Source of the DNA: Enterobacteria phage vB_EcoM_IME540
DNA: 64,000 bases
Reading direction: 5' to 3' (one strand)
Sequence record: MT150133.1
Shown: positions 1 to 64,000 of the stretch, piece by piece
Layout of the letters: the number at the start of each line of letters is the position of its first letter
Position numbering within the stretch: position 1 is the stretch's first letter
The notes under the pieces: generated by a model
What the model saw: only the letters and a program-made list of their open reading frames with translations
What the model was told of the DNA's origin: nothing
Databases searched by the model: none
Made by a program: the position numbers and the translations under genes

Positions 1-253
1 TCAATTTAGGATTACGCAGAATAGCTCTACGAGCATTTTCAACCGACCGGTTAAAGAGTTGTTCGGCTTCAGCCATAGTAATACGACCATTGCAAACTCG
101 ACCCATAAGCTTATCAAGTTCAGCCCGAGCAACATCTTTAGAAGGATTCTTAGTAATCAATTGGCCAATACCAATAGTATAGTATCCCTCAGTATCCTTA
201 TATAAGTCTAATTTACAGCCTTCATCAAGGCGTAACATATCAAAAATATCCAT
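1..253 (-). CDS. e: T4-type endolysin (lysozyme), N-terminal 84 codons only; gene continues past window start
   Basis: Minus-strand ATG at 253-251 gives [35 protein letters not shown]..., matching the T4 lysozyme N-terminus as recalled; frame open to position 1. Confidence 0.9.
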
Positions 254-284
254 AATACCTCCTGAGTATAGGAGGTATTTATAT
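254..284 (-). promoter_or_regulatory. Late promoter TATAAATA (plus 277-284) followed by a 9-bp inverted repeat (254-262 / 270-278) that pairs the e Shine-Dalgarno AGGAGG with CCTCCT
   Basis: Minus strand reads TATAAATACCTCCTATACTCAGGAGGTATT-ATG; same arrangement as the known T4 e-gene SD-sequestering hairpin. Confidence 0.7.
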
Positions 285-733
285 CAAAAGAGCGAGTCTA
301 AAACCTTAAACATCGACGGGCCCATGACATATTCCCATTGAGGTCGTTTAATCAAGGCGAACGCATCGAATTCAGGAATAGTACGACCCTCAGGGAATGT
401 ATGGTAAGCCGTACATTTGCAATCCTTGAACTGCTCGTGTTCCACAGGCACCGTATATAAGAACAGATGTAGATTCTTATTGCTTGAATATTTGAACTCA
501 CCTAGGTCTTTCAGGAATGCAGGATCGTATGCTGTGAATCCAATCTCTTCTTCGGTTTCGCGCATTGCCGCTTGAATAGGCTCTTCGCCTGGTTCGACAT
601 GACCTTTAGGAATGTCCCATTTATGACGCATATTCTCTGGATTACGAGAGCCTGTTACACGACCCATGACCAGTTCTTTATCAACGGTCATGAATAAAAT
701 ACCTGCCGATAATTCCTTAGCTTTCTTACTCAT
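284..733 (-). CDS. nudE: Nudix hydrolase
   Basis: 150 aa from ATG 733-731 (RBS GGAACGAGACG upstream); Nudix box GHVEPGEEPIQAAMRETEEEIGF; same position as T4 nudE next to e. Confidence 0.85.
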   Translation of the reverse strand: MSKKAKELSAGILFMTVDKELVMGRVTGSRNPENMRHKWDIPKGHVEPGEEPIQAAMRETEEEIGFTAYDPAFLKDLGEFKYSSNKNLHLFLYTVPVEHEQFKDCKCTAYHTFPEGRTIPEFDAFALIKRPQWEYVMGPSMFKVLDSLF

Positions 734-962
734 CGTCTCGTTCCCATGATTGTTTAAAAATATCTTGCATAATAATTTGAAGTCTATTTTCTGTTGATGG
801 ACTTTCACTATCAGACACTTGAAGCATATAGTCACCAATAGGACAGAACATATCCAAGTCGCTTTCTAAATCTTCTTTGATTTTCTCTTCTGACGTTCCG
901 GTATCATAGGAATACAGATAAGAATCACATGACTCGGATTTAATATAAATCGCAATACTCAT
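726..962 (-). CDS. hypothetical protein, 78 aa, acidic
   Basis: ORF with ATGA start/stop overlap to the upstream gene and RBS GAGGAA inside the upstream coding sequence. Confidence 0.5.
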   Translation of the reverse strand: MSIAIYIKSESCDSYLYSYDTGTSEEKIKEDLESDLDMFCPIGDYMLQVSDSESPSTENRLQIIMQDIFKQSWERDDE

Positions 963-1552
963 TTACGGCATTCCTCAATAAACTCATTTAAATTCCGTTT
1001 GATTTTACCTTCGTCGTAAAGACGTTGTTGACGACGTAAACGCCATGGCATTTCAATAGCCAAGCACCAAATACTTAAAGCAGCGCCAGCTGTGAAAAGG
1101 TTCATTAATCCAGCACCAATAATAGTTCGTTCTAGCGCATCATTCCAGTTAGCATCGATTAAAAATGAACTCAACACTAACATTGGAAGTAAAGTAATAA
1201 AATATGCTACAACATATCGTCTGAACGTAAGCCATTCAGTATCGATGAGCTTAGCCTTTCCATCTTGGAGACAAATATACTTATCGTCAGTGCGGGTGAT
1301 TTTCTTTACTGGTTGCCAGCCGTTTACGATATAGCCCATTTTATATTCCTCAATTAAAAGCTGTTTCATTTCGGCAGTACAACCTGACCAATCTATTGTA
1401 CTGGCTGAAATTCCTTCATCACCGTCATCGATATTTCGCCAGGACTTTTTAATAATCATATGTTCACCACTTGGGATAATAATTCCAGCATTTTCCGACC
1501 GACGGATGAAGTTTGTATCAATACCCATACAACCGGGTTCATAAAGGGCCAT
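959..1552 (-). CDS. hypothetical membrane protein, 197 aa, with C-terminal RRQQR...NEFIEECRK tail
   Basis: TAATG overlap with upstream gene; hydrophobic segments YFITLLPMLVLSSFLI and IIGAGLMNLFTAGAALSIWCLAI. Confidence 0.6.
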   Translation of the reverse strand: MALYEPGCMGIDTNFIRRSENAGIIIPSGEHMIIKKSWRNIDDGDEGISASTIDWSGCTAEMKQLLIEEYKMGYIVNGWQPVKKITRTDDKYICLQDGKAKLIDTEWLTFRRYVVAYFITLLPMLVLSSFLIDANWNDALERTIIGAGLMNLFTAGAALSIWCLAIEMPWRLRRQQRLYDEGKIKRNLNEFIEECRK

Positions 1553-2241
1553 TACCAGCCCTCCATAGGGAATTCCAGATATACTTGAGCATTAACGCGG
1601 ATTTCATTAGTAATCTTTTTAACTCGGTCGGTATTACGAGACACACGACCAAACCAGCGCCAACCGTTACTTACTGCACGAGAACCTGTATGCCATGTCT
1701 GCCAATCAAACTGGAGCAACGTGCGGTCGGGGGCATCCCACTTGGTTAATTCATTAGACTCAATTTTTTCCAGAACTTCTTTATGCCACTGGCGATAGAT
1801 AAGTTCGCCTTCAGGAATCTGACTGAATTGTGCAGTTCCGGTTGCAAAATGAGTAGGACACACATCAGCGTTAACAAGACCAAGAATATGTTCAGAATGG
1901 TATCGAGGATTATCATAATCAGGTTGCCCTGCGGTAATAAAGTGTTGACCCACCGGAATATCCGGGCGTGGTACATCATCATGGTGGAAGCCTGGAATTG
2001 CAGGGTACCAGCCAGGCATTAACATGTGTACACGGGAATCAAATACAATATCAGGGCCACATTGCCAATCTTCAGGCAGGTTTTCAATAAAGCTACGAGT
2101 AATAGGACCGCCATGTTTATGAGCAAAATAAGCATCGCAATTAAAGAACATAGGCTCATTTTTAATCATATCATTACTGATATCTTGAGCAAAACCACCT
2201 ACTGCACGAGCTTTAGAATTAAAAATTTTTGGACCGTTCAT
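1552..2241 (-). CDS. hypothetical protein, 229 aa
   Basis: Long ORF in operon context; His/Asp-rich segment PGFHHDDVPRPD...HSEH could be a metal site; no family recognised. Confidence 0.6.
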   Translation of the reverse strand: MNGPKIFNSKARAVGGFAQDISNDMIKNEPMFFNCDAYFAHKHGGPITRSFIENLPEDWQCGPDIVFDSRVHMLMPGWYPAIPGFHHDDVPRPDIPVGQHFITAGQPDYDNPRYHSEHILGLVNADVCPTHFATGTAQFSQIPEGELIYRQWHKEVLEKIESNELTKWDAPDRTLLQFDWQTWHTGSRAVSNGWRWFGRVSRNTDRVKKITNEIRVNAQVYLEFPMEGW

Positions 2242-2255
2242 AATATTTTCCTCAC

Positions 2256-2468
2256 TTACTTTTTGTTGAAAAAGTACATTTTACCTTTAGGGGATAAGGA
2301 TACACGAAGTGCGTTACCAATACCAACTGAACATTTAACCAGGTCAGCAGATTTCAATTCACCAAATGCTTGACGAAGGTCACCGTCACGAGTGTTAACC
2401 ATCAGGCATTTAGCACCAGCTGCACGAACTTCGTTTAACATGTTGATTGCTTGGTTAGAAAGTTTCAT
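2256..2468 (-). CDS. hypothetical protein, 70 aa
   Basis: Start moved to internal ATG 2468-2466 with RBS GGAG (leader ...GGAGAATAAA-ATG) directly downstream of an early promoter cassette. Confidence 0.5.
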   Translation of the reverse strand: MKLSNQAINMLNEVRAAGAKCLMVNTRDGDLRQAFGELKSADLVKCSVGIGNALRVSLSPKGKMYFFNKK

Positions 2469-2505
2469 TTTATTCTCCATTTCACTCTGTTGTTTTGATA
2501 GGTCT

Positions 2506-2534
2506 ATAGTATCACACCTATAGACCTTGTACAC
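2506..2534 (-). promoter_or_regulatory. sigma70-type early promoter cassette (-35 GTGTAC, 17-bp spacer, -10 TACTAT) with 10-bp inverted repeat AGGTCTATAG/CTATAGACCT
   Basis: Minus strand ...GTGTACAAGGTCTATAGGTGTGATACTATAGACCTATCAAAACAACAGAGTGAAATGGAGAATAAA-ATG. Confidence 0.55.
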
Positions 2535-2546
2535 TGTTTTGTGCAA

Positions 2547-3506
2547 TTATTTTTCGAAAGGACGAATTAAATGTTGGTTACGCTTAAACCGTTCAATGTA
2601 GTCGTTTTCACCTAAAGTCTTGTACATATTAACCACAGCTTGGTAGTTTTCCCATGCATAAGTGCGGAACCAACCTGAAGTGATTGAGGTGCACACTTTC
2701 TCAAGGGCCATATAGAAACTTAATGATGGTGAAATATTGAAGTCATTAGGAACCTGTGAACGTTCTAGTGCCAGGACACAAGTTTCTTCATACACACCAG
2801 CCAGTTTAATAGCTTCAGGCAAAGCCTCGAACTTCTCACGAGAGGTCATGACTTCAGAACCTTCCTTCATATAAAAGGTATATGCAGGGCGCCCTGCCAA
2901 TGCCACTGCTTCATGGATAGAGTCGTGGTCCAGAGTATAAATGGGATCATTAAAGAACGATGATTTGTTTACATCCAATTTAGGGTGGGAATAGCTCAAC
3001 GTTTCTTTTTGACGTTGCAACATAATTTCCTGGAGTTCTTCGTTAAGGGTGATACCTTTATTACGAAGGTATTTGATGTGGGACATGGTTTTCAAGAAGA
3101 ACGGATTATTCTTCAAGAAACGATGGGAGGTTTTGATAGCCAGACAGATATCAGGGGTTGCCCAATAGAAACCTGTAAGACGGTCCTTTTTAATATGATT
3201 TTCGGCATATTTCAGGAGACGATAACTTGAGGTGAAATCTTCGTCTTGAAGCTCACCGGTAATTTCTCGTACGTTAGTCAGGGCACGAACGATATAAGCT
3301 TCAAAATAGGTTTCTTTACCATTGTACATGCATTTAAAAGCCTGGACATCAGGGTTATCCACAGGAACATGGGCACCAAACATCCGAGCTTTAAAGTGAT
3401 TCCATGAGCCTTGGTCGGCAATGAAATCCCAATCAGAATTTTCGATATGCTTACTTTCAATCAGACCAGCGTGGTGCAGTGCACGAGAACCAATAACTAA
3501 CATCAT
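2547..3506 (-). CDS. hypothetical protein, 319 aa; possible Pol-beta-type nucleotidyltransferase-like motif
   Basis: Start at ATG 3506-3504 with RBS GAGGAAA; N-terminal IGSRALHHAGLIESKHIENSDWDFIAD loosely resembles the hG[GS]...DxD signature. Confidence 0.6.
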   Translation of the reverse strand: MMLVIGSRALHHAGLIESKHIENSDWDFIADQGSWNHFKARMFGAHVPVDNPDVQAFKCMYNGKETYFEAYIVRALTNVREITGELQDEDFTSSYRLLKYAENHIKKDRLTGFYWATPDICLAIKTSHRFLKNNPFFLKTMSHIKYLRNKGITLNEELQEIMLQRQKETLSYSHPKLDVNKSSFFNDPIYTLDHDSIHEAVALAGRPAYTFYMKEGSEVMTSREKFEALPEAIKLAGVYEETCVLALERSQVPNDFNISPSLSFYMALEKVCTSITSGWFRTYAWENYQAVVNMYKTLGENDYIERFKRNQHLIRPFEK

Positions 3507-3525
3507 AATATTTTCCTCAGTAAAC

Positions 3526-3765
3526 TTAAATTTCAGCGACGTAATCGTTATGCAATTCCCACATATCATCAGAATTATTCTTAATGATAGGAATTATCTC
3601 ATTAGAGATTTCTTCAGCATAAGGGTCATTGATACAGTGGGCATCTTCAAAACGAACACCGTAATCAGACTTCTTATAAGAGAAGCCATAAATCTTTTTA
3701 AACTTGGCGCGAGTAATGCGTACCGGTTCATTAGACTTATCGGACATCGGAGCGTAATACCACAT
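3526..3765 (-). CDS. hypothetical protein, 79 aa
   Basis: ATG 3765 preceded by RBS GAGGAG in conserved leader ACACAAACATGAGGAGAACAT. Confidence 0.55.
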   Translation of the reverse strand: MWYYAPMSDKSNEPVRITRAKFKKIYGFSYKKSDYGVRFEDAHCINDPYAEEISNEIIPIIKNNSDDMWELHNDYVAEI

Positions 3766-3792
3766 ATGTTCTCCTCATGTTTGTGTAGGGTA

Positions 3793-3821
3793 ATAGTAAC
3801 ATGATTTTCTAGAGTTGTACA
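3793..3821 (-). promoter_or_regulatory. early promoter (-35 TGTACA, -10 TACTAT) with conserved leader
   Basis: Minus strand TGTACAACTCTAGAAAATCATGTTACTATTACCCTACACAAACATGAGGAGAACAT-ATG; leader near-identical to the one at 62501-62557. Confidence 0.45.
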
Positions 3822-4138
3822 TCACTTCTGCAATATTCTAAAAATAATTTATCATTGTCTACTGTATCCCAACGACGCCAAGACGGGTTCCAGACCAAAG
3901 CGTTGTCACCACAATCATTGAGCTTAAAATGGTCGTAGTACATAGCTATGTGTCTAGTCTCGTCACCAGAGAACCCCAGTATAGGCTCACCGTGGGTGTG
4001 ATACATATGATGGTGCATTGAGAGGTCGCATTTGTAAAACATCTCACGTTTACCACGAACGAACAAGAAGGCCTGTCCATTCATATAGAATTCTTTATTT
4101 GTTTTCAAAAGATATTTGAATACTGAATCTTTATGCAT
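3809..4138 (-). CDS. hypothetical protein, 109 aa, His-rich (MHHHMYHTHGE)
   Basis: Start at internal ATG 4138-4136 with strong RBS AGGAGGA. Confidence 0.5.
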   Translation of the reverse strand: MHKDSVFKYLLKTNKEFYMNGQAFLFVRGKREMFYKCDLSMHHHMYHTHGEPILGFSGDETRHIAMYYDHFKLNDCGDNALVWNPSWRRWDTVDNDKLFLEYCRSDVQL

Positions 4139-4168
4139 AAGTCCTCCTACCACATCCATGTGGTTAAA

Positions 4169-4396
4169 TTATTTTCCTAACGAAATACGAGTAGGTTTTT
4201 TACCGAAATAGTCTTCATAAGAACCATCTAAACGACCTGCTTTAGACCGACAATATGAATCGTACTTTTTGTAATAAGTCATCTCAGTATTATAACGCGG
4301 GTGTCTATCAGCCATAATAATACTTAACGGCCAACCTTTGGCATAATCGCGAAGACCATTTATTTTACGAATGTATCTTTTCTTTAATTTTAGCAT
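4169..4396 (-). CDS. possible small basic protein, 75 aa
   Basis: ORF only; no convincing RBS at either candidate ATG. Confidence 0.3.
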   Translation of the reverse strand: MLKLKKRYIRKINGLRDYAKGWPLSIIMADRHPRYNTEMTYYKKYDSYCRSKAGRLDGSYEDYFGKKPTRISLGK

Positions 4397-4614
4397 GAGC
4401 TCGGATACCAGATTTTACCATCGGCCTGAGCAACGAAGGTGCGTCCAGCTTCTTCACCATAACAAGAGCTATTCAGCCAATCTTCGAGACGAACTTCACC
4501 GTCATAATCGTCGAGCTCAACACCAAAACTTTGAGCAGAAGCCATATCTTTTACTTTCTTATACAGTGCAGCCAGTTCAAGTGCGGCTTTTTCTAATTCA
4601 TTAATATCAGTCAT
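4390..4614 (-). CDS. small acidic protein, 74 aa, member 1 of a four-gene paralog array (C-terminus WYPSSC)
   Basis: Start at internal ATG 4614-4612 with RBS AAGGTGA; shares N-terminal MTDINELEK and C-terminal W-x-SS-x-C pattern with neighbours. Confidence 0.55.
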   Translation of the reverse strand: MTDINELEKAALELAALYKKVKDMASAQSFGVELDDYDGEVRLEDWLNSSCYGEEAGRTFVAQADGKIWYPSSC

Positions 4615-4624
4615 TTTTATCACC

Positions 4625-4837
4625 TTAGCAAGACATAGAGGATGTAAACCAGAAACCTTCACCATCTGGGATACCGTAATCATCACGGGCCCATTCATAA
4701 TCATCATATTCCGGATTCTTTGGAGAAATGTATTGTCCACGACCAGAAACATGGAACTCTTCACCCGTTTCGTCAGCCACGGCCTGGCCTTTACGTACTA
4801 ATTCGCGGATTTGTTTTTCAATTTCATCAATAGTCAT
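4625..4837 (-). CDS. small acidic protein, 70 aa, paralog 2 (C-terminus WFTSSMSC)
   Basis: RBS AAGGAAA upstream of ATG 4837; N-terminal MTIDEIEK. Confidence 0.55.
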   Translation of the reverse strand: MTIDEIEKQIRELVRKGQAVADETGEEFHVSGRGQYISPKNPEYDDYEWARDDYGIPDGEGFWFTSSMSC

Positions 4838-4846
4838 TTTATTTCC

Positions 4847-5128
4847 TTAACATTCAGAAGAAGAGGACACCCAACCGCCATTTTCTAGGCTGGTGGTGTA
4901 ATCATGCTGGTTTACAATAGCATACTGGGCTTCACCGTATTCTTCCCAGTGGGCAAGGTCGGCTTTCAAGGCGCCAGGAGAATAATAGTCACCGCCCATA
5001 CCGCGAGCAGGGTATATATTAAAATGAGTCTCATATTTGTTAGCAATTTCCTCGGCACGACGAATAGCTTTATGGATATCATTTACTGCGTCAGCCAGCT
5101 CTTTATTTTTACGGTAATCATTCATCAT
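4847..5128 (-). CDS. small acidic protein, 93 aa, paralog 3 (C-terminus WVSSSSEC)
   Basis: RBS AAGGAAA upstream of ATG 5128. Confidence 0.55.
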   Translation of the reverse strand: MMNDYRKNKELADAVNDIHKAIRRAEEIANKYETHFNIYPARGMGGDYYSPGALKADLAHWEEYGEAQYAIVNQHDYTTSLENGGWVSSSSEC

Positions 5129-5137
5129 AGCGTTTCC

Positions 5138-5428
5138 TTAGCACATTGCCGAAGAGGAGACCCAAGCACCAACTGTAACGACACCGTTTTCAACTTCACC
5201 GCCATTGTTTTCAATTTCATCTTTAAACCATTGGGAGCATTCATAACCGACAGGATAATATGTACGGCCTGAACCATAACCACCGGTACTGAATTCAATA
5301 CCATATTCATCTGCGATTTCTTCACATTTGGATTCGATGGTGCCTACTTTACCCAGCAGGTCATAGATAGCCTTTTCTGCGGACAGCGCGCTGTTGTATT
5401 CAGGGATTTCAATTTCAATTTTATTCAT
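5138..5428 (-). CDS. small acidic protein, 96 aa, paralog 4 (C-terminus WVSSSAMC)
   Basis: RBS AAGGAA upstream; start overlaps stop of upstream gene. Confidence 0.55.
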   Translation of the reverse strand: MNKIEIEIPEYNSALSAEKAIYDLLGKVGTIESKCEEIADEYGIEFSTGGYGSGRTYYPVGYECSQWFKDEIENNGGEVENGVVTVGAWVSSSAMC

Positions 5429-5778
5429 GATTTACATTCCTTAATAAAGGTTTCAAGGTCATTACGTTTAGTTTGTTTTACATACTCATTATAATTAACC
5501 ATAGCTAAAGCATATCTCTTTTTACGCGGCTTGTTTATTTTATTAGTTTGGGCAATATCAAAGACCCATGGGATAAAAAATCCTATTAAAGCCGGAACCC
5601 AAATCCATGCAAGGCTCATATCTTCAAACGGATGGCGAGGCATACCATTAATAATCCCACCGACAAGAAATCCAATTATCCCTGCAGTCATACTAGTAGC
5701 AATGCCGAGGAATAAGGAAATAGCTATATCATAATCTGCTAATGCGTAACCAGGGTCGGTTTTACTAGGCTTATGCAT
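5425..5778 (-). CDS. hypothetical membrane protein, 117 aa, with C-terminal ...NDLETFIKECKS tail
   Basis: Start at internal ATG 5778-5776; two hydrophobic helices (IAISLFLGIATSMTAGIIGFLVGGII; AWIWVPALIGFFIPWVF). Confidence 0.55.
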   Translation of the reverse strand: MHKPSKTDPGYALADYDIAISLFLGIATSMTAGIIGFLVGGIINGMPRHPFEDMSLAWIWVPALIGFFIPWVFDIAQTNKINKPRKKRYALAMVNYNEYVKQTKRNDLETFIKECKS

Positions 5779-6307
5779 TTTGAACCTCTTTAGCGTATTC
5801 GCGACATTCAGTAATAAAACGATTAAGTTTACGTTGTTGTTTACGAATCTCTGATGTATACTCATTGGCTAAAATAATAAGCTCATCTTTATCGTAATTT
5901 TTAATATCCGAATAACTCGGGCGGCGGTCGACCATACCAAAGTGGTCACCATTTTCTAACATCAAATAGCATACTAAATGGTAATCATCGTCGGCATCAA
6001 CAAGCTGTTTATAATCGCTTGGTTCATTTAAAGAGTATACTGAATAGCGTAGCCCAGCGAATTCCACTCGTTGAATAGCCAGATTTACGTCAATAATTTC
6101 TAAAGCATCTGCAAAAGAAAGGTCCTCAGCTAAAGCAAAGATAAAGGGTAATTTGGTAGTATGCCCACGGCTAGATGTTCTGCTTAAGAAATCGTTTGAA
6201 TAACCTAGGTCTTGGCGAATTCTATAAAGAACTGCATTAGTTTCATGTGAAAGACCACTATGTTTAAACCAATCAATATTTGATATCAGGTCGTCGTATA
6301 AACTCAT
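5771..6307 (-). CDS. hypothetical protein, 178 aa, with C-terminal IRKQQRKLNRFITECREY module
   Basis: ORF with RBS GGAGGAGAGGAG upstream of ATG 6307. Confidence 0.6.
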   Translation of the reverse strand: MSLYDDLISNIDWFKHSGLSHETNAVLYRIRQDLGYSNDFLSRTSSRGHTTKLPFIFALAEDLSFADALEIIDVNLAIQRVEFAGLRYSVYSLNEPSDYKQLVDADDDYHLVCYLMLENGDHFGMVDRRPSYSDIKNYDKDELIILANEYTSEIRKQQRKLNRFITECREYAKEVQNA

Positions 6308-6330
6308 AATATTCTCCTCTCCTCCAAATA

Positions 6331-6348
6331 GGGAGACCGAAGTCTCCC
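6331..6348. terminator. stem-loop GGGAGAC-CGAA-GTCTCCC
   Basis: Perfect 7-bp stem with tetraloop between two minus-strand genes; same stem sequence recurs at 46366-46383. Confidence 0.45.
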
Positions 6349-6355
6349 GGTAACA

Positions 6356-6949
6356 TTACTTAAGTGAATTAATGTAGTCTTCGATATCAGCAGAAGTCGT
6401 ATCCATTCCAACTTGCGGGCCTTTAAACGTTTCTACGCGCATCAGGGTGTCTTCGATATCAATCTTGGTCAGTGCAGCAATTTCAACAACATCGTCGGCA
6501 GTAGCAATACCAAGGGCAGCCATATTACGAGTTTCACGGATGTACTCGAGCTTAACAGCCAGTTCCTGACGAGAGTCATCAAGTTCCTTAACCTTCAGTT
6601 TAATTTCATTACGCATTTCGATATAATCATCGGCTTTCTTACGAAGCTGAGTAGCTGTACGACGATAAAGGAGACCGAGTTTAGCATGTACCTGGACATC
6701 AGAGCCTTCGGCAATCAGTTTACGAATTTCACGTTCTTTAGAAGCAGCGAGCTGGTCTTTTTCATTAGCCAAAGCACGAATACGTTTTTCTTCATTCACA
6801 GACTTAACATGAGCAGTCTGGAGTTCAGTGATTTTATCAATCAGAGTAGAAGCAGCTTTGGTGTATTGGTCTTCGATTGACAGGTTCTGAGCCATTGCGG
6901 TGCCCAGTTTAGAACGAATGAATTCAACGATTTTCTTTAAAGTGTTCAT
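6356..6949 (-). CDS. PspA/IM30 (phage-shock protein A / Vipp1)-like coiled-coil protein, 197 aa
   Basis: Start at ATG 6949-6947 with RBS GAAGGAAA; heptad-rich sequence with segments resembling PspA ([13 protein letters not shown] vs RALAEKKQL; [18 protein letters not shown] vs ELENKLSETRARQQAL), from memory. Confidence 0.5.
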
Positions 6950-7025
6950 AGTATTTCCTTCAGTTGGTTGATATTTTGTAATCCATGAGGACATTATACC
7001 CTGTCCTCTGAGGTTTGTAAACATT

Positions 7026-7424
7026 TTATTTCATTTTTGCGAGGCAGATTTCATTGGCTTCCCATTGAGCTTGCTTAATAATAGCTTTGGATACAGGAGC
7101 CCTTTGCCCATAAGTTTTTGACGTTGAGAGAACAATACATTTGTTTGCTTCATTATGCCAGCCCCATGATTTTTCGCCATGAGTACCTTTAACTACAGCT
7201 GACACCTCAACAGAGCAACCGCCATCAGAAATCTTGGTTTCGACAACCCATTCATTTCTCTCAGCAGCTTCAATTTCTAATCTAGTTTTTTCTTCATACA
7301 TCGCGGCCCAATCAGTTTTTGCCAAGTTGAAAGTAAGAGCTTTCTCTAATTCTTTGGCATATTTTTGTTGTTCAGGTGTTAATGAATTATACAACTCTTG
7401 CATTTCTTTATCTTCGATATTCAT
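7026..7424 (-). CDS. hypothetical protein, 132 aa
   Basis: ATG 7424 with RBS GAGGAG in leader TTTGAGGAGAACATA; early promoter upstream. Confidence 0.55.
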
Positions 7425-7449
7425 TATGTTCTCCTCAAATTATGGGCTC

Positions 7450-7479
7450 ATAATATCTTAATCATGAGCCCATGTAAAC
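7450..7479 (-). promoter_or_regulatory. early promoter (-35 GTTTAC, 18-bp spacer, -10 TATTAT) inside inverted repeat TGGGCTCA/TGAGCCCA
   Basis: Minus strand GTTTACATGGGCTCATGATTAAGATATTATGAGCCCATAATTTGAGGAGAACATA-ATG. Confidence 0.5.
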
Positions 7480-7482
7480 GTT

Positions 7483-7746
7483 TTATTTCATATTATTGAA
7501 ATAATTTTCTGCATCAAAATCATTACCATGGTAAACTTTGGTAGACGATTTGGCGTAACCTTCAGCTGAGAACATATTAATCACAACTTTAATTGTATAC
7601 CACTGTCCATCTTCATTACCCATTACTGCATAGGTTTCATACACCGGGTGTTCAGGACCGATAACCTTAATATCGTTAACTGTGGCACCAAATTCTTCCG
7701 GAACGCATTTCATAAAGAAATTAAACACTTCACCATAATTATCCAT
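7483..7746 (-). CDS. hypothetical protein, 87 aa
   Basis: Track ORF begins at a GTG; real start taken as ATG 7746-7744 with RBS AAGGAG. Confidence 0.5.
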   Translation of the reverse strand: MDNYGEVFNFFMKCVPEEFGATVNDIKVIGPEHPVYETYAVMGNEDGQWYTIKVVINMFSAEGYAKSSTKVYHGNDFDAENYFNNMK

Positions 7747-7781
7747 TTTACTCTCCTTCACTCTGTTGTTTTGATAGGTCT

Positions 7782-7810
7782 ATAGTATCATGTTTAAAGG
7801 AGGTGTAAAC
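7782..7810 (-). promoter_or_regulatory. early promoter cassette (-35 GTTTAC, 17 bp, -10 TACTAT)
   Basis: Minus strand GTTTACACCTCCTTTAAACATGATACTATAGACCTATCAAAACAACAGAGTGAAGGAGAGTAAA-ATG. Confidence 0.55.
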
Positions 7811-7833
7811 ATCTTTTTTAAACTTTTAGAAAC

Positions 7834-7861
7834 AAAAAAGGCCCAACCTTTCGGAAGGGCC
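7834..7861 (-). terminator. rho-independent terminator, copy 1 of identical 30-bp element ACAAAAAAGGCCCAACCTTTCGGAAGGGCC
   Basis: Minus strand reads GGCCCTTCCGAAAGGTTGGGCC + TTTTTT directly after the stop of gene 7867-8421. Confidence 0.65.
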
Positions 7862-7866
7862 GTGAA

Positions 7867-8421
7867 TCAGTTCTTGTAGAACCGGAACGGGTTTATGTGG
7901 AAGGCTAACATAGCCTTAGGGATTTTACGAGACAAAAGACTCTTAAGTTTCCAACCACAGTACACGCGAAGGTAAAAGGTAATTCCACCTACTTTAAGAT
8001 ACGGAACCGAAGCAAAGACTCCCCATGCTTCATCATTCCACATCCATAACCAACCATGGTGAGCTTTATCAGGAGAACCAGATTCTACATCAGGATTACC
8101 GCGATAATGGAATTCTGAACTACAATCACGTCCTAGTTTATGATAAGCAAAGTTATAAGCTTTATTTCGCCATAGCCAAGCTACTCTCTGGAGGTAAACA
8201 CCACCAGGCATTTTCCTGATTTTAGCCCAACGTTTAATATGACCTTTGTCGCCATCAATTGGATTATCGTATGTCATCATCCAATCAAAGCCATAAGGCA
8301 ATTTACCGGTCTTTTTATTGTAGAAAGGAACTACAAAAGGCGCAAGGATAACGGCTAGAACCATAGAGATAAAATCCAGCGGGACCAACAGAATCCAACT
8401 CAAATATTTTAAAAGTTTCAT
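7867..8421 (-). CDS. hypothetical membrane-anchored protein, 184 aa, Trp/His-rich C-terminal domain
   Basis: N-terminal hydrophobic segment LSWILLVPLDFISMVLAVILAPFVVPF; RBS AGGAAATAAT; late-type TATAAATA box 27 nt upstream. Confidence 0.6.
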   Translation of the reverse strand: MKLLKYLSWILLVPLDFISMVLAVILAPFVVPFYNKKTGKLPYGFDWMMTYDNPIDGDKGHIKRWAKIRKMPGGVYLQRVAWLWRNKAYNFAYHKLGRDCSSEFHYRGNPDVESGSPDKAHHGWLWMWNDEAWGVFASVPYLKVGGITFYLRVYCGWKLKSLLSRKIPKAMLAFHINPFRFYKN

Positions 8422-8447
8422 ATTATTTCCTAAGTTAGTTTACTACA

Positions 8448-8455
8448 TATTTATA
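8448..8455 (-). promoter_or_regulatory. late promoter TATAAATA for gene 7867-8421
   Basis: Minus strand TTTTTTGTATAAATATGTAGTAAACTAACTTAGGAAATAAT-ATG. Confidence 0.5.
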
Positions 8456-8456
8456 C

Positions 8457-8484
8457 AAAAAAGGCCCAACCTTTCGGAAGGGCC
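8457..8484 (-). terminator. rho-independent terminator, copy 2 of the identical 30-bp element
   Basis: Same hairpin + T-run downstream of the tRNA/ncRNA region. Confidence 0.65.
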
Positions 8485-8490
8485 TTTAAC

Positions 8491-8715
8491 CTAGGGTAAC
8501 CTTGTCGGGGTTCCACCTGCTAGGCAAGTGTTCGGTGCGCCGTTTCAGCTGTGATAGTAAAGAGCCAGAACACAGTAAAACTGTGGGAGGAACTATACTC
8601 CAGGGAACATCAGTCCGACGACTTACCGGTAGCGACCCGGTTTCTTGTTTGGTGCGCCGGTGAATGCTGGTAATCAGTCTTCATACGACGGCTTGACTAT
8701 ATAATAGTCTTCATT
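8491..8715 (-). ncRNA. candidate small stable RNA(s) downstream of tRNA-Arg, analogous in position to T4 RNA species C/D
   Basis: 225 nt with no credible ORF, between tRNA-Arg and a terminator; internal repeats GGTGCGCCG and AGTCTTCAT; not folded. Confidence 0.3.
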
Positions 8716-8790
8716 TGGTATCCCGCCCTGGGATCGAACCAGGACCGCAAACTTAGAAGGATCGTATGCTATCCATTACACCAGCGGGAC
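8716..8790 (-). tRNA. tRNA-Arg (anticodon UCU), CCA encoded
   Basis: Minus strand GTCCCGC...TTCTAAG...CCTGGTTCGATCCCAGGGCGGGATACCA; 7-bp acceptor stem, T-arm CCTGG-TTCGATC-CCAGG, anticodon loop CTTCTAA. Confidence 0.85.
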
Positions 8791-8795
8791 GTAAT

Positions 8796-9461
8796 TCAAA
8801 ATTTTATTTTACGGCCTTTATTCCAACCTTCAGGAATAATATCCGTTTTGTTAATACGTTTAGAAACTTTTTCTTCTAAAGAATGAATCCACATTTTTCC
8901 ATATCCGGAATTATTTTCACCTTGTTGGTGTTTATTTCTGGCGTGAGATTCTTTCATTTTATTTTTGGTTTCATCTGAATGGGTCTTACCCAAGAAAGAT
9001 TTAGTATTTGAAAATTTCTCTCTATACTTAGGATTATCCCAAAGTTGTTTAAACCTTTCCGAACCCATTTTACGATATTTTTCTTTAAGGTCTGGGTCGT
9101 TCTCAAATCTGGTTTTAAAAGCGGCAACTCCTTTTAAGGAAGCTTCTTTCTTTTTATCTAAATATTCTTCAGTGTTTAAATGGTCCCAACCACCTTCACC
9201 ACCTAATTTCAAATTATAAACATCAGGGCGCTTTAAAAACTCTTCAGTCACAATATTCTTTTCTGACTCAAACATAGAGGTTTTATCGTCAAAGAACTCT
9301 AATATTTCTTTAGAGAAATTTTCTATACCGTATTTGACCTGGGCCCTTTTTAAGAGTTTACCAGAACCAAAATATGCATCATTCAAATTTTCGGTTGAAT
9401 GGGCGCCTATATAGATTTTATTATTAATTTTGTTTGTTATTTTATAAGTGTAATGGAACAT
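8796..9461 (-). CDS. segB: GIY-YIG homing endonuclease, segB-like, inside the tRNA cluster
   Basis: 221 aa; N-terminal YKITNKINNKIYIGAHST...GSGK motif; basic NUMOD-like C-terminus; RBS AGGAGA; same position as T4 segB. Confidence 0.8.
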   Translation of the reverse strand: MFHYTYKITNKINNKIYIGAHSTENLNDAYFGSGKLLKRAQVKYGIENFSKEILEFFDDKTSMFESEKNIVTEEFLKRPDVYNLKLGGEGGWDHLNTEEYLDKKKEASLKGVAAFKTRFENDPDLKEKYRKMGSERFKQLWDNPKYREKFSNTKSFLGKTHSDETKNKMKESHARNKHQQGENNSGYGKMWIHSLEEKVSKRINKTDIIPEGWNKGRKIKF

Positions 9462-9502
9462 AAATATCTCCTATTTCTAAGAGTATTTATGTTCTCAAAA
9501 TA

Positions 9503-9573
9503 TGGCCCTGGGTGGAATCGAACCACCATCCAGCGATTATGAGTCGCTCGCTTGACCGTCCAGCTACAGGGCC
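9503..9573 (-). tRNA. tRNA with CAU anticodon (Met, or Ile if lysidine-modified), CCA not encoded
   Basis: Minus strand GGCCCTG...AGCGA-CTCATAA-TCGCT...GGTGG-TTCGATT-CCACC-CAGGGCC-A. Confidence 0.8.
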
Positions 9574-9578
9574 TTAAA

Positions 9579-9851
9579 TCAAACTACAAATCCAGCAGGA
9601 GCATTATCATCTTTAGCCATGTGCTGAATTGTATGATAAGTCATTTCTTCAGGAGCAACCAGATAAGCCGCAGCGTTAACTAGTGGAATTATTTTTGGTT
9701 TAGCGAATGTGCTATCGGCAATTGCCATAAAGGGCTCGCCATCAGTCTCAACTTCGCCAAATTGACATTCATATGAAATAGAACAACGTTTGGTAGTTGT
9801 TGTCTTGGTTTCTGGGTCGTAAAAAGCTAATTTTAATACTAACATAAACAC
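9579..9851 (-). CDS. hypothetical protein, 90 aa
   Basis: ORF only, immediately upstream of the tRNA. Confidence 0.4.
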   Translation of the reverse strand: MFMLVLKLAFYDPETKTTTTKRCSISYECQFGEVETDGEPFMAIADSTFAKPKIIPLVNAAAYLVAPEEMTYHTIQHMAKDDNAPAGFVV

Positions 9852-9903
9852 CTCAAATAAAATTAAGTAAAGTAAGTTTGATTAATAGACCTTGTCTATT
9901 ATG

Positions 9904-9929
9904 AAAGGTTCTTTGAGGGAAGAACCTTT
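9904..9929. other. 10-bp-stem hairpin AAAGGTTCTT-TGAGGG-AAGAACCTTT in an intergenic region
   Basis: Perfect inverted repeat in 170-nt noncoding stretch 9852-10019. Confidence 0.4.
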
Positions 9930-10019
9930 GGTAATAGAGGGTATTAATGATAGAGTAATAATAACACATTACTCTTAAAGCATATTACTATTTTTAGGAA
10001 TAGTCTGGTCAAATTTGAT

Positions 10020-10310
10020 TCATTGTGGCCACATATTAATGTAATCAAGTTTAATAGAAGCAATCTTCAAAGGATTTTTAAAGATGTCGTATTCGATCAA
10101 TCCGTTTTCAGTTGCGGTGTAGAAAGTAAAGTTAACAGAATTATAACGGCGACCATTAACTTTTAGTTTAACGTCGCTTGAACTACGACCAATATTAACC
10201 TGTTGGACATCAAGCACAGCACCTTTGCCAAAGTTGCGAATCAGTAGCTCTGCTGCAACCTGGTCTGAATTATAGCCATTCTCTGGATTAGTAACCTTAA
10301 CGTATAGCAT
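10020..10310 (-). CDS. hypothetical protein, 96 aa
   Basis: ORF with RBS GAGGG; stop/start juxtaposed to the upstream gene. Confidence 0.5.
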   Translation of the reverse strand: MLYVKVTNPENGYNSDQVAAELLIRNFGKGAVLDVQQVNIGRSSSDVKLKVNGRRYNSVNFTFYTATENGLIEYDIFKNPLKIASIKLDYINMWPQ

Positions 10311-10718
10311 TTAACCCTCGTCTACAATAGTATGGGTATTAGCATTAACAATCTGCCACCAGTCACAGTCAAAACGATTAGAACCGTAACGAGGCTTTTT
10401 CTCATTTTCGTTAATAATATCACGTAGTTCGTCTTCAGAAAATGCTTTAGCGATTAAATCGGTATAGCCGCCACGTGGATAATAGTTATCACCTGCGAAC
10501 AGAAGGAAATTTACTTTACCAGAAGGAACATATGCTTCCTTAGGATACTTGTTTCCTGCTTGGTCTACCACTTCAATATAACGGTAAGGAATATCGGTAC
10601 TTTCAACCCATTGCCAAGCTGCAGCAGGGGATTCAAAAGCATCTACACCTAAACGGTTATCTTCATCTTTAGACGGATTATTTTCATAATCCGCATATAC
10701 ATAATATTCAATGTTCAT
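10311..10718 (-). CDS. hypothetical protein, 135 aa
   Basis: ORF with TAATG overlap to the upstream gene. Confidence 0.55.
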   Translation of the reverse strand: MNIEYYVYADYENNPSKDEDNRLGVDAFESPAAAWQWVESTDIPYRYIEVVDQAGNKYPKEAYVPSGKVNFLLFAGDNYYPRGGYTDLIAKAFSEDELRDIINENEKKPRYGSNRFDCDWWQIVNANTHTIVDEG

Positions 10719-10903
10719 TATTCACCTTTAGAGATTTTATCCATAACGAAAGAAATTGAACCAATTAAGAATGCCACTACTAAAGAGATTATATTCTCGG
10801 AAGTTGAAAGCATATCGAGCATGAATCCTGCAAACATACTAAAGCCAAAAGCAGTAACAGCGGCCAGTGCAGTAACATTTCTAATTAATTCACAAGGTTT
10901 CAT
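10718..10903 (-). CDS. small hydrophobic membrane protein, 61 aa
   Basis: Track ORF begins at TTG; real start ATG 10903-10901 with RBS GGAG in leader GGAGAATAAA-ATG; two hydrophobic stretches. Confidence 0.5.
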   Translation of the reverse strand: MKPCELIRNVTALAAVTAFGFSMFAGFMLDMLSTSENIISLVVAFLIGSISFVMDKISKGE

Positions 10904-10939
10904 TTTATTCTCCAATCACTCATTTGTTTTGATAGGGCT

Positions 10940-10969
10940 ATAGTACCATCACTAAAGCCCGTTGTAAAC
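10940..10969 (-). promoter_or_regulatory. early promoter cassette (-35 GTTTAC, -10 TACTAT) with inverted repeat GGGCTATAG/CTAAAGCCC
   Basis: Minus strand GTTTACAACGGGCTTTAGTGATGGTACTATAGCCCTATCAAAACAAATGAGTGATTGGAGAATAAA-ATG. Confidence 0.55.
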
Positions 10970-10971
10970 AA

Positions 10972-11244
10972 TTATTTTAAATAAATTGCATATTTTTTAT
11001 AACCAGCCGTCTCGTGGCGCAGCCCTTTTTCATTAGCAAAACGTTCAATATTGTTAATTTGATTCTGGTCGAGTTCTGAAGTATCAAATACAAAAAAGTT
11101 TCGCTTATTGCCTAAAGTTACGTGATTAGTCAAATCGATGTTATAGAGATGATTTATATTATCAATCATGGTCTTAACAGATTTGTTAATTTTTACTTCT
11201 TCATTAAGAATAGATTCAGCGATAAATTCTTGGTATGATTTCAT
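10972..11244 (-). CDS. internal-protein-like, 90 aa, with N-terminal capsid-targeting sequence MKSYQEFIAES
   Basis: N-terminus matches the T4 internal protein (IPI/IPII/IPIII) capsid-targeting sequence MKTYQEFIAEA; body differs from the neighbour. Confidence 0.65.
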   Translation of the reverse strand: MKSYQEFIAESILNEEVKINKSVKTMIDNINHLYNIDLTNHVTLGNKRNFFVFDTSELDQNQINNIERFANEKGLRHETAGYKKYAIYLK

Positions 11245-11245
11245 T

Positions 11246-11470
11246 TTATTCAGCGCCAGCAGCTTTCAAAAGTTTTTTAAGATTGGCTATGCCGCCAGCA
11301 GAAAACGTGACCTTGCCACCTTTTTCATTGATAGAGCCAGTCAATTTAGCAAGCTTATCACTAGGGACTTTTTTAAAATCAGCCAGTGTGCCATCAAAGG
11401 TTTTTGTAACAATTGGCAGTTCATCTTCATGTCTTTTAGCTTCGGTGATAAATTCTTGATAAGTTTTCAT
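11246..11470 (-). CDS. internal-protein-like, 74 aa, with N-terminal capsid-targeting sequence MKTYQEFITEA
   Basis: Capsid-targeting-type N-terminus; early promoter cassette upstream. Confidence 0.65.
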   Translation of the reverse strand: MKTYQEFITEAKRHEDELPIVTKTFDGTLADFKKVPSDKLAKLTGSINEKGGKVTFSAGGIANLKKLLKAAGAE

Positions 11471-11507
11471 TTTGATTTCCGTTTGGTTAGTTTGTTTTGA
11501 TAGGTCT

Positions 11508-11536
11508 ATAGTATCATGCCTATAGACCTTGTAAAC
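11508..11536 (-). promoter_or_regulatory. early promoter cassette (-35 GTTTAC, 17 bp, -10 TACTAT) with 10-bp inverted repeat AGGTCTATAG/CTATAGACCT
   Basis: Minus strand GTTTACAAGGTCTATAGGCATGATACTATAGACCTATCAAAACAAACTAACCAAACGGAAATCAAA-ATG. Confidence 0.55.
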
Positions 11537-11547
11537 AACTTTTTAAA

Positions 11548-12240
<693 letters not shown>

Positions 12241-12248
<8 letters not shown>

Positions 12249-13002
12249 TTTTATTTCCTAATAATTTATCAATAGTGGTGTATAGTTCAGAAAGAGTGCC
12301 GTTATTTTCAACAACAACGTCACCAGGTAAAATTGGTAGACCCGCTTCAGTGATGTGCGAGTCTTGTACTTGACCGGTTTCAGCGCGAACTACATGAATA
12401 ATCGTAGCACCCATCGCTCTGAGCGAATCAATTTCGTGTGTTTGACGAACATCAGGTACGACATAGTATTTCGCATCAGAGTATATTTTATCAAAATAGT
12501 CTAAAGCGAACAACTTAACCCAATACATCTTATCAAATTGGTTAACAATAATATCAGTCCCAAGGGTCTGCATGAGACGACGTACTGACCAATTGTTATT
12601 TTTATTTATTACTTCAAACAGTTGGTCTTTTGTTTCTTCAGACAGATACTGGACTGCGGTAAGACCATAATGATATGCGGTACGAACATCCATTCCTGGA
12701 ATAGGAAGGATATTATTCAGTTTGACAATAGCATTTTCAAAGATATCAATCACATCATATGGTTTTAAAGGAATGATTTCTTCACGGTCGTAACCGATAC
12801 CTTCAAAACAGTTAAAATCTAGTTTAGGCATGTAACTACGGTCGAATACAGGGTCATCAGAGATGTATTCATAGGCTTCAGCCAGATACTTTTTAATAGG
12901 ACCTGCGAGCTGAAATTTTACCGAATCCATATTTTCGATTACATAGTTAGCAACGGTATCCTTACCGCTACGTTTGATTCCTACAATTGATATTAGTTTC
13001 AT
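12241..13002 (-). CDS. 1: deoxynucleoside monophosphate kinase gp1
   Basis: 253 aa with P-loop GIKRSGKDT and RRLMQTLGTDIIVNQFDKMYWVKLFALDY, matches T4 gp1. Confidence 0.9.
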
Positions 13003-13592
13003 TATTTTCTCATAGATGGATGCATAGACATACGAGCCACTCGTTGTTCGGCATACGAATCAATTTGTGGACGACCTGTAACTATTGTACCATCTATTTC
13101 TACAGCAAACGATTTGAAGTTGAATGTTGCTGTAGCGATTATCGCTGGGTCAGAATCCTCTTTATAAGAGTACTGGATTTCCGAGAGGTCAGATGGCCAA
13201 CCACCGTAGTAATGAATGCTCATTACGATTTTTTGTTTGTTGTTATCAAGGATGTGGAGGGTGATAGCTTCCGGTTGTCCTTTAGGGTGCCAGGCTTCTG
13301 AATCATGGGTTACATAGTTGTTTAATGACAACATCCACTTATAAACACCAAGCCATGATTTCAATTCACGGTCTACAAGAAAGTTCACAATCAATGGATC
13401 GAATTCTACCGTAGAACCTGGCAGCTTAGCACGATGTATGCCCTGGGTCGATCCCGGGACGTCTGAGACCGGAATATGGATACCCGGTAGTGTTACATCT
13501 TGTACGTTCAATTTGAATGCCTGCGTCATTCCTGCGTCACTAACCTCTAAGATAAAGTTAGTAGTGTTAGTTTGGTTAAATAAACCGTTCAT
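13002..13592 (-). CDS. 3: gp3-like tail completion / sheath stabiliser protein
   Basis: Positional equivalent of T4 gene 3; start taken at ATG 13592 (RBS AGGAA) rather than the upstream extension; exact start uncertain. Confidence 0.7.
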   Translation of the reverse strand: MNGLFNQTNTTNFILEVSDAGMTQAFKLNVQDVTLPGIHIPVSDVPGSTQGIHRAKLPGSTVEFDPLIVNFLVDRELKSWLGVYKWMLSLNNYVTHDSEAWHPKGQPEAITLHILDNNKQKIVMSIHYYGGWPSDLSEIQYSYKEDSDPAIIATATFNFKSFAVEIDGTIVTGRPQIDSYAEQRVARMSMHPSMRK

Positions 13593-13674
13593 AGGGTTCC
13601 TATATTGCTTAAGTCCCAGACAGTGTATAATGGTCCTAGGTCTGTTCCATTCAATAACTGGCTGGGATAATAGA

Positions 13675-14511
13675 TTAAGAATTCTTCCATACTTTCTGAG
13701 CTGAGTAACGCTTACCTTTCGATACAAATTGCTGAAGCGGTAATCCTATTACATTAGCCCAATCAGACGGTTTTATCTCTACTAAAGGTCCCTTGATATT
13801 TCCAGGGATATAAGCTTTAATCATCACGTCGGCGCCAGCGAATCCTTTTACCTTACTCCAATCGATTTTTAATTTAGTCGAGTTCGTAATGGTAGGCGTA
13901 CTCGCGTATTGCTTCAGCAATTCTTCCAGAAATTGTTGACGTGCTTTAGGTGGAATATAGTGTAAGTTCAGTCCGTACATTAAATTATGCTTACCTAACC
14001 CAAGATAAATTATTAAAGGATATTTGTCCCAGTATGGTAGGGTATCCTTATGTTTGGCATCATAGATATAAGCATAAAGCTTACCAGGAGACGGTTTAGA
14101 TACCTGGTGTCCACGAATTCCTTTCTTTAATGTTTCTGTAAACCATTTAGCTGATTTATTGTTTATGGCAGCGCCTTCGTTAGCAATCTTATCGCGAATA
14201 CTCTTTCTAAAACTATTCACCAAAATTAATTGACGTTCTGCTTTGGTTAATTTATTGCCAGGTTTCTTCTGAAGTTTTTCAACCTGTACAGCAGTTTTAA
14301 TTCGACTCGAGTATCGAGACATCGCAGATGTAAAGCTAGAATACTTGATGCCTTTATCTTCAGCGAATTTCTTAGCCGAAACACCTTTAGCCTTAGCGTT
14401 GGCATATTCAACGCCTAAAGTTATCCATTGTTGTTCTGAACGAGTAGGCTTGGAACCTTTTGTAGTTTCAGTAGCCTCGTTGATGTAAGAAAATATACTC
14501 ATCCTTTCCAT
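13675..14511 (-). CDS. 2: gp2 DNA end-protector protein
   Basis: 278 aa, basic; order 4-2-3-1 and size match T4 gp2. Confidence 0.8.
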
Positions 14512-14948
14512 CCTAATTTTTTCAGTGAGTTTTCGGTAATCAATCTGAAATTAATTCCCATTTTATCTGCTGTAGCTTTAGCAGCTTTCCATTTATCTTT
14601 ATTTACACTCCATGTATAATGTTCGTTGATATATCTCTTTTTAGCAGCTGTAGTCATTTTAGCAGGCGCCGCTGGAGGATGGGTCTCTTTAAAAGGTTTG
14701 ACTTCGAAAAAGAATTGTTGACCATTGTCGAACTTCACCCAGAAGTCCATAAAATACCGACGTTTCTTTCCATCAGCGTTACTAAAATATGGAATCACAA
14801 CCTCTTCCGAGTTCCACTGGACGACATTAGGATGGTTATCAAGCCAACGCATAAGCCATGCTTCCCAAGAGGAACGATATTGGATTTTCTTCCAATCACC
14901 TTTATATTTTTGTAAGTTTGTAGGTTTAAATTTCCCTGAGTAGGCCAT
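14499..14948 (-). CDS. 4: gp4 head completion protein
   Basis: 149 aa [29 protein letters not shown]..., matches T4 gp4. Confidence 0.85.
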
Positions 14949-14958
14949 AGTGCCTCCT

Positions 14959-14966
14959 TATAAATA
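14959..14966 (+). promoter_or_regulatory. late promoter TATAAATA for gene 53
   Basis: Exact T4 late consensus 28 nt upstream of ATG 14994. Confidence 0.6.
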
Positions 14967-14973
14967 TTAATAT

Positions 14974-14981
14974 TATTTATA
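14974..14981 (-). promoter_or_regulatory. late promoter TATAAATA for gene 4 (divergent)
   Basis: Exact consensus on minus strand upstream of gene 4 start at 14948. Confidence 0.6.
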
Positions 14982-14993
14982 CTCGGAGGCACT

Positions 14994-15596
14994 ATGCTCT
15001 TCTCATTTTTCGATCCCATCGATTACGAATCAAAAACAGTCAAGCCAGATTCCGGCTCATTAACTGATGCCGATGTACTGAGCGTACCGATGACTGATAT
15101 ATTTAGAAACTATAAAGAATATTTTGATAAAGTGGCTAAAAATTATACACTTAAAACATATTATATCAGTGGGGCCCCTCGTCCAGAAGAATTAGCCCAT
15201 CAACTTTATGGTAACGTGCAATTATATTGGGTCCTTTTAATGTGTAACAATATCTATGACCCTTATTACGGCTGGATTACAGGCCAAGAATCTGCGTATC
15301 AAGCAGCTATTCAACGTTATGCTACTGCAGGCGGAAACCAAGTCCTTTATCATGTCAATGAAAAGGGTGAGAAATTCTGGAATCTAGTAAATACTCCGGA
15401 AAATCCTTATACTTGGTACGATAAAGGTGATACAGAAAAACGTTATCCTCAATATGAAGGTCCTTTGGCTGCAGTAGATATTTACGAGGACGCCATTCGT
15501 AAAAATGAATATAAGCGCGAAATAAAGATTATAGACCCTAATGACATCGAGTCCTTTGTTTCCGCTTTAATTAGAGAAATGGAGAAGTCACTCTAA
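14994..15596 (+). CDS. 53: baseplate wedge protein gp53
   Basis: 200 aa MLFSFFDPIDYESKTV...PMTDIFRNYKEYF...YWVLLMCNNIYDPYYGWIT, matches T4 gp53. Confidence 0.85.
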   Translation: MLFSFFDPIDYESKTVKPDSGSLTDADVLSVPMTDIFRNYKEYFDKVAKNYTLKTYYISGAPRPEELAHQLYGNVQLYWVLLMCNNIYDPYYGWITGQESAYQAAIQRYATAGGNQVLYHVNEKGEKFWNLVNTPENPYTWYDKGDTEKRYPQYEGPLAAVDIYEDAIRKNEYKREIKIIDPNDIESFVSALIREMEKSL

Positions 15597-16231
15597 TGTT
15601 TTATTACGTCTATAAAATAACCAATATAATTAATGGTAAATTTTATATCGGTGCTCATAGTACATCAAATATGGATGACGGTTATATGGGCTCAGGTAAA
15701 TTAATTAAACGCGCTATACTAAAATATGGCATTGAAAATTTCAAAAAAGAAATATTAAAATTTGTTGATTCTAAAAAAGAAATGTATGAACTCGAAAAAG
15801 AACTTGTTGTCCTTACTGAAAATTCATACAATTTAAAACCGGGCGGTTCCGGTGGGTTTTTAAAACATGATAACTTTAAAGGCAGGTCCCATAGTCAGAA
15901 AACCAAAGATATTATGAGCGCTAATAACTCAGGCAAAAACAATCCTATGTATGGTAGAAAACGAGACCAACACGGAGAAAAAGCACCTAATTATGGTAAA
16001 AAGTGCTCTGAGGCTAAAAGAAAATTACTTTCTGAAAAATCTAAATCCTATTTTGAAAACCTTCAAACCATAACTAAAAATCTCGGCTTTGGTCCTACAT
16101 CGGTTGAAACTAGATATGTATCAAGACATATTAAAAAGCTAGGATTAGATTTTTATAAATTTAATCGTGATATAACAGAAACTAATGTTTCCATAGTTAG
16201 AAATATTTTAGAACAAAGGAAAGCGCTATGA
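15596..16231 (+). CDS. GIY-YIG homing endonuclease (seg-like) inserted between genes 53 and 5
   Basis: 211 aa; N-terminus MFYYVYKITNIINGKFYIGAHST...GSGK is a close paralog of the segB-like protein; ATGA overlap with gene 5. Confidence 0.8.
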   Translation: MFYYVYKITNIINGKFYIGAHSTSNMDDGYMGSGKLIKRAILKYGIENFKKEILKFVDSKKEMYELEKELVVLTENSYNLKPGGSGGFLKHDNFKGRSHSQKTKDIMSANNSGKNNPMYGRKRDQHGEKAPNYGKKCSEAKRKLLSEKSKSYFENLQTITKNLGFGPTSVETRYVSRHIKKLGLDFYKFNRDITETNVSIVRNILEQRKAL

Positions 16232-17970
16232 TTAACATGTCTGATAATGTAAGTTGGTTCGTCGGTGTGGTTGAAGACCGTATGGACCCACTCCAACAAG
16301 GACGCGTTCGAGTTCGTGTCTGGGGCCTGCATCCTTACGAAAAGGTCCAAGGTCCTGTAAAAGGCCTTCGTACAGAGGATTTACCGTGGATGTCCGTATT
16401 AATGCCTACATCTTCTGCCTCTGTTTCTGGTATCCAAACCGCTATGACTGGTATGGTTCCAGGTACTCAGGTTTATGGGCACTTTCTTGATAAGTGGAAA
16501 TTAAACGGGCTTGTCCTCGGTACATATGGTTCCGCTTCAAGACAAAAGGCTAATCCTAATGAAGGTTTTAGTGACCCGACAGGTCAATACCCACTTTATT
16601 TGGGTAATGATGCTGCAGCACTAAACCGAGGTGGTGAAGTTGGATACGATGCCACTTCTAACGTAATACAAGATGCAAACACCGATGTAGGTATTAACCC
16701 AGACGGTTTGGATTTGAGCCAAGTCAAGCCTGATGATAATCCTAATTTCACAATAGAAAACATGCTTCATCGTGATGAAGGGCTTAGACTGAAGGTATAT
16801 TGGGATACCGAAGGTTATCCTACTATAGGTATAGGCCACCTTATCACACCACAACCTATTAGAGATATGAATCGAATAAACAAAATATTATCTAATCAGG
16901 TAGGACGAGAAGTTAAAGGTAACCCTGGTGCAATATCAATGGATGAGGCTTCTAAATTATTCCAAGAAGACCTTAAAAAAGTCCAAAACGATATAGGTCG
17001 GCATAGTGTTGTAGGTCCTGTTTACAATAAAGAAAACCGTTCAAGACAAATGGCTCTTGAAAACATGGCTTTCCAAATGGGATTAGGTGGATTGGCTAAA
17101 TTCCGTGGAATGCTTAGTGCAATGCTAATAGGCGATTATAAAAAGGCATTTGAGGAAGCTCGTAATTCAGTATGGTTTAACCAAACTAAAGGTCGCGCAT
17201 CAAGGGTGTCAATGATTATCCTCACAGGTAACATGGAATCATATGGTATTATGGCCCCTAAAGAAAGGTCATTTAATGGCCGTTCGTATAGAATGATTCA
17301 AACCTTTGTGGCCCCTACAAATTCAGACCCTGCCGACCCGTGGACTCCAGAAGACACAAGGATTCTTTTTAAAGAACCTGATTCTAGTTATAAAGGCGAA
17401 TATCCATATGTCCAAACCATGCAAACTGAAGGCGGGCATATCCAAGAATTCGATAATACCCCAGGGCAAGAACGATACCGTTTAATCCATCCTACCGGTA
17501 GTTATGAAGAAGTTGCTCCTGACGGACGTAAAACTTCTAAGACGGTAGCCGATGGTTATTATATGACCCAAGGCGATTCAAATACTTATGTTGGTGGTAA
17601 TAATAAGGTCAATATAGGCGGCGATGAAACCTATTATAATATGGCAAACGTTCGTCGTCAAACTGACGGGTCTGAAAGCATCCATATTCGTGGTAATGAA
17701 ACTAAAACAGTAGAAGGTGACGGAACCCTTATTGTTAAAGGAAACGTAACAATTCTTGTCGAGGGTAGTGCTGATATAACTGTTAAGGGCGATGCTAAAA
17801 CATTAGTTGAAGGCAATCATGACTATACCGTAAATGGAAACGTTAAATGGTCTGTAAATGGAAACGTTGATATGACTGTTGCAGGTAATTGGTCTGAAAC
17901 TATGTCAACTATGAGTTCTATTGCATCAGGTCAATATACTATTGATGGTTCGAGGATTGACATTGGCTAA
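16228..17970 (+). CDS. 5: baseplate central spike gp5 with lysozyme domain
   Basis: 580 aa; lysozyme segment GYPTIGIGHLI...; C-terminal VxGxxxV beta-helix repeats. Confidence 0.9.
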   Translation: MINMSDNVSWFVGVVEDRMDPLQQGRVRVRVWGLHPYEKVQGPVKGLRTEDLPWMSVLMPTSSASVSGIQTAMTGMVPGTQVYGHFLDKWKLNGLVLGTYGSASRQKANPNEGFSDPTGQYPLYLGNDAAALNRGGEVGYDATSNVIQDANTDVGINPDGLDLSQVKPDDNPNFTIENMLHRDEGLRLKVYWDTEGYPTIGIGHLITPQPIRDMNRINKILSNQVGREVKGNPGAISMDEASKLFQEDLKKVQNDIGRHSVVGPVYNKENRSRQMALENMAFQMGLGGLAKFRGMLSAMLIGDYKKAFEEARNSVWFNQTKGRASRVSMIILTGNMESYGIMAPKERSFNGRSYRMIQTFVAPTNSDPADPWTPEDTRILFKEPDSSYKGEYPYVQTMQTEGGHIQEFDNTPGQERYRLIHPTGSYEEVAPDGRKTSKTVADGYYMTQGDSNTYVGGNNKVNIGGDETYYNMANVRRQTDGSESIHIRGNETKTVEGDGTLIVKGNVTILVEGSADITVKGDAKTLVEGNHDYTVNGNVKWSVNGNVDMTVAGNWSETMSTMSSIASGQYTIDGSRIDIG

Positions 17971-18004
17971 TATCCTACCGATGAGCACTGATTTAGGAGA
18001 TTCC

Positions 18005-18502
18005 ATGGAAGGAAGCTCTATCGATGTTACGTTTACCGCTCAACTAGAAACAAACGAAACATTAGTCGAAATAAATATAACAGAATATGAGCCAACAGAA
18101 GGCATCACAGTTGATGGAGCTCATTTATATGGAACCTACGAATCGGTATTTGGATTCTCTGAGGATGCATTAAAATACCGATTAGGTGACGAATTTAAAA
18201 CTGCTGGTTCATGGAAAGATTTACCGGAGGACGAGAGCACCCAATTATACCTCTGGAAAGCCCCTAGTAATCTCCAGAAGACTTTTTCTTATACGGTCAC
18301 ATTAATCTATGACTTTCAGGAAGAGACGTCAGGAGGTGATACAGGGAACTCAGGAGGTAGTAATTCCAGAGCCGGTAACGAAACCGATCCGCCTCCTGCT
18401 CCAATAAGAAAAACCCTTACTAAGGTTTATACCAAGGTTATAGTGGGTAATTGGAGTCGCTGGGGAGACCAATTAAGAGAATATGTATATGCGAGGCCAT
18501 AA
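18005..18502 (+). CDS. 5.1: gp5.1-like conserved hypothetical protein
   Basis: Start at ATG 18005 with RBS AGGAGA; positional equivalent of T4 5.1. Confidence 0.55.
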
Positions 18503-18795
18503 TGTCGGGCTTAAGTTATAACCAATGCGTAACCGCAGGTCATGAAGCATGGCCTCCTACAGTAATAAACGCCACCCAAGGTAAAGTATTTACGGGTGGT
18601 ATTCCTGTATTAGTAGATGGTGACCCTATTACAGAACACACCGAAATTAAAAAACCATATGAAACCCATGGTGGGGTAACCCAACCTAGAACATCAAAGG
18701 TATATGTTACAGGCAAAAAGGCCGTCCAGATGGCAGACCCTATTTCGTGCGGAGATACAGTCGCACAAGCCTCATCTAAAGTATTCATAAAATAG
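18502..18795 (+). CDS. 5.4: PAAR-repeat spike-tip protein gp5.4
   Basis: 97 aa from TAATG overlap; same size and position as T4 gp5.4. Confidence 0.7.
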
Positions 18796-18803
18796 GAATT
18801 AAA

Positions 18804-20762
18804 ATGGCTACTCCTACGAATTACCAATTAACAAGAACCGTTAACGCTATCCCAAAAGTATTTGTGGGAGCTACGTTTGAAGAGATTAAAAAGAATATTA
18901 TCGATTGGCTTTCTAGTCAGAAAGAATTCCAGGATTATGATTTCGTAGGTTCGCGAATGAATATCCTGATTGACATGTTAGCTTACAATACCCTGTATAT
19001 GCAGCAATTTGCTAACACTGCTGTATATGAATCATTTATTGGCACAGCTAACTTGCGTTCCTCTGTAGTCCAGGCTGCACAGGATAATGGCTACCTTCCT
19101 AGTTCTAAATCAGCAGCAAAAACAAGTATCATGTTGACCTGTACCCAGGCTCTTAATGAAAAGAATATTCGTATCCCACGTGGTACTAAATTCTTGGCTT
19201 ATGCCCGTGATACTTCGGCCGACCCGTATGCTTTTGTTACCACGGAAAACGTTATTGCCGTACGTGATGTTAACAACCAATATCTTCCTATTGTATCTTT
19301 AGCACAGGGTCGTATTATCCGTACCGAACTCAAGTATGACCCTAAAACTCCTATTCTTATTCGCGACCCGGATATCGACCGTCAAGAAGTTAAGCTTTAT
19401 GTTGATGGTGCAGAATGGATTAACTGGACTAATAAATCAATGGTTCACGCTGGTAGCACATCTACCATTTATTATATGCGCGAAACCGTAGATGGTAATA
19501 CAGAATTCTTCTTTGGTGAGGGTGAAGCTGAGAAATCTGTTGCTGGTGGAGTATTGGAAGCTAATTATATTGGTGGTCTAAAACCGGTTAAAGATTCTAC
19601 CATTGTTATAGAATACCTTCGAACAGATGGTGAAGTTGCAAACGGTGCAGTTGACTTTAGTTATGCTGACTCCTTAGCATATATTACGGTAGAAAAAATT
19701 ACTGAAAACTACAACAACGACCCTGATTATGTGGGTGCTGATGGTGGTGGTGACCCTGAAGATATTGAACGTATTCGTGAATTGGCTGTAGTTAAGCGCG
19801 AAGCCCAGATGCGTGCTGTAACTGGTACAGATTATGATACATTCGTTTCGGAACGATTTGGGTCTATTGTACAAGCAGTACAAACCTTTACCGATTCAAA
19901 TAAACCAGGTTATGCTTTTGTTACTATTAAGCCTAAATCCGGATTATATTTGACGGCGGTACAACGCGAAGATATCCAAAATTATCTTTCAGAATTTAAC
20001 TTGGCACCTATTACTCCTTCGGTTATTTCTCCTGACTACTTGTTCTTGAAGCATAAAATTAAGGTTTCATATGCACTGAACAAATTACAGGAATCTGAAC
20101 AGTGGTTGTCAGCCCAAATCCTTTCCCAAATAGACCGTTATTATATTAACGAAGTTGAGATATTCAACCATGGGTTCGCTAAGTCTAAAATGTTGTCTTA
20201 TATTGATAATGCCGACCATAGTATCCTTGGTTCTTCTGCTACGGTGACCATGGTTCGCGAGGTATTGAACTTTTTCAAAACACCTGAATCAGGTATTAAA
20301 TACTATAATCAATACACCAACCGTTCTGTAGCTTCTAGTGAATTTGAGTTCGTCCCAACAAACGTATCTGATGATATTAAATCTTATAACGTGCGTATTG
20401 TTGCTACAGATAAAGACGAACGGGGCGATGGTAAAATGGTTATAGGTCCTTTCCGACCTGGTGATGTAATTGAAAACCAATACATCCAACCTTATACCGG
20501 AGATGACTTCGATAAAATGGCAGCGCCTGCAGACCAATCAGTTTACTATGTTATTGGCGAAATTGATTATTACTCAGACTTTATTTTCTGGGATATCGCC
20601 GCAATAGGCCTTACTTCAGATCGTTTTGAAGTCCAGTCTATTGAACTTTATGCAGGGCCAGACCAAGACAACATCTTTACCAAAGACGGTTCTTTAATCG
20701 TATTTGAAGATGACCTTCGCCCTCAGTACACAACTATAGAGTTGGAACCCATTACAATATAA
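18804..20762 (+). CDS. 6: baseplate wedge protein gp6
   Basis: 652 aa MATPTNYQLTRTVNAIPKVFVGATFEEIK..., matches T4 gp6. Confidence 0.9.
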   Translation: MATPTNYQLTRTVNAIPKVFVGATFEEIKKNIIDWLSSQKEFQDYDFVGSRMNILIDMLAYNTLYMQQFANTAVYESFIGTANLRSSVVQAAQDNGYLPSSKSAAKTSIMLTCTQALNEKNIRIPRGTKFLAYARDTSADPYAFVTTENVIAVRDVNNQYLPIVSLAQGRIIRTELKYDPKTPILIRDPDIDRQEVKLYVDGAEWINWTNKSMVHAGSTSTIYYMRETVDGNTEFFFGEGEAEKSVAGGVLEANYIGGLKPVKDSTIVIEYLRTDGEVANGAVDFSYADSLAYITVEKITENYNNDPDYVGADGGGDPEDIERIRELAVVKREAQMRAVTGTDYDTFVSERFGSIVQAVQTFTDSNKPGYAFVTIKPKSGLYLTAVQREDIQNYLSEFNLAPITPSVISPDYLFLKHKIKVSYALNKLQESEQWLSAQILSQIDRYYINEVEIFNHGFAKSKMLSYIDNADHSILGSSATVTMVREVLNFFKTPESGIKYYNQYTNRSVASSEFEFVPTNVSDDIKSYNVRIVATDKDERGDGKMVIGPFRPGDVIENQYIQPYTGDDFDKMAAPADQSVYYVIGEIDYYSDFIFWDIAAIGLTSDRFEVQSIELYAGPDQDNIFTKDGSLIVFEDDLRPQYTTIELEPITI

Positions 20763-20789
20763 GCCTCTTCGGAGGTTTAAGGAGATTTA

Positions 20790-23700
20790 ATGTCTGTACA
20801 AGCGCCTTATGTTACTAGTCTGAGAATTGATAAACTCTCGGCTAACCATGTGAGCATTCTTTGGGATGACGTAGGCGCCAACTTCTATTATTTTGTAGAA
20901 CTGGCCCAAACGAAGGATGCGGGTGTAGAAATTCCCGACGATAGATTATTTTGGAGAAATTTAGGTTACACCCCTAACAACGAATGGTTTGAAGAGGCAT
21001 TCATTTCTCCTAATTCGTTTTATAAAATGCGAGTTGCGGTGGCAGCCCAGGGGTTTGAGCAGTCTGAATGGGTTTATACTGAAGAATTTGAAACTTTCTC
21101 TACCAACGCATATACATTTGAGCATATGCGTGAATTCACTTTGTCTAATAAGTTTATTGAAGAAAAATTCACAAACAATAACCAGAATTATGTGAACTTT
21201 AATACTGACGCCATTATGGCTTCTTTGATGAGTGAAGATTTTAACTTTACCCCTGCATATTCGCATTTGTCATCTATATCGAATTATGTTTTAAAAGCCG
21301 ATCGTTTCCATGAAATCCAAGGAAGCATCCAAGCTGTTTGTAAAGACCCTAAACGTTCTATTTTAATGGAACTTGGTGGTGTACTTTACCTTTTAGAAAG
21401 ATTCCAAAGCACCGCTAAGGTTTCTAATGATAAAGGGCAGAACTGGCATTATATCCGTTTGTTTAATGACCGGGTAGGTAATCCTGTTTCACGTACGGTA
21501 CATTACCAAACCGACACGACCACTTATGTTCTAGGTTATGACCAAATATTTTACGGGCGTAAATCAAGTGATATTCGTTGGTCTGCTGATGATGTTAGAT
21601 TTAGTTCCCAAGATGTAACATTTGCTAAAATCGGTAGTGATATTGACCTTCCATTTGAAATCGAGATATTTGGTTCTTATGCGAAACTTCCTTTGCCTAT
21701 TTCCACTATTGCTGAAGCTATGTGTGCTTCGGACGATTTCATTTATGTTGCAGGTAGAGACAGGGTTTATAAAGCAAAAACATCTGAGGCCCCTATCGAC
21801 ACGGACCCTAGTTCTCCGACTTACGGGGAGAAGATATTTGAAAGCGGTTATTCAACCATCACAGGGAACCCTAAAGCTGTTTGTTATAAATTAGATTCGA
21901 TTCAAGGAAATACCTTTGCTTTAATTACAGGTGAAGTTAAAGAAGAGAAAATGGACCCTACAGTCGAATCCAATGTTATTGATTCTGAATCTAAAGGTGT
22001 TTATTGGTTAGACACTTCAACCGATACATGGACCCGTGTATTTGGAAACACCGAAGAAGAACGTCGTCGTATAGAACACGGATATACTAGCATGTCTACC
22101 GACGGAGAGGAATTATTTTTCAGTTCAAGCAACTTTAGATATGAAGTAGAGGTTGATTCTGAACTTCCTTTGGAATATCCTGAAATTGTTACCTCAGCCG
22201 TTAAATATGTTAAAGACGAACAATGGATTCATGATAAGCATTATTTGATGATGAGTTTTAGGTCCAACTCTAAATCAGATTTTAAAGAATTTAAACCAGG
22301 GCGTATGGCTTATTATGCCGAACCATTCTTTAGTTGGTCCCGTCGTGATGGAACCCGTTCGTGGATTACTACTAGCGACCATGCGATGGTTGTTTATAAT
22401 GATGCTTTATATCAGAAAATTATCGACCTGAACAGTGGTTCTTCACCTGAACGTATTGTTCATGAGATTTGGAATAAAGGTTTTTGTAAAGTCACATCTC
22501 CTAATATAGAGTTTAATGGCTTTAAGAAATATTCTTCAGGAATGATGATTCATAAATCGACAGGTGAATTGGTTGGATATTTTGAATTCGACTATCGTGT
22601 ACGTGATGAAGTTCGCGTCATTTGGAAGCCTAAAGAAATTATGTTTACGGCCGAATTACAAAACCAGGAACATGAAATCCCATGGAAACCTAAAGAGGAA
22701 GTTGGTGAGCAGGACCCAGACCTCCAGCCTTTACTGGTTAAAATGATTCCAGATAGTTATTTGCTTCAAGATTCTAACTTTGAAAAATTCTGCGAATACT
22801 ATCTCCAATTTATTAGTGATGGTTCCGGTACACACTATAATAATTTGTTGAATCTTATTCGTAACCAATACCCACGTGAAGAAGATTCATGGGAATATTT
22901 GTGGTCAGAAATCTATAAGCGTAATATCTATTTGTCGAAGGAAAAACGTGATGAAGTTGTTCGTTTTTTCCAGGCACGCCAAAGCGATTTTTGGTCTACT
23001 AAAGGTACCGAAGCTTCTTATAAGTTCCTGTTTAAATTGCTTTATAACGAAGATGTTGAAATTGATATCGAGTCCAAGAACTCTATTGAATACGATATCA
23101 TCGTAGAATCTGATAATATCAGTGAAGATATTGTCGGCCAAACCATTTATACTCCTACAGGACGTAGTAATGTTACTTATATTGAACGTAACTATAAACA
23201 AGGTAAACTGCAATGGCGTTTAACCATTCATAACCTTTTGGGTCGTTTTATAGTCGGCCAGGAAATTAAATCTGAACGTACTTCGTTCAAGGGTATGATT
23301 GTGCGTGGTGTACGTGGTAAAGAACTTTTAAGTAACAATATAGACTATATCAACCGTAACCGCTCTTATTACGTGATGACTATTAAATCTAATCTCCCTA
23401 CCTCTCGTTATCGCAACGATGTTTTGAGATTTGTCCATCCGGTAGGTTTCGGCTTTGTAGGTATAACTTTGCTTTCTATGTTTGTTAACGTTGGTTTAAC
23501 GCTAAAACATACAGAAACTATTATTAATGTCCTTAAGAACTACAAATGGGACTCTGGTTTGCCATCTGAATGGTATGATAGAGTTGCTGTAATAGGTTTT
23601 GATGGTAATATAGAACGAGACCCTCGTACAGGTGCTCCGATGTACAACGTCGGCCCTAAAGCAGGTGAACCGTTTGATATTCCTGCCGATTATGATGCAG

Positions 23701-23885
23701 AAAACGATTTCTCTGTATTCCAAGGTCAATTACCACACGAACGTATTAAAAAGCATAGTCCATTGTTTGACCAAAGTGCTGTGACCTTTGCCAATTGGCG
23801 TGCACTGGTTGATAAACGTCTTAAAGACGATATTGGAAATCCTAGAGACCCTAAAGTTCCAACTCAGGTAAAAATTAATGATTAA
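20790..23885 (+). CDS. 7: baseplate wedge protein gp7
   Basis: 1031 aa (T4 gp7 is 1032 aa); RBS AAGGAGA; conserved position. Confidence 0.9.
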   Translation: MSVQAPYVTSLRIDKLSANHVSILWDDVGANFYYFVELAQTKDAGVEIPDDRLFWRNLGYTPNNEWFEEAFISPNSFYKMRVAVAAQGFEQSEWVYTEEFETFSTNAYTFEHMREFTLSNKFIEEKFTNNNQNYVNFNTDAIMASLMSEDFNFTPAYSHLSSISNYVLKADRFHEIQGSIQAVCKDPKRSILMELGGVLYLLERFQSTAKVSNDKGQNWHYIRLFNDRVGNPVSRTVHYQTDTTTYVLGYDQIFYGRKSSDIRWSADDVRFSSQDVTFAKIGSDIDLPFEIEIFGSYAKLPLPISTIAEAMCASDDFIYVAGRDRVYKAKTSEAPIDTDPSSPTYGEKIFESGYSTITGNPKAVCYKLDSIQGNTFALITGEVKEEKMDPTVESNVIDSESKGVYWLDTSTDTWTRVFGNTEEERRRIEHGYTSMSTDGEELFFSSSNFRYEVEVDSELPLEYPEIVTSAVKYVKDEQWIHDKHYLMMSFRSNSKSDFKEFKPGRMAYYAEPFFSWSRRDGTRSWITTSDHAMVVYNDALYQKIIDLNSGSSPERIVHEIWNKGFCKVTSPNIEFNGFKKYSSGMMIHKSTGELVGYFEFDYRVRDEVRVIWKPKEIMFTAELQNQEHEIPWKPKEEVGEQDPDLQPLLVKMIPDSYLLQDSNFEKFCEYYLQFISDGSGTHYNNLLNLIRNQYPREEDSWEYLWSEIYKRNIYLSKEKRDEVVRFFQARQSDFWSTKGTEASYKFLFKLLYNEDVEIDIESKNSIEYDIIVESDNISEDIVGQTIYTPTGRSNVTYIERNYKQGKLQWRLTIHNLLGRFIVGQEIKSERTSFKGMIVRGVRGKELLSNNIDYINRNRSYYVMTIKSNLPTSRYRNDVLRFVHPVGFGFVGITLLSMFVNVGLTLKHTETIINVLKNYKWDSGLPSEWYDRVAVIGFDGNIERDPRTGAPMYNVGPKAGEPFDIPADYDAENDFSVFQGQLPHERIKKHSPLFDQSAVTFANWRALVDKRLKDDIGNPRDPKVPTQVKIND

Positions 23886-24882
23886 TTCTACAGTAGTTTA
23901 CCGTTCTATTGTTACTTCAAAATTTAGAACGGAAAAAATGTACAACTTTTACAGAACAATAGGTGATGGTGAAGATCAGAACACTATGTATGTATCTTTC
24001 GGAAGGGCCCGACCATGGGCCGATAACGAAAATGACCCAGGTTTTGCACCACCATATCCTGTAGATGATTCTGAAGGCGTAGAAGACGTCTGGACCAACA
24101 TGATGGGTTGTGTTAAGGTTTATAAGAGTATGCTGGATTGTGTTGTCCCTCGCAAAGACTGGGGTGACACCTCTTATCCTAACCCGTTTACTTTCCAGAT
24201 TGGTGAAATTGTAGTGGCGAACAGCCAGCCGCAAAACCGTACTGATGTCGGCGCTGGATGGATGGTTTATCGTTGTGTAGATATTCCTGAATCGGGTACA
24301 TGTTCTATTTTGTCCCTTGATAATAAAACCGAGTGTATTAAACTTGGTGGTAAATGGACTTCAAATGTACAGTCGGTTAAAGCCCCTGCAGGACAAGGCG
24401 ATACGGAAGGTATGGTTGATACAGGAGATGGTTATCTCTGGGAATATTTGTATGAGATTCCACCTGATGTAAGTATCAACCGTTGCACTAATGAATATAT
24501 TGTGGTTCCATGGCCAGAAGAAATTGCTGAAGACCCAGAACGTTGGGGATACGAGAATAACCTTACTTGGCAGCAAGACGATTATGGATTGATTTATCGT
24601 ATTAAAGGCAATACCATTCGTTTTAAAGCATTCTTAGATTCAGTTTACTTCCCTGAATTTAGTCTTCCCGGTAACAAAGGATTTAGACAGCTTTCGATAA
24701 TTTCTAATCCATTAGAAGCTAAAGCTCACCCATCCGATCCGATCATTAAAGCCGAAAAAGAGTACTATGATGTTATAGACCTCTCCCGCCATTCAGGTGA
24801 AATGATTTATATGGAAAACCGTCCTCCGGTTATTCGTTCCATGGACCAAACAGAAGAAATTAACATTATCTTCGAATTCTAA
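23878..24882 (+). CDS. 8: baseplate wedge protein gp8
   Basis: 334 aa MINSTVVYRSIVTSKFRTEKM..., matches T4 gp8. Confidence 0.9.
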   Translation: MINSTVVYRSIVTSKFRTEKMYNFYRTIGDGEDQNTMYVSFGRARPWADNENDPGFAPPYPVDDSEGVEDVWTNMMGCVKVYKSMLDCVVPRKDWGDTSYPNPFTFQIGEIVVANSQPQNRTDVGAGWMVYRCVDIPESGTCSILSLDNKTECIKLGGKWTSNVQSVKAPAGQGDTEGMVDTGDGYLWEYLYEIPPDVSINRCTNEYIVVPWPEEIAEDPERWGYENNLTWQQDDYGLIYRIKGNTIRFKAFLDSVYFPEFSLPGNKGFRQLSIISNPLEAKAHPSDPIIKAEKEYYDVIDLSRHSGEMIYMENRPPVIRSMDQTEEINIIFEF

Positions 24883-24884
24883 TA

Positions 24885-24918
24885 AGGGCCGCAAGGCCCT
24901 TTCGGGGTTTAATAAATA
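24885..24918 (+). terminator. hairpin GGGCC-GCAA-GGCCC followed by a near-consensus late box TAATAAATA upstream of gene 9
   Basis: Perfect 6-bp GC stem with tetraloop, then TTTCGGGGTTTAATAAATA. Confidence 0.45.
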
Positions 24919-24944
24919 CAGTATATCAATAATGAGGCATACCT

Positions 24945-25805
24945 ATGATTAAGCAAACTGGTAAAGAACTAATTGACGTCGGTGAAATTGGTAATGCCAG
25001 CACCGGCGACATTCTTTATGACGGCGGTGTTAAACTGAACACTGACTTAAACAACATCTATAATACTTTTGGCGACCAACGTAAAACTGCTTTAACCGGC
25101 GAATTAACAGGTCAGAAATTACACGCTACAGGCTACTATCAAAAATTTGGTGATACCGACCAAGCAAGTTCAGTTGATTTAGGCTCCTTGGTAGATATCG
25201 ATGCTTCTACCGGTTCTATCGTATTAACCACTGTAAAAGGTGCAGTCGGTGAAGGAATCGAGATTATCAACTCTAATGGAAGTATTTCTTCCACTAATTA
25301 TCTTGAAATCCGTATATTGGATACTTTTGCAAGCCATTCAACTTCGACTTTGCGCATCGTAACACCTTATACACGAGTTCTTTTATGGTGTGTATCGGAT
25401 ACAAACGGCGTTGCGGTATGGGATTATTCAATTGAAAGTATGTTTGGCGATAAACGAGTTCCATTAAATAAGACATATAATATATCTTCTGTCGCTCGTG
25501 ATATCCCGGTGGTTTATTCCGGCCAGTACTCATTGCTCAAACTTTTAGTTACGGCAGTGAATGCTAATGAAACCATTTACAAAGCTTCAGAATATCTTGT
25601 GTTTATCGACAACCAAGCTAAAAAGATTTATTCCACTGAATACGGTGTTATTAAACGTGGACAAACTTCAGATGATGACGAAATTTATTCTCTAGATTTT
25701 AAATTCGATACATCAAACTATATTATCGCGACCGCTTCTTCTGTCAACCCTATGAGGCTTGCAATTAAGGTCGTAGAAACCCAAACTATTGGAGTTCCAG
25801 TATAA
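24945..25805 (+). CDS. 9: baseplate protein gp9 (long tail fiber socket)
   Basis: 286 aa ...LIDVGEIGNASTGDILYDGG..., matches T4 gp9. Confidence 0.9.
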   Translation: MIKQTGKELIDVGEIGNASTGDILYDGGVKLNTDLNNIYNTFGDQRKTALTGELTGQKLHATGYYQKFGDTDQASSVDLGSLVDIDASTGSIVLTTVKGAVGEGIEIINSNGSISSTNYLEIRILDTFASHSTSTLRIVTPYTRVLLWCVSDTNGVAVWDYSIESMFGDKRVPLNKTYNISSVARDIPVVYSGQYSLLKLLVTAVNANETIYKASEYLVFIDNQAKKIYSTEYGVIKRGQTSDDDEIYSLDFKFDTSNYIIATASSVNPMRLAIKVVETQTIGVPV

Positions 25806-27616
25806 TGAAACAAGACTTAAAAGTAGGTTCCGCTGTTGATGACGGGTCCGGTGATTACCTGCGCGCAGGTGGTCTTAAAATTAATAACAACTTCAATGAG
25901 CTTTATTACCAATTAGGCGATGGCAATAACCCGCATGCAGCAGGTGCTTGGAAACAACATTCTACTGAAGATGGTGCTTTGTTGAACGCCGTAATGGGTC
26001 ATAGCTATACCCTGAATACCCAAGGCGGACGTATTAACGTTCAGCTTCCTAAAGGCTCCCCTGAAGAATATAACTTTGTTATCCGTGTACGTGACGTGTA
26101 TTCTTCATGGCAAGCTAACCCGGTGACCCTAATCCCTGCCACAGGTGATACCATTAAGGGTTCAGCTACTCAAGTAGAAATTGCTCGCAACTTCTCTGAC
26201 CTTGAATTAGTTTATTGTGCCCCAGGACGTTGGGAATATGTTGAAAATAAGCAAGTAAACCGTATTCCAAATAACGACCTTGCTACTGTAGCAACCAAGC
26301 AGTTTATTGCCACCGAAGGTCAAACAGATTTTCTAGATGTTTTCCCAGGTCTTTCTTATAACGTAGCAAGTTTAAGCGTTTCACAACGTGGTAACAATTT
26401 GTTCTACGGTATTGATGATATTTTTGATGCGGCTACTGCAGAGTTCGGTTCCCCAGGTGCTCAACCAGGTGAATTGGTTGCCTTGAATGGTAAGGACATC
26501 CGTTTAAAATATCCTTGTGAAGCAGGTGATACTGTTATTATCAAATCGTATAATGACGGGCTTGCTCAATGGCGTAGTTCTTATAACCGTCGTGATATAA
26601 CAATCCAAAGTTCAGAATTGACTAAAAATGTTTCTGTTCCTGGTTCTTCTTTCGTCGGAGATTTGAATACTTCACATGTTATATCGGCCGCAGATTTGAA
26701 TATTTCTGTTAATAGTCCTATCAACCCAAATGCTTGCCAAGTTATGCTGAATAGCACATTACTTCATCAAGCTGGTACGGCAGGACTTCCTTCGTTTTAT
26801 TGTGAAGGCGCTGATGGTCGTACTGCTACCGAGTGTTTTAATGCTGGTGGCCAATGGACCCGATCTAAATCTGATTATATTTTTAATTTGACTCCTGAAG
26901 ATAAGATTGAATCCATCGAATTTGGACGTAACTTCGAACATGGCGATATTCTTACAGTAATTTGGTACAATAATGATATCGGTACTACCATGGAAATTGA
27001 TGAGATTTTGGATTATACCAACAACATCTATATTTCTAAAGGTCCATCTATTGATATAACAGGCCAGGTTCGTATTACTGATGTAGATAATCCTTTTGCA
27101 CCTAACGTTGAGCCGGTTGCCTCGTCTAATATTACAATAGACACAGCAGCAACATTTTTTGATTTAATTTACCCTATAGGAACTATCTACGAGAACACCG
27201 TGAATCCTAATAACCCTAAAACTTATATGGGCTTTGGGTCATGGAAGCGTTTATCTGATGTGTTCTTGGTAGGTTGGTCTCCTGACGCGGCTTCTTTGTT
27301 TAATGCAAATAATAACGATCTGGATTCTGCTGGTATTCCACAGTCAACTGCAGGTGGTACTGGTGGTGCTCATGTGGCTAATTTGAAATATGAGAATATC
27401 CCTGAACTTAATACTGATGATAAAGTCCTTATTGCTGATAACGATGGCCCTATTTTTGTAGGTGGATGTTTAGTTGACCCTGATTCACAAGGACCGGCTT
27501 ATACAAAATATCGTGAAGATAAAGCCAGTATTAATAAGGCTCAAGGAACCACTCCTATCCCGGTTAATACTCTACCACCATACTTAACTGTTCATCGCTG
27601 GATGAGGATTGCATAA
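25805..27616 (+). CDS. 10: baseplate wedge protein gp10
   Basis: 603 aa, TAATG-coupled to gene 9; size and position match T4 gp10. Confidence 0.9.
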   Translation: MKQDLKVGSAVDDGSGDYLRAGGLKINNNFNELYYQLGDGNNPHAAGAWKQHSTEDGALLNAVMGHSYTLNTQGGRINVQLPKGSPEEYNFVIRVRDVYSSWQANPVTLIPATGDTIKGSATQVEIARNFSDLELVYCAPGRWEYVENKQVNRIPNNDLATVATKQFIATEGQTDFLDVFPGLSYNVASLSVSQRGNNLFYGIDDIFDAATAEFGSPGAQPGELVALNGKDIRLKYPCEAGDTVIIKSYNDGLAQWRSSYNRRDITIQSSELTKNVSVPGSSFVGDLNTSHVISAADLNISVNSPINPNACQVMLNSTLLHQAGTAGLPSFYCEGADGRTATECFNAGGQWTRSKSDYIFNLTPEDKIESIEFGRNFEHGDILTVIWYNNDIGTTMEIDEILDYTNNIYISKGPSIDITGQVRITDVDNPFAPNVEPVASSNITIDTAATFFDLIYPIGTIYENTVNPNNPKTYMGFGSWKRLSDVFLVGWSPDAASLFNANNNDLDSAGIPQSTAGGTGGAHVANLKYENIPELNTDDKVLIADNDGPIFVGGCLVDPDSQGPAYTKYREDKASINKAQGTTPIPVNTLPPYLTVHRWMRIA

Positions 27617-28281
27617 TGACTTTAACTGAAATGAAAAGCGGGTTAAAATCCCGCTTAGCTGATTATTTGGAATTATCTTATACCAGTGACAAGCCTACTG
27701 CTGTCGCTGACCAACGACCTATTGGTGGCCCTTCTGCAAACCAAACCCAGAAGGGTGTTTATTTTCCTACGGTCCAAAGTGCAATAGATGATATTGCATT
27801 TAGAGCAGAGCTTCCTGTGAACTCTGTTATTGTTACTACGGAAAATAGAGCCCCCGGATTTATTCAGCAATCTGATAAAATTACATTTACTGGTTCTATT
27901 TCTTCGGGTGGTGAACTTGGCGACCCGGTTATTATTAAAGTGTTTGGACTTCCTGTAGAGGTCTTAGTTGGTGATTCATCCGTATTGGTTGCATCTAAAG
28001 TAAATGATGTGTTTTTAGACGCTATTGCTAATAGCTATATTTTGGCCGAAACTGCTATTGATGCCTTAGACCAATCTACCTTGAATATTAAATACAATGA
28101 CTATCAGAATCATATTTTTTCACCATATAAACAATCGGGTTGTACAATTTCCCATACCATAGTCCAACAGCCGAGGGCTGGATACGGCAAGTGGGAATAC
28201 TTAGGTAACTCTACCCAATCGTTAGCAGGTGGTACAGTTAACGGCACGATTCCTTTATATTACTATAAGAGATTATATTAA
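27616..28281 (+). CDS. 11: baseplate wedge protein gp11
   Basis: 221 aa, TAATG-coupled; matches T4 gp11. Confidence 0.9.
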   Translation: MTLTEMKSGLKSRLADYLELSYTSDKPTAVADQRPIGGPSANQTQKGVYFPTVQSAIDDIAFRAELPVNSVIVTTENRAPGFIQQSDKITFTGSISSGGELGDPVIIKVFGLPVEVLVGDSSVLVASKVNDVFLDAIANSYILAETAIDALDQSTLNIKYNDYQNHIFSPYKQSGCTISHTIVQQPRAGYGKWEYLGNSTQSLAGGTVNGTIPLYYYKRLY

Positions 28282-29807
28282 TGTCAACAAACACACTAAA
28301 ACACATTAGTGATAAATCGGAATTCAAATCATTCGACCCTACTGGGTCGAATTTCCCACCTGATATTACTAATGTTCAAGAAGCATTGGCAACTATTTCA
28401 TTAATCGGTGTCACAGGTAATGTTCCTTCAGCCACAGAAACATCCCAAGGTATTATTCGTCTGGCCACAACACAAGAAGTAATGGATGGATTGGATGCTT
28501 ATAGTGCAGTGACCCCAGCAACTTTAAAAGCCCGTTTAGATATTCCTACTCAGGCAACAGAAACTTATGTAGGTATCACCCGTTACGCTACTAACGCTGA
28601 AGCTATAGCAGGCACAGAGCCCCAGGCTGCAATCGTAGCAACCTCTTTGAAAGCGGTAATGGATTATACATTTGAGAACCGTTTATCAACAGAGAACGCC
28701 ACAGGCGTTATCAAGATTTCAACTACACCTGCTGCATTAGCTGGTACCGATGATACCACAGCGATGTCCCCACTTAAAGTATCGCAAGCAATTGGTGCAG
28801 CGACAGCAGCTTTACCGGTTTATTCTACGGCAACGACTACAAATGAAGGTTTAGTTCGTTTAGCGACTAATGCTGAAGTTGGTAATGGAAATCTTTCTGT
28901 AGGTATCGCTATTTCTCCAGCAGGATTAGCCACATTAACTTCCACCGAAGAACGAAGCGGTATTATTAAACTCGCTGGTTGGGATATGGTATCTAATGGT
29001 ACTGACCACACCGCCGCTGTTACACCTGCTTCTTTGTTAGCTCGTACAGGTAATACCGGACGCATTGGATTGGTTCGATTATCTACTACCGTAGGTCAAG
29101 GCGACGGTAATACAGCACTGGCTTATAATGCTAACGTTATTTCTACTTCAGGCGGTGAAATATGGGGTACTTTAAACGTTAATGGCGCATTACGCCGTAA
29201 TGGTGTTGATGTTGTTACCCACGACCAATTATCAGATAGCGTCCCGGTAGGTACTATTTGTATGTGGGGTGGCCATGAAGGTAATATACCTGGTAAATGG
29301 CGTGCTTGTGTAGGTGGGACTTACACCGGTGGAGCATATTTAAATGCTGTTGGTGGACGTTGGGGATGGTGGGGTGCTATTCCGGATTTCCGTGGATTAT
29401 ATCCTCGTGGCGCTAACATGGTTGGCGGATATTCTGAAGGCGAAGTTAACCCACATATTGCCGGTAACCGAGGAGAAGACGGTAAAGGTAAAGCCCGTTT
29501 AGGTAATGGTGTTGGTTCGTTCCCACAATCTTCCGTTCAAGCCCAAGCATTACGTTATCATAAACATGCTGGTGGTTTTGGTGAACACGATAACTATGGC
29601 GCTTTTGGTAACACCGCTAACTCCGGATATGTTGGTACTCGTAAAGGACTTGACTGGGATAACCGTAGTTATTTTACTAACGAAGGGTTTGAAACCACCG
29701 ATCCTTGGAACCGTGATGGCCATAGCACACTGAATAGTGAAGGACTTATTGCAAATGAAACACGTCCTTGGACAATGTCCGTTCTTTTTATTATTAAAGT
29801 AGAATAA
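28281..29807 (+). CDS. 12: short tail fiber protein gp12
   Basis: 508 aa with internal repeats (GIIRLATTQEVMDG, GITRYATNAEAIAG, GLVRLATNAEVGNG) typical of gp12. Confidence 0.9.
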   Translation: MSTNTLKHISDKSEFKSFDPTGSNFPPDITNVQEALATISLIGVTGNVPSATETSQGIIRLATTQEVMDGLDAYSAVTPATLKARLDIPTQATETYVGITRYATNAEAIAGTEPQAAIVATSLKAVMDYTFENRLSTENATGVIKISTTPAALAGTDDTTAMSPLKVSQAIGAATAALPVYSTATTTNEGLVRLATNAEVGNGNLSVGIAISPAGLATLTSTEERSGIIKLAGWDMVSNGTDHTAAVTPASLLARTGNTGRIGLVRLSTTVGQGDGNTALAYNANVISTSGGEIWGTLNVNGALRRNGVDVVTHDQLSDSVPVGTICMWGGHEGNIPGKWRACVGGTYTGGAYLNAVGGRWGWWGAIPDFRGLYPRGANMVGGYSEGEVNPHIAGNRGEDGKGKARLGNGVGSFPQSSVQAQALRYHKHAGGFGEHDNYGAFGNTANSGYVGTRKGLDWDNRSYFTNEGFETTDPWNRDGHSTLNSEGLIANETRPWTMSVLFIIKVE

Positions 29808-29816
29808 GGGTAAAAA

Positions 29817-31979
29817 ATGATTAACAAATTGGAACTTAGTGAGTTACCATTTGTTGACGGCGTACCTGATGCTCCTCAAAAGCGTATCCAATGGATACGC
29901 GAGGGTGATTGTATGTCTGCAGCAAAAACAAAATACGGCAATGAAGGTAATTTGAACGCTGCTGCTTTAGGAGTTCAGAAAAACGTTGAAGCTCTTGATG
30001 CGAATGATTTGAAAACAGCAGATAAAGTTAACGAACTGGTAGAAAACGTTAATAATATCAATGATGCCTTAGAAATGGCTACTGATATTTCCGTCATCCA
30101 GCAAATTGAGAAAAACCGTGTTGATATCGTGGACCTTAAAAAGGTTACTTCAGAAACAACAGGAAAATTGGATGAGTTAACCACCAATTTTGATTACTTG
30201 CGTGAAGACGTTGGTTACCATGACCCTTTACAAGACGGCCCATATTTAACTGTACGTGAAAATATTGTTCTTCTTAAAACCGAAATAGGTCATTATGAAA
30301 ACCAGGATATAAATGGCAATCCATTGCCTCCGGGTGAAACCAATGAAGCCACTGGTATGAAACGTCGCATCATTGATAATACCACTCAATTGGTCGACCA
30401 TCGTCTTCGCATTGATACCCTTGAAAGGAATTATGAAGATTCTGACGTCGGGCAACTAGGTATTAAATTAAATGAAATTCGTGCTGAACTTGGCCCTCAT
30501 TCTGATACTGTAGGTAAACAACCGGCTTATACCCGAATTTCTGTATTAGAAACGGCTGCAATTAATTTCAATACATCTATCGACGAAATTAAGACTAATA
30601 TTGATTTCTCCGGTATGCCTATAAAGGACCGAGTAACTACTTTAGAAAGCAAAACTCTTACCCTAGAAAATTCAGTCAACGTTGATTTAAAACCTCGTGT
30701 AACATCAATTGAAACCCAAATAGGATCCGAATCAACTCCTACTTCTATTAATGGGCGTTTGAGCGGTCTTCGCACCGATGTAAATGACCTTAAAACCATA
30801 GTAGGTGTTAGTTCAAGTGATGGCTTACGTTTCCAAGTTACTGATATCAACCGCCGTTTAGGTGGTGAAGTATCTCCGGCAGCTGGGACCATTAATAAGC
30901 GTTTAAATGACGTTATTATCCAAGCAAACCAATCTACTTCATCTATCCAGGATATTCAAGTAGAAATTGGAAATAACCAATCCGGTATTAAGGGTACTTT
31001 ACTTAAACTCACCAATAAGGTTGACGGGACAAACCCTAACGGTGCTACTGTAGAAGAACGTGGTCTTATTAACGCGGTTACTTCTTTAGAAACCCAGATG
31101 TTAGGTAAGTTGAATGATGCCCCTTCCGATGGTAAACTTTATGCTCGTCGTAATGCTACATGGACCGAAGTTCCTAACGTTTCTACTGAAATAGAATCTG
31201 TTAAGGATGATTTAGTTGTTACCGATGGTAAAGTGGCAGCTTTAACTTCTAGAGTCGATGGTAATGATACCTCAATTTCTTCTCTTGATACTCGCACCGG
31301 TGCATTAAACACTTCGGTTGGTGAGATTAAAGCAGATATCGTTACTATAAAGGCTAAAGACCTTGAACAGGACAGTCGTTTAACAGCACTTGAATCTAGT
31401 GATGTTACTGTTAATGGAAAAATAACGGCACTTGAATCTAAAACCGATACCACCGATTCTGATGTTACCGCTTTGGCCTTAGATGTGAGTTCTATAGAAT
31501 CACAATTAATTCCTATTAAAGCTGATATAACTAAGAACAAAGGCGATATAGTTACTTTAACCGGACGAGTAGCTGCTAATGAAGGTGAAATTGCCGATAT
31601 TAAATTAGACACCGCTAAAATAGCTCCTTTGGCTACTCGAGTCACTACTGCTGAAGGTAAAATTACCACCTTAGAAACAGGTTTGGCAGCAGTTAAAGTT
31701 GAATCCGATAAAGTTGCAGGAATCAATACCCGTTTAGGTACGGTAGAAGGTAAAGTTGGTACTCTTGAAACAGGTTTAGCAGCGGTTAAAGTTGAATCTG
31801 ATAAAGTTGCTGATTTAGGAACCCGTTTAACTGCGGCTGAAGGTAAAATCACTGCACTAGAAACTGAGTTGGCCAAACGCCCTCCTGTTGCTCCTGTTGC
31901 TGATGGACTTCCATATGTTCTTGTTGATAATGCGTGGGTGCTATTGTCAGATTTTGTGACTTTAAACCCAGCACCATAA
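29817..31979 (+). CDS. wac: fibritin (whisker antigen control, neck whiskers), extended form
   Basis: 720 aa; N-terminus MINKLELSELPFVDGVPDAPQKRIQWIREGD; long coiled coil; foldon-like C-terminus GLPYVLVDNAWVLLSDF. Confidence 0.85.
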   Translation: MINKLELSELPFVDGVPDAPQKRIQWIREGDCMSAAKTKYGNEGNLNAAALGVQKNVEALDANDLKTADKVNELVENVNNINDALEMATDISVIQQIEKNRVDIVDLKKVTSETTGKLDELTTNFDYLREDVGYHDPLQDGPYLTVRENIVLLKTEIGHYENQDINGNPLPPGETNEATGMKRRIIDNTTQLVDHRLRIDTLERNYEDSDVGQLGIKLNEIRAELGPHSDTVGKQPAYTRISVLETAAINFNTSIDEIKTNIDFSGMPIKDRVTTLESKTLTLENSVNVDLKPRVTSIETQIGSESTPTSINGRLSGLRTDVNDLKTIVGVSSSDGLRFQVTDINRRLGGEVSPAAGTINKRLNDVIIQANQSTSSIQDIQVEIGNNQSGIKGTLLKLTNKVDGTNPNGATVEERGLINAVTSLETQMLGKLNDAPSDGKLYARRNATWTEVPNVSTEIESVKDDLVVTDGKVAALTSRVDGNDTSISSLDTRTGALNTSVGEIKADIVTIKAKDLEQDSRLTALESSDVTVNGKITALESKTDTTDSDVTALALDVSSIESQLIPIKADITKNKGDIVTLTGRVAANEGEIADIKLDTAKIAPLATRVTTAEGKITTLETGLAAVKVESDKVAGINTRLGTVEGKVGTLETGLAAVKVESDKVADLGTRLTAAEGKITALETELAKRPPVAPVADGLPYVLVDNAWVLLSDFVTLNPAP
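31650..31870 (+). repeat. tandem ~90-bp direct repeat inside wac
   Basis: Near-identical DNA segments (cttgaaacaggtttagcagcggttaaagttgaatctgataaagttgc) encode repeated EGK.TTLETGLAAVKVESDKVA. Confidence 0.7.
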
Positions 31980-31980
31980 T

Positions 31981-32012
31981 AAAAGGGCTTCGGCCCTTTT
32001 TTGCTATAAATA
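31981..32012 (+). terminator. rho-independent terminator (AAAAGGGC-TTCG-GCCCTTTTTT) followed by late promoter TATAAATA (32005-32012) for gene 13
   Basis: GC stem, TTCG loop, T-run, then exact late consensus. Confidence 0.65.
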
Positions 32013-32033
32013 CGGTTATTAGAGGAATAAACC

Positions 32034-32969
32034 ATGGCAAGTGAATCATATAACCCTAAGCAACTCAAGGACGCAATCCTGCGCCGCCTGGGTGCACCGA
32101 TTACGAATATTGAAGTAACTACAGACCAAGTATACGATTGCATCCAGCGCGCCCTGGAGCTCTACGGTGAGTATCATTATAACGGCTATAACAAAGGTTA
32201 TCAGGCTTTTTATATAGGCCATGATGACGAAGAAAAATTCCGTAACGGCGTATTTGACCTTAAAGGCCGTAATATATTTGCGGTAACACAAATTTTAAGA
32301 ACTAATGTAGGTTCTTTAACATCTATGGATGGCCAAGCGACTTATCCATGGTTTACTGATTTTGTATTAGGCCTAGCTGGTATTAATGGCGGTCTTGGAA
32401 CTTCTTGTAACAGCTTTGGGCCTAATGCCTTTGGTGCTGACCTCGGGTATTTTACACAATTAATGCAATATCGTTCTATGATGCAGGACCTTTTGGTTCC
32501 ATTGCCTGATTATTGGTATAACGATGCCACTGAACAGTTGAAGGTAATGGGTAACTTTGTTAAAGGCGATTTTATTGTAATTGAAGTTTATACTCGCTCT
32601 TTTAATGGGGTCGATTCTATGGTAGGAAATACCGCAGGATATGGATATGCCTCTGGTGGGTGCGACGAAAATGAATGGAGCCCCGGAGCTATTTGGGATA
32701 ACCCGGCTCGTCGTATTTCAGGTATGAGGGCAGGTGAAGACCTTGGTTTGCAAGATGGTTCATATAATAACCGTTGGGTCAAAGATTATGCGACGGCATT
32801 GGTTAAAGAAGTCAATGGTAATATTTTGGCCAAACACCAAGGCATGCAACTTGCGGGTGGAACCACTGTAGATGGTATTCGATTGATTGAAGAAGCTCGT
32901 TTAGAAAAAGAACGCCTTCGCGAAGAATTAGATTTACTCGACCCACCAACACCTATTTTAATTGGATAA
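32034..32969 (+). CDS. 13: neck protein gp13
   Basis: 311 aa; RBS AGAGGAA; matches T4 gp13. Confidence 0.9.
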
Positions 32970-32971
32970 TT

Positions 32972-33745
32972 ATGGCTACTTTCGATTCGAGTTTATTTGC
33001 CAAGCTGGAAAATAATACTGGCTATGCTAACACGAACGAAACTGAAATAATGAATCCGTTCGTCAACTTCTACAAGCATGAGAATACCCAAACATTGGCT
33101 GATGCTTTAGTTGCTGAGTCTATTCAAATGCGTGGTATTGAGCTTTATTATATACCACGTGAATACGTTAATCCAGACCAGATATTTGGCGAAGACCTTC
33201 AGAACAAATTTACTAAAGCCTGGAAATTTGCAGGTTATTTGGATTCCTTTGAAGGTTATTCCGGTGACAATACTTATTTCAGTAAGTTCGGTATGATGGT
33301 TAATGATGAAGTAACAATCACAATTAACCCTAACCTTTTTAAACATCAATGCAATGGCACTGAACCTGTTTCAGGTGATTTGATTTATTTCCCTATGGAT
33401 AACAGCCTATTCGAAATTAACTGGGTGCAACCTTATGACCCGTTCTATCAAGTGGGTGCTAATGTCCAGCGTCGAATCACTGCTACCAAGTTCATTTACA
33501 ATGGTGAAGAACTTCGTCCTGAATTACAGAGAAATGAAGGTATTAATATTCCTGAGTTTAGTGAGCTTGATTTAATGCCTGTTAAGAATATCGACGGATT
33601 GGCTGATATCTCCGACATTCAATATGAAGAGGTCAATGAGATTAATGCTGAAGCGGCGGAATTCGTACATCCTTATGTTGTAATTAATGGACGAGGAGAA
33701 GATGCTCCTCCTACAGCATTCGATGATGCTTTTTTAGATGATTAA
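32972..33745 (+). CDS. 14: neck protein gp14
   Basis: 257 aa; matches T4 gp14. Confidence 0.9.
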
Positions 33746-33752
33746 ATAATAC

Positions 33753-33775
33753 ATGGCGCATGGTGCGCCATTTTA
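33753..33775 (+). terminator. hairpin TGGCGCA-TGG-TGCGCCA + TTTT after gene 14
   Basis: 7-bp stem followed by T-run and the gene 15 RBS AGGAGG. Confidence 0.5.
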
Positions 33776-33784
33776 GGAGGTTTG

Positions 33785-34647
33785 ATGTTTGGACATTGGT
33801 ATAATAGTTCGCTACGTCGCTATATTGTTTTGATGGGTGATTTATTTTCCCATGTTCAAGTAGCACGTCAAAGAGAAGATACAGGGCTTAAATTTATTAA
33901 AGTTCCTATTACGTATGCTTCTAAAGAAAGATTTATGGCAAATTTGGGTAAATGGACGGCAGTACAGAATATTCCAAATCCTAATATGACAGCTAAAGAA
34001 CGGGCCGAACAAAAAGCTAAAGTGGAAACAGTTCTTCCGCGTATGAACCTCCAAATGGTTGATATGCTTTACAACTCACAATATAAAACAGCCCTTCAAA
34101 ACAGAACACAAATTCAATTTGAGAATGGCGACCCACGTAAGCGTGTCAGCCAATATTCTCCTACTCCGGTTAAAATGATTTTCGAACTGGGTATTTACAC
34201 TAGAACCCAAGATGATATGTTCCAAATTGTAGAACAGATTATGCCTTATTTCCAACCTCACTTCAATACAACTATCACTGAACTCTATACAAACGAAATT
34301 AAATTTGACCGTGATATCCGTATTGTGTTCCAATCTATAGCAATGGATGAACAATTAGAAGGTGATACCACTTCTAGACGTCGCTTAGAGTGGTCTATGA
34401 TGTTTGAGGTTAATGGTTGGTTATATCCTCCTGTGAAGGAAATGGAAGGCGAAATTAAAACCATTTATCTTGATTTCTTTGCCAACTCAAAGGAACTCGC
34501 TCCTGAAGGTAATTTCGAATCGGTTGATAGCGAAGTGGTTCCTAGAGGTGTAGAAGAAAAAGAATGGGACGGTAAGTCCATTCAAACATATTCACAAGAT
34601 ATTCCAGTGCCTGTCGAGCCAGCGCCTCCAGCACCAAGGAGAAACCC

Positions 34648-34651
<4 letters not shown>
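33785..34651 (+). CDS. 15: tail sheath stabiliser / completion protein gp15
   Basis: Start at ATG 33785 (track began at TTG); [23 protein letters not shown] matches T4 gp15. Confidence 0.9.
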
Positions 34652-36961
<2,310 letters not shown>

Positions 36962-36990
36962 ACAATAAAGCATAACCAAGAGGATTCAAA

Positions 36991-38973
36991 ATGGCTTTAT
37001 TATCACCGGGCATTGAGCTCAAAGAAACGTCCGTACAGAGTACTGTCGTTCGTAACGCAACGGGTCGTGCAGCGCTGGTTGGTAAATTCCAGTGGGGCCC
37101 TGCTTTCCAGGTAACTCAAATTACTAACGAAGTTGAACTGGTGGATTTGTTTGGAGGTCCTAATAACGAAGTTGCTGATTACTTCATGTCGGGTATGAAC
37201 TTCCTCCAGTATGGTAACGACCTTCGTACTGTTCGTGTTGTTAACCGTGAATTCGCTAAAAACGCGTCTCCGGTAGCGGGTAACGTCCAAACCACTATTA
37301 CTACTGCAGGTTCTAACTATGCGGTAGGCGATAAAATTAATATCAAATATAACCAGACTGTTGTTGAATCTGAAGGTCGTGTAACTTCGGTCGATACAGA
37401 CGGTAAAATTCTATCAGTGTTTATTCCTACCGGCAAGATTATTTCTTATGCTCGTTCTGTTAACCAGTATCCGAACCTAGGCCCTGCGTGGACTGCTGAA
37501 GTTACTTCTGCCTCTTCCGGTGTTTCTGGTACTATTACTGTCGGTAAAATTGTAACCGATTCCGGTATTCTGTTGACTGAAGCAGAGAACAGTGAAGAAG
37601 CTATTACTTCCCTGGAGTTCCAAGCATCTCTTAAACAGTTTGGTATGCCTGGTGTGGTCGCCCTTTATCCTGGTGAAATTGGTAGTACTCTAGAAGTTGA
37701 AATTGTTTCTAAAGCGGCTTATGATGCTGGTTCTACTAAAATGTTGGATATTTATCCAAACGGTGGTACTCGTGCTTCTGTAGCTAAAGCGGTATTCAAC
37801 TACGGCCCTCAGTCCGATAACCAGTATGCTATTATTGTTCGTCGTGATGGTGCAATCGTAGAATCCGTCGTACTTTCTACCAAAGAAGGCGAAAAAGACG
37901 TTTACGGTAATAACATCTATCTGGATGATTATTTCGCTAAAGGCACTTCGAACTATATCTTCGCTACCTCTCTGAACTGGCCGGCCGGTTTTAGTGGTAT
38001 CATCAATCTTATGGGTGGTGTATCTGCTAACGATCAGGTTACTGCGAGTGATTTGATGCAGGGTTGGGATTTGTTTGCCGACCGTGAAGCACTCCATATT
38101 AACCTTTTGATTGCTGGTGCCGTTGCCGGTGAAGGTGATGAAGTTGCTTCTACCGTCCAGAAACACGTTGTTAGTATTGCTGATGAACGTCAGGATTGCT
38201 TGGCATTTATTTCTCCTCCTAAAGGACTGTTGGTTAACGTTCCATTGACTCGTGCAGTAGATAATCTTATCGACTGGCGTACCGGTGCAGGTACTTTCGA
38301 TACCAACAACATGAACATTAGCACCACTTATGCTGCTATTGATGGTAACTATAAATATCAGTATGACAAATATAATGACGTAAACCGTTGGGTGCCTCTG
38401 GCCGCTGATATGGCTGGTTTGTGTGCACGTACTGATGATGTTTCTCAGCCTTGGATGTCTCCGGCAGGTTATAACCGTGGCCAGATTCTTAACGTTCTGA
38501 AATTGGCAATTGAACCACGTCAAGCACAACGTGACCGCATGTACCAGGAAGCTATTAACCCAGTTGTTGGTTTTGCTGGCGGTGATGGTTTCGTATTGTT
38601 TGGTGATAAGACTGCAACTAAAGTTCCATCTCCGATGGACCACATTAACGTTCGCCGTCTGTTCAACATGCTTAAGAAAAATATCGGTGATGCCTCTAAA
38701 TATAAACTGTTTGAATTGAACGACAACTTCACTCGTTCAAGCTTCCGTATGGAAGTTTCTCAGTACTTAGATGGTATTAAGGCACTTGGTGGGATTTATG
38801 AAGGACGCGTGGTTTGTGATACTACAGTGAACACCCCTGCGGTTATCGACCGTAATGAGTTTATTGCTAATATCTACGTTAAACCGGCCCGTTCTATTAA
38901 CTACATCACGTTGAACTTCGTTGCAACGAGCACTGGTGCTGATTTTGATGAATTGATTGGACCTTTAGTATAA
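36991..38973 (+). CDS. 18: tail sheath protein gp18
   Basis: 660 aa MALLSPGIELKETSVQSTVVRNATGRAALVGKFQWGP..., matches T4 gp18. Confidence 0.95.
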   Translation: MALLSPGIELKETSVQSTVVRNATGRAALVGKFQWGPAFQVTQITNEVELVDLFGGPNNEVADYFMSGMNFLQYGNDLRTVRVVNREFAKNASPVAGNVQTTITTAGSNYAVGDKINIKYNQTVVESEGRVTSVDTDGKILSVFIPTGKIISYARSVNQYPNLGPAWTAEVTSASSGVSGTITVGKIVTDSGILLTEAENSEEAITSLEFQASLKQFGMPGVVALYPGEIGSTLEVEIVSKAAYDAGSTKMLDIYPNGGTRASVAKAVFNYGPQSDNQYAIIVRRDGAIVESVVLSTKEGEKDVYGNNIYLDDYFAKGTSNYIFATSLNWPAGFSGIINLMGGVSANDQVTASDLMQGWDLFADREALHINLLIAGAVAGEGDEVASTVQKHVVSIADERQDCLAFISPPKGLLVNVPLTRAVDNLIDWRTGAGTFDTNNMNISTTYAAIDGNYKYQYDKYNDVNRWVPLAADMAGLCARTDDVSQPWMSPAGYNRGQILNVLKLAIEPRQAQRDRMYQEAINPVVGFAGGDGFVLFGDKTATKVPSPMDHINVRRLFNMLKKNIGDASKYKLFELNDNFTRSSFRMEVSQYLDGIKALGGIYEGRVVCDTTVNTPAVIDRNEFIANIYVKPARSINYITLNFVATSTGADFDELIGPLV

Positions 38974-39109
38974 TCTATTATCCCAGGCTGTAATATAAAG
39001 AACCTAAAACCATTATACCATGTGTTTGGTTACAGCGTACATCACGTAGAATTGCGCCTGGGATTGATTATTCTCTTGGAATATGATTTATCAACTGTAT
39101 AACTAAAAA

Positions 39110-39138
39110 CGTCGCAGGCGCAATCCTGCGACTTTCTG
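39110..39138 (+). terminator. terminator hairpin GTCGCAGG-CGCAAT-CCTGCGAC + TTTCT after gene 18
   Basis: Perfect 8-bp stem; A-run before and T-run after. Confidence 0.6.
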
Positions 39139-39141
39139 GTA

Positions 39142-39149
39142 TATAAATA
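39142..39149 (+). promoter_or_regulatory. late-type TATAAATA box immediately upstream of the HNH endonuclease gene
   Basis: Exact consensus only 5 nt before ATG 39155; function uncertain. Confidence 0.35.
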
Positions 39150-39154
39150 TAAGT

Positions 39155-39838
39155 ATGATTACTAATACTCTATTTGAAATACCTATAACAAATCGTAACG
39201 TTTCTGCTTTTAAAAATCTTGGGTATCAAGTTAAAAGTGGGAGCTCCCATTTAATAAAATTAGAAGACTGCCCTGGAAAAATTGCTGTTACGTGTAAATG
39301 TGATAAATGTGGCACTTATTATACTGTAACAAAAGGGCGACTTAATGAAACCAATTCTAAGTTCTGTAAAGAGCATCGTTGGGAAGTCTATTCAGAAACA
39401 AGAAAAGAATATTGGAATTCTGATGAAGGCATAAAAATCCGTAAAACCAAAGGGCCTAAAATTTCTAAGTCTAAAAAAGGTATAAAGATTGAAGCTTGTT
39501 CAGGACCTAAAAACGGAAGATGGAATCCTAACAAATCTGAACGTAATAAATATTATTATTCAGTGAGGTCTTTTACTAATAAGACTTTTAAAGAAGAAGT
39601 TGATAATCTACCAAATAGACATCTAAGCGGGATATGTGGTGTTAAAGGAGCTTATCAATTAGACCATAGGGTATCTATCAAATATGGATTTGAAAATGGC
39701 GTCCCTCCCGAAATAATAGGACACATTTGCAATCTAGAAATGATTCCTTGGGAAAAGAATCGAAGTAAAGATTCTAAAAATAGTATAGATTTAGATATGC
39801 TATTCCATTTAATTGAAGAATATGATAGGAAACACTAA
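39155..39838 (+). CDS. HNH homing endonuclease inserted between genes 18 and 19
   Basis: 227 aa; HNH core QLDHRVSIKYGFENGVPPEIIGHICNLEMIPWEKNRSK; Cys cluster CKCDKCGTYY; no gene at this position in T4. Confidence 0.75.
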   Translation: MITNTLFEIPITNRNVSAFKNLGYQVKSGSSHLIKLEDCPGKIAVTCKCDKCGTYYTVTKGRLNETNSKFCKEHRWEVYSETRKEYWNSDEGIKIRKTKGPKISKSKKGIKIEACSGPKNGRWNPNKSERNKYYYSVRSFTNKTFKEEVDNLPNRHLSGICGVKGAYQLDHRVSIKYGFENGVPPEIIGHICNLEMIPWEKNRSKDSKNSIDLDMLFHLIEEYDRKH

Positions 39839-39841
39839 CTT

Positions 39842-40333
39842 ATGGAACTTACGGATATCACTAGGGCCTTCGAGTCAGGTGACTTTGCACGCCCTAACCT
39901 TTTCGAAGTGGAAATTCCATTTCTGGGTAAAAACTTTAGCTTTAAATGTAAAGCAGCACCTATGCCGGCAGGCATTGTAGAAAAAGTACCGGTTGGCTAC
40001 ATGAACCGTAAAATTAACGTAGCCGGTGACCGTACGTTTGATGATTGGACCATTACCATTTATAACGATGATGCACATGACACCCGTCAAGCAATTGTCG
40101 ATTGGCAGAATCTCTGTCACGGTATGACCAATGAAATTACCGGTGCAGCACCTGCAGAATATAAGAAACAAGCAGTAGTTCGCCAGTTCCATCGTGACGG
40201 CAAGACTGTGACCAAAGAAGTTACAATTTACGGCTTATGGCCTACTAACGTTGGTGAAGTCCAGATGGACTGGGACTCGAATAACGAGGTAGAAACATTT
40301 GAAAGCACATTTGCTATTGACTGGTGGGAATAA
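39842..40333 (+). CDS. 19: tail tube protein gp19
   Basis: 163 aa ...TRAFESGDFARPNLFEVEIPFLGKNFSFKCKAAPMPAGIVEK..., matches T4 gp19. Confidence 0.95.
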   Translation: MELTDITRAFESGDFARPNLFEVEIPFLGKNFSFKCKAAPMPAGIVEKVPVGYMNRKINVAGDRTFDDWTITIYNDDAHDTRQAIVDWQNLCHGMTNEITGAAPAEYKKQAVVRQFHRDGKTVTKEVTIYGLWPTNVGEVQMDWDSNNEVETFESTFAIDWWE

Positions 40334-40362
40334 GTTTTTACTTTTATAGCAAATTATGATAG

Positions 40363-40370
40363 TATAAATA
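40363..40370 (+). promoter_or_regulatory. late promoter TATAAATA upstream of the GIY-YIG gene
   Basis: Exact consensus 31 nt upstream of ATG 40401. Confidence 0.45.
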
Positions 40371-40400
40371 CATTCAAACAATGAAGTCAAGGAGTTTAGA

Positions 40401-40982
40401 ATGTATTGTACTTACTTAACCATATACACGGGGTCTAAACTACCCCGTCGTTATATTGGCTCAACATACGTTGAAAGGATTCTCAAAGAAGGATATAATG
40501 GTTCTGTATTATCCCAAGCATATAAAAAGATTTGGAATCTAGAACGTAAAGAAAATCCGCACCTTTTCAAAACCAGAATTTTATCTTTATTTGAAACCGA
40601 TAAAGAAGCTCGTATAGCTGAGAAAGAGCTTCAAATAAAGTATAATGTAGTTAAATCTAAAAACTATATAAATATGTCATTAGCTCAGCCTGACGGGTTC
40701 TTTGGAATGTCTCGTAAAGGGATTCCAATGAGTGAACATGCCAAACAGCTACAAAGAGATTGTAGGTTAGGTAAAAAGAGGCCTGAACATTCTAAAGCTC
40801 TAAAAGGACGTAAGCGACCAGACCAAGCCAAAGCTATGTCTGGTGAAGGTAATCCGATGTTTGGTAAAGAACATCCGGCTAAAGGCAAAAAGATTAATCA
40901 GCCAAGGATGATTTGCCCTATCTGTGGTGTTGAATCAACTCGTTCGGCTATAACACGTTATCACAAACATGAAAATGAATGA
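40401..40982 (+). CDS. GIY-YIG-type homing endonuclease (seg-like) with NUMOD-like repeats and C-terminal zinc finger, inserted between genes 19 and 20
   Basis: 193 aa; N-terminal YLTIYTGSKLPRRYIGSTY; repeated basic GKKRPEHSKA / GKEHPAKGKK; CPICGV...H. Confidence 0.7.
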   Translation: MYCTYLTIYTGSKLPRRYIGSTYVERILKEGYNGSVLSQAYKKIWNLERKENPHLFKTRILSLFETDKEARIAEKELQIKYNVVKSKNYINMSLAQPDGFFGMSRKGIPMSEHAKQLQRDCRLGKKRPEHSKALKGRKRPDQAKAMSGEGNPMFGKEHPAKGKKINQPRMICPICGVESTRSAITRYHKHENE

Positions 40983-40983
40983 G

Positions 40984-41018
40984 TATAAATAGAATTATCA
41001 AGGAGCTTCGGCTCCTTA
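40984..41018 (+). promoter_or_regulatory. late promoter TATAAATA (40984-40991) plus leader hairpin AAGGAGC-TTCG-GCTCCTT upstream of gene 20
   Basis: Exact consensus, then a perfect 7-bp stem with TTCG loop, then RBS GGAGA. Confidence 0.55.
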
Positions 41019-41039
41019 TCCCATTCATCGGAGACTCTA

Positions 41040-42614
41040 ATGGCAAACTTTAATACAATATTAAGTTTTCTTAAGCCATGGGCTAATGAAGACGAAAAAG
41101 AATATAAACAACAAATTAATAACAATTTAGAGTCTGTCACCGCACCTAAGCTTGATGATGGCGCTCGCGAAATTGAGACACAAGAGCAAAATATTCCTTA
41201 TAATGCTCTTATGCAACAGATGTTTGGTAGTAATGAGCCTGAAGTTAAAAATACCAGGGAACTTATTGATACCTACCGTAATTTAATGAACAACTATGAA
41301 GTCGACAATGCCGTACAGGAAATTGTGTCTGACGCTATTGTCTATGAGGATGATAAAGAAGTAGTTGCATTGAATTTAGACGGGACAGAATTTAGTCAAG
41401 CAATTAAAGATAAAATCTTGGCCGAATTCAGTGAAGTTTTAAACCTTTTAAATTTCCAACGTAAAGGTACTGACCATTTCCAACGCTGGTATGTAGACTC
41501 AAGAATTTTCTTTCATAAAATTATAAACCCTAAAAAAATGAAAGATGGCGTACAAGAGCTTCGTCGCTTAGACCCACGCCAAGTCCAATATATTCGTGAA
41601 ATCGTTACACGTATGGAAGATGGCGTTAAAGTTGTAGACGGATATCGCGAGTTTTTCGTTTATGATACAGGCCATGAAAGTTATTGCGCTGATGGACGCA
41701 TTTATTCAGCCGGGACTAAAGTTAAAATTCCTCGTGCTGCAGTGGTTTATGCTCATTCTGGATTATTAGATTGTTGTGGTAAAAACATCATTGGCTATTT
41801 GCAACGTGCTATTAAGCCTGCAAACCAGCTTAAATTGATGGAAGACGCAATGGTCATCTACCGTATTACACGTGCTCCTGACCGTCGTGTGTTTTATATC
41901 GATACAGGTAATATGCCTTCACGTAAGGCTGCAGCACAAATGCAACATATCATGAACACGATGAAAAACCGTGTGGTGTATGATGCTTCGACAGGTAAAA
42001 TTAAAAACCAACAACACAATATGTCCATGACTGAAGACTATTGGTTGCAACGTCGTGATGGTAAAGCGGTAACAGAAGTTGATACAATGCCAGGTGCTAC
42101 TGGTATGAGTGATATGGATGACGTTCTTTATTTCCGCACAGCACTTTACCGTGCGTTGCGTGTTCCTGAATCACGTATCCCTAGCGAGTCTAATTCTGGT
42201 GTTATGTTTGATGCCGGTACAGCAATCACTCGTGACGAATTAAAATTCTCTAAATGGATTCGTCAACTACAAAACAAATTTGAAGAAATTTTCCTAGACC
42301 CGTTAAAAACAAACCTCATTCTTAAAAAGATTATTACAGAAGATGAGTGGGAAAAGGAAATAAATAATATTAAAGTTACGTTTAACCGTGATAGCTATTT
42401 CAGTGAAATGAAAGATGCTGAAATCATGGAACGCAGAATCAATATGCTAACGATGGCTGAACCATTTATTGGTAAGTATATTTCACATCAAACGGCTATG
42501 AAAGATTTCCTCCAAATGACCGACGAAGAAATTAATCAAGAAGCTAAGCAAATTGAAGAAGAGTCTAAAGAGGCTCGTTTCCAAAACCCAGATGAAGAAG
42601 AAGAGGATTTCTAA
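41040..42614 (+). CDS. 20: portal vertex protein gp20
   Basis: 524 aa (T4 gp20 is 524 aa); conserved position. Confidence 0.95.
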
Positions 42615-42859
42615 TGGAAGATTTAATCGAAGCTATTAAATCAAACGACCTCGTAGCAGTTCGTAAAGCAGCAGCCCCGCTTATCGAATCTCGAGTAACC
42701 GCTTTGATTGAAGCCCGTAAAGCAGAAATTGCTCGCTCCGTTATGATTGAAGGCGAAGAAGCTGACGAAGATGACGAAGACGACGAAAAATCCGATAAAG
42801 CAGATAAGAAAGACAAAAAAGAATCTGACGATGCGGATGATGACGAGGACGACGAATAA
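42614..42859 (+). CDS. 67: prohead core protein gp67
   Basis: 81 aa with poly-acidic C-terminus; TAATG-coupled. Confidence 0.8.
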
Positions 42860-43287
42860 TGTTCCTTATCCCTGATGATTACGAATTAACTCTAGAAAGC
42901 GTAGAGGCCAAAATTCCAGAAGCACAGGGACGTTTTGCTGCTCTTTCTGAAGCGCTCGAGAAAAGCGATATAAATAATCTTGTAGAGAACATGATTGCTG
43001 AAGGCGATATCGAATGTGCTATCGCTCTTGGTTCTTTAAATGAATCAATGGCTCTTAACGAATTTATAGTTAAACACGTTTCCTCTAAAGGTGAGCTTAC
43101 TCGTACTAAAGATATTAAAACCCGTCAACGTAATGCGTTCCAAACGACAGGTTTATCTAAAGCAAAACGCCGTCAGATTGCTCGTAAAGCATCTAAAACC
43201 AAACGTGCTAATCCGTCTACTCAAGTACGTGCCGAACGTAAGCGTAAGAAAGCCCGTTCTAAACGTAAAGCTTTTGGACTCAACTAA
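42859..43287 (+). CDS. 68: prohead core protein gp68
   Basis: 142 aa with basic C-terminus; TAATG-coupled. Confidence 0.8.
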
Positions 43288-43922
43288 TGAAACCTGAATT
43301 GCTCATCGAACATTGGGGACAACCAGGTGAAATTATCGATGGGGTTCCTATGTTGGAATCTCATGATGGAAAAAATTCTGGGCTTGCTCCCGGCCTTTAT
43401 ATAGAAGGCATTTTCATGCAAGCAGAGGTAGTTAACCGTAATAAACGCCTTTACCCAAAACCTATTTTGGAAAAAGCCGTTGCCGATTATATGGCAGAAC
43501 AGGTTGCTACTAAACAAGCTTTAGGAGAATTAAACCACCCACCTCGTGCTAACGTTGACCCTATGCAAGCTGCTATCATTATTGAAGATATGTGGTGGAA
43601 AGGTAATGATGTTTATGGACGTGCACGTATCATCGAAGGTGACCATGGCCCTGGTGATAAACTAGCTGCAAATATCCGAGCTGGCTGGGTTCCTGGTGTT
43701 AGTTCTCGCGGTCTTGGTTCTTTAACTGAAACCAATAAAGGATATAAGCGTGTAAACGAAGGTTATAAATTAACCGTCGGTGTTGATGCAGTATGGGGAC
43801 CATCTGCTCCTGATGCTTATGTAACTCCGAAGCAAATTACAGAATCACAAACGGTAGAAACCGATACCAGTGCCGATGACGCCTTTATGGCTCTCGCAGA
43901 GGCCATGAAAAAAGCGTTATAA
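43287..43922 (+). CDS. 21: prohead core protease gp21
   Basis: 211 aa ...LIEHWGQPGEIIDGVPMLESHDGK...GELNHPPRANVDPMQAAIIIEDMWWKGNDVYGRARIIEGDHGPGDKLAANIRAGW, matches T4 gp21. Confidence 0.95.
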   Translation: MKPELLIEHWGQPGEIIDGVPMLESHDGKNSGLAPGLYIEGIFMQAEVVNRNKRLYPKPILEKAVADYMAEQVATKQALGELNHPPRANVDPMQAAIIIEDMWWKGNDVYGRARIIEGDHGPGDKLAANIRAGWVPGVSSRGLGSLTETNKGYKRVNEGYKLTVGVDAVWGPSAPDAYVTPKQITESQTVETDTSADDAFMALAEAMKKAL

Positions 43923-43952
43923 ATATTATTATCTAAACAACAGGACTACAAA

Positions 43953-44768
43953 ATGCTTAAAGAACAACTGATCGCCGAAGCACAGAATATTGATGCTTCC
44001 GTTGCTCTTGACAGTATTTTCGAATCAGTTAATATTTCTCCGGAAGCAAAAGAAACTTTCGGCACTGTATTCGAAGCTACCGTCAAGCAACACGCCGTGA
44101 AACTGGCTGAATCTCACATCGCTAAAATCGCTGAAAAAGCGGAAGAAGAAGTCGAGAAAAATAAAGAAGAAGCTGAAGAAAAAGCCGATAAGAAAATCCA
44201 AGAAGCTGCCGGTCGTTTCCTTGACCACGTTGCTAAAGAATGGATGGCTGAAAACCAGCTGGCTGTTGATAAAGGTATTAAAGCCGAACTGTTCGAATCC
44301 ATGTTGATGGGTATGAAAGAACTGTTTGTTGAACACAATGTGGTTGTTCCAGAAGAAGCAGTAGATGTTGTTGCTGAAATGGAAGAAGAACTCCAAGAGC
44401 AGAAAGATGAAACCGCTCGTCTGTTCGAAGAAGTTGGTAAGCGCGACGCGTATATTAATTACGTACAGCGTGAAGTTGCTGTTACGGAAGCAACTAAAGA
44501 CCTGACTGAATCCCAAAAAGAAAAAGTTAGTTCTCTGGTAGAAGGCATGGATTATTCCGATGCATTCGGTAAAAAAATTGGCGCTATTGTTGAAATGGTT
44601 AAAGGTCAATCTGACGTTGAAAACCCAATCACCGAAGCCGCTATAAATAAAAATGTAGACGATGCTGCGGCACTGAATTACATTTCAGAAGCAGTTGAAG
44701 AAAAAGGCGCTAAGCCTACCCTGTCCTTCGCGGACCTGTCTGCAATCGCAGCATCACGAATTTCTTAA
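43953..44768 (+). CDS. 22: prohead core scaffold protein gp22
   Basis: 271 aa, acidic coiled-coil protein; conserved position. Confidence 0.9.
   Translation: MLKEQLIAEAQNIDASVALDSIFESVNISPEAKETFGTVFEATVKQHAVKLAESHIAKIAEKAEEEVEKNKEEAEEKADKKIQEAAGRFLDHVAKEWMAENQLAVDKGIKAELFESMLMGMKELFVEHNVVVPEEAVDVVAEMEEELQEQKDETARLFEEVGKRDAYINYVQREVAVTEATKDLTESQKEKVSSLVEGMDYSDAFGKKIGAIVEMVKGQSDVENPITEAAINKNVDDAAALNYISEAVEEKGAKPTLSFADLSAIAASRIS
44642..44649 (+). promoter_or_regulatory. candidate late promoter TATAAATA for gene 23, inside the 3' end of gene 22
   Basis: Exact consensus ~140 nt upstream of gene 23 ATG; no consensus box in the short 22-23 spacer. Confidence 0.4.
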
Positions 44769-44789
44769 TTTAATAAGGTTATACAACAC

Positions 44790-46349
44790 ATGAAAAAGAA
44801 TGCATTAGTTCAAAAATGGTCCGCTCTGCTGGAAAACGAAGCCCTTCCTGAAATCGTGGGTGCTTCTAAACAAGCTATCATTGCTAAAATTTTCGAAAAC
44901 CAGGAACAAGATATTCTGACCGCTCCTGAATACCGTGACGAAAAAATCTCCGAAGCATTTGGTTCTTTCCTGACCGAAGCTGAAATTGGCGGTGACCACG
45001 GTTATGATGCTACCAATATCGCAGCTGGCCAGACTTCTGGTGCTGTAACTCAGATTGGGCCGGCAGTAATGGGTATGGTTCGTCGTGCTATTCCTCATCT
45101 GATTGCTTTTGATATTTGTGGTGTTCAGCCTCTGAATAACCCTACCGGCCAGGTATTTGCCCTTCGTGCAGTTTATGGTAAAGACCCTATCGCTGCTGGC
45201 GCTAAAGAAGCTTTCCATCCGATGTATTCTCCGGACGCTATGTTCTCTGGTCAGGGCGCTGCTGAAACTTTCGAAGCACTGGCTGCAAGCAAAGTTCTGG
45301 AAGTTGGTAAAATTTATTCTCACTTCTTCGAAGCTACCGGTGCTGCACACTTCCAGGCTGTTGAAGCCGTAACCGTTGATGCTGCTGCTACTGATGCCGC
45401 TAAACTGGATGCTGCTATTACCGCTTTGATTGAAGCTGGTAAGTTGGCTGAATTGGCTGAAGGTATGGCTACTTCTATCGCTGAACTTCAGGAAGGCTTT
45501 AACGGTTCCCAGGACAACCCGTGGAACGAAATGGGCTTCCGCATCGACAAACAAGTTATCGAAGCTAAATCCCGTCAGCTGAAAGCAAGCTATTCTATCG
45601 AACTGGCACAGGACCTTCGTGCAGTACACGGTATGGATGCAGATGCTGAACTGTCCGGTATCCTTGCTACCGAAATTATGCTCGAAATCAACCGTGAAGT
45701 TATCGATTGGATTAACTACTCTGCACAGGTTGGTAAATCTGGTATGACCAACACCGTTGGCGCTAAAGCTGGTGTGTTTGACTTCCAGGACCCGATTGAT
45801 ATCCGTGGTGCTCGTTGGGCCGGTGAGAGCTTTAAAGCCCTTCTGTTCCAGATTGATAAAGAAGCAGCCGAAATCGCTCGTCAGACCGGTCGTGGTGCTG
45901 GTAACTTCATCATCGCTTCCCGTAACGTAGTTAACGTACTGGCTGCAGTTGATACTTCTGTAAGTTATGCAGCTCAAGGTCTGGGTCAAGGTTTCAACGT
46001 TGACACAACCAAAGCAGTATTTGCCGGTGTTCTTGGTGGTAAATATCGCGTTTACATCGACCAGTATGCACGTTCCGATTACTTCACCATCGGTTATAAA
46101 GGCGCTAACGAAATGGACGCAGGTATCTACTATGCTCCGTACGTTGCACTGACCCCGCTGCGTGGTTCCGATCCGAAGAACTTCCAACCGGTAATGGGCT
46201 TCAAAACTCGTTACGGTATCGGTATCAACCCGTTCGCTGACCCGTCTGCACAGGCTCCTACCAAACGTATTCAGAGCGGTATGCCTGACATCGTTAACAG
46301 CCTTGGTCTGAATGGTTACTTCCGTCGCGTATATGTTAAAGGTATCTAA
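44790..46349 (+). CDS. 23: major capsid protein gp23
   Basis: 519 aa; extensive match to T4 gp23. Confidence 0.95.
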   Translation: MKKNALVQKWSALLENEALPEIVGASKQAIIAKIFENQEQDILTAPEYRDEKISEAFGSFLTEAEIGGDHGYDATNIAAGQTSGAVTQIGPAVMGMVRRAIPHLIAFDICGVQPLNNPTGQVFALRAVYGKDPIAAGAKEAFHPMYSPDAMFSGQGAAETFEALAASKVLEVGKIYSHFFEATGAAHFQAVEAVTVDAAATDAAKLDAAITALIEAGKLAELAEGMATSIAELQEGFNGSQDNPWNEMGFRIDKQVIEAKSRQLKASYSIELAQDLRAVHGMDADAELSGILATEIMLEINREVIDWINYSAQVGKSGMTNTVGAKAGVFDFQDPIDIRGARWAGESFKALLFQIDKEAAEIARQTGRGAGNFIIASRNVVNVLAAVDTSVSYAAQGLGQGFNVDTTKAVFAGVLGGKYRVYIDQYARSDYFTIGYKGANEMDAGIYYAPYVALTPLRGSDPKNFQPVMGFKTRYGIGINPFADPSAQAPTKRIQSGMPDIVNSLGLNGYFRRVYVKGI

Positions 46350-46365
46350 GATATAACCTTATTAT

Positions 46366-46383
46366 GGGAGACTTCGGTCTCCC
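46366..46383. terminator. stem-loop GGGAGAC-TTCG-GTCTCCC after gene 23
   Basis: Perfect 7-bp stem with UUCG-type loop followed by T-rich sequence; same stem as at 6331-6348. Confidence 0.6.
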
Positions 46384-46398
46384 ATTCTTGTTTCTGTA

Positions 46399-46665
46399 TT
46401 ATGCAATCTTAACTCGGCGGTTGATGATATCACGGAAGTCAATACGATTTTCTTGGATTTTCAGCCAGTTACCAGATTTGTCTTTGGTATGGGTAGAGTA
46501 TTCACCGTTCCACCAGAAGTCGGTAGCATAAGCCATGGCTTCGTATTTCTTAACTAAGGCATTCACTGCATTACCATTAGGATTGTTACCGAATTTTTCT
46601 ACCAGAGCTTTGATGTCTTTATCAAGAGCGGAAAGAGTAGTACGAATAAAGTTTAACTTGTTCAT
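46399..46665 (-). CDS. hypothetical protein, 88 aa, on the opposite strand between genes 23 and 24
   Basis: Start at ATG 46665-46663 with RBS GAGGAG; own early promoter cassette upstream. Confidence 0.5.
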   Translation of the reverse strand: MNKLNFIRTTLSALDKDIKALVEKFGNNPNGNAVNALVKKYEAMAYATDFWWNGEYSTHTKDKSGNWLKIQENRIDFRDIINRRVKIA

Positions 46666-46694
46666 TTTTAATCTCCTCATGTTTTGATAGGTCT

Positions 46695-46724
46695 ATAGTA
46701 ACATGTGAGAATCTTGCTGTAAAC
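46695..46724 (-). promoter_or_regulatory. early promoter cassette (-35 GTTTAC, 18 bp, -10 TACTAT)
   Basis: Minus strand GTTTACAGCAAGATTCTCACATGTTACTATAGACCTATCAAAACATGAGGAGATTAAAA-ATG. Confidence 0.5.
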
Positions 46725-46730
46725 AACTTT

Positions 46731-46738
46731 TATAAATA
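46731..46738 (+). promoter_or_regulatory. late promoter TATAAATA for gene 24
   Basis: Exact consensus 29 nt upstream of ATG 46767, back-to-back with the minus-strand early promoter. Confidence 0.6.
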
Positions 46739-46766
46739 AACATATACCCTCAATAAGGAAAGCGCA

Positions 46767-48050
46767 ATGGCAAAGATTAACGAATTACTGCGCGAGTCAA
46801 CAACTACTTCCAGCAACTCATTGGGTCGCCCTAATCTTGTTGCTTTGACCCGTGCTACAACCAAATTGATTTACCGTGATATTATCGCCGAACAACGTAC
46901 TAGCCAGCCTATTGCTGCACTGTATGGTGTCAAATATCTTACCCCTGATAATGAATTTAGTTTCCAGACAGGTGCCTCTTATGGTGGTGAAGTTGGTTCT
47001 AAAGACCGTGAAACTATCCCAGAACTCACAGATAAGGCCCAGGCGATTGCTCAGGGTGAATATTTCAAGTACCAGAATGTGGTTTATAAGGCTCTTAAAG
47101 CAAGCCCACTCGCGTCCACTAGCGCCACAGAATTGGCTGATGCTCTTCAAGAAGGTTTAGTGTCATTAACATGTCGTCTGGTTCCTGATGCTGCCCATAC
47201 CACTAAATTTGAAGCGAGTGATGTAGAAATCTCTGATGCTGTATTCCAGGTTAATAAATGGAATGCTCCGGTTAAGACCCGTAAATTGAAGACGGCTTTG
47301 ACTGTAGAATTAGCGCAGGATATGGAATCAAATGGCTTTGACGCGCCGGCGTTCTTAGAAGACCTCTTGGCTACAGTAATGGCAGATGAAATTAATAAAG
47401 ACGTTCTGCAATCTCTAATAACCGTATCCAAACGTTATAAAGTTACTGGTGTATCTGATAACGGCATCATCGATTTGTCTTATGACAGTGCTCCTGAATC
47501 TGCACGTAAACTTTATGAACTCGTTTGTGAGATGAATTCTGAAATCCAGAAAACTACTTCTTATTCTGGCACGTTTGTTGTGGCTTCAAGTCGTGTGGCT
47601 GCAATGCTTGCAGGTTCTGGCTGGTTAAAACATAAACCCGAAGATAATAATTGGCTTCCGGAAACTGCATACGGATATTTGTTGAATGGTCTGCCTCTGT
47701 TTTGTGACGTTAACAGTCCATTAGATTATGTTACCGTTGGTGTTAAAGAGAATTACGGCGGTAATGAAGTTGTCGGTTCTATTTTCTACGCTCCCTATAC
47801 CGAAGGCTTAGATTTAGATGACCAAGAACACGTCGGTGCTTATAAGGTTATTGTTGACCCGGATTCATTACAACCTTCTATTTCTCTGATGGTTCGTTAT
47901 GCACTATCAGCTAACCCGTACACCGTGGCTAAAGACGATAAAGAAGCTCGTGTTATCGATGCAACCAATATGGATTTAATGGCTGGACAGAGCAATATGT
48001 CTTATCTGGTTGGCGTTAAACTTCCGGCAATTATTTACGAGGCTGATTAA
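46767..48050 (+). CDS. 24: head vertex protein gp24
   Basis: 427 aa MAKINELLRESTTTSSNSLGRPNLVALTRATTKLIYRD..., matches T4 gp24. Confidence 0.9.
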   Translation: MAKINELLRESTTTSSNSLGRPNLVALTRATTKLIYRDIIAEQRTSQPIAALYGVKYLTPDNEFSFQTGASYGGEVGSKDRETIPELTDKAQAIAQGEYFKYQNVVYKALKASPLASTSATELADALQEGLVSLTCRLVPDAAHTTKFEASDVEISDAVFQVNKWNAPVKTRKLKTALTVELAQDMESNGFDAPAFLEDLLATVMADEINKDVLQSLITVSKRYKVTGVSDNGIIDLSYDSAPESARKLYELVCEMNSEIQKTTSYSGTFVVASSRVAAMLAGSGWLKHKPEDNNWLPETAYGYLLNGLPLFCDVNSPLDYVTVGVKENYGGNEVVGSIFYAPYTEGLDLDDQEHVGAYKVIVDPDSLQPSISLMVRYALSANPYTVAKDDKEARVIDATNMDLMAGQSNMSYLVGVKLPAIIYEAD

Positions 48051-49330
48051 TGTCTAAGATTGTAGACCTAATTAAAGAATCCACATTGACGGCTGCCAGC
48101 TCGGTTGGCCGTCCTGCTCTTCTTTCATACACCCAAGCAACTAATAAACGAATCTTTAAAGCCCTAGTTGCTGAACAAAAAACAAATCAACCGGTTGCTG
48201 CTCTGTATGGGGTACGTGTACTGAATCCTGACGACAAAATGACTTATCTTGGTGGAGCAACATTTGCGGGCCAGATTGGTATGACGGAACGTGAAAATAT
48301 TCCAGAATTTACTGATTCATCTACAGCTTATGCGGTCGGTGATATGTTCCAGTTTGAAAGCGTAGTGTTTAAAGTTCTAGAAGCATCTCCTTTCGCCGGA
48401 ACCACAGAAACCAACCTCAGCGAAGTTATTTCTGAAGCAGTGGCAGCCGGCCATATCCGTATGGCGTCGGATGCTGCTATTACTTCTAAATTTGAACAAG
48501 GCCATCCTGAAATTGCTGAAACCGGATTCCGTATCGACAAATGGCAATCTGAAGTTAAATCGCGTAAACTGAAAACTTCATTGACAGTCGAATTAGCCCA
48601 AGACCTAGAATCTAACGGGTTTAATGCTCCTAATTTCGTTGAAAATCTGCTAGGCATTCAAATGGCAGAAGAAATTAATAAGGATGTATTACAGTCATTA
48701 ATTACCGTGAGCTCTCGTTTTAAAGTCCAGGGTGTTTCTGAAAAGGGTGTATTAGACCTTACCAACCCTCGCTACGATAATGCCCAGGACCGTGCTCGCA
48801 CATTATATTATTATATGTGTGAGATGAACTCTGCCGTCCAACGACAGACTTCTTTTGCCGGGACTTATGCAGTAGCTAGTTCTCGTTGTGCTGCTATTCT
48901 CGCCGCCTCTGGTTGGGTTGAGAAAAAGGAAGACCAGGACGAATTGGCTTATGGTATATTAAAGAATGGCCTACCACTTTATGCTGATATGAATAGTCCA
49001 TGTGATTATGTTATTGTTGGTGTAAATGCCCAGATGGGTGAAGGACAGACGGTCGCATCTTTATATTATGCGCCTTATACGGAAGGTTTGAATGTGGTTG
49101 ACGAAGAAGGTGATACTTCAGTTGGTGAATTTAAGGTTATTGTTGACCCGGAAAGCTTACAACCTACAGTAGCATTGCTTGCTCGTTATGCATTGACTGC
49201 AAACCCTTATACCGTCGCTAAGGACGATAAAGAAGCCCGCATTATTGATGGTTCTGATATGGACAAAATGGCTAATCAAAGTCAATTGAGTTCTTATCTC
49301 GGCGTAAAATTACCGCCTTTAGAAAAATAA
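48050..49330 (+). CDS. second gp24-family head vertex paralog
   Basis: 426 aa MSKIVDLIKESTLTAASSVGRPALLSYTQATNKRIFKALVAEQKTNQP...; collinear with the upstream gp24 at roughly half of positions identical by eye; TAATG-coupled. Confidence 0.85.
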   Translation: MSKIVDLIKESTLTAASSVGRPALLSYTQATNKRIFKALVAEQKTNQPVAALYGVRVLNPDDKMTYLGGATFAGQIGMTERENIPEFTDSSTAYAVGDMFQFESVVFKVLEASPFAGTTETNLSEVISEAVAAGHIRMASDAAITSKFEQGHPEIAETGFRIDKWQSEVKSRKLKTSLTVELAQDLESNGFNAPNFVENLLGIQMAEEINKDVLQSLITVSSRFKVQGVSEKGVLDLTNPRYDNAQDRARTLYYYMCEMNSAVQRQTSFAGTYAVASSRCAAILAASGWVEKKEDQDELAYGILKNGLPLYADMNSPCDYVIVGVNAQMGEGQTVASLYYAPYTEGLNVVDEEGDTSVGEFKVIVDPESLQPTVALLARYALTANPYTVAKDDKEARIIDGSDMDKMANQSQLSSYLGVKLPPLEK

Positions 49331-49352
49331 AAGGGACCTTGCGGCCCTTTAT
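49329..49352. terminator. bidirectional terminator hairpin between the gp24 paralog and rnlB
   Basis: AAGGGACC-TTGC-GGCCCTTT with T-rich flank on both strands. Confidence 0.5.
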
Positions 49353-49355
49353 CAT

Positions 49356-50363
49356 TTATTTGGATACTAGTTCAATCCATACGGCTCGTAGGGTATCTTT
49401 TACACACTCAACGAGCTGCTTTTTAACTTCAACAGGATTTTCTGCATCAGTTAATTCTAATTCTTCACGGGCAGCTTCTTCTAAGATATCTTGGACTGCC
49501 AAGCCCATTACCTTTCCAAAATCCTTCGGCGATACTTCGCCAATCTTACTGATAACGTTGTTAATACGGTTAACAGTCACATAATCAGTGAATTGCCACA
49601 TCAAATCCATATCGTCTTGGGACAAAACTACAGCCGCCTTAATAGGCTTATCAGACTTTTTCTTCTCGCTGAATTTAGAGTTCTTACATTTAATCGCCAC
49701 GCGATTTCCATTAGGAAGCCAGATAGGAATATCGGGTTTAAGTACAAAGCCTTCAGCCGTGAATACTTTACCTTCTACCTTAGGAATAAAGTCTGTAGAG
49801 TTTGCAATAGTTAGGCCTGCGTTATCAACCGCAAAATTATAATCAGGAATAACTGAATCAAAGTCATTAGGTAATTTAATAAGGTCTTCAAAGCTACCAG
49901 TAGCCAGACATGGCGCGACCTTAAACTTATGGATAATACAGAAGGCTTCCATCAATGTATCGGTTAGAACAGATTCTGAACCATCTTCTTTAGTAACTCG
50001 GATATCGAACACATAAAAGTCTTTATCGCCGTAGTCCACATTCTTCTGGATGCCTGTCCCAGCGAATTCGCCATAAATCTGGTATGACTGATAATTAATC
50101 GATTCAATTAGATGTTGAACTGATTTAATAGAATCAGCGTAGTTCTTAAGTACAATTTCATAACCATAGAAATCTTCAGCAGGGAGGATAGGGCCAGTGC
50201 GCTTGGCGCATGTGACTGCGTCACGTTCTATGATTAAACTAAAGTTGGTTCCATGAATCTTCTCACGTGCTACCCATTCACCACCAGTCAAACCGTTAGT
50301 ACGGAGTTTTTCGATAAACTTACTGTTGTAGTGGTTTTCGAGACTGCTATATTTCTTGAACAT
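49356..50363 (-). CDS. rnlB: RNA ligase 2
   Basis: 335 aa; [20 protein letters not shown]...[10 protein letters not shown] (KxHG adenylation motif)...[22 protein letters not shown], matches T4 Rnl2 nearly residue for residue. Confidence 0.95.
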
Positions 50364-50477
50364 AAATCACCATAATAAATATAATTAAATAGAAGAGCTA
50401 GTAGTCTTCTGTCACCAAGCCAAATGGGTTAACGGAAGGACCTAGACCCATTATATCACACCTAAATTTAAAGCATA

Positions 50478-50687
50478 TTACTTTGAACTAGAACGCGCTT
50501 TGCGCCGAACCTTGTTGTTCAATCTTTTACGATAAACAACCTTTTCTTTCGCTTTAAATTTGGCCTTGGCTTGTTCTACATCAACCCATGCTTTGGCCAT
50601 GTCCTTAGCGGTCCCACCCATTTTTTTAGCAATTTCTATAAAATTCAACCCAGATTCGTGTAAAAAATGTACTTTAACCTTATCCAT
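50478..50687 (-). CDS. small basic protein with possible helix-turn-helix, 69 aa
   Basis: Start at internal ATG 50687 with RBS GAGAGAA; segment GLNFIEIAKKMGGTAKDMAKAW looks HTH-like; Lys/Arg-rich C-terminus. Confidence 0.45.
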   Translation of the reverse strand: MDKVKVHFLHESGLNFIEIAKKMGGTAKDMAKAWVDVEQAKAKFKAKEKVVYRKRLNNKVRRKARSSSK

Positions 50688-50770
50688 AACAATTCTCTCG
50701 TTGAGTTGGTAAACCCATCTTAACATAGAATTTTTAACTTGTAAACAGGAATTTTGTACTTTAACGCAAA

Positions 50771-50788
50771 ATGGGCCTTGCGGCCCAT
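50771..50788. terminator. hairpin ATGGGCC-TTGC-GGCCCAT downstream of hoc
   Basis: Perfect 7-bp stem with tetraloop. Confidence 0.5.
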
Positions 50789-50790
50789 TA

Positions 50791-51639
50791 TTAATAAATG
50801 TAATCGTATATAATACCAGCTTCTAAAGCGGTGCGATGAATAATTCGACCATTACGAGATTCTTGTACATCAACCTCTGAATAGTCGGTAATCATTTTTT
50901 GAAGTGTATATCGGTGCAAATAATACGGGCTATCCGGGTCATCTGTTTTCCAGTCTTTGCCTTCAAGAGTCATTTTCTGGATTTCATCCATAACCCACCA
51001 ACCAACCCAAATATATGCTGAATTACGAACAGGGAGTGGATGAACGTAAGGTAATTCGCCATCCGGAACCGGTGCGACTTTAGCCGTGACTGTTACATTA
51101 CCGGTTTTTGTGACAGTCGCCGGGTTATAATCAGTCGCCGAAACCACAACAGAAACTTCAATAACCTGCGAACCTTCAGTGCTTGTATCGATTGCTAGAG
51201 TATCCGTGGTGCCAACTACAGGAGAACCGTCTTTCTTCCAAGAATAGGCAAAAGTAGCACCAGCAGGAGCGCCGACCACATCCGCTTTAAAAGAAGCTGG
51301 AGTGCCTTCCGGAACATTAATCGAAGCTGGGGTTAATGTCACAGAAACACCGGAAATGGTTTTATTCTGGATAGTTAAAGTTGTTTCAGCTTCAGCTGTT
51401 TCTGGTTCGCCGTCCGCCGGTGTAGTTGTTGCAACAACTTTAATAGTCTTGCTGCCTGCCGGGCCAACAGCAACATAATCCATTGCAGCAGTCACAGAAG
51501 ATTGAGGAACGCCATCAACGGTCCAGACAAATGATTCGGTACCTTCAGCTGCAGCACCGGAACCGGTCGCAGTGAAATTGGTTGTTGCTCCAATAACGGC
51601 CGTAGCCGCCAAAGGAGCCATATCTACGGTATAAGCCAT
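50791..51639 (-). CDS. hoc: Hoc outer capsid decoration protein, short form
   Basis: 282 aa; Ig-like domains plus C-terminal GELPYVHPLPVRNSAYIWVGWWVMDEIQKM...DWKTDDPDSPYYLHRYTLQKM matching the T4 Hoc capsid-binding domain. Confidence 0.85.
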   Translation of the reverse strand: MAYTVDMAPLAATAVIGATTNFTATGSGAAAEGTESFVWTVDGVPQSSVTAAMDYVAVGPAGSKTIKVVATTTPADGEPETAEAETTLTIQNKTISGVSVTLTPASINVPEGTPASFKADVVGAPAGATFAYSWKKDGSPVVGTTDTLAIDTSTEGSQVIEVSVVVSATDYNPATVTKTGNVTVTAKVAPVPDGELPYVHPLPVRNSAYIWVGWWVMDEIQKMTLEGKDWKTDDPDSPYYLHRYTLQKMITDYSEVDVQESRNGRIIHRTALEAGIIYDYIY

Positions 51640-51648
51640 AATAAACCC

Positions 51649-52320
51649 TTATTTTAAAGTGACAAAAGATGAGTTACGAGTTTCACGTACTAATACTGAA
51701 CCATTACGATTAATGTAATAAATCAGACTAAATAATGTTTGGTGGGCAGAAGGATGTTGGAAAGCAGTTGGACGTTCTTTCCAATCCGGAGTCTCAGAAA
51801 TCCATTGGTAAATCCACCAAGGAACGGTGCAATAACCTGGGTTCTTACCGATAAGCAAAAGATTAGGACTGAAGTTTTCAGGTAAAGAGAATACAGGTTT
51901 TTCAGATTCAACAACCTTGGCTATAGCCCCTTTGAATTTCTCTTCGTCAAATGGAACATCCTCTTCGATAATCTCTACCTTAGGAAGTTCGGCTACCTCA
52001 ACGACTTCTACTGCAGCCTCAGGGGCATCGAACAACAGGGTGGCTTCTTCTTTAGCTGGTTCAGCACCATCAACAAATTCGTTAGCACCTGTAAGTTCGT
52101 CGGCAGCATCAATCAAATCAGAAATGGACAACCCTTCGGTTTCTGGAAGTGGTTCGTCAGCCAAGGCTTTAAAGCCTTCAGAGATATCGATAATCAAATT
52201 ATCAAACGAACGGGTTTTCTTAAGTTTTAAACCGAACTGTTCGCCGTATTCGATTAACTTAGCTTTAGCTTCTTTTTTATCTTCGAGTGCACGAAGCTCT
52301 TCAATATATTGAGTATCCAT
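51649..52320 (-). CDS. inh: Inh-like prohead protease inhibitor
   Basis: 223 aa; acidic N-terminal part; C-terminus CTVPWWIYQWISETPDWKERP...ETRNSSF shares the Hoc-type motif; same position as T4 inh. Confidence 0.65.
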   Translation of the reverse strand: MDTQYIEELRALEDKKEAKAKLIEYGEQFGLKLKKTRSFDNLIIDISEGFKALADEPLPETEGLSISDLIDAADELTGANEFVDGAEPAKEEATLLFDAPEAAVEVVEVAELPKVEIIEEDVPFDEEKFKGAIAKVVESEKPVFSLPENFSPNLLLIGKNPGYCTVPWWIYQWISETPDWKERPTAFQHPSAHQTLFSLIYYINRNGSVLVRETRNSSFVTLK

Positions 52321-52339
52321 AATTAGTCTCTTGTTGGTG

Positions 52340-52361
52340 TATAAATATAACTATATTTATA
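52340..52361. promoter_or_regulatory. divergent late promoters: TATAAATA on plus (52340-52347, uvsW) and on minus (52354-52361, inh)
   Basis: Two exact consensus boxes back to back in the inh-uvsW intergenic region. Confidence 0.55.
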
Positions 52362-52375
52362 ACTGAGAATTACTT

Positions 52376-53872
52376 ATGCAAATTCAAGTACATTTTGATA
52401 ATTTTAGTCATGTCCGTATTGAATGCGATGAATCTACATTCTACGAACTCAGAGACTATTTTAGCTTTGAAGCTGATGGATATAAATTCAACCCTAAATT
52501 TCGTTATGGCCAATGGGACGGACGTATTCGCCTTCTGGATTACAACCGTAAACTTCCTTATGGATTGGTCCCTCAAATTAAAAAGTTCGCTGAACAATTT
52601 GAATACTCTCTGTGGATTGACCCACGTATTCTTGAACAGGAAGATATTTCTCGTGAAGATTTTGATTCATGGGTAGCTTCTCAAGAAATTTATTCAGGGT
52701 CTACCAAGATTGAGCCTCATTGGTATCAGAATGAAGCCGTATACAACGGCCTGACAAAACGTCGTGCAATTCTGAATTTACCTACATCCGCAGGTAAATC
52801 ATTAATCCAGGCGCTCCTGAGTCGATATTACGTTGAGAACTATGAAGGTAAAATCCTCATCTTAGTTCCTACTACTGCACTTGTCGACCAGATGATTAAT
52901 GACTTCATCGATTATCGATTGTTCCCTAAAGCAGCAATGCTTGGTATTCGTTCAGGTACTGCTCGTGATTCCGATGCAATGATTTATGTTTCAACTTATC
53001 AAACCGCTATCAAGCAACCTAAAGAATGGTTTGCTCAGTTCGGTATGTTTATGAACGACGAATGCCATTTGGCTACAGGTAAATCTATTTCTACTATCAT
53101 CGAAGGCCTAACCAACTGTATGTTTAAATTCGGTTTGTCGGGTTCTTTAAAAGATGGTAAAGCTAATTTAATGCAATATATGGGCTTGTTTGGTGATGTG
53201 TTTAAGCCAGTATCCACCTCCCAATTAATGGAAGAAGGACAGGTTACTGACCTTAAAATCAACAGTATTTTCCTTCGATACCCAGACGAATTCACGGTTA
53301 AAATGAAAGGTAAAGATTACCAATCAGAAATCAAGGTCATTACTAAGGCTACTCGTCGTAATAAATGGGTTGCTAATTTAGCTGTTAAACTCGCTAAGAA
53401 AGAAGAGAACGTATTCCTGATGTTTAAAAACATCGAACACGGTAAAACTCTTTTTGAAATGGTTAAAGAGCAACATAAAGAAGTTTATTACGTATCAGGT
53501 GAAGTTAATACCGAAACGCGTAATGCTCTGAAGGTAATGGCGGAAAATGGTAAGGGTATTATTGTTGTGGCAAGTTATGGTGTGTTCTCTACAGGTATTT
53601 CCGTTAAGAACCTTCACCACGTTGTATTTGCCCATCCAGTAAAATCTAAAATCATTGTACTCCAGACAATTGGTCGTGTACTCCGTAAACATGCCTCTAA
53701 ATCAACAGCACAGGTGTGGGATATCATCGACGACATGGGTGTTAAGCCTAAATCAGCTACGGCTAAAAAGAAATATGTTCATTTGAACTACGCCCTCAAA
53801 CACGCTTTAGAACGTATTCAACGTTATGCTGATGAGAAATTTAATTACGTAATGAAACAGGTGGATTTATGA
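52376..53872 (+). CDS. uvsW: UvsW RNA-DNA / DNA helicase
   Basis: 498 aa; MQIQVHFDNFSHVRIECDESTFYELRDYFSFEADGYKFNP...; Walker A PTSAGKS; matches T4 UvsW. Confidence 0.95.
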   Translation: MQIQVHFDNFSHVRIECDESTFYELRDYFSFEADGYKFNPKFRYGQWDGRIRLLDYNRKLPYGLVPQIKKFAEQFEYSLWIDPRILEQEDISREDFDSWVASQEIYSGSTKIEPHWYQNEAVYNGLTKRRAILNLPTSAGKSLIQALLSRYYVENYEGKILILVPTTALVDQMINDFIDYRLFPKAAMLGIRSGTARDSDAMIYVSTYQTAIKQPKEWFAQFGMFMNDECHLATGKSISTIIEGLTNCMFKFGLSGSLKDGKANLMQYMGLFGDVFKPVSTSQLMEEGQVTDLKINSIFLRYPDEFTVKMKGKDYQSEIKVITKATRRNKWVANLAVKLAKKEENVFLMFKNIEHGKTLFEMVKEQHKEVYYVSGEVNTETRNALKVMAENGKGIIVVASYGVFSTGISVKNLHHVVFAHPVKSKIIVLQTIGRVLRKHASKSTAQVWDIIDDMGVKPKSATAKKKYVHLNYALKHALERIQRYADEKFNYVMKQVDL

Positions 53873-54096
53873 AAACCTTTAAAGAAGTTATTCAAGAAGC
53901 ATCTATTGAAAGCTTCATGGCTAAAATTGGTTCTTGTCAGACTATGGATGGTCTGAAGGAATTGGAAAAGTATTACAAAACTCGTAGTAAGGAAGCCGAA
54001 CTTCGTGATTCGGATGATATTAGCGTGCGTGATGCATTGGCCGGTAAGAGAGCTGAATTGGAGTCGATGGACGACGAGGAAGAGGAAGATTTCTAA
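53869..54096 (+). CDS. uvsW.1: UvsW.1-like small acidic protein
   Basis: 75 aa, ATGA-coupled to uvsW, acidic C-terminus DDEEEEDF. Confidence 0.75.
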   Translation: MKTFKEVIQEASIESFMAKIGSCQTMDGLKELEKYYKTRSKEAELRDSDDISVRDALAGKRAELESMDDEEEEDF

Positions 54097-54098
54097 AC

Positions 54099-54126
54099 AA
54101 AAAAGGCCCAACCTTTCGGAAGGGCC
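54099..54126 (-). terminator. rho-independent terminator, copy 3 of the identical 30-bp element
   Basis: Same sequence as at 7834-7861 and 8457-8484; T-run on the minus strand. Confidence 0.6.
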
Positions 54127-54155
54127 AATAACCATAAATGGCTATACACACTAGA

Positions 54156-54323
54156 CTAAAGTAGTAATTGGGTTTCGTTCAGCTGTTCTTCAGTGTTTTC
54201 CGTAACCGGCAAGCTTTGAACGTAATTATAGCATGAGCCCGGATGAACCGGACCTTTTTCTGTTTCAACAACCAATGCAGCATCGATTGGAGTTTTACAG
54301 ACAACGCAAATCTTATCTGACAT
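54156..54323 (-). CDS. small Cys-containing protein, 55 aa (below the ORF-track size cutoff)
   Basis: Minus ATG 54323 with strong RBS AAGGAGA; translation MSDKICVVCKTPIDAALVVETEKGPVHPGSCYNYVQSLPVTENTEEQLNETQLLL. Confidence 0.5.
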   Translation of the reverse strand: MSDKICVVCKTPIDAALVVETEKGPVHPGSCYNYVQSLPVTENTEEQLNETQLLL

Positions 54324-54448
54324 GATTGTCTCCTTAGTTTAACTTACATACCTATTTATTACTTGCTAAAGCAGCATTAATGAATTCTTGGAGAAGTTTC
54401 ATCTTATCGGCATCTACTTTAATGGGTTTGGTATTTTAGTACGTCTCA

Positions 54449-54883
54449 TTATTTACCCGCCTCAAATTGTCTCATCTCATGCATGGTCTTAAGGTTAAAA
54501 CCACGCGCCTTAATAGCATCAAGTGCTGAACTACAAAAGTCCTGTAATAAAGCCCAATACTGGATTGACGTATCGATTTTAATTACACTAGAATCTGCAG
54601 CCATTACGGTCTTTAATTCAGACTTCTCATACTGGTCCATACAAACCTCATCACCAGGCTCTCCACGTCCCGTGTAGAAATCTAATCGCTTCTTAAGTGA
54701 GGTCTTTTTCTGGATTTCTAATCTCATTATTTCTTTCTTACAATTCGTATACAGTCTTAGCCATTTGCTGTGCAGCAAAACGTTGTTCTGTACTTCATAT
54801 TGTAAACGAGTTCCATCAATCTTTAAATCCTCGTCTAATGCGTCCTGGAATGATTCTAACTTATATTCAATCTCTTTACTCAT
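54449..54883 (-). CDS. uvsY: UvsY recombination mediator
   Basis: Start at ATG 54883 with RBS AGGAAA; ...LQYEVQNNVLLHSKWLRLY...KSELKTVMAADSSVIKIDTSIQYWALLQDFCSSALDAIKARGF matches T4 UvsY. Confidence 0.9.
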   Translation of the reverse strand: MSKEIEYKLESFQDALDEDLKIDGTRLQYEVQNNVLLHSKWLRLYTNCKKEIMRLEIQKKTSLKKRLDFYTGRGEPGDEVCMDQYEKSELKTVMAADSSVIKIDTSIQYWALLQDFCSSALDAIKARGFNLKTMHEMRQFEAGK

Positions 54884-54941
54884 CGCATGTTTCCTGTGTA
54901 ATAACCATAGGACCATTATACACTATTCATTTGAACAGCAA

Positions 54942-55331
54942 TTAACCACTCTGTGAGAGCTGGATTCTAATTTGCTCTAATGTATCCGGGTCATCAACAA
55001 TACTAAACTGTACCGTCACGATAATCGAGTTGTCATCATACACAGGTGTAACGCCTACGGCAAGAGCAGAAATTCTAGGTTCGAAGTTCCGCACAGCGGA
55101 AACTATATTACGCTTAATGGTGTCTGTGATTAATGGAGTAATATTCTCAAACAATTGGTTGCTGATGTCACAACCGAATTCAGGCATAAAAGGGCGCGAA
55201 CCTTTGCGAGTGGTAATAATACCTAACAAGCTATTTTTTACTGCACGAGCCCCTGTAGCTTTAGCAACGTCTCTATCCCAAGACGTTCTCATCTCAGGGT
55301 CTAAATCTGAATACATCTTATTAATATTCAT
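54942..55331 (-). CDS. 25: baseplate wedge protein gp25
   Basis: 129 aa ...LLGIITTRKGSRPFMPEFGCDISNQLFE..., matches T4 gp25. Confidence 0.9.
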   Translation of the reverse strand: MNINKMYSDLDPEMRTSWDRDVAKATGARAVKNSLLGIITTRKGSRPFMPEFGCDISNQLFENITPLITDTIKRNIVSAVRNFEPRISALAVGVTPVYDDNSIIVTVQFSIVDDPDTLEQIRIQLSQSG

Positions 55332-55954
55332 TACATCACCTTAAAGAACTCTTTAAGTCCCTCAATAACGTGGACGGTATGCTCACCACATTCACAAGAA
55401 ATAGGTATAGCCAAAATAGGCTTAGGGGCGACTAGAGCATCATAAACTTCTTTTATGTCTTTTTCTGTTATCACAGAATAAAGGTCATCAAGTTCCGCAT
55501 CGCTTAAATCGGAAAGAAGAAGCTTTTCGCCTGCAGAAGTTAAAATATGATCGATACACCCAGCGACCATCATAGCCCTATTTTTGTCTTCAAAGAGTTT
55601 AGGGTAGCTGAAAACAATTTTAAAATTGCCAAAGTCTTTAATAACATCAGGCTCTTTACCTAATGTAGCTCGAGTTAACGTCATAGGGACCATCTGTGAG
55701 CGACCACAACCACAAACCCACTCACGTTCTATATTCACTTCGGCCAATGAATGGGCCCACAGGTTTATCACCAGGAGCTCAGATTCCTGCTTGTTTAAAT
55801 CACGGCCATCTGTGCAATTCGAAATGAGTTCATTGATAAAGGACTCTATTCTGCCTTCTAATTTAGCTTGGAGCAAGTCCTTATACTCTCTGAGGGTAAA
55901 TGCTCTGCATTTTATGGTTTTGTTTTTAATTTTTACGTCAAAAGTATAATTCAT
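55331..55954 (-). CDS. 26: baseplate hub protein gp26
   Basis: 207 aa; RBS AAAGGAG; position between 25 and 51 as in T4. Confidence 0.85.
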   Translation of the reverse strand: MNYTFDVKIKNKTIKCRAFTLREYKDLLQAKLEGRIESFINELISNCTDGRDLNKQESELLVINLWAHSLAEVNIEREWVCGCGRSQMVPMTLTRATLGKEPDVIKDFGNFKIVFSYPKLFEDKNRAMMVAGCIDHILTSAGEKLLLSDLSDAELDDLYSVITEKDIKEVYDALVAPKPILAIPISCECGEHTVHVIEGLKEFFKVM

Positions 55955-55972
55955 TGTCTTCTCCTTTAAGCT

Positions 55973-55984
55973 TATTTATAAATA
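55973..55984. promoter_or_regulatory. overlapping divergent late promoters TATTTATAAATA (minus box 55973-55980 for gene 26, plus box 55977-55984 for gene 51)
   Basis: Two exact TATAAATA boxes sharing the central TATA. Confidence 0.55.
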
Positions 55985-56005
55985 CATCAATAAGAGGATA
56001 CCCTT

Positions 56006-56758
56006 ATGGCTAATATAGTACGTTGCGAAATGCCTGATGGAGTCCACCGATTTAAACCTTTTACAGTAGCTGATTATCGTGATTTTATTTTGATTCGAAA
56101 TGATATGAATAATAAATCACCTGAAGAGCAAAAACAAATTTTAGATGAGTTACTGGAAGAATACTTCGGCGAGTACCCTATGTCATGGCGTCCATACATG
56201 TTTATTGAATTGTATACGTCATCACTCGGCAAGACCAAAATTCCTATCCGATACACTTGCAGTAAGTGCGAAAAAGATAGACAAGTTTTATTCAATTTGA
56301 AACAGACCAAGTTAGATAATCCCACAATTGAAGTGGCCGGCTTGAAGCTAACATTCAAATTTCCGGAAATAGAATATAACGACAAATCTGAATTGATTTT
56401 GAACACCATTCAAACCGTAGAAGATGAAAACGGGACTTATAATTGGTCGGACCTTTCTGAAGAAGACCAATTGGCCGTTATTGATGCTATTGACCTAAAA
56501 ACATTAGAAAATATAGTTAAGCAAACTAGCCCTATTCATTTTGAACTGAAATACGGATGTTGTAATCGTAGGACTATCGTTTATGGCGATATCCTAGAGG
56601 TGTTTAAGCTTATAGTCAATCCGGACGAGATATTTTTATTTTACCAAATAAACCATTTACTGGTAAAGAACAATTATTCATTAGAAAGCGTTATGCAGAT
56701 GATTCCAATCGAACGCGGTATTGCTTTGTCTTTGGTTGAAAAGGACCTTAAGAAATGA
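56006..56758 (+). CDS. 51: baseplate hub assembly catalyst gp51
   Basis: 250 aa; RBS AAGAGGA; conserved position. Confidence 0.85.
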
Positions 56759-57924
56759 GTTCAAAAACTATGCAGCGTGAAGGCTTTCCTAATATCAGTA
56801 TACGCCTTTACGAAGATTATGACGCCTGGTTAGAGCATCGTTTTGTTGAACTAGGCGCAACATTTACTACCCTAACAATGAGGGACGGTCTTTACGGAAG
56901 TAATGAAGGTTTGCTTCAGTTTTATGATGCAAAGAACCTTCATACCAAAATGGATGGTGAACAGATTATCCAGATTTCTGTTAAGAATGCCAACTCTGAA
57001 CGTACCCAGTCCAGAATTTATGGAAGCAAACACTTTGCAGTAGGAGTGGATTCAAAGGGCGACAATATCATAACAATACAACTCGCCCCAATCCACTTTT
57101 TAGAAAACCTTAAATTTAGTCGTATGTTCTTCCCGAGCGTACAGGAAACATTGACCGAAATGATTGGGGTGATTTATCAAGACCGTCCATTACTTGCTCC
57201 TCCTTTGAACGGGATAAACGTTTATGTTCCTAATGTCCCATGGTGCGATTCGATGGACCGTTATATGGAATTTGTACGTGAGGTAGGTTTGGCCGTTGAA
57301 TCTGATAAGTTTGTATTCGTATGGGAAGATATAGATGGTATTTCTATTATGGACTACGAATTTATGGTTAATCAAGAGCCAATTAATTTTGTGGTAGGTG
57401 AGCCGCGTTTAATAGGCCAATACGTTCAAGATATGGATACTCCTATCGCATTTGATTTTGAATGGTTAACTAAAGCCAACCAGCATTCCAGAAAGCCATA
57501 TGAAAACGCTACTATATACGCCCACTCTTTCTTAGACAAAAACGCCACACGAATTACTTTTGGCGATGGGCAAAACAGTATATTGGTTTCTCGCTCTGGC
57601 GGATATTCCGATTATACCTATCGAAATGGATATGAAGAAGCTGATAGATTAGTTACAATGGCCCAATACGACGGCTACGCGCATTGTAAGGTATACGGTA
57701 ACTTTGAACTAACTCCAGGCGATAAGATTAATTTCTATGACCCTAAAAACCAATTCCAATACGATTTTTATGTAGACGAAGTTATTCATGAAGTGAGTAA
57801 CAATACATCAATTACAAACCTTTATATGTTTACTAATGGTAAGCCTATTAAGATTGAAGAACCACCGAAGGTTAAAAATGAACTTAAAACTGATACTCCC
57901 TATCAAGAAAATAACGCTGGGTGA
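56755..57924 (+). CDS. 27: baseplate hub protein gp27
   Basis: 389 aa; ATGA-coupled; size and position match T4 gp27. Confidence 0.9.
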
Positions 57925-58405
57925 TAAAGAGATTTCTATTCCTAAATTGGGTCTTAAACACCAGAAATTGGTTAAAGATGAAAAAGACCCTTACAAGGCT
58001 CTTCACATATTAATGAATTCCATTTATAAAGATTTATCCGCGGCAGAGACTGATTTTGCCGCTCTTCACCTTTTAGAATTCAATGGAAGATTAAAAAGTA
58101 AAGTAACCAAAGACGGGTTTACTTATAACTTAAATGACCTTTATATTTGCCAACGACTTGAATTCCAATTCCAAGGTAAAACATTTAAATTTAAATCACA
58201 TGAACCATTTCAAACATTTGGGCCTGTTGATAGTGTATTACAGTCCCTTTACCTTGGTGATGATGTACCAGATTTTCTGGATATGCCTGCCTTTGTTGCT
58301 ACATGGGCCGACGATATAACTTCTACTATAGCTATCCCTGGTCCTAATGGTCCTATCAAAGGATTGCTTAAAATCATGGATATCTTAAATGAAGAACGAA
58401 TCTAA
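57878..58405 (+). CDS. 28: baseplate hub distal subunit gp28
   Basis: Start at internal ATG 57878 (RBS AAGG), 175 aa; [28 protein letters not shown]. Confidence 0.8.
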
Positions 58406-60125
58406 TCAGAATAGTTTTCGTCGCAATAAACTGATTGAAGAAATGGCTCCTCAGCGTCGTGCTGAGGCGCTAGCCCAAACTCAGAACGACGAATTAGGAA
58501 ATATATCAGATGTTTTATCCGATTCCCAGGCGGCGTCTGAATTGCTCTCTGAAGTTGTTGAGACAAAGTCTAACCAGATTATTAATTCTGTAGACCGAGT
58601 AGACAAAAGCGTCCAAGATGTTGTCGCTGGAACAGAATTAACGGCCGAAGCCATATCAGAACAAACCCAACAGTCTAAAGCTCTTTCGGATGCATTAAAC
58701 GAAAAGATTAATAAGCTTTCTAATATGTTGGAGGCTAAATTTTCTGGTATTTCTATTCCACCGGAAGGGAGCTCATTAAAGGTTATTGAAGACTCTATTC
58801 CAGAAGAACCTAAGGCCGAAACTCCTAAAGTTCCTGCTGTTGTTGAAGATATTCTTCCACCTGAAGATAATAAACCTGACGCCGAATTTATGCCTGAGCC
58901 TCCTAAAAATTCAGATGAAGGTAAAGAAGGTGATAAGACTTCTCTTTCCGAGAAAATCGAAGCCCTTACTAAAATAACTGAAAAGGGATTTAAAGCTTCT
59001 GTAGGCGTCGCTGATAGAATTTCAGGTATGCTTTTTAAGTATACCGTTACCGCCGCCGCTGAAGCCGCTAAACTCGCCGCAGGTCTGGTTCTTTTAATAT
59101 TTGGTATAGATGCCATTCGTGTATACTTCCAATATTTCATGGACCAATTTGAGTCAGGATGGAAAGAATTTAACGATAAGTTTAAAGAGTGGGGACCCTT
59201 ACTTGAAGGGCTAATGACATGGGCCAAGAATGCCGAAGCCATGTTTAGTGAAGGAAACTGGTTAGGGCTGGCCGAAGCTATTATTCGCGGTATGGTTAAT
59301 CTTACTAAAAATATGGCCCAGCTTTTAATGCTTGGTATTTCTAAGTTGATTTCTGCTATTTTAAGTAAAATACCTGGTATGGGTGATTTGGCTGAAAACG
59401 TAGAGGCTTCCGCTTTAATGTCGTATCAACAAAATACCGGAGCTACTTTAGATGACGAGGACCAAACTAAGATAGCCAAGTACCATGATAGACGTTCTGC
59501 CGAGGCTTTAGAAACAGCCGAGAAAATGAATAAGAAGTATAAGGATAAACCTGAGCTTATAAACCAAGCAGAGAAATACGGCAATCTTACTAAAGAACAA
59601 GCTGACCAGTTACGCGCTGGTGGAATTGACACAAGCTTCCGTGACCTCCCTGAAGAAGAACGTTTAGAGTATTTCAAGAAACGTGATAAAGCCCAGGCCG
59701 ATATTATTCGTTTGACCCAAACTGCTGATAATATAATGAAGCCTGATTCTAAAGATATCGAAAATGCCAAAGCATTTAAAGCTGATATCGAGAAACAATT
59801 GGCAGACCCTATTATGGCTAAAGGTGGAGCACCGAAGGACCTTAATATCCAGCAATTACTTGATAAGATGAATAAATCTTTAGAGAAATTTAATGAAGCT
59901 GAAAAGCCTAAACCTGCTTCTGTAGCTGAATCTCCTGAAAATACCCAGGTTAAAAAGGTTGACGAACAAATGAAAGCAAAGGAAAATGCTAAATATAGTC
60001 AGCAAGCTCCAACCCAAATAAATCAGCAAACGAATATCAAGAAAACGAGTAAGACAAGCTATAATATGCCTCCTCAATCCTCTACTCCGGCCCCTGGTAT
60101 GCGTCAAGCTACTAAAGTTAATTAG
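58389..60125 (+). CDS. 29: baseplate hub / tail length determinator gp29
   Basis: 578 aa; conserved position. Confidence 0.85.
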   Translation: MKNESNQNSFRRNKLIEEMAPQRRAEALAQTQNDELGNISDVLSDSQAASELLSEVVETKSNQIINSVDRVDKSVQDVVAGTELTAEAISEQTQQSKALSDALNEKINKLSNMLEAKFSGISIPPEGSSLKVIEDSIPEEPKAETPKVPAVVEDILPPEDNKPDAEFMPEPPKNSDEGKEGDKTSLSEKIEALTKITEKGFKASVGVADRISGMLFKYTVTAAAEAAKLAAGLVLLIFGIDAIRVYFQYFMDQFESGWKEFNDKFKEWGPLLEGLMTWAKNAEAMFSEGNWLGLAEAIIRGMVNLTKNMAQLLMLGISKLISAILSKIPGMGDLAENVEASALMSYQQNTGATLDDEDQTKIAKYHDRRSAEALETAEKMNKKYKDKPELINQAEKYGNLTKEQADQLRAGGIDTSFRDLPEEERLEYFKKRDKAQADIIRLTQTADNIMKPDSKDIENAKAFKADIEKQLADPIMAKGGAPKDLNIQQLLDKMNKSLEKFNEAEKPKPASVAESPENTQVKKVDEQMKAKENAKYSQQAPTQINQQTNIKKTSKTSYNMPPQSSTPAPGMRQATKVN

Positions 60126-60133
60126 GATTAATA

Positions 60134-61222
60134 ATGAAAGTAAAAGAACTTGACTTTGATGTAGCCTCCTTGTTTAAAGGAGGTTCAAAGACCTCCGCAG
60201 GTCAATCTAAAACACCACCAATAAAAACCACGGTAACCGCTCAGTATCCAGCTGAGCGGGCTTCAGGTAATGATACCTCAACCGATATGGTATTAAACGA
60301 CCTCTATAAAAATGGATTGCTTTTTACCGCATATAATTTTAGCTCTCGTGTATCTCCTGATTTACGTAATGACCGTTCGAGTCAAATGACTAAAAAGTTC
60401 TCAAGTGCAGCCAGCAAATTAACAGGCAATAGTGGAACATATAGTGCTGTTAAAAACTTATTTGGTGGAAATACTAAGGGCGTTAAATTTGATAGCCAAG
60501 CCTTAGCCAATATTCTTTTACCTCGTTCTAAATCTGATGTGGATTCCGTGTCACATAAATTTAATGATGTTGGTGAGTCCTTAATTACTAAAGGCGGTGG
60601 TACTGCTACAGGTATTTTAAGTAACGTTGCTAGTACCGCGGTATTTGGTGCATTAGAATCTGTGACTAACGGCGTAATGGCTGATTCAGGCGAACAGATA
60701 TACACTACAGCTCGTAGTATGTACGCCGGTCCGGATAACCGTACTAAGGTATTCACTTGGGAAATGACTCCACGAAATGCCCAAGACCTTATCCAGATTA
60801 TTAAAATATACGAAATCTTCAACTATTATTCTTACGGCGAAACGGGTAATTCGGCTTTCGCAGGTGAATTAAAAGAGAAGATTGATACTTGGTATCGTTC
60901 TACATTTAAAAAAGAAGCTATTGACAAGTTTGATGGTAAGCTATTAGGGGAAAGTATTACAAGCTTCCTTTCTAATGTTATTGTGGTAAGTAACCCAACC
61001 ATTTGGTATATCCGAAACTTTGGTGATAGCAGTTCATATGATGGTCGTGAAGATATTTTTGGCCCATGCCAAATCCAGAGTATCCGTTTTGATAAAACTC
61101 CGGACGGCCATTTTAACGGATTGGCTATTGCTCCTAACTTACCATCTACGTTTAGTTTAGAAGTTACTTTCCGTGAAATTATTACTCTGAACCGTGGCTC
61201 ACTTTATACGGAAGGATTCTAA
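60134..61222 (+). CDS. 48: baseplate tail tube cap gp48
   Basis: 362 aa; RBS AGGA; conserved position. Confidence 0.9.
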   Translation: MKVKELDFDVASLFKGGSKTSAGQSKTPPIKTTVTAQYPAERASGNDTSTDMVLNDLYKNGLLFTAYNFSSRVSPDLRNDRSSQMTKKFSSAASKLTGNSGTYSAVKNLFGGNTKGVKFDSQALANILLPRSKSDVDSVSHKFNDVGESLITKGGGTATGILSNVASTAVFGALESVTNGVMADSGEQIYTTARSMYAGPDNRTKVFTWEMTPRNAQDLIQIIKIYEIFNYYSYGETGNSAFAGELKEKIDTWYRSTFKKEAIDKFDGKLLGESITSFLSNVIVVSNPTIWYIRNFGDSSSYDGREDIFGPCQIQSIRFDKTPDGHFNGLAIAPNLPSTFSLEVTFREIITLNRGSLYTEGF

Positions 61223-62163
61223 TGTATACTTTACAAGAATTTCAGAATCAGGCAATTAATATTGACCTACAAAGGAATAACCTGTTTAGTGTGGTATTTG
61301 CCACAGTTCCTTCTTCTAAATCTCAGACGCTCCTCGACCAGTTCGGTGGAGCTTTATTTAACAATATCCCATTGAATAGCGATTTGTTTGGTATTACACA
61401 AGGAGAGTTGACCCAAGGTGTTACGACATTAGTGACAGCGGGCACTCAGAAGTTGATTCGTAAGTCAGGCATAAGTAAATATTTGATTGGAGCTATGTCA
61501 TCCAGGGTTGTGCAGAGCTTACTAGGAGAGTTTGAAGTAGGTACATATCTGATGGATTTTTTCAATATGGCCTATCCTACGGCAGGTCTTTTAGTCCACG
61601 CCGTTAAAATCCCGGATAATACTTTGAACTATGAAATGGATTTGAACCACAACTCACCTAACATCAAAATTACCGGAAGAGAATATTCTCCATTAGTATT
61701 AAGCTTCCGTATGGATTCTGAAGCTGCTAACTACCGTGCTTTTAATGATTGGGTCAATAGTGTTCAAGACCCTATTACACAATTAAGAGCATTACCGGAG
61801 GATGTTGAAGCTGACATTCAAGTCAACCTTCATTCCCGTAATGGATTACCACATACGGTAGTAATGCTTAATGGTTGCGTTCCAATGAGCGTATCTTCCC
61901 CGGAATTATCTTACGACGGTGATAACCAAATTGCTTCATTTGATGTTACATTTGCTTATAGAAGTGTACAGACTGGTGCAGTTGGCAAACAAGCTGCTTA
62001 TGAATGGTTGGAAGATAAAGTCCTTAAAGGCGTGGCGGGTATAAGTGAGAGCAATTCCCTGAGTTCTTCAGTGGCCAAATTAAGTAGACTTTCAGGAGCT
62101 TCTAGTGGATTAACAGGATTAGTTAATACATTCGGCGGGCGTGCTATTAATAATGGAATATAG
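61222..62163 (+). CDS. 54: baseplate tail tube initiator gp54
   Basis: 313 aa; TAATG-coupled to gene 48. Confidence 0.9.
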   Translation: MYTLQEFQNQAINIDLQRNNLFSVVFATVPSSKSQTLLDQFGGALFNNIPLNSDLFGITQGELTQGVTTLVTAGTQKLIRKSGISKYLIGAMSSRVVQSLLGEFEVGTYLMDFFNMAYPTAGLLVHAVKIPDNTLNYEMDLNHNSPNIKITGREYSPLVLSFRMDSEAANYRAFNDWVNSVQDPITQLRALPEDVEADIQVNLHSRNGLPHTVVMLNGCVPMSVSSPELSYDGDNQIASFDVTFAYRSVQTGAVGKQAAYEWLEDKVLKGVAGISESNSLSSSVAKLSRLSGASSGLTGLVNTFGGRAINNGI

Positions 62164-62175
62164 AGGTTGCTATAA

Positions 62176-62203
62176 CAAAAAAGGAGAGCGTACGCTCTCC
62201 TTT
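62176..62203. terminator. bidirectional terminator AAAAAA-GGAGAGCG-TA-CGCTCTCC-TTT
   Basis: Perfect 8-bp stem flanked by an A-run and a T-run between convergent genes. Confidence 0.65.
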
Positions 62204-62209
62204 AGGGGT

Positions 62210-62500
62210 TTATTTACGGAACGAAATGAAACCTGCTGCAGTCATTAGTGGTTGCTTTTTAACAAACACCGTGACTGAAATAGGAGCTTCAGATTCGAGT
62301 TGTCCTGTCACTACACCATTAAAGATATTTTCAGTTTGTTCCGGCTGAGAAAAGTTCTCAACAGGACGGATATCAAATTGCTTATCTTCACCGAAAACTC
62401 GACGCAATTCATTACCAACTGCACTGTCAAACTCTTCGGAAGCAGGGATAACGTTTTCAACTACCAGTTCTTGACCATTAAAACGGAATGCAGATTTCAT
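62210..62500 (-). CDS. hypothetical protein, 96 aa
   Basis: ATG 62500 with RBS GAGGAG in conserved leader ACACAAACATGAGGAGAACATT. Confidence 0.5.
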   Translation of the reverse strand: MKSAFRFNGQELVVENVIPASEEFDSAVGNELRRVFGEDKQFDIRPVENFSQPEQTENIFNGVVTGQLESEAPISVTVFVKKQPLMTAAGFISFRK

Positions 62501-62528
62501 AATGTTCTCCTCATGTTTGTGTAAGGTA

Positions 62529-62558
62529 ATAGTAACACCATCCTTGGCGTTTGTAAAC
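62529..62558 (-). promoter_or_regulatory. early promoter (-35 GTTTAC, 18 bp, -10 TACTAT) with conserved leader
   Basis: Minus strand GTTTACAAACGCCAAGGATGGTGTTACTATTACCTTACACAAACATGAGGAGAACATT-ATG. Confidence 0.5.
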
Positions 62559-64000
62559 TACCCTTGTACAAATTTATATTGGAGAGCGTCGATATCTATA
62601 CAAGAAGCTAACAAGCCAAGACCTCTGTCTGAGTTCTTTTTCTTCTCATTAGAAACAAATGAATCAAAAGAAAGCTCACCACCATCTTTATAGACAACGA
62701 GTTCTCCTGTTTCCATTAGGGCATCACCGTCGTATACTACAGCTTCATTAAGTTCATCTGCAGTCATTACTTCGGCTTGAATAAACTTATTGTTAGAACG
62801 AGTAGTCCCGTTGTTATATGAGGCATCTGTAATTTTATTGATTTTAACCATCAACCCTCTAGGAAGAATTACTTCCATTTCGTTAGAAGGGGCTAGGTCT
62901 CCACCAGGTAAAACGACATTTACTTTATTAGCACCAGTAATGGCCCAACCGATACCTACTAAGGTATCTTTAACTGAATATACCAAGCCTTCATCAGATT
63001 TATCTAAAGCAACATCTCGACGCTTTTCATCAGGTAAAACACCAACACCAGAATCAGTCATCCATGTACCAAAAATATTTGGATAAAGTGATGTTGATAC
63101 AAAGTTCCTGAAATAGAATACTTTGTTTTTAACCATAGCCAGGTAAATATCAGGAATCATTCGTTGAGAACGATAAAGCGTGATACCTTCCGGAAGTTGT
63201 TCACCATTTTCAAAAGCAGAATCTAAGTTATTGATAGCTTTTTCTATCTCTTCATTAGTCAAAATACTGGTTCTTGTATTAGGGTCGCGGATTCCTAAAA
63301 GAACATTATTCATATCTTCGTAACCGGAGCCAACGTATTCACGAATACCACGCTTCTGTGCTGGTGTATAACGAGATACGTCTTTATTTTCTACAATAGA
63401 ATGTAATTGCCAACCCGCGGTAAGAGCATAAACACGCAGTTCGCGCTGAATAATTTTGGTCTTTATAGCATTCCAAGAATTTTCGGCTAACTCTATGGCT
63501 TCGTGATAACCTAAGTGAGAATGCCAGGCCATTAGTTTTTGAAGCCAAGGGCCTTTATATTCTTCGATGACATCATCAACCACTGAAGCATAATTTTCTA
63601 GAGCTTTTACTGAAGTCACATTTAATCCATGTAATTTCTCAAAAGCTCTCATTTTTATGTCGGTATTAATTTCTTCCATTTTATCTTCTGGAATAAGAAG
63701 GTTGTCTTTAAACGACATACCGCCGGTATTAGCACTAATGGTATTTTCTAAAGCCAAGAAAGAATTAGAAATAACCTTTATTTCATTTGCTTCCGGCATT
63801 AAAGGACCTGTAGCAGGTTTATTCAATTCGACAGCATTAGACTCAAATTTCTTAAACATTGGAGTTTCGAAACGAGATGATTCTAAGGATTGCGACATAG
63901 CAATAGCACGACGTGAAATCTTAGTCTTGGTAATGACAGCCTTATCAGTACGTTTCTCTTCAACTTTAGCTATACTTGCCGAGACGGCTTCGGCCTTACT
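62558..64000 (-). CDS. alt: Alt-type ADP-ribosyltransferase, C-terminal ~480 codons; start lies beyond the window end
   Basis: Frame open from 64000 to stop at 62558; R-S-E ADP-ribosyltransferase triad candidates LYRSQR, FVSTSL, EMEVIL; position next to 54 as in T4. Confidence 0.75.
   Translation of the reverse strand, partial: SKAEAVSASIAKVEEKRTDKAVITKTKISRRAIAMSQSLESSRFETPMFKKFESNAVELNKPATGPLMPEANEIKVISNSFLALENTISANTGGMSFKDNLLIPEDKMEEINTDIKMRAFEKLHGLNVTSVKALENYASVVDDVIEEYKGPWLQKLMAWHSHLGYHEAIELAENSWNAIKTKIIQRELRVYALTAGWQLHSIVENKDVSRYTPAQKRGIREYVGSGYEDMNNVLLGIRDPNTRTSILTNEEIEKAINNLDSAFENGEQLPEGITLYRSQRMIPDIYLAMVKNKVFYFRNFVSTSLYPNIFGTWMTDSGVGVLPDEKRRDVALDKSDEGLVYSVKDTLVGIGWAITGANKVNVVLPGGDLAPSNEMEVILPRGLMVKINKITDASYNNGTTRSNNKFIQAEVMTADELNEAVVYDGDALMETGELVVYKDGGELSFDSFVSNEKKKNSDRGLGLLASCIDIDALQYKFVQG

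Follow-up and report, generated by a model that had tools for sequence, protein, structure and literature searches.

An intact T4-type late promoter and hairpin, probably a translational lock, at the lysozyme gene e of a Dhakavirus genome

In phage T4, early RNA reads through into the lysozyme gene e and, by folding into an inhibitory structure, lowers lysozyme synthesis about 100-fold (McPheeters et al. 1986, NAR 14:5813, as summarized in the text of PMC3014915). The same review (Uzan & Miller 2010; Fig. 5A) states that the e leaders of close T4 relatives are similar, with a late promoter located in each case where the 5′ strand is encoded, and describes the e genes of the Aeromonas phages 44RR, 25, 31 and Aeh1 as being without such a structure; JS98-type phages are not named in that text. 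The same device has been described at T4 segB, I-TevI, I-TevII, I-TevIII, 49 and soc, and at Aeh1 mobE (PMC2988022, PMC3014915). Common to these genes is a late RNA that is made without the 5′ strand of the hairpin hiding the ribosome-binding site, but they differ from e in that they are different genes, with unrelated hairpin sequences. Because both the mechanism (T4, 1986) and its conservation (2010 review, PMC3014915) are in the literature, the finding reported here is already known.

The DNA analyzed here, a stretch of 64 kb (hereafter the window), derives from a Dhakavirus, i.e., a JS98/QL01-like relative of T4. Bases 1-1,600 match the Dhakavirus genomes E33, QL01, MX01, Bp7, IME08 and JS10, with an identity of up to 95.8%, and the matching records label this stretch e or endolysin, nudix hydrolase, and e.2. 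The minus strand of the window begins with the 5′ part of e (1..253, with the ATG at 253-251); the gene exits the window at its left end, and thus 84 codons are present. This fragment matches the Pfam family Phage_lysozyme, PF00959 (30.6 bits versus a cut-off of 22.3; E = 4.7e-7), and, over its 84 residues, shares about 67% identity with the lysozymes of T2 and RB32. Directly upstream, on the same strand, lies nudE (e.1), a Nudix hydrolase gene (284..733; Pfam NUDIX, E = 7e-15), in the order known from T4, e-nudE; read-through of nudE would bring the left arm of the hairpin described below into the e mRNA. Beyond nudE there follow tightly packed minus-strand ORFs, then a tRNA-Arg gene, a segB-like gene and a tRNA-Met gene. 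The identified genes follow one another as in T4, namely e / nudE / e.2-e.8 / RNAs / tRNA-Arg / segB / tRNA, with e.2-e.8 matched by position only. By similarity and gene order, the window gene is the ortholog of T4 e, in a T4-like nudE-e neighbourhood. A search of positions 1-1500 against Rfam found no family at E <= 1.

The e leader (window 254-284) is carried entirely by the minus strand, whose bases 300-231 read TAGACTCGCTCTTTTGATATAAATACCTCCTATACTCAGGAGGTATTATGGATATTTTTGATATGTTACG. The nudE stop codon, TGA (286-284), adjoins a T4-type late promoter box, TATAAATA (283-276), which in T4 is gp55-dependent. The left arm of the hairpin, AATACCTCCT (279-270), is complementary to the Shine-Dalgarno sequence and was identified by sequence, by a repeat finder and by folding. 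A 6-nt loop, ATACTC (269-264, read directly from the sequence), separates it from the right arm, AGGAGGTATT (263-254), which contains the Shine-Dalgarno sequence AGGAGG at 263-258, as the first-pass annotation had proposed, and ends one base short of the AUG. The start codon of e (253-251) is therefore just outside the stem, and the helix stops beside it. The same annotation had described a perfect inverted repeat of 9 bp with the late box directly upstream of its left arm. The repeat is indeed perfect, but it is 10 bp long (279-270 / 263-254; repeat I15, with 10-nt, 100% complementary arms 6 nt apart), and the box, although present at 283-276, does not precede the arm but overlaps it, by 4 nt, or by 3 nt if only 9 bp are counted. 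With the box set directly against the nudE stop codon, box and hairpin together take up the whole of the 30-nt intergenic space.

The T4 e leader (NC_000866), TTTATAAATACCTTCTATAAATACTTAGGAGGTATTATG, is the closest described counterpart. The two leaders have an identical right arm, AGGAGGTATT, followed by an ATG at equal distance, and in both the upstream TATAAATA overlaps the 5′ arm at an equal position and distance. The stabilities of the hairpins are also similar (-13.3 kcal/mol in T4 and -14.1 kcal/mol in the window). The suggestion that this arrangement is the one known from T4 is thus borne out by the orthologous gene, the nudE-e synteny, the common right arm and the position of the late box. 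What differs is local only. T4 has two late boxes, the second of which, again TATAAATA, lies in a loop of 8-10 nt, whereas the window has one box and a 6-nt loop; the T4 stem includes a G.U pair (CCUUCU), whereas the window stem is perfect over 10 bp; and the predicted T4 helix covers the AUG, which in the window lies just outside the helix. Together with the preceding T270, the loop of the window hairpin reads TATACTCA, which by its sequence is a decayed counterpart of the second late box in the T4 loop.

The folding energetics were assessed both for a read-through RNA and for the predicted late RNA. For the 41-nt segment the folding energy is -14.1 kcal/mol (z = -3.3), which none of 200 dinucleotide shuffles equals; in contexts of 70 nt and 140 nt, too, this hairpin is the centroid structure. 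In a read-through RNA from -60 to +20, the predicted probability that the Shine-Dalgarno sequence is unpaired is 0.013. These calculations agree with the first-pass claim that read-through RNA would hide the Shine-Dalgarno sequence. In T4-type late promoters, the box TATAAATA occupies positions -13 to -6 relative to the start (PMC1524935), and by this rule the predicted late +1 is position 270, which would leave 1 of the 10 left-arm bases in the transcript. With the start thus predicted at T270 or A269, the late RNA would be without the left arm, in line with the earlier proposal that late transcripts begin too close to the gene to include it. The structure of the late leader is predicted to have just -3.7 kcal/mol, on a par with shuffled sequence, and its Shine-Dalgarno sequence is predicted to be unpaired with a probability of 0.20, a value that reflects a weak alternative pairing retained in the late leader. 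A strong site for the RegB endoribonuclease was also considered in this region and rejected. The consensus of such sites is GGAGRAYARAA (PMC3014915); GGAGGUAUUAU matches 2 of the 7 trailing positions, and its GGAG is predicted to be paired in the early RNA.

About 1,485 phage records contain an e homolog; conservation of the device was assessed with e loci gathered from IMG/VR (21 loci) and from named phages. They yielded 13 distinct leaders from at least seven genera of Tevenvirinae: Tequatrovirus (T4), Dhakavirus, the Gaprivervirus type, Karamvirus (CC31), Moonvirus (Merlin), Jiaodavirus (JD18) and Kanagawavirus (KLB31), along with EcS1, VR5 and IMG/VR contigs. The window leader itself is identical in several sequenced Dhakavirus genomes (loci L001, L002, L004 and L005). 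The octamer ATAAATAC is invariant in all 13 leaders and is preceded by T, A or G, a variability of the first base that has been published for the late promoters of T4 relatives (PMC1524935). Each leader was folded separately, anchored on the late box and the ATG, in place of an RNAalifold alignment. In 13 of 13, a hairpin of 7-12 bp (-9.0 to -14.1 kcal/mol) includes the Shine-Dalgarno sequence, the predicted +1 leaves 0-4 bases of the left arm, and the predicted early accessibility of the Shine-Dalgarno sequence is 0.09 or less. That this control device is conserved, as had been stated from the window sequence alone, is thus confirmed by the recurrence of box, anti-Shine-Dalgarno arm and hairpin in every leader of this set.

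The sequences of the stems show how pairing is kept. In the Gaprivervirus type, CCUCCU/AGGAGG becomes CCCCU/GGGGG, i.e., a U-A pair is exchanged for C-G and pairing persists, while in EcS1 both arms are one base shorter than in the CCUCC/GGAGG type (ACUCC.../...GGAGU). To a common core of 5 bp, the T4, Dhakavirus and Gaprivervirus types add pairs on the AUG side (AAUA/UAUU), and the CC31, Merlin, KLB31 and EcS1 types add them on the loop side (UAUC/GAUA, UAUA/UAUA). The persistence of the hairpin through changes that vary from genus to genus speaks for selection on the structure. Covariation in the strict, two-sided sense is sparse, amounting to one clear compensatory pair plus compensation by indels and extensions, and the Shine-Dalgarno arm is also constrained by its own function. 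RNAalifold, applied to a MAFFT alignment of 12 leaders, found no compensatory pair, and its 5-pair consensus at -0.38 kcal/mol is meaningless, because the leaders agree neither in stem register nor in loop length. Neither box nor hairpin was found at e in the Aeromonas phages 31 and AS-gz and in two Justusliebigvirus genomes. The survey thus reproduces the pattern of Uzan & Miller 2010 (PMC3014915).

An early RNA that reaches e would come from the minus-strand genes upstream, where closely spaced ORFs extend from about 8,400 to 284. A terminator scan found no minus-strand terminator-like site below 11,300, including the interval between 254 and 2500. The nearest candidate early promoter, of the sigma-70 type and with a PeSL-like stem-loop, lies at 2500..2534 on the minus strand (A-rich upstream region, GTGTACA and TGATACTAT). 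Judging from these consensus matches and from the lack of a terminator-like site in between, it is a probable source of early transcripts reading into e. A consensus scan of the same strand also identified early-promoter-like sites with a stem at 6993-7022, 7442-7479, 10940-10969 and 11502-11536, and one without a stem at 7782-7810. Such early-type sites consist of an A-rich upstream region, GTTTACA and an extended -10 element. At the stem-bearing sites, an inverted repeat spans the spacer and the -10/+1 region, with folding energies of -12.6 to -20.1 kcal/mol; its arms vary in sequence (GGTCTATAG/CTATAGACC twice, GGGCTTTAG/CTATAGCCC, GGGCTCAT/ATGAGCCC and GAGGACA/TGTCCTC). These sites are similar to the PeSL promoter/stem-loop cassettes known from T4-type phages (PMC2839356, PMC4122927), but in the window the stems overlap the promoter itself.

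The hairpin could instead act mainly as a terminator or attenuator of early nudE transcription, such that early RNA never reaches e and the overlap with the Shine-Dalgarno sequence is incidental. Its location directly after the nudE stop codon fits this proposal, and stem-loops of T4-type early regions (PeSLs) have been reported to be efficient terminators without classical U-runs (PMC2839356). As an intrinsic (rho-independent) terminator, however, the hairpin was rejected: rather than a G+C-rich stem with an immediate U-run, it has G-C at 4 of its 10 pairs and is followed by AUUAUGGAUAUUUUUG, with no U-run adjacent, and the terminator scan reports no site at this position. In T4, moreover, early RNA does run into e, according to the text of PMC3014915, and termination leaves unexplained why 13 of 13 leaders have an anti-Shine-Dalgarno left arm with an overlapping late box. 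We therefore consider it improbable that termination is the main role of the hairpin, although it could coexist with a translational lock as a minor effect.

Alternatively, the palindrome might function at the level of DNA, as a protein operator at the late promoter rather than as an RNA device. It does overlap both the late box and the start site, and I-TevI represses its own late promoter in an operator-type manner (PMC2988022). Lysozyme, however, is not a DNA-binding protein, and the sequence and register of the palindrome shift between genera while its pairing with the Shine-Dalgarno sequence persists. Drift in register with pairing kept fits an RNA helix and not a fixed protein site, and an operator is, in our view, highly improbable.

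We also asked how often such features arise within the window. Perfect hairpins with a stem of at least 10 bp and a loop of 3-12 nt occur 6 times, versus 0.87 +/- 0.99 expected from first-order Markov simulations, and a single hairpin of this kind somewhere in 64 kb could be due to chance. A hairpin located exactly on the Shine-Dalgarno sequence, with a late box on the opposite arm, is not. Among 62 candidate gene starts, that of e has the lowest Shine-Dalgarno accessibility, and its fold from -40 to +5 is among the most stable. The box TATAAATA is enriched in the window (20 copies versus 7.6 +/- 2.7 expected), where it mostly precedes late structural genes on the plus strand. That a strong Shine-Dalgarno sequence and a late promoter merely coincide with a chance complement, without any role in regulation, is hardly credible: about 0.9 perfect 10-bp hairpins are expected per 64 kb, and the CCTCC...GGAGG palindrome of genes 4 and 53 (see below) arises merely from two opposed Shine-Dalgarno sequences, but there is no divergent gene at e, the box of e is the only one among 27 [T/A]ATAAATA boxes in the window with an anti-Shine-Dalgarno CTCC within 12 nt downstream, the device is conserved with compensation in at least seven genera, and T4 provides an experimental precedent (in the text of PMC3014915).

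We thus favor, with a probability of about 0.88, the interpretation that this Dhakavirus leader is orthologous to the translational lock of T4 gene e. Orthology, geometry, predicted folding and comparative evidence support this interpretation, while for the actual 5′ ends, the early read-through and the effect on translation we argue by analogy with T4. Early in infection, host RNA polymerase would transcribe the minus-strand early genes, i.e., nudE and those upstream of it, and continue into e. The read-through RNA, containing both arms, would form the 10-bp hairpin, burying the Shine-Dalgarno sequence up to the AUG; with this sequence buried, binding of 30S subunits would be blocked and no lysozyme would be made early. 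After replication begins, the late apparatus (gp55/gp33/gp45 in T4) would recognize TATAAATA at 283-276 and start transcription at about 270. The resulting RNA, without the left arm, would leave the Shine-Dalgarno sequence free, and lysozyme would be translated. Such a lock would keep the lysis enzyme off early read-through RNA and make its synthesis depend on late transcription; such timing through the choice of the transcript 5′ end is a textbook example of temporal control. The intact Dhakavirus copy is one more confirmation of this principle and alters no open question. Its practical use lies in annotation, where a late box can be entered at 283-276 with a predicted start at about 270, and e would be regarded as a late-translated gene within an early transcription unit.

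The window contains a second leader of this design. A segB-like homing endonuclease gene of the GIY-YIG/NUMOD3 type (9461-8796, minus strand) lies between tRNA-Met and tRNA-Arg, and its leader (9456-9494), GAACATAAATACTCTTAGAAATAGGAGATATTTATGTTC, has perfect 11-bp arms, the left of which contains a late-type box, CATAAATA. Here the right arm covers the AUG, whereas at e it covers the Shine-Dalgarno sequence. Over 9456-9494 the leader is identical to that of T4 segB, for which the arrangement is known (PMC2988022). A loose pattern search of IMG/VR (ATAAATA-CYYCT-loop-AGGRGK) returned at least 120 stretches; the set is no census, and the pattern itself in part presupposes a hairpin. Among the matches listed, 6 are e loci, and the same design also stands before GIY-YIG endonucleases and an endonuclease VII gene. 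A near-identical motif, TATAAATACCTCTAGGAAACTAGGGGTATTTTTTTATGG, recurs in the IMG/VR contigs L034, L036, L045, L066, L070, L083, L097, L098, L119, L133 and others; it combines a late-type box overlapping a 12-bp hairpin with a subsequent U-run, which is terminator-like, and an ATG. The L070 copy precedes an ORF of 267 aa without a Pfam hit.

At the e locus of two sibling phages, the hairpin has been lost. Escherichia phage 04086, a Dhakavirus (L033, 1595-2347), and phage TH15, a Gaprivervirus (L154, 601-1350), each carry a gene for a MobD-like HNH/NUMOD3 endonuclease of 250 aa that fits precisely between the late box of e and its ATG, in place of both arms and the Shine-Dalgarno sequence of e. 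The endonuclease is 38.5% identical to T4 MobD, and relatives at least 90% identical to it were found in only these two records. The late box persists, 5 nt ahead of the endonuclease ATG (TATAAATACCCGTATG and AATAAATACACATATG), a spacing that predicts a leaderless late mRNA, and the e ATG lies within the 3′ end of the endonuclease gene. The e gene of 04086 begins with Gaprivervirus-like codons (MNIFEML), a resemblance that suggests co-conversion following homing between genera. Since these two phages lost the hairpin to the insertion, the lock is not indispensable in every genome. Beyond its role as a lock, the 30-bp module of promoter plus hairpin might be a preferred entry point for mobile genes, a notion that we regard as doubtful. 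If it were true, the intact module of the window would represent an uninvaded target allele, and the timing of lysozyme could be rewired without a hairpin, e.g., by coupling to the predicted leaderless endonuclease message.

At 14948-14996 of the window, 45 nt separate the divergent late genes 4 (minus strand, with a TnsA-like N-terminal domain) and 53 (plus strand, PF11246), and two opposed TATAAATA boxes lie between their opposed Shine-Dalgarno sequences. A naive fold makes both of these sequences look sequestered. Because each late start is inside the palindrome, neither late RNA would have the complementary arm. Two further inverted repeats were recorded, one at 9895-9938, with 19-nt arms of 89% complementarity and a 6-nt loop, and the other at 62180-62203, with perfect 12-nt arms and no loop.

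Follow-up and report, generated by a model that had tools for sequence, protein, structure and literature searches.

Gene content and mosaic organisation of the probable Dhakavirus e – tRNA – ipI accessory region in Enterobacteria phage vB_EcoM_IME540

[quoted passage not shown] SegB cuts preferentially in the tRNA-Asn gene, and the tRNA genes for Asn and Arg are replaced when it homes (PMC2330249). tRNA and anti-defence loci are amplified by SegB (PMC13096335). T4 Ip1-3 are inhibitors of type IV restriction: each of them blocks a GmrSD enzyme (PMC12373910). Pulldowns of the defence protein DRT1 enriched two T4 proteins, of which Trna.2 is one (PMC13275509).

Extent and synteny of the segment

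The window is a stretch of 64,000 nucleotides of record MT150133.1. Its best megablast matches among 765 phage records are Dhakavirus and close relatives (94-98% identity), and on this similarity it is assigned to a JS10/JS98-like T-even phage, Dhakavirus. Segment 959-11500 corresponds in Dhakavirus to the T4 e.2–e.8 / tRNA / trna.2–4 / ip hyperplastic region and lies between nudE (284-733; Pfam NUDIX 7e-15) and Acb1 (57B). JS10, IME281 and T4 have the same gene order. The segment contains 24 protein genes of 61-319 aa, or 25 when the 78-aa gene at 726-962 is counted, in agreement with the dense minus-strand run of about 25 ORFs described in the initial annotation. Genes, RNA elements and early promoters given below are all on the minus strand. 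Coding or RNA sequence makes up 89% of the segment. Every ORF matches a PHROG family (E 1.7e-9 to 1e-148), which marks them as real conserved genes, not chance ORFs; about 15 are real genes of unknown function, accompanied by two conserved enzymes. The initial annotation recognised no T4 structural or replication counterparts; T4 counterparts exist at the same map position for eight genes (e.2, e.3, e.6, e.8, segB, trna.2, trna.3 and trna.4). The segment is syntenic with T4 and not foreign to it. The description as an early, variable T4-type accessory region adjoining Acb1, of the kind that houses counter-defence genes, stands. Two tRNA genes, SegB, a stable-RNA-like sequence and a late-promoter gene had not been listed.

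The preferred reading, considered probable, is that the segment is the Dhakavirus 'e – tRNA – ipI' accessory region, which would be read leftward early, reshaped by cassette recombination and SegB homing, and loaded with a mixed toolbox as cargo. Gene content, synteny, promoters, mosaic junctions and the folds of both enzymes are demonstrated, whereas the early timing, the origin of the indels by cassette shuffling and a counter-defence role of the uncharacterised genes are inferred.

Promoter cassettes and mosaic junctions

Six early promoters are present for the 24 genes. The pattern GTTTAC-N14-20-TAYWRT occurs seven times in 64 kb against 0.81 expected, five of the seven being in the 11-kb segment. 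A cassette repeat of 45-91 nt is found in four copies. Inverted repeats of 8-13 bp bracket the -10 box in five of the six promoters in a PeSL-like manner, with stem sequences that vary from promoter to promoter. The cassette copy at 2506..2534 is a GTGTAC variant (repeat families D1/D2, by alignment) with a 10-bp inverted repeat at the -10 box (hairpin -15.4 kcal/mol). The promoter at 6993..7022, GTTTAC-N17-TATAAT, has 11/12 consensus matches and an inverted repeat at the -10 box (hairpin -12.6 kcal/mol); that at 7450..7479, recognised by pattern match, has a 13-bp inverted repeat at this position (hairpin -20.0 kcal/mol). A composite PeSL-type element at 7782..7866 (repeat D6) consists of a terminator hairpin (7832-7866) directly upstream of an early promoter (7782-7810). 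Cassette copies with inverted repeats are located at 10940..10969 (hairpin -13.3 kcal/mol) and 11508..11536 (hairpin -15.4 kcal/mol). No recognisable internal promoter was found in the 4.9-kb, 13-gene run from 7424 to 2547. The repeated cassette reported by the initial annotation is thus real, but not all genes are under it: there are six early promoters for 24 genes, and one gene has a late-type promoter box. This gene encodes a DUF7338 protein (7867..8421, 184 aa, N-terminal TM helix; Pfam DUF7338 2.1e-63). It is flanked by terminator repeats at 7832-7866 and 8455-8489, 94% identical, and a late-type promoter box, TATAAATA, stands in front of it at 8448-8455 in place of an early promoter. 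The segment would be read leftward from the early stage of infection, using at least six sigma-70 early promoters; one gene is apparently late. In PeSLs of RB49 and phi1 the stem-loop stands beside the promoter and has a terminator role, whereas here the inverted repeat mostly overlaps the -10 box. The cassettes may be likened to PeSLs, as a resemblance and not as a tested identity.

The e.8 cassette (window 7436-7739) is lacking in JS10 and present in IME281; the ip pair (window 10979-11445) is also lacking in JS10. Both are flanked by cassette copies. Only two of about six junctions against JS10 fall cleanly between cassette copies. Relatives have five copies in the phrog_899 array, one more than the four found here, and the junction shows an overlap of 43 nt. 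Recombination between the repeated promoter/stem-loop cassettes (PeSL-type) may have inserted, deleted or swapped gene cassettes. Presence of the e.8 gene (7483..7746, 87 aa, 80% identical to T4 e.8), the ip pair, one phrog_899 copy and a 159-aa JS10 gene varies among phages more than 90% identical, and ORFans are reportedly mobilised by PeSL elements (PMC2839356), as would be expected if many small ORFs were selfish passengers carried by mobile promoter cassettes and were largely or wholly functionless. This is judged improbable in view of the strong PHROG E-values of all ORFs, of intact reading frames with 80-100% identity to those of relatives, two diverged membrane proteins (e.2-like and e.3-like) excepted, and of the phrog_899 family itself. 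Its tandem array at 4390..5428 comprises four acidic paralogs (74, 70, 93 and 96 aa), all with a phrog_899 match; alignments give an AYGMGG-like motif and an invariant C-terminal W-x-S-S-x-x-C (also written W-x-x-S-S-x-x-C). About 100 clusters (50% identity) of stand-alone proteins of 65-145 aa were found among 1.84 billion representatives, and invariance of the C-terminal motif across them indicates purifying selection. Where paralog families in the plural had been proposed, this is the one tandem family.

SegB, the tRNA block and the membrane proteins

SegB is a GIY-YIG homing endonuclease of 221 aa (8796..9461) with 75.6% full-length identity to T4 SegB (phrog_314 'homing endonuclease' 1.8e-47; Pfam GIY-YIG 24.3 bits versus a cut-off of 22.6, NUMOD3 slightly under cut-off). 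The tRNA-Arg (TCT) gene at 8716..8790 (ARAGORN; Rfam 48.8 bits) is the T4 allele: its identity to T4 tRNA-Arg is 100%, and the JS10 tRNA-Arg is unrelated. The tRNA with anticodon CAT at 9503..9573 (ARAGORN, Rfam; Met, or Ile2 if lysidine-modified) is the Dhakavirus allele, identical to JS10 tRNA-Met over 71 nt. A non-coding stretch of about 200 nt at 8500..8715 resembles T4 rnaC/rnaD (species 1 and 2), with 78-83% identity to T4 6826-6906 and 7051-7177 (blastn, read against the T4 annotation). It contains tRNA-like ...GGCGCACCA ends; no Rfam family match was found for it. Window 8654-9502 is without a JS10/IME281 match and has 81% nucleotide identity to T4, and the tRNA-Asn of JS10 is missing. 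From these alignments, SegB appears to have brought in the T4-identical tRNA-Arg, displacing tRNA-Asn; its homing would overwrite the tRNA block of segB-less relatives.

Four membrane proteins are predicted (e.2-like, e.3-like, DUF7338 and trna.4), in line with the membrane proteins listed by the initial annotation. The e.2-like protein (959..1552; phrog_2203 2.6e-69; two predicted TM helices, tail ...FIEECRK) is 42% identical to T4 e.2 and 54% identical to its JS10/IME281 counterparts, versus about 95% for neighbouring genes. Over its last 36 aa it shares 67-72% identity with Tequatrovirus e.2 versus 47% with other Dhakavirus e.2, and the gene looks like a chimeric allele. The e.3-like protein (5425..5778; phrog_2330 2.7e-43; two predicted TM helices, tail ...FIKECKS) has a weak T4 e.3 match (2.8e-7) and 53% identity to JS10/IME281. 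The tail F[IV]xEC[RK] is common to both and to a soluble 178-aa protein (5771..6307; phrog_8788 5.6e-117), the positional analogue of T4 e.5, with which it has F[IV]xECREY in common.

The region could serve mainly phage-versus-phage competition, the homing endonuclease providing marker exclusion and the small membrane proteins superinfection exclusion. When a relative co-infects, its tRNA region is excluded by SegB (PMC2330249), and the SegB footprint is visible here; no genes are more diverged than those for the e.2-like and e.3-like proteins (53-54% identity against about 95% for neighbours), and the e.2-like gene is of chimeric appearance. This reading is nevertheless rather unlikely: the whole-genome T4 comparison showed nothing resembling Imm or Sp, an anti-defence role is also demonstrated for SegB (PMC13096335), and soluble enzymes and small acidic proteins are left unexplained.

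Enzymes, small proteins and counter-defence elements

A 2OG-Fe(II) oxygenase of the PhyH-like class (229 aa) is encoded at 1552..2241. The 319-aa product of 2547..3506 is a MenT/ANT-like nucleotidyltransferase (DUF7277) fused to a helical DUF7275 domain, and was correctly called nucleotidyltransferase-like. The two are the largest of the unknowns. Over some 1,500-1,900 protein clusters, whose range reaches from T4-likes to actinophages, identity is 68-91% for the oxygenase and 41-89% for the nucleotidyltransferase. Identity is 68-92% across the best 120 clusters of the oxygenase, with an average of 74% of alignment columns identical; the nucleotidyltransferase has 56 invariant columns in 37 sequences down to 44% identity. 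Both families occur in T4-likes, Vequintavirinae and Pseudomonas, Acinetobacter, Gordonia and Mycobacterium phages, and DUF7275 is also present in giant viruses. Such high conservation and wide distribution are unlike those of fast-evolving defence inhibitors or arms-race genes, and would fit roles in phage physiology or in takeover of the host for most of the unknown genes (for instance in nucleic-acid or tRNA metabolism, modification of proteins or envelope remodelling) rather than in immune evasion, the two enzymes being auxiliary metabolic ones. In Gordonia phage Toniann the oxygenase gene is two genes downstream of an RtcB RNA ligase, a neighbourhood that points the same way. This alternative is taken seriously, though with somewhat less than even confidence: whole-genome comparison found no T4 counterpart of either enzyme, so both are dispensable for the T4 life cycle, and good conservation is also seen in counter-defence enzymes such as Acb1.

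The remaining small genes encode a 78-aa acidic protein (726..962, just outside the segment; pI 4.1; phrog_2900 1.6e-37; 88-97% identity in JS10/IME281), a 71-aa basic protein (2256..2471; pI 9.9; phrog_6001 3.3e-42), a 79-aa protein (3526-3765; phrog_3723), a 109-aa His-rich protein (3809-4138; phrog_9796), a 75-aa basic protein (4169-4396; phrog_7065; E 2e-35 to 3e-77 for the last three), a 132-aa protein (7026..7424; phrog_8232 5.4e-75) and a 90-aa protein (9579..9851; phrog_14864 5.1e-63). T4 comparison gave no counterpart for the 78-aa protein or the three genes at 3526..4396, and no PDB relative was found for the 132-aa protein. The e.6 homolog (6356..6949, 197 aa, 74% identical to T4 e.6) had been termed PspA-like, which is not supported: no Pfam PspA_IM30 match was found. 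A profile of 28 homologs run against PDB retrieved no PspA/Vipp1/ESCRT-III chains at E<=10.

Homologs of trna.2 (96 aa), trna.3 (135 aa) and trna.4 (61 aa, two TM helices) at 10020..10903 are 49%, 63% and 66% identical to T4. Two genes for internal, capsid-injected proteins (90 and 74 aa) at 10972..11470 fall within 959-11500 (phrog_7673 and phrog_8765 'internal head/virion protein'). Their capsid-targeting N-termini are MKSYQEFIAE and MKTYQEFITE; the N-terminus matches T4 ipII. Acb1 (57B), an anti-CBASS 2H phosphodiesterase (11548..12003; Pfam Acb1 8.9e-59; 85% identical to T4 57B; H-x-T motifs in FHSTICY and PHITLSY), adjoins the segment outside 959-11500. By analogy with published counter-defence roles, three classes of candidate elements are in or touching the segment: SegB with phage tRNAs, injected internal proteins, and Acb1. 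The region had been proposed as the likely site of anti-defence functions; these classes and the Trna.2 homolog are in keeping with the general idea, but the uncharacterised ORFs gave no match to known anti-defence or defence families in Pfam, PADLOC and NCBIfam and are at most candidates for a counter-defence role. Nor does every ORF have a characterised housekeeping homolog. The cargo would be a mixed toolbox of counter-defence-class elements, two enzymes, four membrane proteins, small acidic phrog_899 proteins and other small ORFs. The segment is a well-known variable T4-like accessory segment, and a reasonable but ordinary place for seeking new anti-defence genes.

Gene content and synteny with T4

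The segment at 959–11500 is a hyperplastic accessory region of the T4 type, which cassette recombination and homing have probably shaped. It is ordinary in kind: a T4-like phage is expected to have such a variable accessory segment, and GenBank already has near-identical copies whose products are annotated as hypothetical proteins. By megablast, 765 of the 50,697 phage records searched match it. The top matches are Escherichia phages LQ5 (coverage 100%, identity 95.1%) and LHE83 (coverage 96%, identity 97.7%), followed in rank by JS10, IME281, WG01, QL01 and MX01 of the genus Dhakavirus, Tevenvirinae. The annotated genomes of JS10, IME281 and T4 have a common map: denV, ipIII, e, nudE, small leftward genes with a tRNA block, trna.2/.3/.4, internal-protein genes, 57B, 57A, 1, 3 and 2. 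By this common order, the segment is the Dhakavirus counterpart of T4 e.2–e.8 / tRNA / trna.2–4 / ipI.

ORF listing and translation, with start codons trimmed to fit relatives, give 24 protein genes within 959–11500 and a 78-aa gene at 726–962, all on the minus strand. These genes and two tRNAs account for 89% of the segment. All ORFs match a PHROG family (E 1.7e-9 to 1e-148), and all except those of the e.2-like and e.3-like membrane proteins are 80–100% identical to JS10 or IME281; they are real genes. The dense run of about 25 minus-strand ORFs reported in the initial annotation is thus confirmed, as is its adjacency to Acb1 (57B, 11548–12003). On the other flank, nudE (284–733) carries a NUDIX domain.

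Tblastn of all 26 proteins against the whole T4 genome recovers counterparts of e.2 (42% identity), e.3 (23%, E 2.8e-7), e.6 (74%), e.8 (80%), segB (76%), trna.2 (49%), trna.3 (63%) and trna.4 (66%); 57B is also matched. These eight homologs keep the T4 order between nudE and 57B, and flanking genes and orientation are alike. In both genomes tRNA-Arg lies directly downstream of segB, and rnaC/rnaD-like sequence downstream of tRNA-Arg. The segment differs from T4 in having two tRNAs instead of eight, and two ip genes of differing sequence (10972–11470) in the place of ipI. No homolog of T4 e.4 or e.7 is detectable in the segment, and the protein at the e.5 position (5771–6307) shares with T4 e.5 only the C-terminal tail. 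At E<0.01, T4 offers no match for 15 of the 25 protein genes, among them those of the oxygenase, the nucleotidyltransferase (NTase) and the W-x-S-S-x-x-C family. The earlier statement that the ORFs lack a recognisable T4 counterpart is half right: these 15 genes are unmatched and most of the cargo differs, but in its scaffold the region resembles T4. Apart from segB, the T4 counterparts too are uncharacterised. In JS10 and IME281 a gene for an acidic protein of 159 aa separates the trna.2 homolog from the 90-aa gene (11055–11531 of the relatives' locus L001); the window lacks it (9985–9993).

Promoter cassettes, SegB homing footprint and probable recombination

A repeat of 45–91 nt is present in four minus-strand copies, at about 2534, 7810, 10968 and 11536 (repeat search). 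The T4-early-type motif GTTTAC-N14-20-TAYWRT has seven sites in the 64-kb window where 0.81 would be expected, and a count of seven was reached in none of 100 shuffles; five of the seven sites fall in the segment. A sixth early promoter, at 2506–2534, has the variant GTGTAC. Five of the six promoters (2506–2534, 6993–7022, 7450–7479, 10940–10969 and 11508–11536, minus strand) possess an 8–13 bp inverted repeat, which extends from just past the -35 box to just past the -10 box and so brackets the latter. The five have four different stem sequences, with hairpins of -12.6 to -20.0 kcal/mol; the pairing is thus conserved, the sequence is not. In two related promoters, at 7782–7810 and 46695–46724, the right arm of the inverted repeat is all that remains. 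In the element at 7782–7866, a predicted G+C-rich terminator hairpin is located directly upstream of the promoter.

[quoted passage not shown] The segment cassettes resemble them in the A/T-rich upstream tract, the TTTAC-type -35 box, the TAYWAT-type -10 box, the joined stable stem-loop, and the repetition inside a hyperplastic region. The layout is unlike: the published stem-loop is an upstream terminator, whereas the inverted repeats of five of the six promoters bracket the -10 box, and terminator followed by promoter is seen only at 7782–7866. Judged by sequence, the cassettes match the PeSL concept in a differing layout; recombination and terminator activity are putative.

Two cassettes are missing in JS10: that of e.8 (7436–7739; e.8 homolog at 7483–7746), located between two promoters, and the two ip genes (10979–11445), located between two cassette copies. 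Both losses appear consistent with shuffling, and among the few relatives compared the junctions of both are bounded by the motifs. Other indel junctions lie away from motifs, namely those of segB, a phrog_899 copy, the JS10 159-aa gene and the middle of e.2. MotA-type middle promoters are not enriched (20 found, 14.4 expected). The earlier claim that all genes are driven by early promoter cassettes is overstated: the cassettes exist, but 13 genes (7424 to 2547) are downstream of one promoter pair, and the DUF7338 gene (7867–8421) has a late-type box. The latter, TATAAATA at 8448–8455, agrees with the T4 late-promoter consensus, precedes the gene, and is the only minus-strand copy in the segment. 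Two 94%-identical terminator repeats, 7832–7866 and 8455–8489, flank the same gene. By its signals, this membrane-protein gene seems to form a cassette of its own, with late expression in the midst of an early region.

Two tRNA genes, tRNA-Arg(TCT) at 8716–8790 and a tRNA with anticodon CAT at 9503–9573, are found on the minus strand by ARAGORN and Rfam. Between them is located the gene of a 221-aa GIY-YIG protein (8796–9461). The Pfam GIY-YIG score is 24.3 bits, above the gathering cut-off of 22.6; NUMOD3 is slightly under its cut-off. The protein matches phrog_314 'homing endonuclease' (1.8e-47) and is 75.6% identical to T4 SegB over the full length of 221 aa, which places it in the SegB class. 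SegB cleaves preferentially inside tRNA-Asn; when it homes, the recipient has its neighbouring tRNA genes, Asn and Arg, replaced (PMC2330249). The gene is absent from JS10 and IME281, and in JS10 tRNA-Arg, tRNA-Asn and tRNA-Met are contiguous. The stretch 8654–9502 is unmatched in JS10/IME281 and 81% identical to T4 in nucleotides. The window tRNA-Arg and the T4 gene agree at 100% identity, and the JS10 tRNA-Arg is unrelated to them; the CAT tRNA is the JS10 (Dhakavirus) allele. The close relatives thus lack segB, and its flanks are co-converted at the tRNA-Asn target. Such a pattern is what SegB homing would leave: a Tequatrovirus tRNA-Arg–segB in a Dhakavirus backbone, with tRNA-Asn lost. 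As with T4 SegB, two tRNA genes flank the endonuclease gene, and segB-less relatives carry the preferred target there. Unlike T4 SegB, this allele stands in a Dhakavirus backbone; its activity and any segmental amplification are putative. The footprint looks like a clean natural example of homing that carries a tRNA allele from Tequatrovirus to Dhakavirus.

About 200 nt downstream of tRNA-Arg (8500–8715, minus strand) resemble T4 rnaC/rnaD at 78–83% identity and have two tRNA-like ends of the ...GGCGCACCA / ...GGCGCACC(A) type. The Rfam search finds only the two tRNAs, and no family covers this stretch. As an observation, the initial annotation was largely right; it was incomplete in missing the tRNAs, SegB and this stable-RNA-like sequence. 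Outside the segment, the 92 aa encoded at 15596–15859 have 61% identity to the window SegB in its N-terminal GIY-YIG part; a further seg-type (segC-like) endonuclease gene, whole or fragmentary, is probable here.

The genes most diverged from close relatives are those of the e.2-like (959–1552) and e.3-like (5425–5778) proteins, at 53–54% identity. For the middle of the e.2-like gene (992–1308), JS10/IME281 offer no nucleotide match. In the gene product, the 36 C-terminal residues are 67–72% identical to Tequatrovirus e.2, against 47% to Dhakavirus e.2. This mosaic suggests that recombination with a phage of the T4 type took place a second time.

Candidate enzymes and small proteins

The protein encoded at 2547–3506 (319 aa) carries Pfam DUF7277 and DUF7275; its homologs form 1,920 clusters. 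Across an alignment of 37 sequences, G6, S7, D25, D27 and E69 are invariant, as is a second cluster of H128, H174, D193, H194, D195 and H198. The AlphaFold2 model is confident (pLDDT 91.7, pTM 0.84) and has a pol-beta NTase fold. Like MenT, AbiEii (DUF1814) and ANT-type NTases, the protein possesses the invariant G-S…D-x-D and a third carboxylate, E69. It differs from the MenT/AbiEii/ANT chains in sequence (8–14% identity) and in the extra helical DUF7275 domain of about 190 aa with its own invariant His/Asp cluster. It differs from MenT/AbiEii in that no antitoxin partner gene is evident; it is encoded by viruses, not in a toxin-antitoxin locus. No DUF1814/AbiEii or NTP_transf Pfam match is found at E<=0.1, no PADLOC AbiE match and no PDB sequence match. 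The model suggests that the protein works like an NTase of this fold; it is not classed as MenT/AbiEii because no sequence profile places it there. The earlier nucleotidyltransferase-like call therefore holds for fold and motif, but not for NTase/AbiEii sequence-profile membership. The family is found in Vequintavirinae, in Pseudomonas, Acinetobacter and Vibrio phages, in actinophages, and in giant viruses, e.g., Sylvanvirus and Satyrvirus. Relationship to T4 NrdC.11, annotated as 'nucleotidyltransferase', is rejected (hhalign probability 0.05). It is conceivable, though unlikely, that the NTase–DUF7275 protein is a viral relative of the MenT tRNA nucleotidyltransferases and works on the 3' ends of tRNAs. 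In that case, tRNAs injured by tRNA-targeting immunity could be repaired or remodelled by it, and its His/Asp-rich C-terminal domain might be an end-healing phosphohydrolase.

The protein encoded at 1552–2241 (229 aa) has 1,469 homolog clusters, the best 120 of which are 68–92% identical to it. Invariant residues are H86, H87, D88, D89, H184, R199 and S201. The structure model (pLDDT 86.9) has the double-stranded beta-helix of 2OG-Fe(II) oxygenases, with the H-x-D/E…H triad and a candidate basic 2OG-binding residue. As in PhyH-like oxygenases (EasH, EctD, proline hydroxylases), both the H-x-D…H metal triad and the candidate 2OG-binding R-x-S are invariant. Unlike PhyH-like chains, the protein matches no Pfam profile, and identity to them is 9–14%. 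It also has a 45-residue loop (75–116) with no predicted secondary structure and with many invariant residues. The oxygenase and NTase genes are adjacent in T4-likes but are not within 4 kb of each other in Gordonia, Bacillus and Acinetobacter phages; a two-gene module is not supported, and no basis was found for one pathway. These two largest unknowns look like conserved auxiliary enzymes more than arms-race genes. In Gordonia phage Toniann (locus L008, 2327–4666) the oxygenase homolog is two genes downstream of an RtcB-like RNA ligase.

Four adjacent genes at 4390–5428 all match phrog_899; this one tandem array is what stands of the several paralog families reported earlier. Their products align in a motif resembling AYGMGG and in the C-terminal W-x-x-S-S-x-x-C, which is invariant. 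Searched with a profile, 1.84 billion representatives yield about 100 clusters (50% identity) of stand-alone proteins of 65–145 aa with the same C-terminus; large repeat proteins also matched by the profile are BACON, Ig and ankyrin repeat proteins and are rejected as spurious. The window has four copies, against five in JS10/IME281 (6531–6728 of the relatives' locus L002), where the extra copy ends in WVSSSYEC. The window junction has a 43-nt overlap, as would be expected from unequal recombination. It is possible, though unlikely, that the tandem proteins form a hitherto undescribed family of small antagonists of immunity.

The e.2-like, e.3-like and e.5-position proteins end in a tail, F[IV]x[ED]C[RK], with a basic stretch before it. 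The same tail ends T4 e.3, e.4 (Ser for Cys) and e.5 (3482–5271 of the T4 locus L003). The annotated e.2 of T4 stops early, and the tail is encoded in frame past its stop. Elsewhere among the 26 proteins the tail is absent; its chance figure is about 1e-4 per tail, for a motif defined after seeing the data. The tail-bearing window proteins are otherwise unrelated, two being membrane proteins and one soluble. The shared F[IV]xEC[RK] tail suggests a common partner of the e.2, e.3, e.4 and e.5 proteins.

The PspA-like protein of the initial annotation is most plausibly the e.6 homolog (6356–6949). This has no Pfam PspA_IM30 match, and PDB searches with the single sequence and with a 28-sequence profile retrieve no PspA, Vipp1 or ESCRT-III chain at E<=10; the label is rejected as unsupported. 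PDB sequence searches give nothing meaningful for the trna.3, DUF7338, e.5-like and 132-aa proteins.

Bearing on anti-defence

Acb1 degrades CBASS signals. The Acb1 protein of the window matches the Pfam Acb1 profile over its full length (8.9e-59), is 85% identical to T4 57B, and has both H-x-T motifs (HST, HIT). Amplification of tRNA-Tyr, directed against Septu, is driven by SegB, as is that of anti-OLD and anti-ToxIN genes at other genomic sites (PMC13096335). Each of the T4 proteins Ip1, Ip2 and Ip3 is an inhibitor of one GmrSD (type IV restriction) enzyme; for ten further ip genes in the same study no target was found (PMC12373910). The two window ip proteins (phrog_7673 and phrog_8765) share with T4 ipII only the N-terminal capsid-targeting peptide, MKSYQEFIAE and MKTYQEFITE, of the MKTYQEFIAE type. 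By analogy with T4 Ip1–3, the only ones for which these functions are shown, packaging, injection and type IV inhibition by the window ip proteins are putative. Element classes with published counter-defence roles elsewhere are thus present in or adjacent to the segment: SegB with tRNAs, internal proteins and Acb1.

The remaining genes match no known anti-defence or defence family in Pfam, NCBIfam and PADLOC (nothing meaningful for ten proteins each in the latter two), and have no solved relative in PDB sequence searches. Nothing was found on DUF7275, DUF7277, DUF7338 or the T4 e.x genes in the literature, nor in the HIDEN-SEQ preprint. The anti-defence role proposed earlier for these ORFs is reasonable as a prior, with nothing specific to them backing it.

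What the region offers is a brief ranking of candidates for experiments, headed by the NTase–DUF7275 enzyme, the tandem W-x-S-S-x-x-C proteins, the tail common to e.2–e.5 and the Trna.2 homolog. The very strongly conserved 2OG oxygenase is a further lead. The Trna.2 homolog (10020–10310) is 49% identical to T4 Trna.2, which co-purified with the reverse-transcriptase defence protein DRT1, being one of only two T4 proteins enriched in its pulldown in a 2026 study (PMC13275509). The tandem proteins are small, acidic and variable in copy number, with an invariant C-terminus. The NTase is apparently intact and MenT-like, is fused to a conserved DUF, and ranges from coliphages to giant viruses. The joint proposal, a tRNA 3'-end counter-defence enzyme in the NTase and, independently, immune antagonists in the W-x-S-S-x-x-C proteins, is a long shot. 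If true, the NTase would be a counter-defence enzyme common to tRNA-carrying large phages and giant viruses.

Follow-up and report, generated by a model that had tools for sequence, protein, structure and literature searches.

Tail-bearing genes in the window

The window is the whole stretch of 64,000 nucleotides that was analyzed from Enterobacteria phage vB_EcoM_IME540 (MT150133.1), which is a T4-like phage of the Dhakavirus group. Three of its genes end in a similar short tail (Table 1), and they are the Dhakavirus counterparts of T4 e.2-e.5, with which they share cluster, order and strand. The three tails that were quoted in the initial annotation are present exactly: FIEECRK and the stop codon are encoded at 982-959, FIKECKS and the stop codon at 5448-5425, and FITECR at 5818-5801, after which the protein continues for nine residues to a stop codon at 5773-5771.

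Table 1. Tail-bearing genes and associated features of the e.6-to-nudE region
Feature	Coordinates	Strand	Description
e.2 homolog	959..1552	-	N-terminal domain (poorly modelled), two transmembrane helices, tail ...RLRRQQRLYDEGKIKRNLNEFIEECRK
FIEECRK motif	962..982	-	e.2 homolog; codons TTT ATT GAG GAA TGC CGT AAA, read from sequence
e.3/e.4-like small protein	5425..5778	-	two transmembrane helices and tail ...KPRKKRYALAMVNYNEYVKQTKRNDLETFIKECKS
FIKECK motif	5431..5448	-	e.3/e.4-like gene; codons TTT ATT AAG GAA TGT AAA
e.5-position soluble protein	5771..6307	-	directly downstream of e.6; tail ...IRKQQRKLNRFITECREYAKEVQNA
FITECR motif	5801..5818	-	e.5-position gene; codons TTT ATT ACT GAA TGT CGC
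e.6	6356..6949	-	coiled-coil neighbour heading the cluster; 74% identical to T4 e.6
Promoter-like site, sigma-70 type	6993..7021	-	TTTACA-17-TATAAT upstream of e.6; consensus match only

The e.2 homolog matched PHROG 2203 (E = 2.6e-69, residues 32-197) and was 42% identical to T4 e.2 over residues 32-197 (tblastn). The Bp7 and JS10 annotations name its counterpart e.2, and a precomputed table gave PF26896 for all e.2 homologs. The protein has the architecture of e.2, with an N-terminal domain, two hydrophobic helices (segments around positions 112 and 143) and, at the C-terminus, a basic tail, and its gene lies just upstream of nudE, with one small gene (726-962) in between. The e.3/e.4-like protein matched PHROG 2330 (E = 1.4e-43), fell into the same BLAST cluster as T4 e.3 and HX01 e.3, and showed two hydrophobic segments followed by a basic helical tail. 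Its homologs in Mosigvirus align all the way into the tail, and the start of the gene is 5778 and not 5865, consistent with the Bp7 annotation. Unlike in T4, ∼3.9 kb of other genes lie between e.2 and the e.3-like gene.

The e.5-position protein matched PHROG 8788 (E = 5.6e-117), and homolog searches returned Dhakavirus proteins only. It is devoid of hydrophobic helices, follows e.6 and carries the motif and then a short extension at its end. Its ending is FITECREYAKEVQNA, as compared with FVKECREYVKAITIPSK in T4 e.5; CREYAKEV resembles CREYVKAI of T4 e.5 and the RKQQRKLN part resembles the e.2 tail. The N-terminal part had no BLAST link to those of T4 and Mosigvirus e.5, and this pair was not among the significant ones in hhalign; tail and synteny are all that the protein has in common with T4 e.5. 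The set thus comprises two membrane proteins and one soluble protein, as first described. Apart from the tail they had been called unrelated, and no homology was detectable between their N-terminal parts; profile comparison of the N-terminal parts of the carrier families showed weak links or none. The promoter-like site upstream of e.6 agreed with the consensus at 11 of 12 positions, the best match in the region, and is likely to be the early promoter of the e.6-to-nudE unit.

Distribution of the tail motif

In a six-frame translation of the whole 64 kb window FIxEC[RK] occurred exactly three times, each time in the coding orientation of a real minus-strand gene, whose stop codon was 1-9 residues away. 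The expectation from the amino-acid composition of the window was 0.0034 in ∼20,000 residues, and no per-protein shuffle out of 2000 contained two or more occurrences. The pattern was defined post hoc and was independently replicated in T4 and many other phages.

In T4, the early genes e.2-e.5 lie between e.6 and nudE, and all four have the tail in common with each other and with the window proteins. T4 e.2 ends in ...NNFITECRKLK, e.3 in ...KEFVIDCRKIK, and e.4 and e.5 in ...MKFVKESRCKSQS and ...EKFVKECREYVKAITIPSK, respectively. Searching the whole T4 genome with a tail HMM retrieved e.2, e.3, e.4 and e.5 only (13.7-21.4 bits; next best 5.9). The initial annotation had missed that the genes are T4 e.2-e.5 and that the motif is cluster-wide in T-even and related phages. 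We found no prior description of the motif shared by e.2-e.5.

Across 38 loci, all 90 tail hits of at least 10 bits were on the gene strand and at most 16 residues from the stop codon, and at least one hit was obtained in each locus whose sequence extends downstream of e.6. The motif was situated 1-27 residues from the C-terminus in every carrier, and its occurrence at C-termini is confined to the e.6-to-nudE early gene cluster. In related phages the carriers constitute at least 13 families without BLAST links between them, comprising two-helix membrane proteins and soluble proteins. Most genomes have 3-6 carriers and some phages have one recognisable tail. Tails were found in every related locus examined, as far as Aeromonas phage 31 (ELFVDYCRR, the single recognisable carrier), Aeromonas phage 65 (DFIKECR and RFVNECR), CYPEBC003 (KFIHSCKK) and Providencia PSTCR6 (QYVNACRKLIK). 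Loss of the tail from homologs had been named as the observation that would count against a shared module; the homologs in other phages keep it, so this test fails to refute the module.

The window, T4 and Mosigvirus have Glu at +3. Other genera retain F-I-x-x-C-R but have Q, D, H, Y, G, S, K, N or M at this position, so that Glu is dispensable there and the core can be reduced to F-[IV]-x-x-C-R. The overall core is [DE]-x-[FYW]-[IV]-x-x-C-[RK], which can also be given as [LIM]-x-x-[FYW]-[IV]-x-x-C-[RK].

Conservation and recombination of the tail

The final F-I-x-E-C-R-K was invariant in 25 e.2 homologs (39-97% identity), and in divergent e.2 pairs the motif was 74% identical vs. 35% for the remainder. 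The motif was conserved more strongly than the remainder of each family, and the residues after C-R were not conserved. The proposal that the conservation is at the protein level was borne out by the synonymous codons, which vary freely at the conserved residues. The Cys was encoded by TGC (30) and TGT (29) and the Arg by six codons (CGT 21, AGA 16, AGG 9, CGA 7, CGC 6 and CGG 1), and six codons were likewise in use at the Ile/Val position. Further, the motif persisted at divergences at which synonymous sites are saturated. Because codon use varies while the residues stay, the comparison indicates clearly that selection acts on the tail peptide. Judged by these sequences, the shared tail is a real protein-level tag and is much wider than was first seen.

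In one locus (L014) e.2 was deleted via recombination between the tail-coding sequences of e.3 and e.2 at TGCAGGAAA, and the e.2 alleles are mosaic, with a variable block that stops at the tail. The tail-coding DNA repeat evidently also serves as a recombination junction, and the tails have the appearance of a single cassette that is homologous and recombines, and not of independent convergence. With tails that are homologous by descent, part of the similarity would be inheritance and not proof of a shared function.

Predicted structure and possible role of the tail

The AlphaFold2 model of e.2 was poor overall (mean pLDDT 57.7). It contained helices at residues 110-134 and 138-196, and the second transmembrane helix (TM2) continued as one helix to residue 196 with a pLDDT of 70-79. 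In the tail, Leu at -3, Phe, Ile and Cys fell within a 100-degree arc, with a hydrophobic moment of 0.4-0.74. The tail is predicted to be a short amphipathic alpha-helix in the cytoplasm, one face of which carries the conserved residues. Met or Ile sometimes takes the place of Cys, as would be expected of a residue that packs and not of one that reacts.

The reading that we favor, although we hold it to be a little short of probable, is that the tail is a docking or assembly helix for one common partner and a cassette that was spread over the early accessory proteins. Duplication and recombination would have carried this cassette onto many early accessory proteins of the e.6-to-nudE cluster, with selection acting on the peptide to maintain it. 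Leu at -3, Phe at 0, Ile/Val at +1 and Cys at +4 would together make up a hydrophobic stripe, with the acidic residue and Arg/Lys at its sides, that may fit a groove on the single common partner. In the two-helix membrane carriers (e.2, e.3 and e.4 types) the tail follows just after the basic stretch behind TM2 and would be displayed on the inner side of the cytoplasmic membrane; the same contact would be made by the soluble carriers (e.5 type and others). That the tail binds a partner or localises its carrier, as was first suggested, we infer from its anatomy. A broader proposal, possible but rather doubtful, is that the tail is an address tag of T-even and related phages, by which a changeable set of early effectors, some anchored in the membrane and others soluble, would be brought to one hub on the inner side of the cell membrane, with effectors joining and leaving by recombination in the tag DNA. 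A host protein or a complex made by the phage would serve as the hub. If true, the tag would do early in infection what the capsid-targeting sequence does for head-packaged proteins.

We consider it unlikely that the tails instead bind each other, which would make them elements of homo- or hetero-oligomerisation, in the form of a short coiled coil or helical bundle, with no need of an outside partner. Either one complex of membrane and soluble carriers would result, or each protein would be oligomerised separately. One hydrophobic stripe with charged flanks is reminiscent of the a/d and e/g positions of coiled coils, but a motif of ∼8-12 residues is short for a stable coiled coil, and F, I/V, C and R are held far more tightly than generic heptad positions require. 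The carriers are always co-transcribed in one cluster, with several of them in most genomes, and phage CC31 retains several tails in the absence of e.6, both of which would suit self-binding; Aeromonas phage 31, with one recognisable carrier, would not. Still, the single recognisable tail of some phages fits homo-oligomerisation as well as docking.

The e.6 protein as a candidate partner

For the favored docking helix, e.6 is the best candidate partner among the phage proteins as judged by synteny, although it is not obligatory. The e.6 gene was found in 1110 phage records, and the gene directly downstream of it bears the motif in the tevenvirus, Aeromonas phage 31, Aeromonas phage 65, CYPEBC003 and L080-L082 loci, down to an e.6 identity of ∼33%. 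In Providencia PSTCR6 the gene adjoining e.6 has a degenerate QYINEKRG only, and the clear QYVNACRKLIK gene is located further downstream. In the complete genome of CC31 e.6 was absent (best E = 0.62), yet at least four tail-bearing genes were present, so that the partner is at least as likely to be a protein of the host or another tail.

The AlphaFold2 model of e.6 (mean pLDDT 76.6) showed a helix at the N-terminus in addition to a long hairpin and short helices. Its nine best PDB matches in Foldseek were all Vipp1, of the PspA/Vipp1 (ESCRT-III) superfamily, at full length and with E values from 4e-3 to 5e-2, which is a non-specific fold match. At the sequence level e.6 had no relative in the PDB, e.6 and 39 homologs gave no match to PF04012 (PspA_IM30) even at E values up to 10, and hhalign of e.6 with an approximate sequence of E. 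coli PspA gave a probability of 0.6%. The locus does resemble PspA/Vipp1 with its small anchors (PspB/PspC, LiaI) in that a protein with a predicted hairpin coiled coil is encoded beside small two-helix membrane proteins with cytoplasmic amphipathic tails. However, with a fold match that is non-specific and without sequence support, and with CC31 keeping its tails in the absence of e.6, it is quite unlikely that the tail docks its carriers onto e.6 as a PspA/Vipp1-like membrane-remodelling coiled-coil, in the way that PspC and LiaI anchor PspA and LiaH, even though e.6 heads the cluster and is so widely followed by a motif-bearing gene.

Overlap of the motif with Shine-Dalgarno sequences

In two of the window genes the motif DNA also contains the ribosome-binding site of the next gene and in the third it does not, as the initial annotation had noted. 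In the e.2 homolog this is GAGGAA at 976-971 (ATG at 962-960) and in the e.3/e.4-like gene AAGGAA at 5442-5437 (ATG at 5428), both 8-9 nt upstream of the next ATG. The corresponding codons of the e.5-position gene, ACT GAA, are without a Shine-Dalgarno sequence, and GAGG at 5788-5785 precedes the ATG at 5778. Among 65 distinct tails ∼27 contain AAGGAA or GAGGAA in the x-E codons as Shine-Dalgarno sequence for the following gene, and in T4 e.2 and e.3 this role falls to AGGAAA in the R-K codons. The Glu at +3 was encoded by GAA in 48 cases and by GAG in one, vs. a background of 80% GAA, an excess that is non-significant once relatedness is allowed for.

These overlaps, together with the L014 deletion between tails and the mosaic e.2 alleles, would be expected if the constraint acted mainly on DNA or RNA, with the gene end kept as downstream translation-initiation region and gene-swap junction and the peptide as a by-product. 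This is improbable, since F, I/V, C and R belong to no Shine-Dalgarno sequence, the Cys and Arg codons are free while the amino acids are kept, e.5-type genes retain the motif though the downstream start is elsewhere, and the motif outlasts the saturation of synonymous sites.

Comparison with known peptides and cassettes

Sliding-clamp-binding tails, the C-terminal tip of SSB and the MIM helices of ESCRT-III are terminal peptides by which many proteins bind one hub. The tail is like them in being a short terminal motif, often helical and with one hydrophobic face, that is present on unrelated carriers and outconserves the remainder of these. It differs in its sequence pattern, in the location of all carriers in one gene cluster and in the recombination of the motif DNA itself. 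Even in T4, which is studied better than any other large phage, e.2-e.5 are hypothetical proteins, as are their many relatives. Through the common tail these otherwise unrelated proteins become one functional group that can be approached by a single handle, a peptide of ∼12 residues. If one hub were found, dozens of protein families would receive a role together, and it would become apparent how such phages build and reshuffle their effector repertoire.

The capsid-targeting sequence (MKTYQEFIAE) is, like the tail, a short address peptide on unrelated, fast-evolving phage proteins, and the two resemble each other locally (hydrophobic-x-x-F-[IL]-x-E). The capsid-targeting sequence is N-terminal, cut by gp21 and found on late, soluble head proteins, whereas the tail is C-terminal, early and often membrane-embedded, and needs Cys-Arg rather than Glu. 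The tail was rejected as an internal-protein capsid-targeting sequence, which is located N-terminally, and as a gp21 site, in which [IL]-x-E is invariant; prohead packaging and gp21 processing of integral membrane carriers are implausible. It was also rejected as an ssrA-like or MuA-like degron, which is an element of the extreme C-terminus. A role of the tail as a signal for processing or turnover, in one version as a C-terminal degron for a host protease, is highly improbable: T4 IPII and IPIII start with MKTYQEFIAE, two internal-protein-like genes of the window with MKTYQEFITEA and MKSYQEFIAES, tails such as LNEFIEEC fit hydrophobic-x-x-F-I-x-E and many tails have basic residues at the extreme C-terminus, but the +3 Glu is exchanged between genera with F-I-x-x-C-R unchanged, capsid targeting concerns packaged proteins while many carriers are early integral membrane proteins, and the 9-27 residues after the motif in e.5 types fit a strict C-terminal degron poorly.

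The promoter-early stem-loop cassettes of T4-type phages are intergenic elements with an early promoter and a stem-loop. The tail was rejected as such a cassette, as its repeat is coding and only ∼20-30 nt long, and no promoter-like or terminator-like sites coincided with the three window tails. What the tail DNA and these cassettes have in common is that both mediate recombination.

The shared C-terminal tail in the window

The tails of the e.2 homolog, the e.3/e.4-like protein and the protein in the e.5 position matched exactly those quoted in the initial annotation. The three carriers belong to three different PHROG families, and their division into two membrane proteins and one soluble protein held, as two had two hydrophobic helices and the third had none. 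In a six-frame translation of all 64 kb, the motif F-I-x-E-C-[RK] occurred three times, every time on the gene strand and 1, 1 and 9 residues from the stop. The window's own amino-acid composition predicts 0.0034 occurrences in ~20,000 residues, and more than one occurrence was found in 0 of 2000 shuffles. A chance origin was rejected on this excess together with the replication of the motif in T4 and other genera. The three carriers had no Pfam match in a Pfam copy searched without PF26896; this accession is precomputed for every e.2 homolog.

By megablast, window 900-6400 showed 95-97% identity to the Escherichia phages MX01, QL01, WG01 and Bp7, all T4-like members of the genus Dhakavirus, and its Bp7 counterpart extends from nudE through e.2 to e.6. 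The best promoter-like site in the region, a consensus match, was located just upstream of e.6, and no terminator-like site followed it on the same strand in the region scanned. The cluster from e.6 to nudE may fit one early transcription unit, a weak assignment resting on the consensus match.

Features of the window discussed in the text
Feature	Position	Strand
nudE	284-733	minus
Small gene	726-962	minus
e.2	959-1552	minus
Other genes (~3.9 kb, minus strand, between e.2 and the e.3/e.4-like gene)		
340-residue protein, DUF7277 and DUF7275	2547-3569	minus
W-x-[ST]-S-S-x-x-C paralog	~4390-4614	minus
W-x-[ST]-S-S-x-x-C paralog	4625-4837	minus
W-x-[ST]-S-S-x-x-C paralog	4847-5128	minus
W-x-[ST]-S-S-x-x-C paralog	5138-5428	minus
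e.3/e.4-like gene	5425-5778	minus
Gene in e.5 position	5771-6307	minus
e.6	6356-6949	minus
Promoter-like site TTTACA-17-TATAAT	7021-6993	minus
tRNA-Arg(tct) and tRNA-Met(cat) either side of a 221-residue ORF	8716-8790, 8796-9461, 9503-9573	minus
Internal-protein-like gene (90 residues)	~11244	minus
Internal-protein-like gene (74 residues)	~11470	minus

The 340-residue protein matched Pfam DUF7277 (E 2e-26) and DUF7275 (8e-77). Homologs were present upstream of e.6 in Aeromonas phage 31 (locus L039, 5556-6458) and within the cluster in many tevenviruses. The ORF between the two tRNA genes starts with YKITNKINNKIYIGAH... and, judged by eye, is a candidate GIY-YIG homing endonuclease in the position of T4 segB.

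The tail in T4 and other phages

The T4 locus and the remaining T4 genome were scored with a tail HMM on every open frame of at least 30 residues. Four consecutive genes, e.5-e.4-e.3-e.2, end alike (...EKFVKECREYVKAITIPSK, ...MKFVKESRCKSQS, ...KEFVIDCRKIK and ...NNFITECRKLK, respectively). Only these four matched, with 13.7-21.4 bits, and the next-best score was 5.9 in non-coding frames, which restricts the motif to a single early gene cluster. In T4 strain 'wild' (KJ477684; locus L002, 8001-8488) e.2 is present as two overlapping frames, 8001-8309 and 8297-8488, the cause being a frameshift or a sequencing error; e.2 is intact, at 162 residues, in other Tequatrovirus loci.

A set of 34 IMG/VR loci anchored on e.6, together with Bp7, T4, HX01 and IME523, yielded 82 distinct tail-bearing proteins. 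BLAST of their N-terminal parts separated them into at least 13 unlinked families, some with two transmembrane helices and others without any, and profile comparison of the N-terminal parts gave weak links (for example T4-type e.5 to Kanagawavirus e.5, E 3.7e-4) or none. All 90 HMM matches of at least 10 bits were on the gene strand and at most 16 residues from the stop. At least one tail, and usually 3-6, was present in each locus for which sequence downstream of e.6 was available. In other genera the Glu was substituted (FIKHCR, FIKYCR, FIKGCR, FISKCR, FIDDCR, FIMQCR), which leaves [FYW]-[IV]-x-x-C-[RK] as the constant core. Ahead of it there is usually an acidic residue, as well as a hydrophobic one at -3 (Phe being position 0). 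Distant tails were found in Aeromonas phage 31 (...ELFVDYCRRTASKK), Aeromonas phage 65 of another subfamily (...DFIKECRYELGVYNEK, and ...RFVNECR with 27 residues after it), Enterobacter phage CYPEBC003 (...EKFIHSCKK) and Providencia phage PSTCR6 (...QYVNACRKLIK). The tail is thus real and general beyond the window, and one motif is common to T4 e.2-e.5 and at least 13 otherwise unrelated families. A weak literature search found no published description of it.

Constraint on the peptide and on the coding DNA

As the initial annotation stated, the motif codons of two window genes carry a ribosome-binding site ahead of the next start codon, GAGGAA (976-971) and AAGGAA (5442-5437), and those of the third (ACT GAA) do not; start 5778 is served by GAGG at 5788-5785. 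Among 65 distinct tail-coding sequences, the Shine-Dalgarno sequence of the next gene fell within the x-E codons in ~27. It was found in the R-K codons (AGGAAA) of T4 e.2 and e.3, and outside the motif in the e.5 types. Codon usage was as follows: TTT 55 and TTC 10 for Phe, six codons for Ile/Val, TGC 30 and TGT 29 for Cys, and CGT 21, AGA 16, AGG 9, CGA 7, CGC 6 and CGG 1 for Arg. Overlap with a Shine-Dalgarno sequence cannot account for F, I/V, C or R, and a ribosome-binding by-product was rejected as the main cause of the motif, because the Shine-Dalgarno sequence lies in varying codons or outside and the choice of Cys and Arg codons varies freely.

In divergent pairs, identity was higher in the motif than in the rest of the protein for e.2 (74% vs 35%), e.3 (53% vs 30%) and Kanagawavirus e.5 (89% vs 53%), and F-I-x-E-C-R-K was invariant across 25 e.2 homologs. 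Together with the variation in synonymous Cys and Arg codons, this upholds the proposed conservation at the protein level, and the tail is maintained by selection on the peptide.

A conserved ATG within GAA-TGY, or start-stop mini-ORFs, was rejected as an explanation, as it is not universal: variants with Asp, CAG or GAG have no ATG. The Glu codon at +3 was GAA in 48 cases and GAG in 1, against a background of 80% GAA, which makes the excess unconvincing as support for this reading; given the relatedness of the sequences, it was not taken as an RNA-level signal. Where the motif is encoded as AAG GAA TGT A(A/G)A (window 5431-5442; T4 strain 'wild', L002 7252-7262), the Shine-Dalgarno sequence is followed by an out-of-frame ATG-TAA or ATG-TAG start-stop, and the annotated T4 nudE start (8470) is the ATG within GAA-TGC of the e.2 motif. 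Both are probably incidental.

Predicted tail structure and putative function

In membrane carriers the second transmembrane helix (TM2) is followed by a Lys/Arg-rich stretch and then the tail, which by the positive-inside rule would face the cytoplasm; no signal peptide is present in the soluble carriers. AlphaFold2 modelled the N-terminal domain of e.2 poorly, and TM2 and the tail came out as a single continuous helix to residue 196 (pLDDT 70-79). On a helical wheel, positions -3, 0, +1 and +4 (L, F, I/V, C) fall inside a 100-degree arc flanked by the acidic residue and Arg, with a hydrophobic moment of 0.4-0.74. The tail is predicted to be a C-terminal amphipathic helix. The Cys is sometimes swapped for Met or Ile (WIKEMK, DFIKGIRS, DFVMEMRK) and is displaced by two positions in the e.4 type (FVKESRC), which suggests a small hydrophobic packing residue and not a reactive thiol.

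The best reading, which we hold tentatively as a putative function, is a docking or assembly helix: the tail would dock on, or assemble with, a common partner. Self-association of the tails seems unlikely.

That e.6 is the specific partner is quite unlikely. This protein is conserved in 1110 phage records, and the gene directly after it bears the motif in nearly all loci. Its model consists of an N-terminal helix, a long hairpin and short helices, and its nine best Foldseek matches in the PDB were Vipp1 structures of the PspA/Vipp1 superfamily; nothing relevant was found in the literature on phage PspA-like proteins. The link between e.6 and the tail was tested directly with a second locus set anchored on NudE, in which two tail-bearing loci lacked e.6 within 10 kb. 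In one of these, Enterobacter phage CC31, at least four genes upstream of nudE bear the tail, and no e.6 homolog was found in the complete genome (best E 0.62). An obligatory role of e.6 as partner is therefore contradicted. The CC31 genome (NC_014662; loci L089-L092) is also without e.5, e.7 and e.8, and its tRNA cluster adjoins the retained tail-bearing genes.

A DNA-level constraint, on a recombination junction or on the initiation region, is very unlikely to account for the tail. In the Tequatrovirus-like locus L014, e.3 ends in CRKLK and adjoins nudE. Its DNA is T4 e.3-like up to GATTGCAGGAAA, and beginning with TGCAGGAAA it is like the end of T4 e.2; recombination between the two tail-coding sequences therefore removed e.2. 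Comparison of L014 11880-12010 with L002 7928-8058 and 8412-8542 placed the crossover at the shared TGCAGGAAA. Dhakavirus e.2 alleles are mosaic, with a variable block that ends at the tail, and the e.5-position tail of the window, RKQQRKLNRFITECREYAKEV, looks like a fusion of an e.2-type segment (RRQQRL...LNEFIEEC) and an ending of the e.5 type (CREYVK in T4). Genes are thus lost and exchanged at the motif-coding DNA, which acts as a junction; this role is regarded as following from the repeat and not as what maintains the peptide. Near-identical Dhakavirus genomes have differing combinations of the N-terminal domain of e.2 (residues 1-100) and the transmembrane half, and the transmembrane and tail half of the window e.2 is nearer to T4 than to Bp7. 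That the tail is a signal for processing or degradation is highly improbable.

Similarity to capsid-targeting sequences and a second C-terminal motif

The T4 internal proteins IPII and IPIII start with MKTYQEFIAE, and their likeness to the tail ...LNEFIEEC rests on F-I-x-E. Unlike in the capsid-targeting sequence, the Glu of the tail is dispensable, the tail is C-terminal and many of its carriers are membrane proteins; a common mechanism is therefore unlikely. Two internal-protein-like genes of the window also start with a capsid-targeting sequence, reading MKTYQEFITEA and MKSYQEFIAES; their starts are MKTYQEFITEAK... (74 residues) and MKSYQEFIAESI... (90 residues).

Four tandem small paralogs in window 4390-5428, for which no Pfam match was found, share a second motif at their C-termini, W-x-[ST]-S-S-x-x-C, in which Cys is the final residue. 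They end in AWVSSSAMC, GWVSSSSEC, FWFTSSMSC and IWYPSSC, and the same endings also occur in distant relatives (loci L030 and L036, and the Providencia locus L045).

Follow-up and report, generated by a model that had tools for sequence, protein, structure and literature searches.

Repeated early promoter cassettes, probably of the PeSL kind, in a JS98-like T4-type coliphage

PeSLs (promoter-early stem-loops) have been described in the T4-type phages RB49/phi1, T4/PST and nt-1/KVP40 (Arbiol et al. 2010, PMC2839356; Comeau et al. 2014, PMC4122927). They are composite intergenic modules consisting of a stop codon, an AT-rich tract, an early promoter, a stem-loop, a Shine-Dalgarno (SD) sequence and ATG, in which the stem can sit upstream of the -35, between the two hexamers or on the -10 itself. 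They cluster in hyperplastic regions, where they precede small ORFs of unknown function, and indels between close relatives cross over within the module, in the AT-rich/-35 region, between -10 and ATG, or between SD and -10. Terminator activity and mini-circles have been demonstrated only for the PeSLs of RB49/phi1. In the PeSL literature, the sole mention of JS98 concerns 'PeSL-like sequences' close to gene 43, and a literature search for a Dhakavirus PeSL catalogue did not find one.

Two other systems are close to these modules. As summarised in PMC2839356, Repoila et al. (1994) described early-promoter/stem-loop elements at T-even internal-protein loci and tied them to internal-protein gene shuffling. 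In T4, the translation of genes e, soc, 49 and I-TevI is controlled by hairpins that contain a promoter (PMC3014915): the promoter's own transcripts do not contain the 5' arm, whereas upstream transcripts contain the whole stem.

In this work, we consider a window of 64,000 nucleotides, that is, the whole stretch analysed, from Enterobacteria phage vB_EcoM_IME540 (MT150133.1). The sequence is 97.8% identical to that of Escherichia phage LHE83 and 90-95% identical to those of JS10, IME281, VR5 and MX01, all Dhakavirus, and the region singled out by the first-pass annotation is the e–tRNA–57B hyperplastic region of Dhakavirus (JS98/JS10-like T4-type phages). The window contains nine cassettes, all on the minus strand and named here by the last position of the -10; two of them (46695 and 62529) lie beyond that region. 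They share an A-rich upstream tract, a -35 GTTTAC, a spacer of 17-18 nt and TGn followed by TACTAT or TATAAT, and downstream a C-rich segment at -6..-1, a CA-rich leader and a GGAG SD. They are quite likely PeSL-type modules built on T4-type early promoters, here in a JS98-like phage, acting as early-gene starts, as recombination patches and, through a stem, on read-through RNA. The cassettes and their parts are as follows.

2466..2560, minus strand: cassette 2506 (family A), with A-rich tract, -35 GTGTAC at 2534-2529, 17-nt spacer and -10 TACTAT at 2511-2506
2527-2518 and 2509-2500, minus strand: stem arms of cassette 2506, 10 bp, perfect; RNA hairpin of -15.4 kcal/mol, z -4.6
2505-2490, minus strand: leader of cassette 2506, followed by GGAG SD and ATG at 2468 of a 70-aa ORF (phrog_6001)
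3763..3848, minus strand: cassette 3793 (family B), with degenerate -35 ATGTAC at 3822-3817, 18-nt spacer and -10 TACTAT at 3798-3793; no significant stem
3765, minus strand: ATG of a 79-aa ORF (phrog_3723), preceded by leader TACCCTACACAAACATGAGGAGAACAT of cassette 3793
6947..7047, minus strand: cassette 6993, with the upstream stop codon immediately followed by -35 GTTTAC at 7022-7017, -10 TATAAT at 6998-6993 and ATG at 6949 of the e.6 homologue
7008-7002 (GAGGACA) and 6993-6987 (TGTCCTC), minus strand: stem arms of cassette 6993, z -4.5
7422..7505, minus strand: cassette 7450, with -35 GTTTAC at 7479-7474, -10 TATTAT at 7455-7450 and ATG at 7424
7473-7464 (ATGGGCTCAT) and 7451-7442 (ATGAGCCCAT), minus strand: stem arms of cassette 7450, perfect 10 bp, -20.1 kcal/mol, z -6.6
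7744..7861, minus strand: cassette 7782 (family A), with -35 GTTTAC at 7810-7805, -10 TACTAT at 7787-7782 and ATG at 7746 of the e.8 homologue; no stem across the -10
7861-7833, minus strand: intrinsic terminator upstream of the 7782 promoter, GGCCC...GGGCC followed by T6
10901..10995, minus strand: cassette 10940 (family A), with -35 GTTTAC at 10969-10964, 18-nt spacer, -10 TACTAT at 10945-10940 and ATG at 10903 of the trna.4 homologue
10960-10952 (GGGCTTTAG) and 10943-10935 (CTATAGCCC), minus strand: stem arms of cassette 10940, 8/9 paired with one T·T, z -3.8
11468..11562, minus strand: cassette 11508 (family A), with -35 GTTTAC at 11536-11531, -10 TACTAT at 11513-11508 and ATG at 11470 of an internal virion protein gene; the encoded protein starts with MKTYQEF, a motif common to internal-protein genes of relatives
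11529-11520 and 11511-11502, minus strand: stem arms of cassette 11508, 10 bp, perfect, z -6.6
46663..46750, minus strand: cassette 46695 (family A), with -35 GTTTAC at 46724-46719, -10 TACTAT at 46700-46695 and ATG at 46665 of an 88-aa ORF flanked by the major capsid gene and the next late gene; no stem and no co-directional gene upstream
62498..62584, minus strand: cassette 62529 (family B), with -35 GTTTAC at 62558-62553, which overlaps the stop codon of an ADP-ribosyltransferase (alt-like) gene, -10 TACTAT at 62534-62529 and ATG at 62500 of a DUF5498 ORF; no significant stem
2490-2505, 7766-7781, 10924-10939, 11492-11507 and 46679-46694, minus strand: copies of leader AGACCTATCAAAACAA with at most one mismatch

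The bare -35/-10 pattern is not above chance in the window (10 matches vs 8.5 expected); the signal resides in the extended identity of the five near-identical cassettes of family A, which share exact runs of 12-34 nt and, in total, ~45-70 nt of near-identity. Leader AGACCTATCAAAACAA matches five times with at most one mismatch, all on the minus strand, and eight times with at most three (1.12 expected; 0/100 shuffles reaching 8). The eight minus-strand promoter-leader copies reported in the first-pass annotation are real, but only the five are near-identical, the others forming a looser family, and a ninth, 6993, had been overlooked. Likewise, its -35 GTTTAC holds for four of the five family-A copies and fails at 2534 and in cassette 3793, whereas the spacer (17 nt in 2506, 7782 and 11508; 18 nt in 10940 and 46695) and the -10 TACTAT hold for all five. 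TGn precedes the -10 in four of the five; in 46695, TGT sits one base further upstream. The leader and ribosome-binding site said to be common to 2506, 7782 and 10940 are so (34 exact nt in 2506 and 7782, TGGAGAATAAAATG in 2506 and 10940), and the related family at 3793, 7450 and 62529 exists, with 22 exact nt (TACACAAACATGAGGAGAACAT) common to 3793 and 62529 and only the leader GAGGAGAACAT shared by 7450. Since the ORFs downstream of the cassettes belong to different PHROGs, the likeness of the cassettes does not come from gene duplication.

The cassettes match the T4 early promoter consensus (GTTTAC at -36..-31, C preference at -3..-1; PMC1524935) and fit the T4/PST PeSL promoter consensus TTTACW-N17-TAYWAT (PMC4122927). 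Homologous cassettes occur in T4 at denV, ipI, ipII, ipIII, e.6, e.7 and trna.4; the T4 denV copy has the same TACTATAGACCTATCAAC as the window, and cassette 7450 and the T4 e.7 promoter are orthologues. With cassette 11508 as the query, matches were obtained in 501 phage records, with ~82% identity at Tequatrovirus internal-protein loci. From the consensus and this orthology we infer the promoters and the +1 position. Host sigma-70 RNA polymerase would read each module straight after infection, using the A-rich UP-like tract, -35 GTTTAC, TGn extended -10, TACTAT and C-rich -3 to -1, starting at the A of ATCAAAAC, 7 nt downstream of the -10, and driving a small early gene via the CA-rich leader and GGAG SD.

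The likeness to PeSLs proposed earlier holds for every feature testable by sequence, with the stem here over the -10 and with internal-protein genes also among those served; judged in this way, the modules match a type already described in T4-type phages and now found in a JS98-like coliphage. However, in RB49 PeSLs the -35 is TTGACA and the stems are of the G-run/C-run type, with no sequence homology to the window cassettes, and the stems of PST PeSLs lie just upstream of the promoter, according to a figure legend, whereas most stems here straddle the -10. As far as the summary in PMC2839356 describes them, the elements of Repoila et al. occupy the same locus (57B-ip-trna.4 and e-ipIII-ipII-denV) and are built on T4-type early promoters, their AT-rich stems being weaker and differing in size; the T4 sequences themselves show homologous cassettes with stems, at the identity given above for Tequatrovirus copies. 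The window differs from those T-even elements in genus, and its cassettes also serve genes other than internal-protein genes, namely the e.6, e.7, e.8 and trna.4 homologues and the ORF between capsid genes.

An inverted repeat lies across the -10 in 5/9 window cassettes, and a significant stem is absent from the other 4/9. In each of the five, position -1 is the last base of the 3' arm, which in some relatives runs on into ATCA at +1..+4. Stems are 7-13 bp long and AT-rich, with loop length and register varying from 6 to 17 nt; RNA folds of the stem-bearing cassettes have z-scores of -3.8 to -6.6, and three of the eight perfect hairpins of at least 10 bp in the window lie on cassette -10 boxes. 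The 10-bp repeat AGGTCTATAG/CTATAGACCT, previously attributed to several copies, is perfect only in 2506 and 11508, while 7782 and 46695 are stem-less. The arms of 10940 had been miscopied as GGGCTATAG/CTAAAGCCC, although the T-A to G-C double change noted there, as against the other copies, is genuine.

Several results, reaching beyond the single copy cited for it, support the earlier suggestion that the pairing is selected. Of 91 distinct promoters, 22 have a stem of at least 7 bp joining the spacer to the -10/-1 region; permuting the arms between promoters gave 5.6 ± 1.9 and, in 300 permutations, never more than 11. The sequence counts are not phylogenetically independent. Relatives show at least 12 different arm pairs at this place, and four lineages carry four different stems upstream of trna.4. 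The T4 e.7 stem, ATAGGCTNAT/ATGAGCCTAT (one base is unread in the T4 record, ATAGGCTCAT being inferred), differs from that of 7450 by a compensated A-T/G-C pair. Covariation in a strict family-A alignment is limited to one base pair and weak, with slid controls scoring as high; compensated differences are seen instead at orthologous cassettes in other genera. Within stems, G·T mismatches outnumber A·C mismatches 13 to 2, a bias that points to the single-stranded sense sequence, in the simplest case read-through RNA, as the target of selection, rather than to an operator. In about half of the cassettes the spacer would pair with the -10 end and positions -6 to -1; since the 3' arm stops at -1, RNA initiated at the promoter would not contain the stem and RNA from an upstream promoter would carry it. 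The stem may thus act on read-through transcripts as a cistron-boundary element, the candidate roles being attenuator, processing barrier or 3'-end protector.

It is unlikely that the stems are functionless products of templated (quasipalindrome) mutation or gene conversion, spread by the copying of cassettes that are simply strong promoters. Many cassettes are stem-less, stems are broken at some orthologous positions (MN04 C·A, JS98 T·C, VR5 none), the strict alignment contains only the one covarying pair, and chimeric cassettes have exchanged promoter halves, all as expected on such a reading. In its favour, too, templated correction of imperfect palindromes was reportedly first described in T4, by Ripley and co-workers. 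Against it, unrelated stems recur at one place across lineages in different registers, 3' arms end at -1 in every stem-bearing window cassette, and G·T exceeds A·C, an excess not predicted by arm-to-arm templating, which yields perfect pairs.

Besides the stems across the -10, a sister class exists whose spacer is complementary to the SD (12 stems of at least 7 bp vs 2.6 ± 1.5 permuted), found in relatives and at T4 denV. These share the exact geometry of the T4 promoter-inside-hairpin control and would block translation of read-through RNA, the precedent being T4 genes e, soc, 49 and I-TevI, although the T4 promoters there are late and the stem masks SD or AUG. In the main class of the window, by contrast, the spacer pairs with -10..-1 and the SD stays free, so that translation cannot be masked; an anti-SD match occurs only at 7782, as a weak 6-bp complementarity between spacer CTCCTT and SD AAGGAG.

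That the stems are intrinsic terminators ending transcription of the upstream gene, as proposed for PeSLs, is rather improbable. In one RB49 PeSL, the stem lowered lacZ expression to the same degree as the rrnB T1 terminator (PMC2839356), and 7782, the sole cassette with a canonical upstream terminator, has no -10-straddling stem, a complementary distribution. Yet no U-tract follows any -10-straddling stem, AUCAAAACAA coming next, and the terminator scan did not flag any of them; the RB49 role is therefore not simply transferable. Moreover, the anti-SD class would be pointless if every cassette terminated fully.

As for recombination, three of the junctions in related phages, which the first-pass annotation had proposed to inspect, fall inside cassettes. 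JS10 is without ORF 7483-7746, with its junction in the SD region between cassettes 7782 and 7450; UP19 is without ORF 7026-7424, with its junction at ATGAAATAA/GTTTAC; and VR5 is without both, with its junction in ATCAA. Because the modules share such long runs of identity, phage homologous recombination uses them as crossover points, and the junctions in these three relatives show that genes between two cassettes are deleted, inserted or replaced as units. A more active part, in which the stems extrude as DNA cruciforms or hairpins at the promoter and, as a stalling site or a target for a structure-specific nuclease, turn the cassette into a recombination hot spot, is decidedly improbable: Arbiol et al. 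raise a possible stem-specific recombination protein, map one RB49 mini-circle crossover to the loop and point out that GGGC/GCCC inverted repeats are frequent at the ends of T4 deletions (PMC2839356), such repeats being present in the 10940 and 7450 stems, but the three resolved crossovers sit at the -35, leader and SD, none within stems, and involve the stem-less 7782, the stems are short and AT-rich, and one-strand G·T tolerance is unexpected for a symmetrical cruciform.

The operator proposed earlier, at which a dimeric phage or host protein would switch early promoters off, is hardly credible, even though the repeat covers the -10 and start site in the classic position, the family-A half-site CTATAGACCT is highly conserved and T4 early promoter shut-off is described as incompletely understood (PMC3014915), since the arms vary by cassette (GGTCT, GGGCT, GGGCTC, GAGGAC, GGGTA, GAGGTA, GGGTT, GGGATA), the left half is missing, and the right half kept, in 50% of the near-identical cassettes, such as 7782, 46695 and many in relatives, the conserved part is promoter plus leader rather than the dyad, the loop and register vary, and the strand-specific G·T bias is unexpected for a duplex protein-binding site.

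Other rearrangements also adjoin the cassettes. Between the conserved cassettes 10940 and 11508, JS10 and MN04 carry sequence without detectable similarity, containing a different annotated ORF in MN04 and none annotated in JS10, and insertions in IME281, UP19 and MN04 adjoin the upstream edges of 7782 and 11508. Since cassettes make up ~44% of intergenic bases in the region and hold ~6-7 of ~15 intergenic breakpoints, breakpoints are not enriched in them relative to other intergenic DNA; other breakpoints are linked to a homing endonuclease, to tRNA genes and to a 43-nt repeat between tandem paralogues.

From 2000 to 12000, the window is 97.8% identical to Escherichia phage LHE83 and 88-96% identical to JS10, IME281, VR5, MX01, UP19, and MN04, all of which, together with LHE83, belong to Dhakavirus (Straboviridae, Tevenvirinae). 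By synteny, the span flagged by the first-pass annotation corresponds to e – nudE – e.x – tRNA – trna.x – internal protein – 57B, transcribed from the minus strand. This e–57B stretch is a classic hyperplastic region of T4-type phages, and seven of the following nine cassettes, each named by the end coordinate of its -10 box, lie within its e-tRNA-57B region.

Promoter cassettes of the window
2506, minus strand: family A, stem straddling the -10 box
3793, minus strand: family B
6993, minus strand: stem GAGGACA/TGTCCTC of its own; ninth copy, absent from the first-pass list
7450, minus strand: stem ATGGGCTCAT/ATGAGCCCAT of its own
7782, minus strand: family A
10940, minus strand: family A, stem straddling the -10 box
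11508, minus strand: family A, stem straddling the -10 box
46695, minus strand: family A
62529, minus strand: family B

The genes downstream of the cassettes are small ORFs without known function or encode internal virion proteins. Since they belong to unrelated families, the similarity of the cassettes is not a by-product of gene duplication.

Both the repeated leader and the promoter boxes described previously are recovered. Five copies of the leader AGACCTATCAAAACAA are present with no more than one mismatch, on the minus strand only; allowing up to three mismatches gives eight against 1.12 expected, and no shuffled sequence reaches eight. When the five family-A copies are read individually and by a hexamer scan, each consists of a -35 box GTTTAC (GTGTAC at 2534), a spacer of 17 or 18 nt, and a -10 box TACTAT, followed by AGACCT or AGCCCT and then ATCAAAAC; in four of the five, TGn stands immediately 5' of the -10 box. 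Note that the bare two-hexamer pattern is not above chance in a search of the window and was set aside as evidence; the family-A signal is the extended identity, that is, exact runs of 12-34 nt common to the five copies. A related family also exists, in that 3793 and 62529 have 22 exact leader nucleotides in common. The cassette at 7450, which had been assigned to it, shares the GAGGAGAACAT leader but nothing beyond it.

Eight of the nine cassettes match a sigma-70-type early promoter with 17±1 nt spacing (GTTTAC or GTGTAC, a spacer of 17-18 nt, and TACTAT, TATAAT, or TATTAT); the -35 box of 3793 is degenerate. The -35 box is entered from sequences such as TAAAATAATTTAAAAAGTT-GTTTAC (11508) and ATGAAATAAAAT-GTTTAC (6993), and GGAG or GGAA plus ATG closes all nine modules. 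The T4-type early consensus comprises GTTTAC at -36..-31, a GT-rich or TG segment before the -10 box, T-12, A-11, and T-7, and an upstream A-tract, and a preference for C at -3..-1 is reported for RB69, RB49, and 44RR (PMC1524935). These features recur here: TTAC and TACTAT are invariant, T and G before the -10 box are nearly so, and a CC(T/C) run precedes the predicted +1 A. Judged by this consensus and by their T4 homologues, the cassettes are probably active promoters that start at this A. The T4 RefSeq record has no annotated promoter features.

The suggested likeness to promoter-early stem-loop (PeSL) cassettes is essentially correct and is already documented for this group of phages; it extends to the promoter, the order of modules, the stem, the location, and the crossovers that delimit insertions and deletions. 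In RB49 and phi1, a PeSL consists of a stop codon, an AT-rich tract, a strong early promoter, a stem-loop, an SD, and ATG, with the stem mostly between the boxes or over the -10 box (Arbiol et al. 2010, PMC2839356). PeSLs cluster before ORFans in hyperplastic regions and mediate deletion or insertion; terminator activity of one stem and mini-circles have been shown, and PeSL-like sequences in JS98 are mentioned (PMC2839356). As summarized in that paper, Repoila et al. (1994) described analogous elements at two T-even internal-protein loci, built on T4 early promoters and having weaker, AT-rich stems. Comeau et al. (2014) extended PeSLs to T4/PST, with the promoter consensus TTTACW-N17-TAYWAT, and to nt-1/KVP40 (PMC4122927).

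In our comparisons, T4 has homologous cassettes with stems at denV, ipII (14 bp), ipIII, e.6, e.7, trna.4, and ipI, and the 11508 cassette matches 501 phage records. The PeSL design is thus not peculiar to RB49, T4/PST, or vibriophages, and homologous PeSL sequence is common to JS98-like, T4-like, Jiaodavirus, and other T-even lineages. The cassettes are a known kind of element, recognized in the genus without a catalogue; the literature searched contained no published catalogue of such cassettes in Dhakavirus. In addition, Pseudomonas phage PspYZU05 (stretch L006, 166,442 bp) has a GGGCT/AGCCC version of the cassette (AAGGGCTATAGGTTTGATACTATAGCCC) before at least five different ORFs; its recorded host is Pseudomonas, and only two database records match this phage.

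The window was aligned with eight relatives and the junction sequences were read. At cassette boundaries, where the first-pass annotation had suggested looking for gene replacement, they show three deletions with chimeric cassettes and one replacement. In JS10, ORF 7483-7746 is missing, and the 7782 promoter and leader are joined, inside the SD, to the gene served by 7450. ORF 7026-7424 is missing from UP19, where cassettes 7450 and 6993 have crossed over at ATGAAATAA/GTTTAC, and both ORFs are missing from VR5, where the crossover, in ATCAA, joins a 7782-type promoter to the e.6 leader. The replacement concerns the two internal-protein genes that the window has between cassettes 10940 and 11508, which are themselves conserved; in their place, JS10 and MN04 have sequence without detectable similarity, with a different annotated ORF in MN04. 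In MX01, a duplicated cassette flanks an additional ip gene; in IME281, UP19, and MN04, cassettes 7782 and 11508 have additional ORFs inserted at their upstream edges; and cassettes that mix halves of different copies are also found (stretch L015). PeSL crossovers in RB49/phi1 occur at just these sub-sites (PMC2839356). In the window, the cassettes account for several differences in gene content among therapeutic-type coliphages, which involve homologues of e.7 and e.8 as well as internal-protein genes.

Cassettes make up 6.6% of the region and contain about 6-7 of the breakpoints (about 21 in all), an enrichment against a uniform null only. Compared with other intergenic DNA, there is no enrichment, as cassettes constitute 44% of the intergenic DNA; for this reason, we use the junction sequences as evidence instead. 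The other breakpoints are associated with tRNA genes and the SegB-like endonuclease, with gene boundaries, or with a 43-nt repeat that links tandem paralogues. The 43-nt direct repeat (4832-4874; SD and first codons, MTIDEIEK) flanks, in most relatives, an extra 198-nt ORF that is absent from the window, a deletion between tandem small paralogues and a case of shuffling without a promoter cassette. An intragenic replacement unrelated to cassettes is found in an e.2-like membrane protein gene (959-1552), both ends of which are 90-95% identical among the phages; for its middle (982-1313), DNA similarity is detectable in only one of the eight relatives, MX01.

A stem straddles the -10 box in five of the nine cassettes. 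The 10-bp inverted repeat ascribed to several copies exists in perfect form (AGGTCTATAG/CTATAGACCT), but only in 2506 and 11508; 7782 and 46695 have no left arm. At 10940, the double change from T-A to G-C is genuine, but the arms had been transcribed wrongly: they are GGGCTTTAG/CTATAGCCC, with 8 of 9 positions paired. The RNA folds of the five stems range from -11.7 to -20.1 kcal/mol (z from -3.8 to -6.6), and three of the eight perfect hairpins of at least 10 bp in the 64-kb window are placed on cassette -10 boxes. At 6993, the isolated stem is significant (z -4.5), whereas the fold of the whole cassette from -35 to ATG is not (z -0.72). No stem is found in 3793, 46695, and 62529, whose whole-cassette folds are non-significant; these are comparable to the 'degraded' PeSLs of PMC4122927. 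No Rfam family covers the stems.

For the question of selection on pairing, IMG/VR was scanned for TACTATAGNCCTATCAAAAC, which yielded 40 distinct cassettes on 38 DNA stretches, and the homologous region was also taken from eight Dhakavirus genomes, one Tequatrovirus, one Jiaodavirus, and T4. Arm covariation passed the alignment test only weakly: among 64 distinct TACTAT family-A cassettes, one pair covaries (G-C 19, U-A 14, U-G 2), but the whole helix is barely above controls, with 59.7% of cells paired against 57.0% after shuffling and slid controls that score equally in covariation. The column-wise test is weak because the left arms sit in different registers, so that no single column structure fits, and it was dropped as the main argument.

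Three tests that do not depend on register are clear. Perfect stems of at least 7 bp between the spacer and -10..-1 are present in 22 of 91 distinct GTTTAC promoters, against 5.6 ± 1.9 with permuted arms (maximum 11, 300 permutations). At least 12 different arm pairs occupy this position, among them GGTCT/AGACC, GGGCT/AGCCC, AGGCT/AGCCT, GGGTA/TACCC, GAGGTA/TACCTC, GGGTT/AACCC, GGGATA/TATCCC, GGGTGT/ACACCC, GGGCTC/GAGCCC, GGCTC/GAGCC, GAGGAC/GTCCTC, and TAGGAC/GTCCTA. At the orthologous site before trna.4, each of four lineages has a different stem, and a fifth has a stem between spacer and SD; searches of IMG/VR for further orthologous trna.4 promoters, by DNA pattern and by protein, yield mostly close relatives. 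Similarly, 7450 and its orthologue, the T4 e.7 promoter, differ in their stems: ATGGGCTCAT/ATGAGCCCAT in the window and ATAGGCTNAT/ATGAGCCTAT in T4, whose record leaves one base unread. Transition-type mismatches among distinct stems are G·T or T·G in 13 cases and A·C or C·A in 2 (binomial P about 0.004 on the assumption of independence; the set consists of related sequences, with events counted per distinct stem and not on a tree). This excess is consistent with selection acting on a single-stranded form of the sense strand, most simply RNA. Stems are missing or broken in many cassettes.

The compensated change and the strand-specific tolerance of G·U, both read directly from the sequences, as are the anatomy and repetition of the cassettes and the recombinant junctions, argue for selection of the stems as RNA structures rather than merely as recombination homology or a protein-binding dyad. 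This is the sole new angle here, and a modest one, and it gives a concrete handle on the role of the 'SL' part of PeSLs. With TACTAT at -12..-7, the 3' arm CTATAGACCT spans -10..-1, and transcription is predicted to begin at the A of ATCAAAAC; 7450 and 6993 have the same geometry. Since the 3' arm ends at -1, a transcript begun at the cassette would lack the stem, and only RNA from upstream would contain it. The favoured reading is an RNA-level role on read-through transcripts, in which the stem would attenuate transcription, form a barrier to processing or decay, or protect the 3' end of the upstream cistron. That the stems arise by neutral templated mutation, or that they act as DNA cruciforms, is possible and less well supported. 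Masking of the SD by a hairpin that contains the promoter, as in T4 e, soc, 49, and I-TevI, does not describe the window stems, which stop at -1 and leave the SD free. Intrinsic termination would involve a G+C-rich stem followed by a U-run; here AUCAAAACAA, AUAAUUUG, or AUGGAUUAC follows the stems straddling a -10 box, with no U-run after any of them, and a terminator scan of the window called none of these stems. The palindromic operator that had been offered as an alternative is rejected, as there is no single conserved dyad but at least 12 arm pairs in variable registers, with only one half in many cassettes.

A second class of early promoter, found in relatives and at T4 denV, has an anti-SD in the spacer and forms a stem of 10-13 bp between it and the cassette's own SD (e.g. 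ATCTCCTGTAG...CTACAGGAGAT). Such stems of at least 7 bp number 12, against 2.6 ± 1.5 after permutation.

DNA stretches with a spacer-SD stem
L042, L043, L041: denV promoter
L014
L012
L063/L064
L023
L062
L065 (T4), about 1357-1420: denV

This is the established masking design of e, soc, 49, and I-TevI (PMC3014915), and the stem would mask the SD only in read-through RNA. In the window, it is represented by 7782 only, and weakly (6 bp, CTCCTT/AAGGAG, z -1.7).

Returning to the RNA-level role on read-through transcripts, we tentatively suggest, as a rather doubtful generalization, that each early promoter discriminates its own transcripts from read-through ones, with two interchangeable designs and with selection on the sense RNA, as seen in the tolerance of G·U and in the replacement of stems by unrelated ones at orthologous sites in several T-even genera. 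With a 3' arm that ends no more than a few bases from the start site, only RNA from upstream would fold, and the spacer would be paired either with -10..-1 or with the SD. At the trna.4 promoter, L062 has the spacer-SD design where other lineages pair the spacer with -10..-1. If true, early transcription units in general would follow the principle known from T4 e, soc, and I-TevI, where a late promoter sits in a hairpin, and the PeSL stem would have a defined RNA-level role apart from its value as recombination homology.

Of the cassettes that lack a stem over the -10 box, 7782 alone combines a co-directional gene upstream with a clean terminator, a canonical hairpin with T6 at 7861-7833, just upstream of the -35 box; among the cassettes, an intrinsic terminator is found there only. 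The 29-nt terminator GGCCCTTCCGAAAGGTTGGGCCTTTTTTG occurs in three identical copies (0 expected) at 7833-7861, 8456-8484, and 54098-54126, all on the minus strand. It is a repeated module alongside the repeated promoters, and the first copy is the upstream part of cassette 7782.

Several neighbouring features were also observed. A SegB-like GIY-YIG homing endonuclease gene (8796-9461, minus strand) lies between tRNA-Arg and tRNA-Met; it has 81% DNA identity to the T4 tRNA-Arg/segB segment and is missing in several relatives. Its SD and AUG are buried in a hairpin (9454-9496, -17.9 kcal/mol, z -7.0), the 5' arm of which holds CATAAATA, differing at one position from the T4 late promoter TATAAATA, in the style of I-TevI and gene e translational masking. 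The segment 8531-8653 (minus strand) has about 78% identity to T4 rnaD (species 2 stable RNA); no rnaC counterpart was found in the window, and Rfam has no family for rnaC or rnaD. Three adjacent perfect hairpins (8, 10, and 8 bp) occupy 9883-9975, in the 174-nt gap upstream of ORF 9579-9845; 9897-9993 aligns with the T4 segment between the tRNA cluster and trna.2, and four relatives have a 477-nt ORF inserted at 9985-9993. Finally, the major capsid gene and the next late gene have between them a small antisense ORF of early type (46399-46665, minus strand; phrog_6003), which has a family-A promoter and is closed by a 9-bp hairpin at 46364-46385 (ATGGGAGAC ttcg GTCTCCCAT) that could serve both strands.
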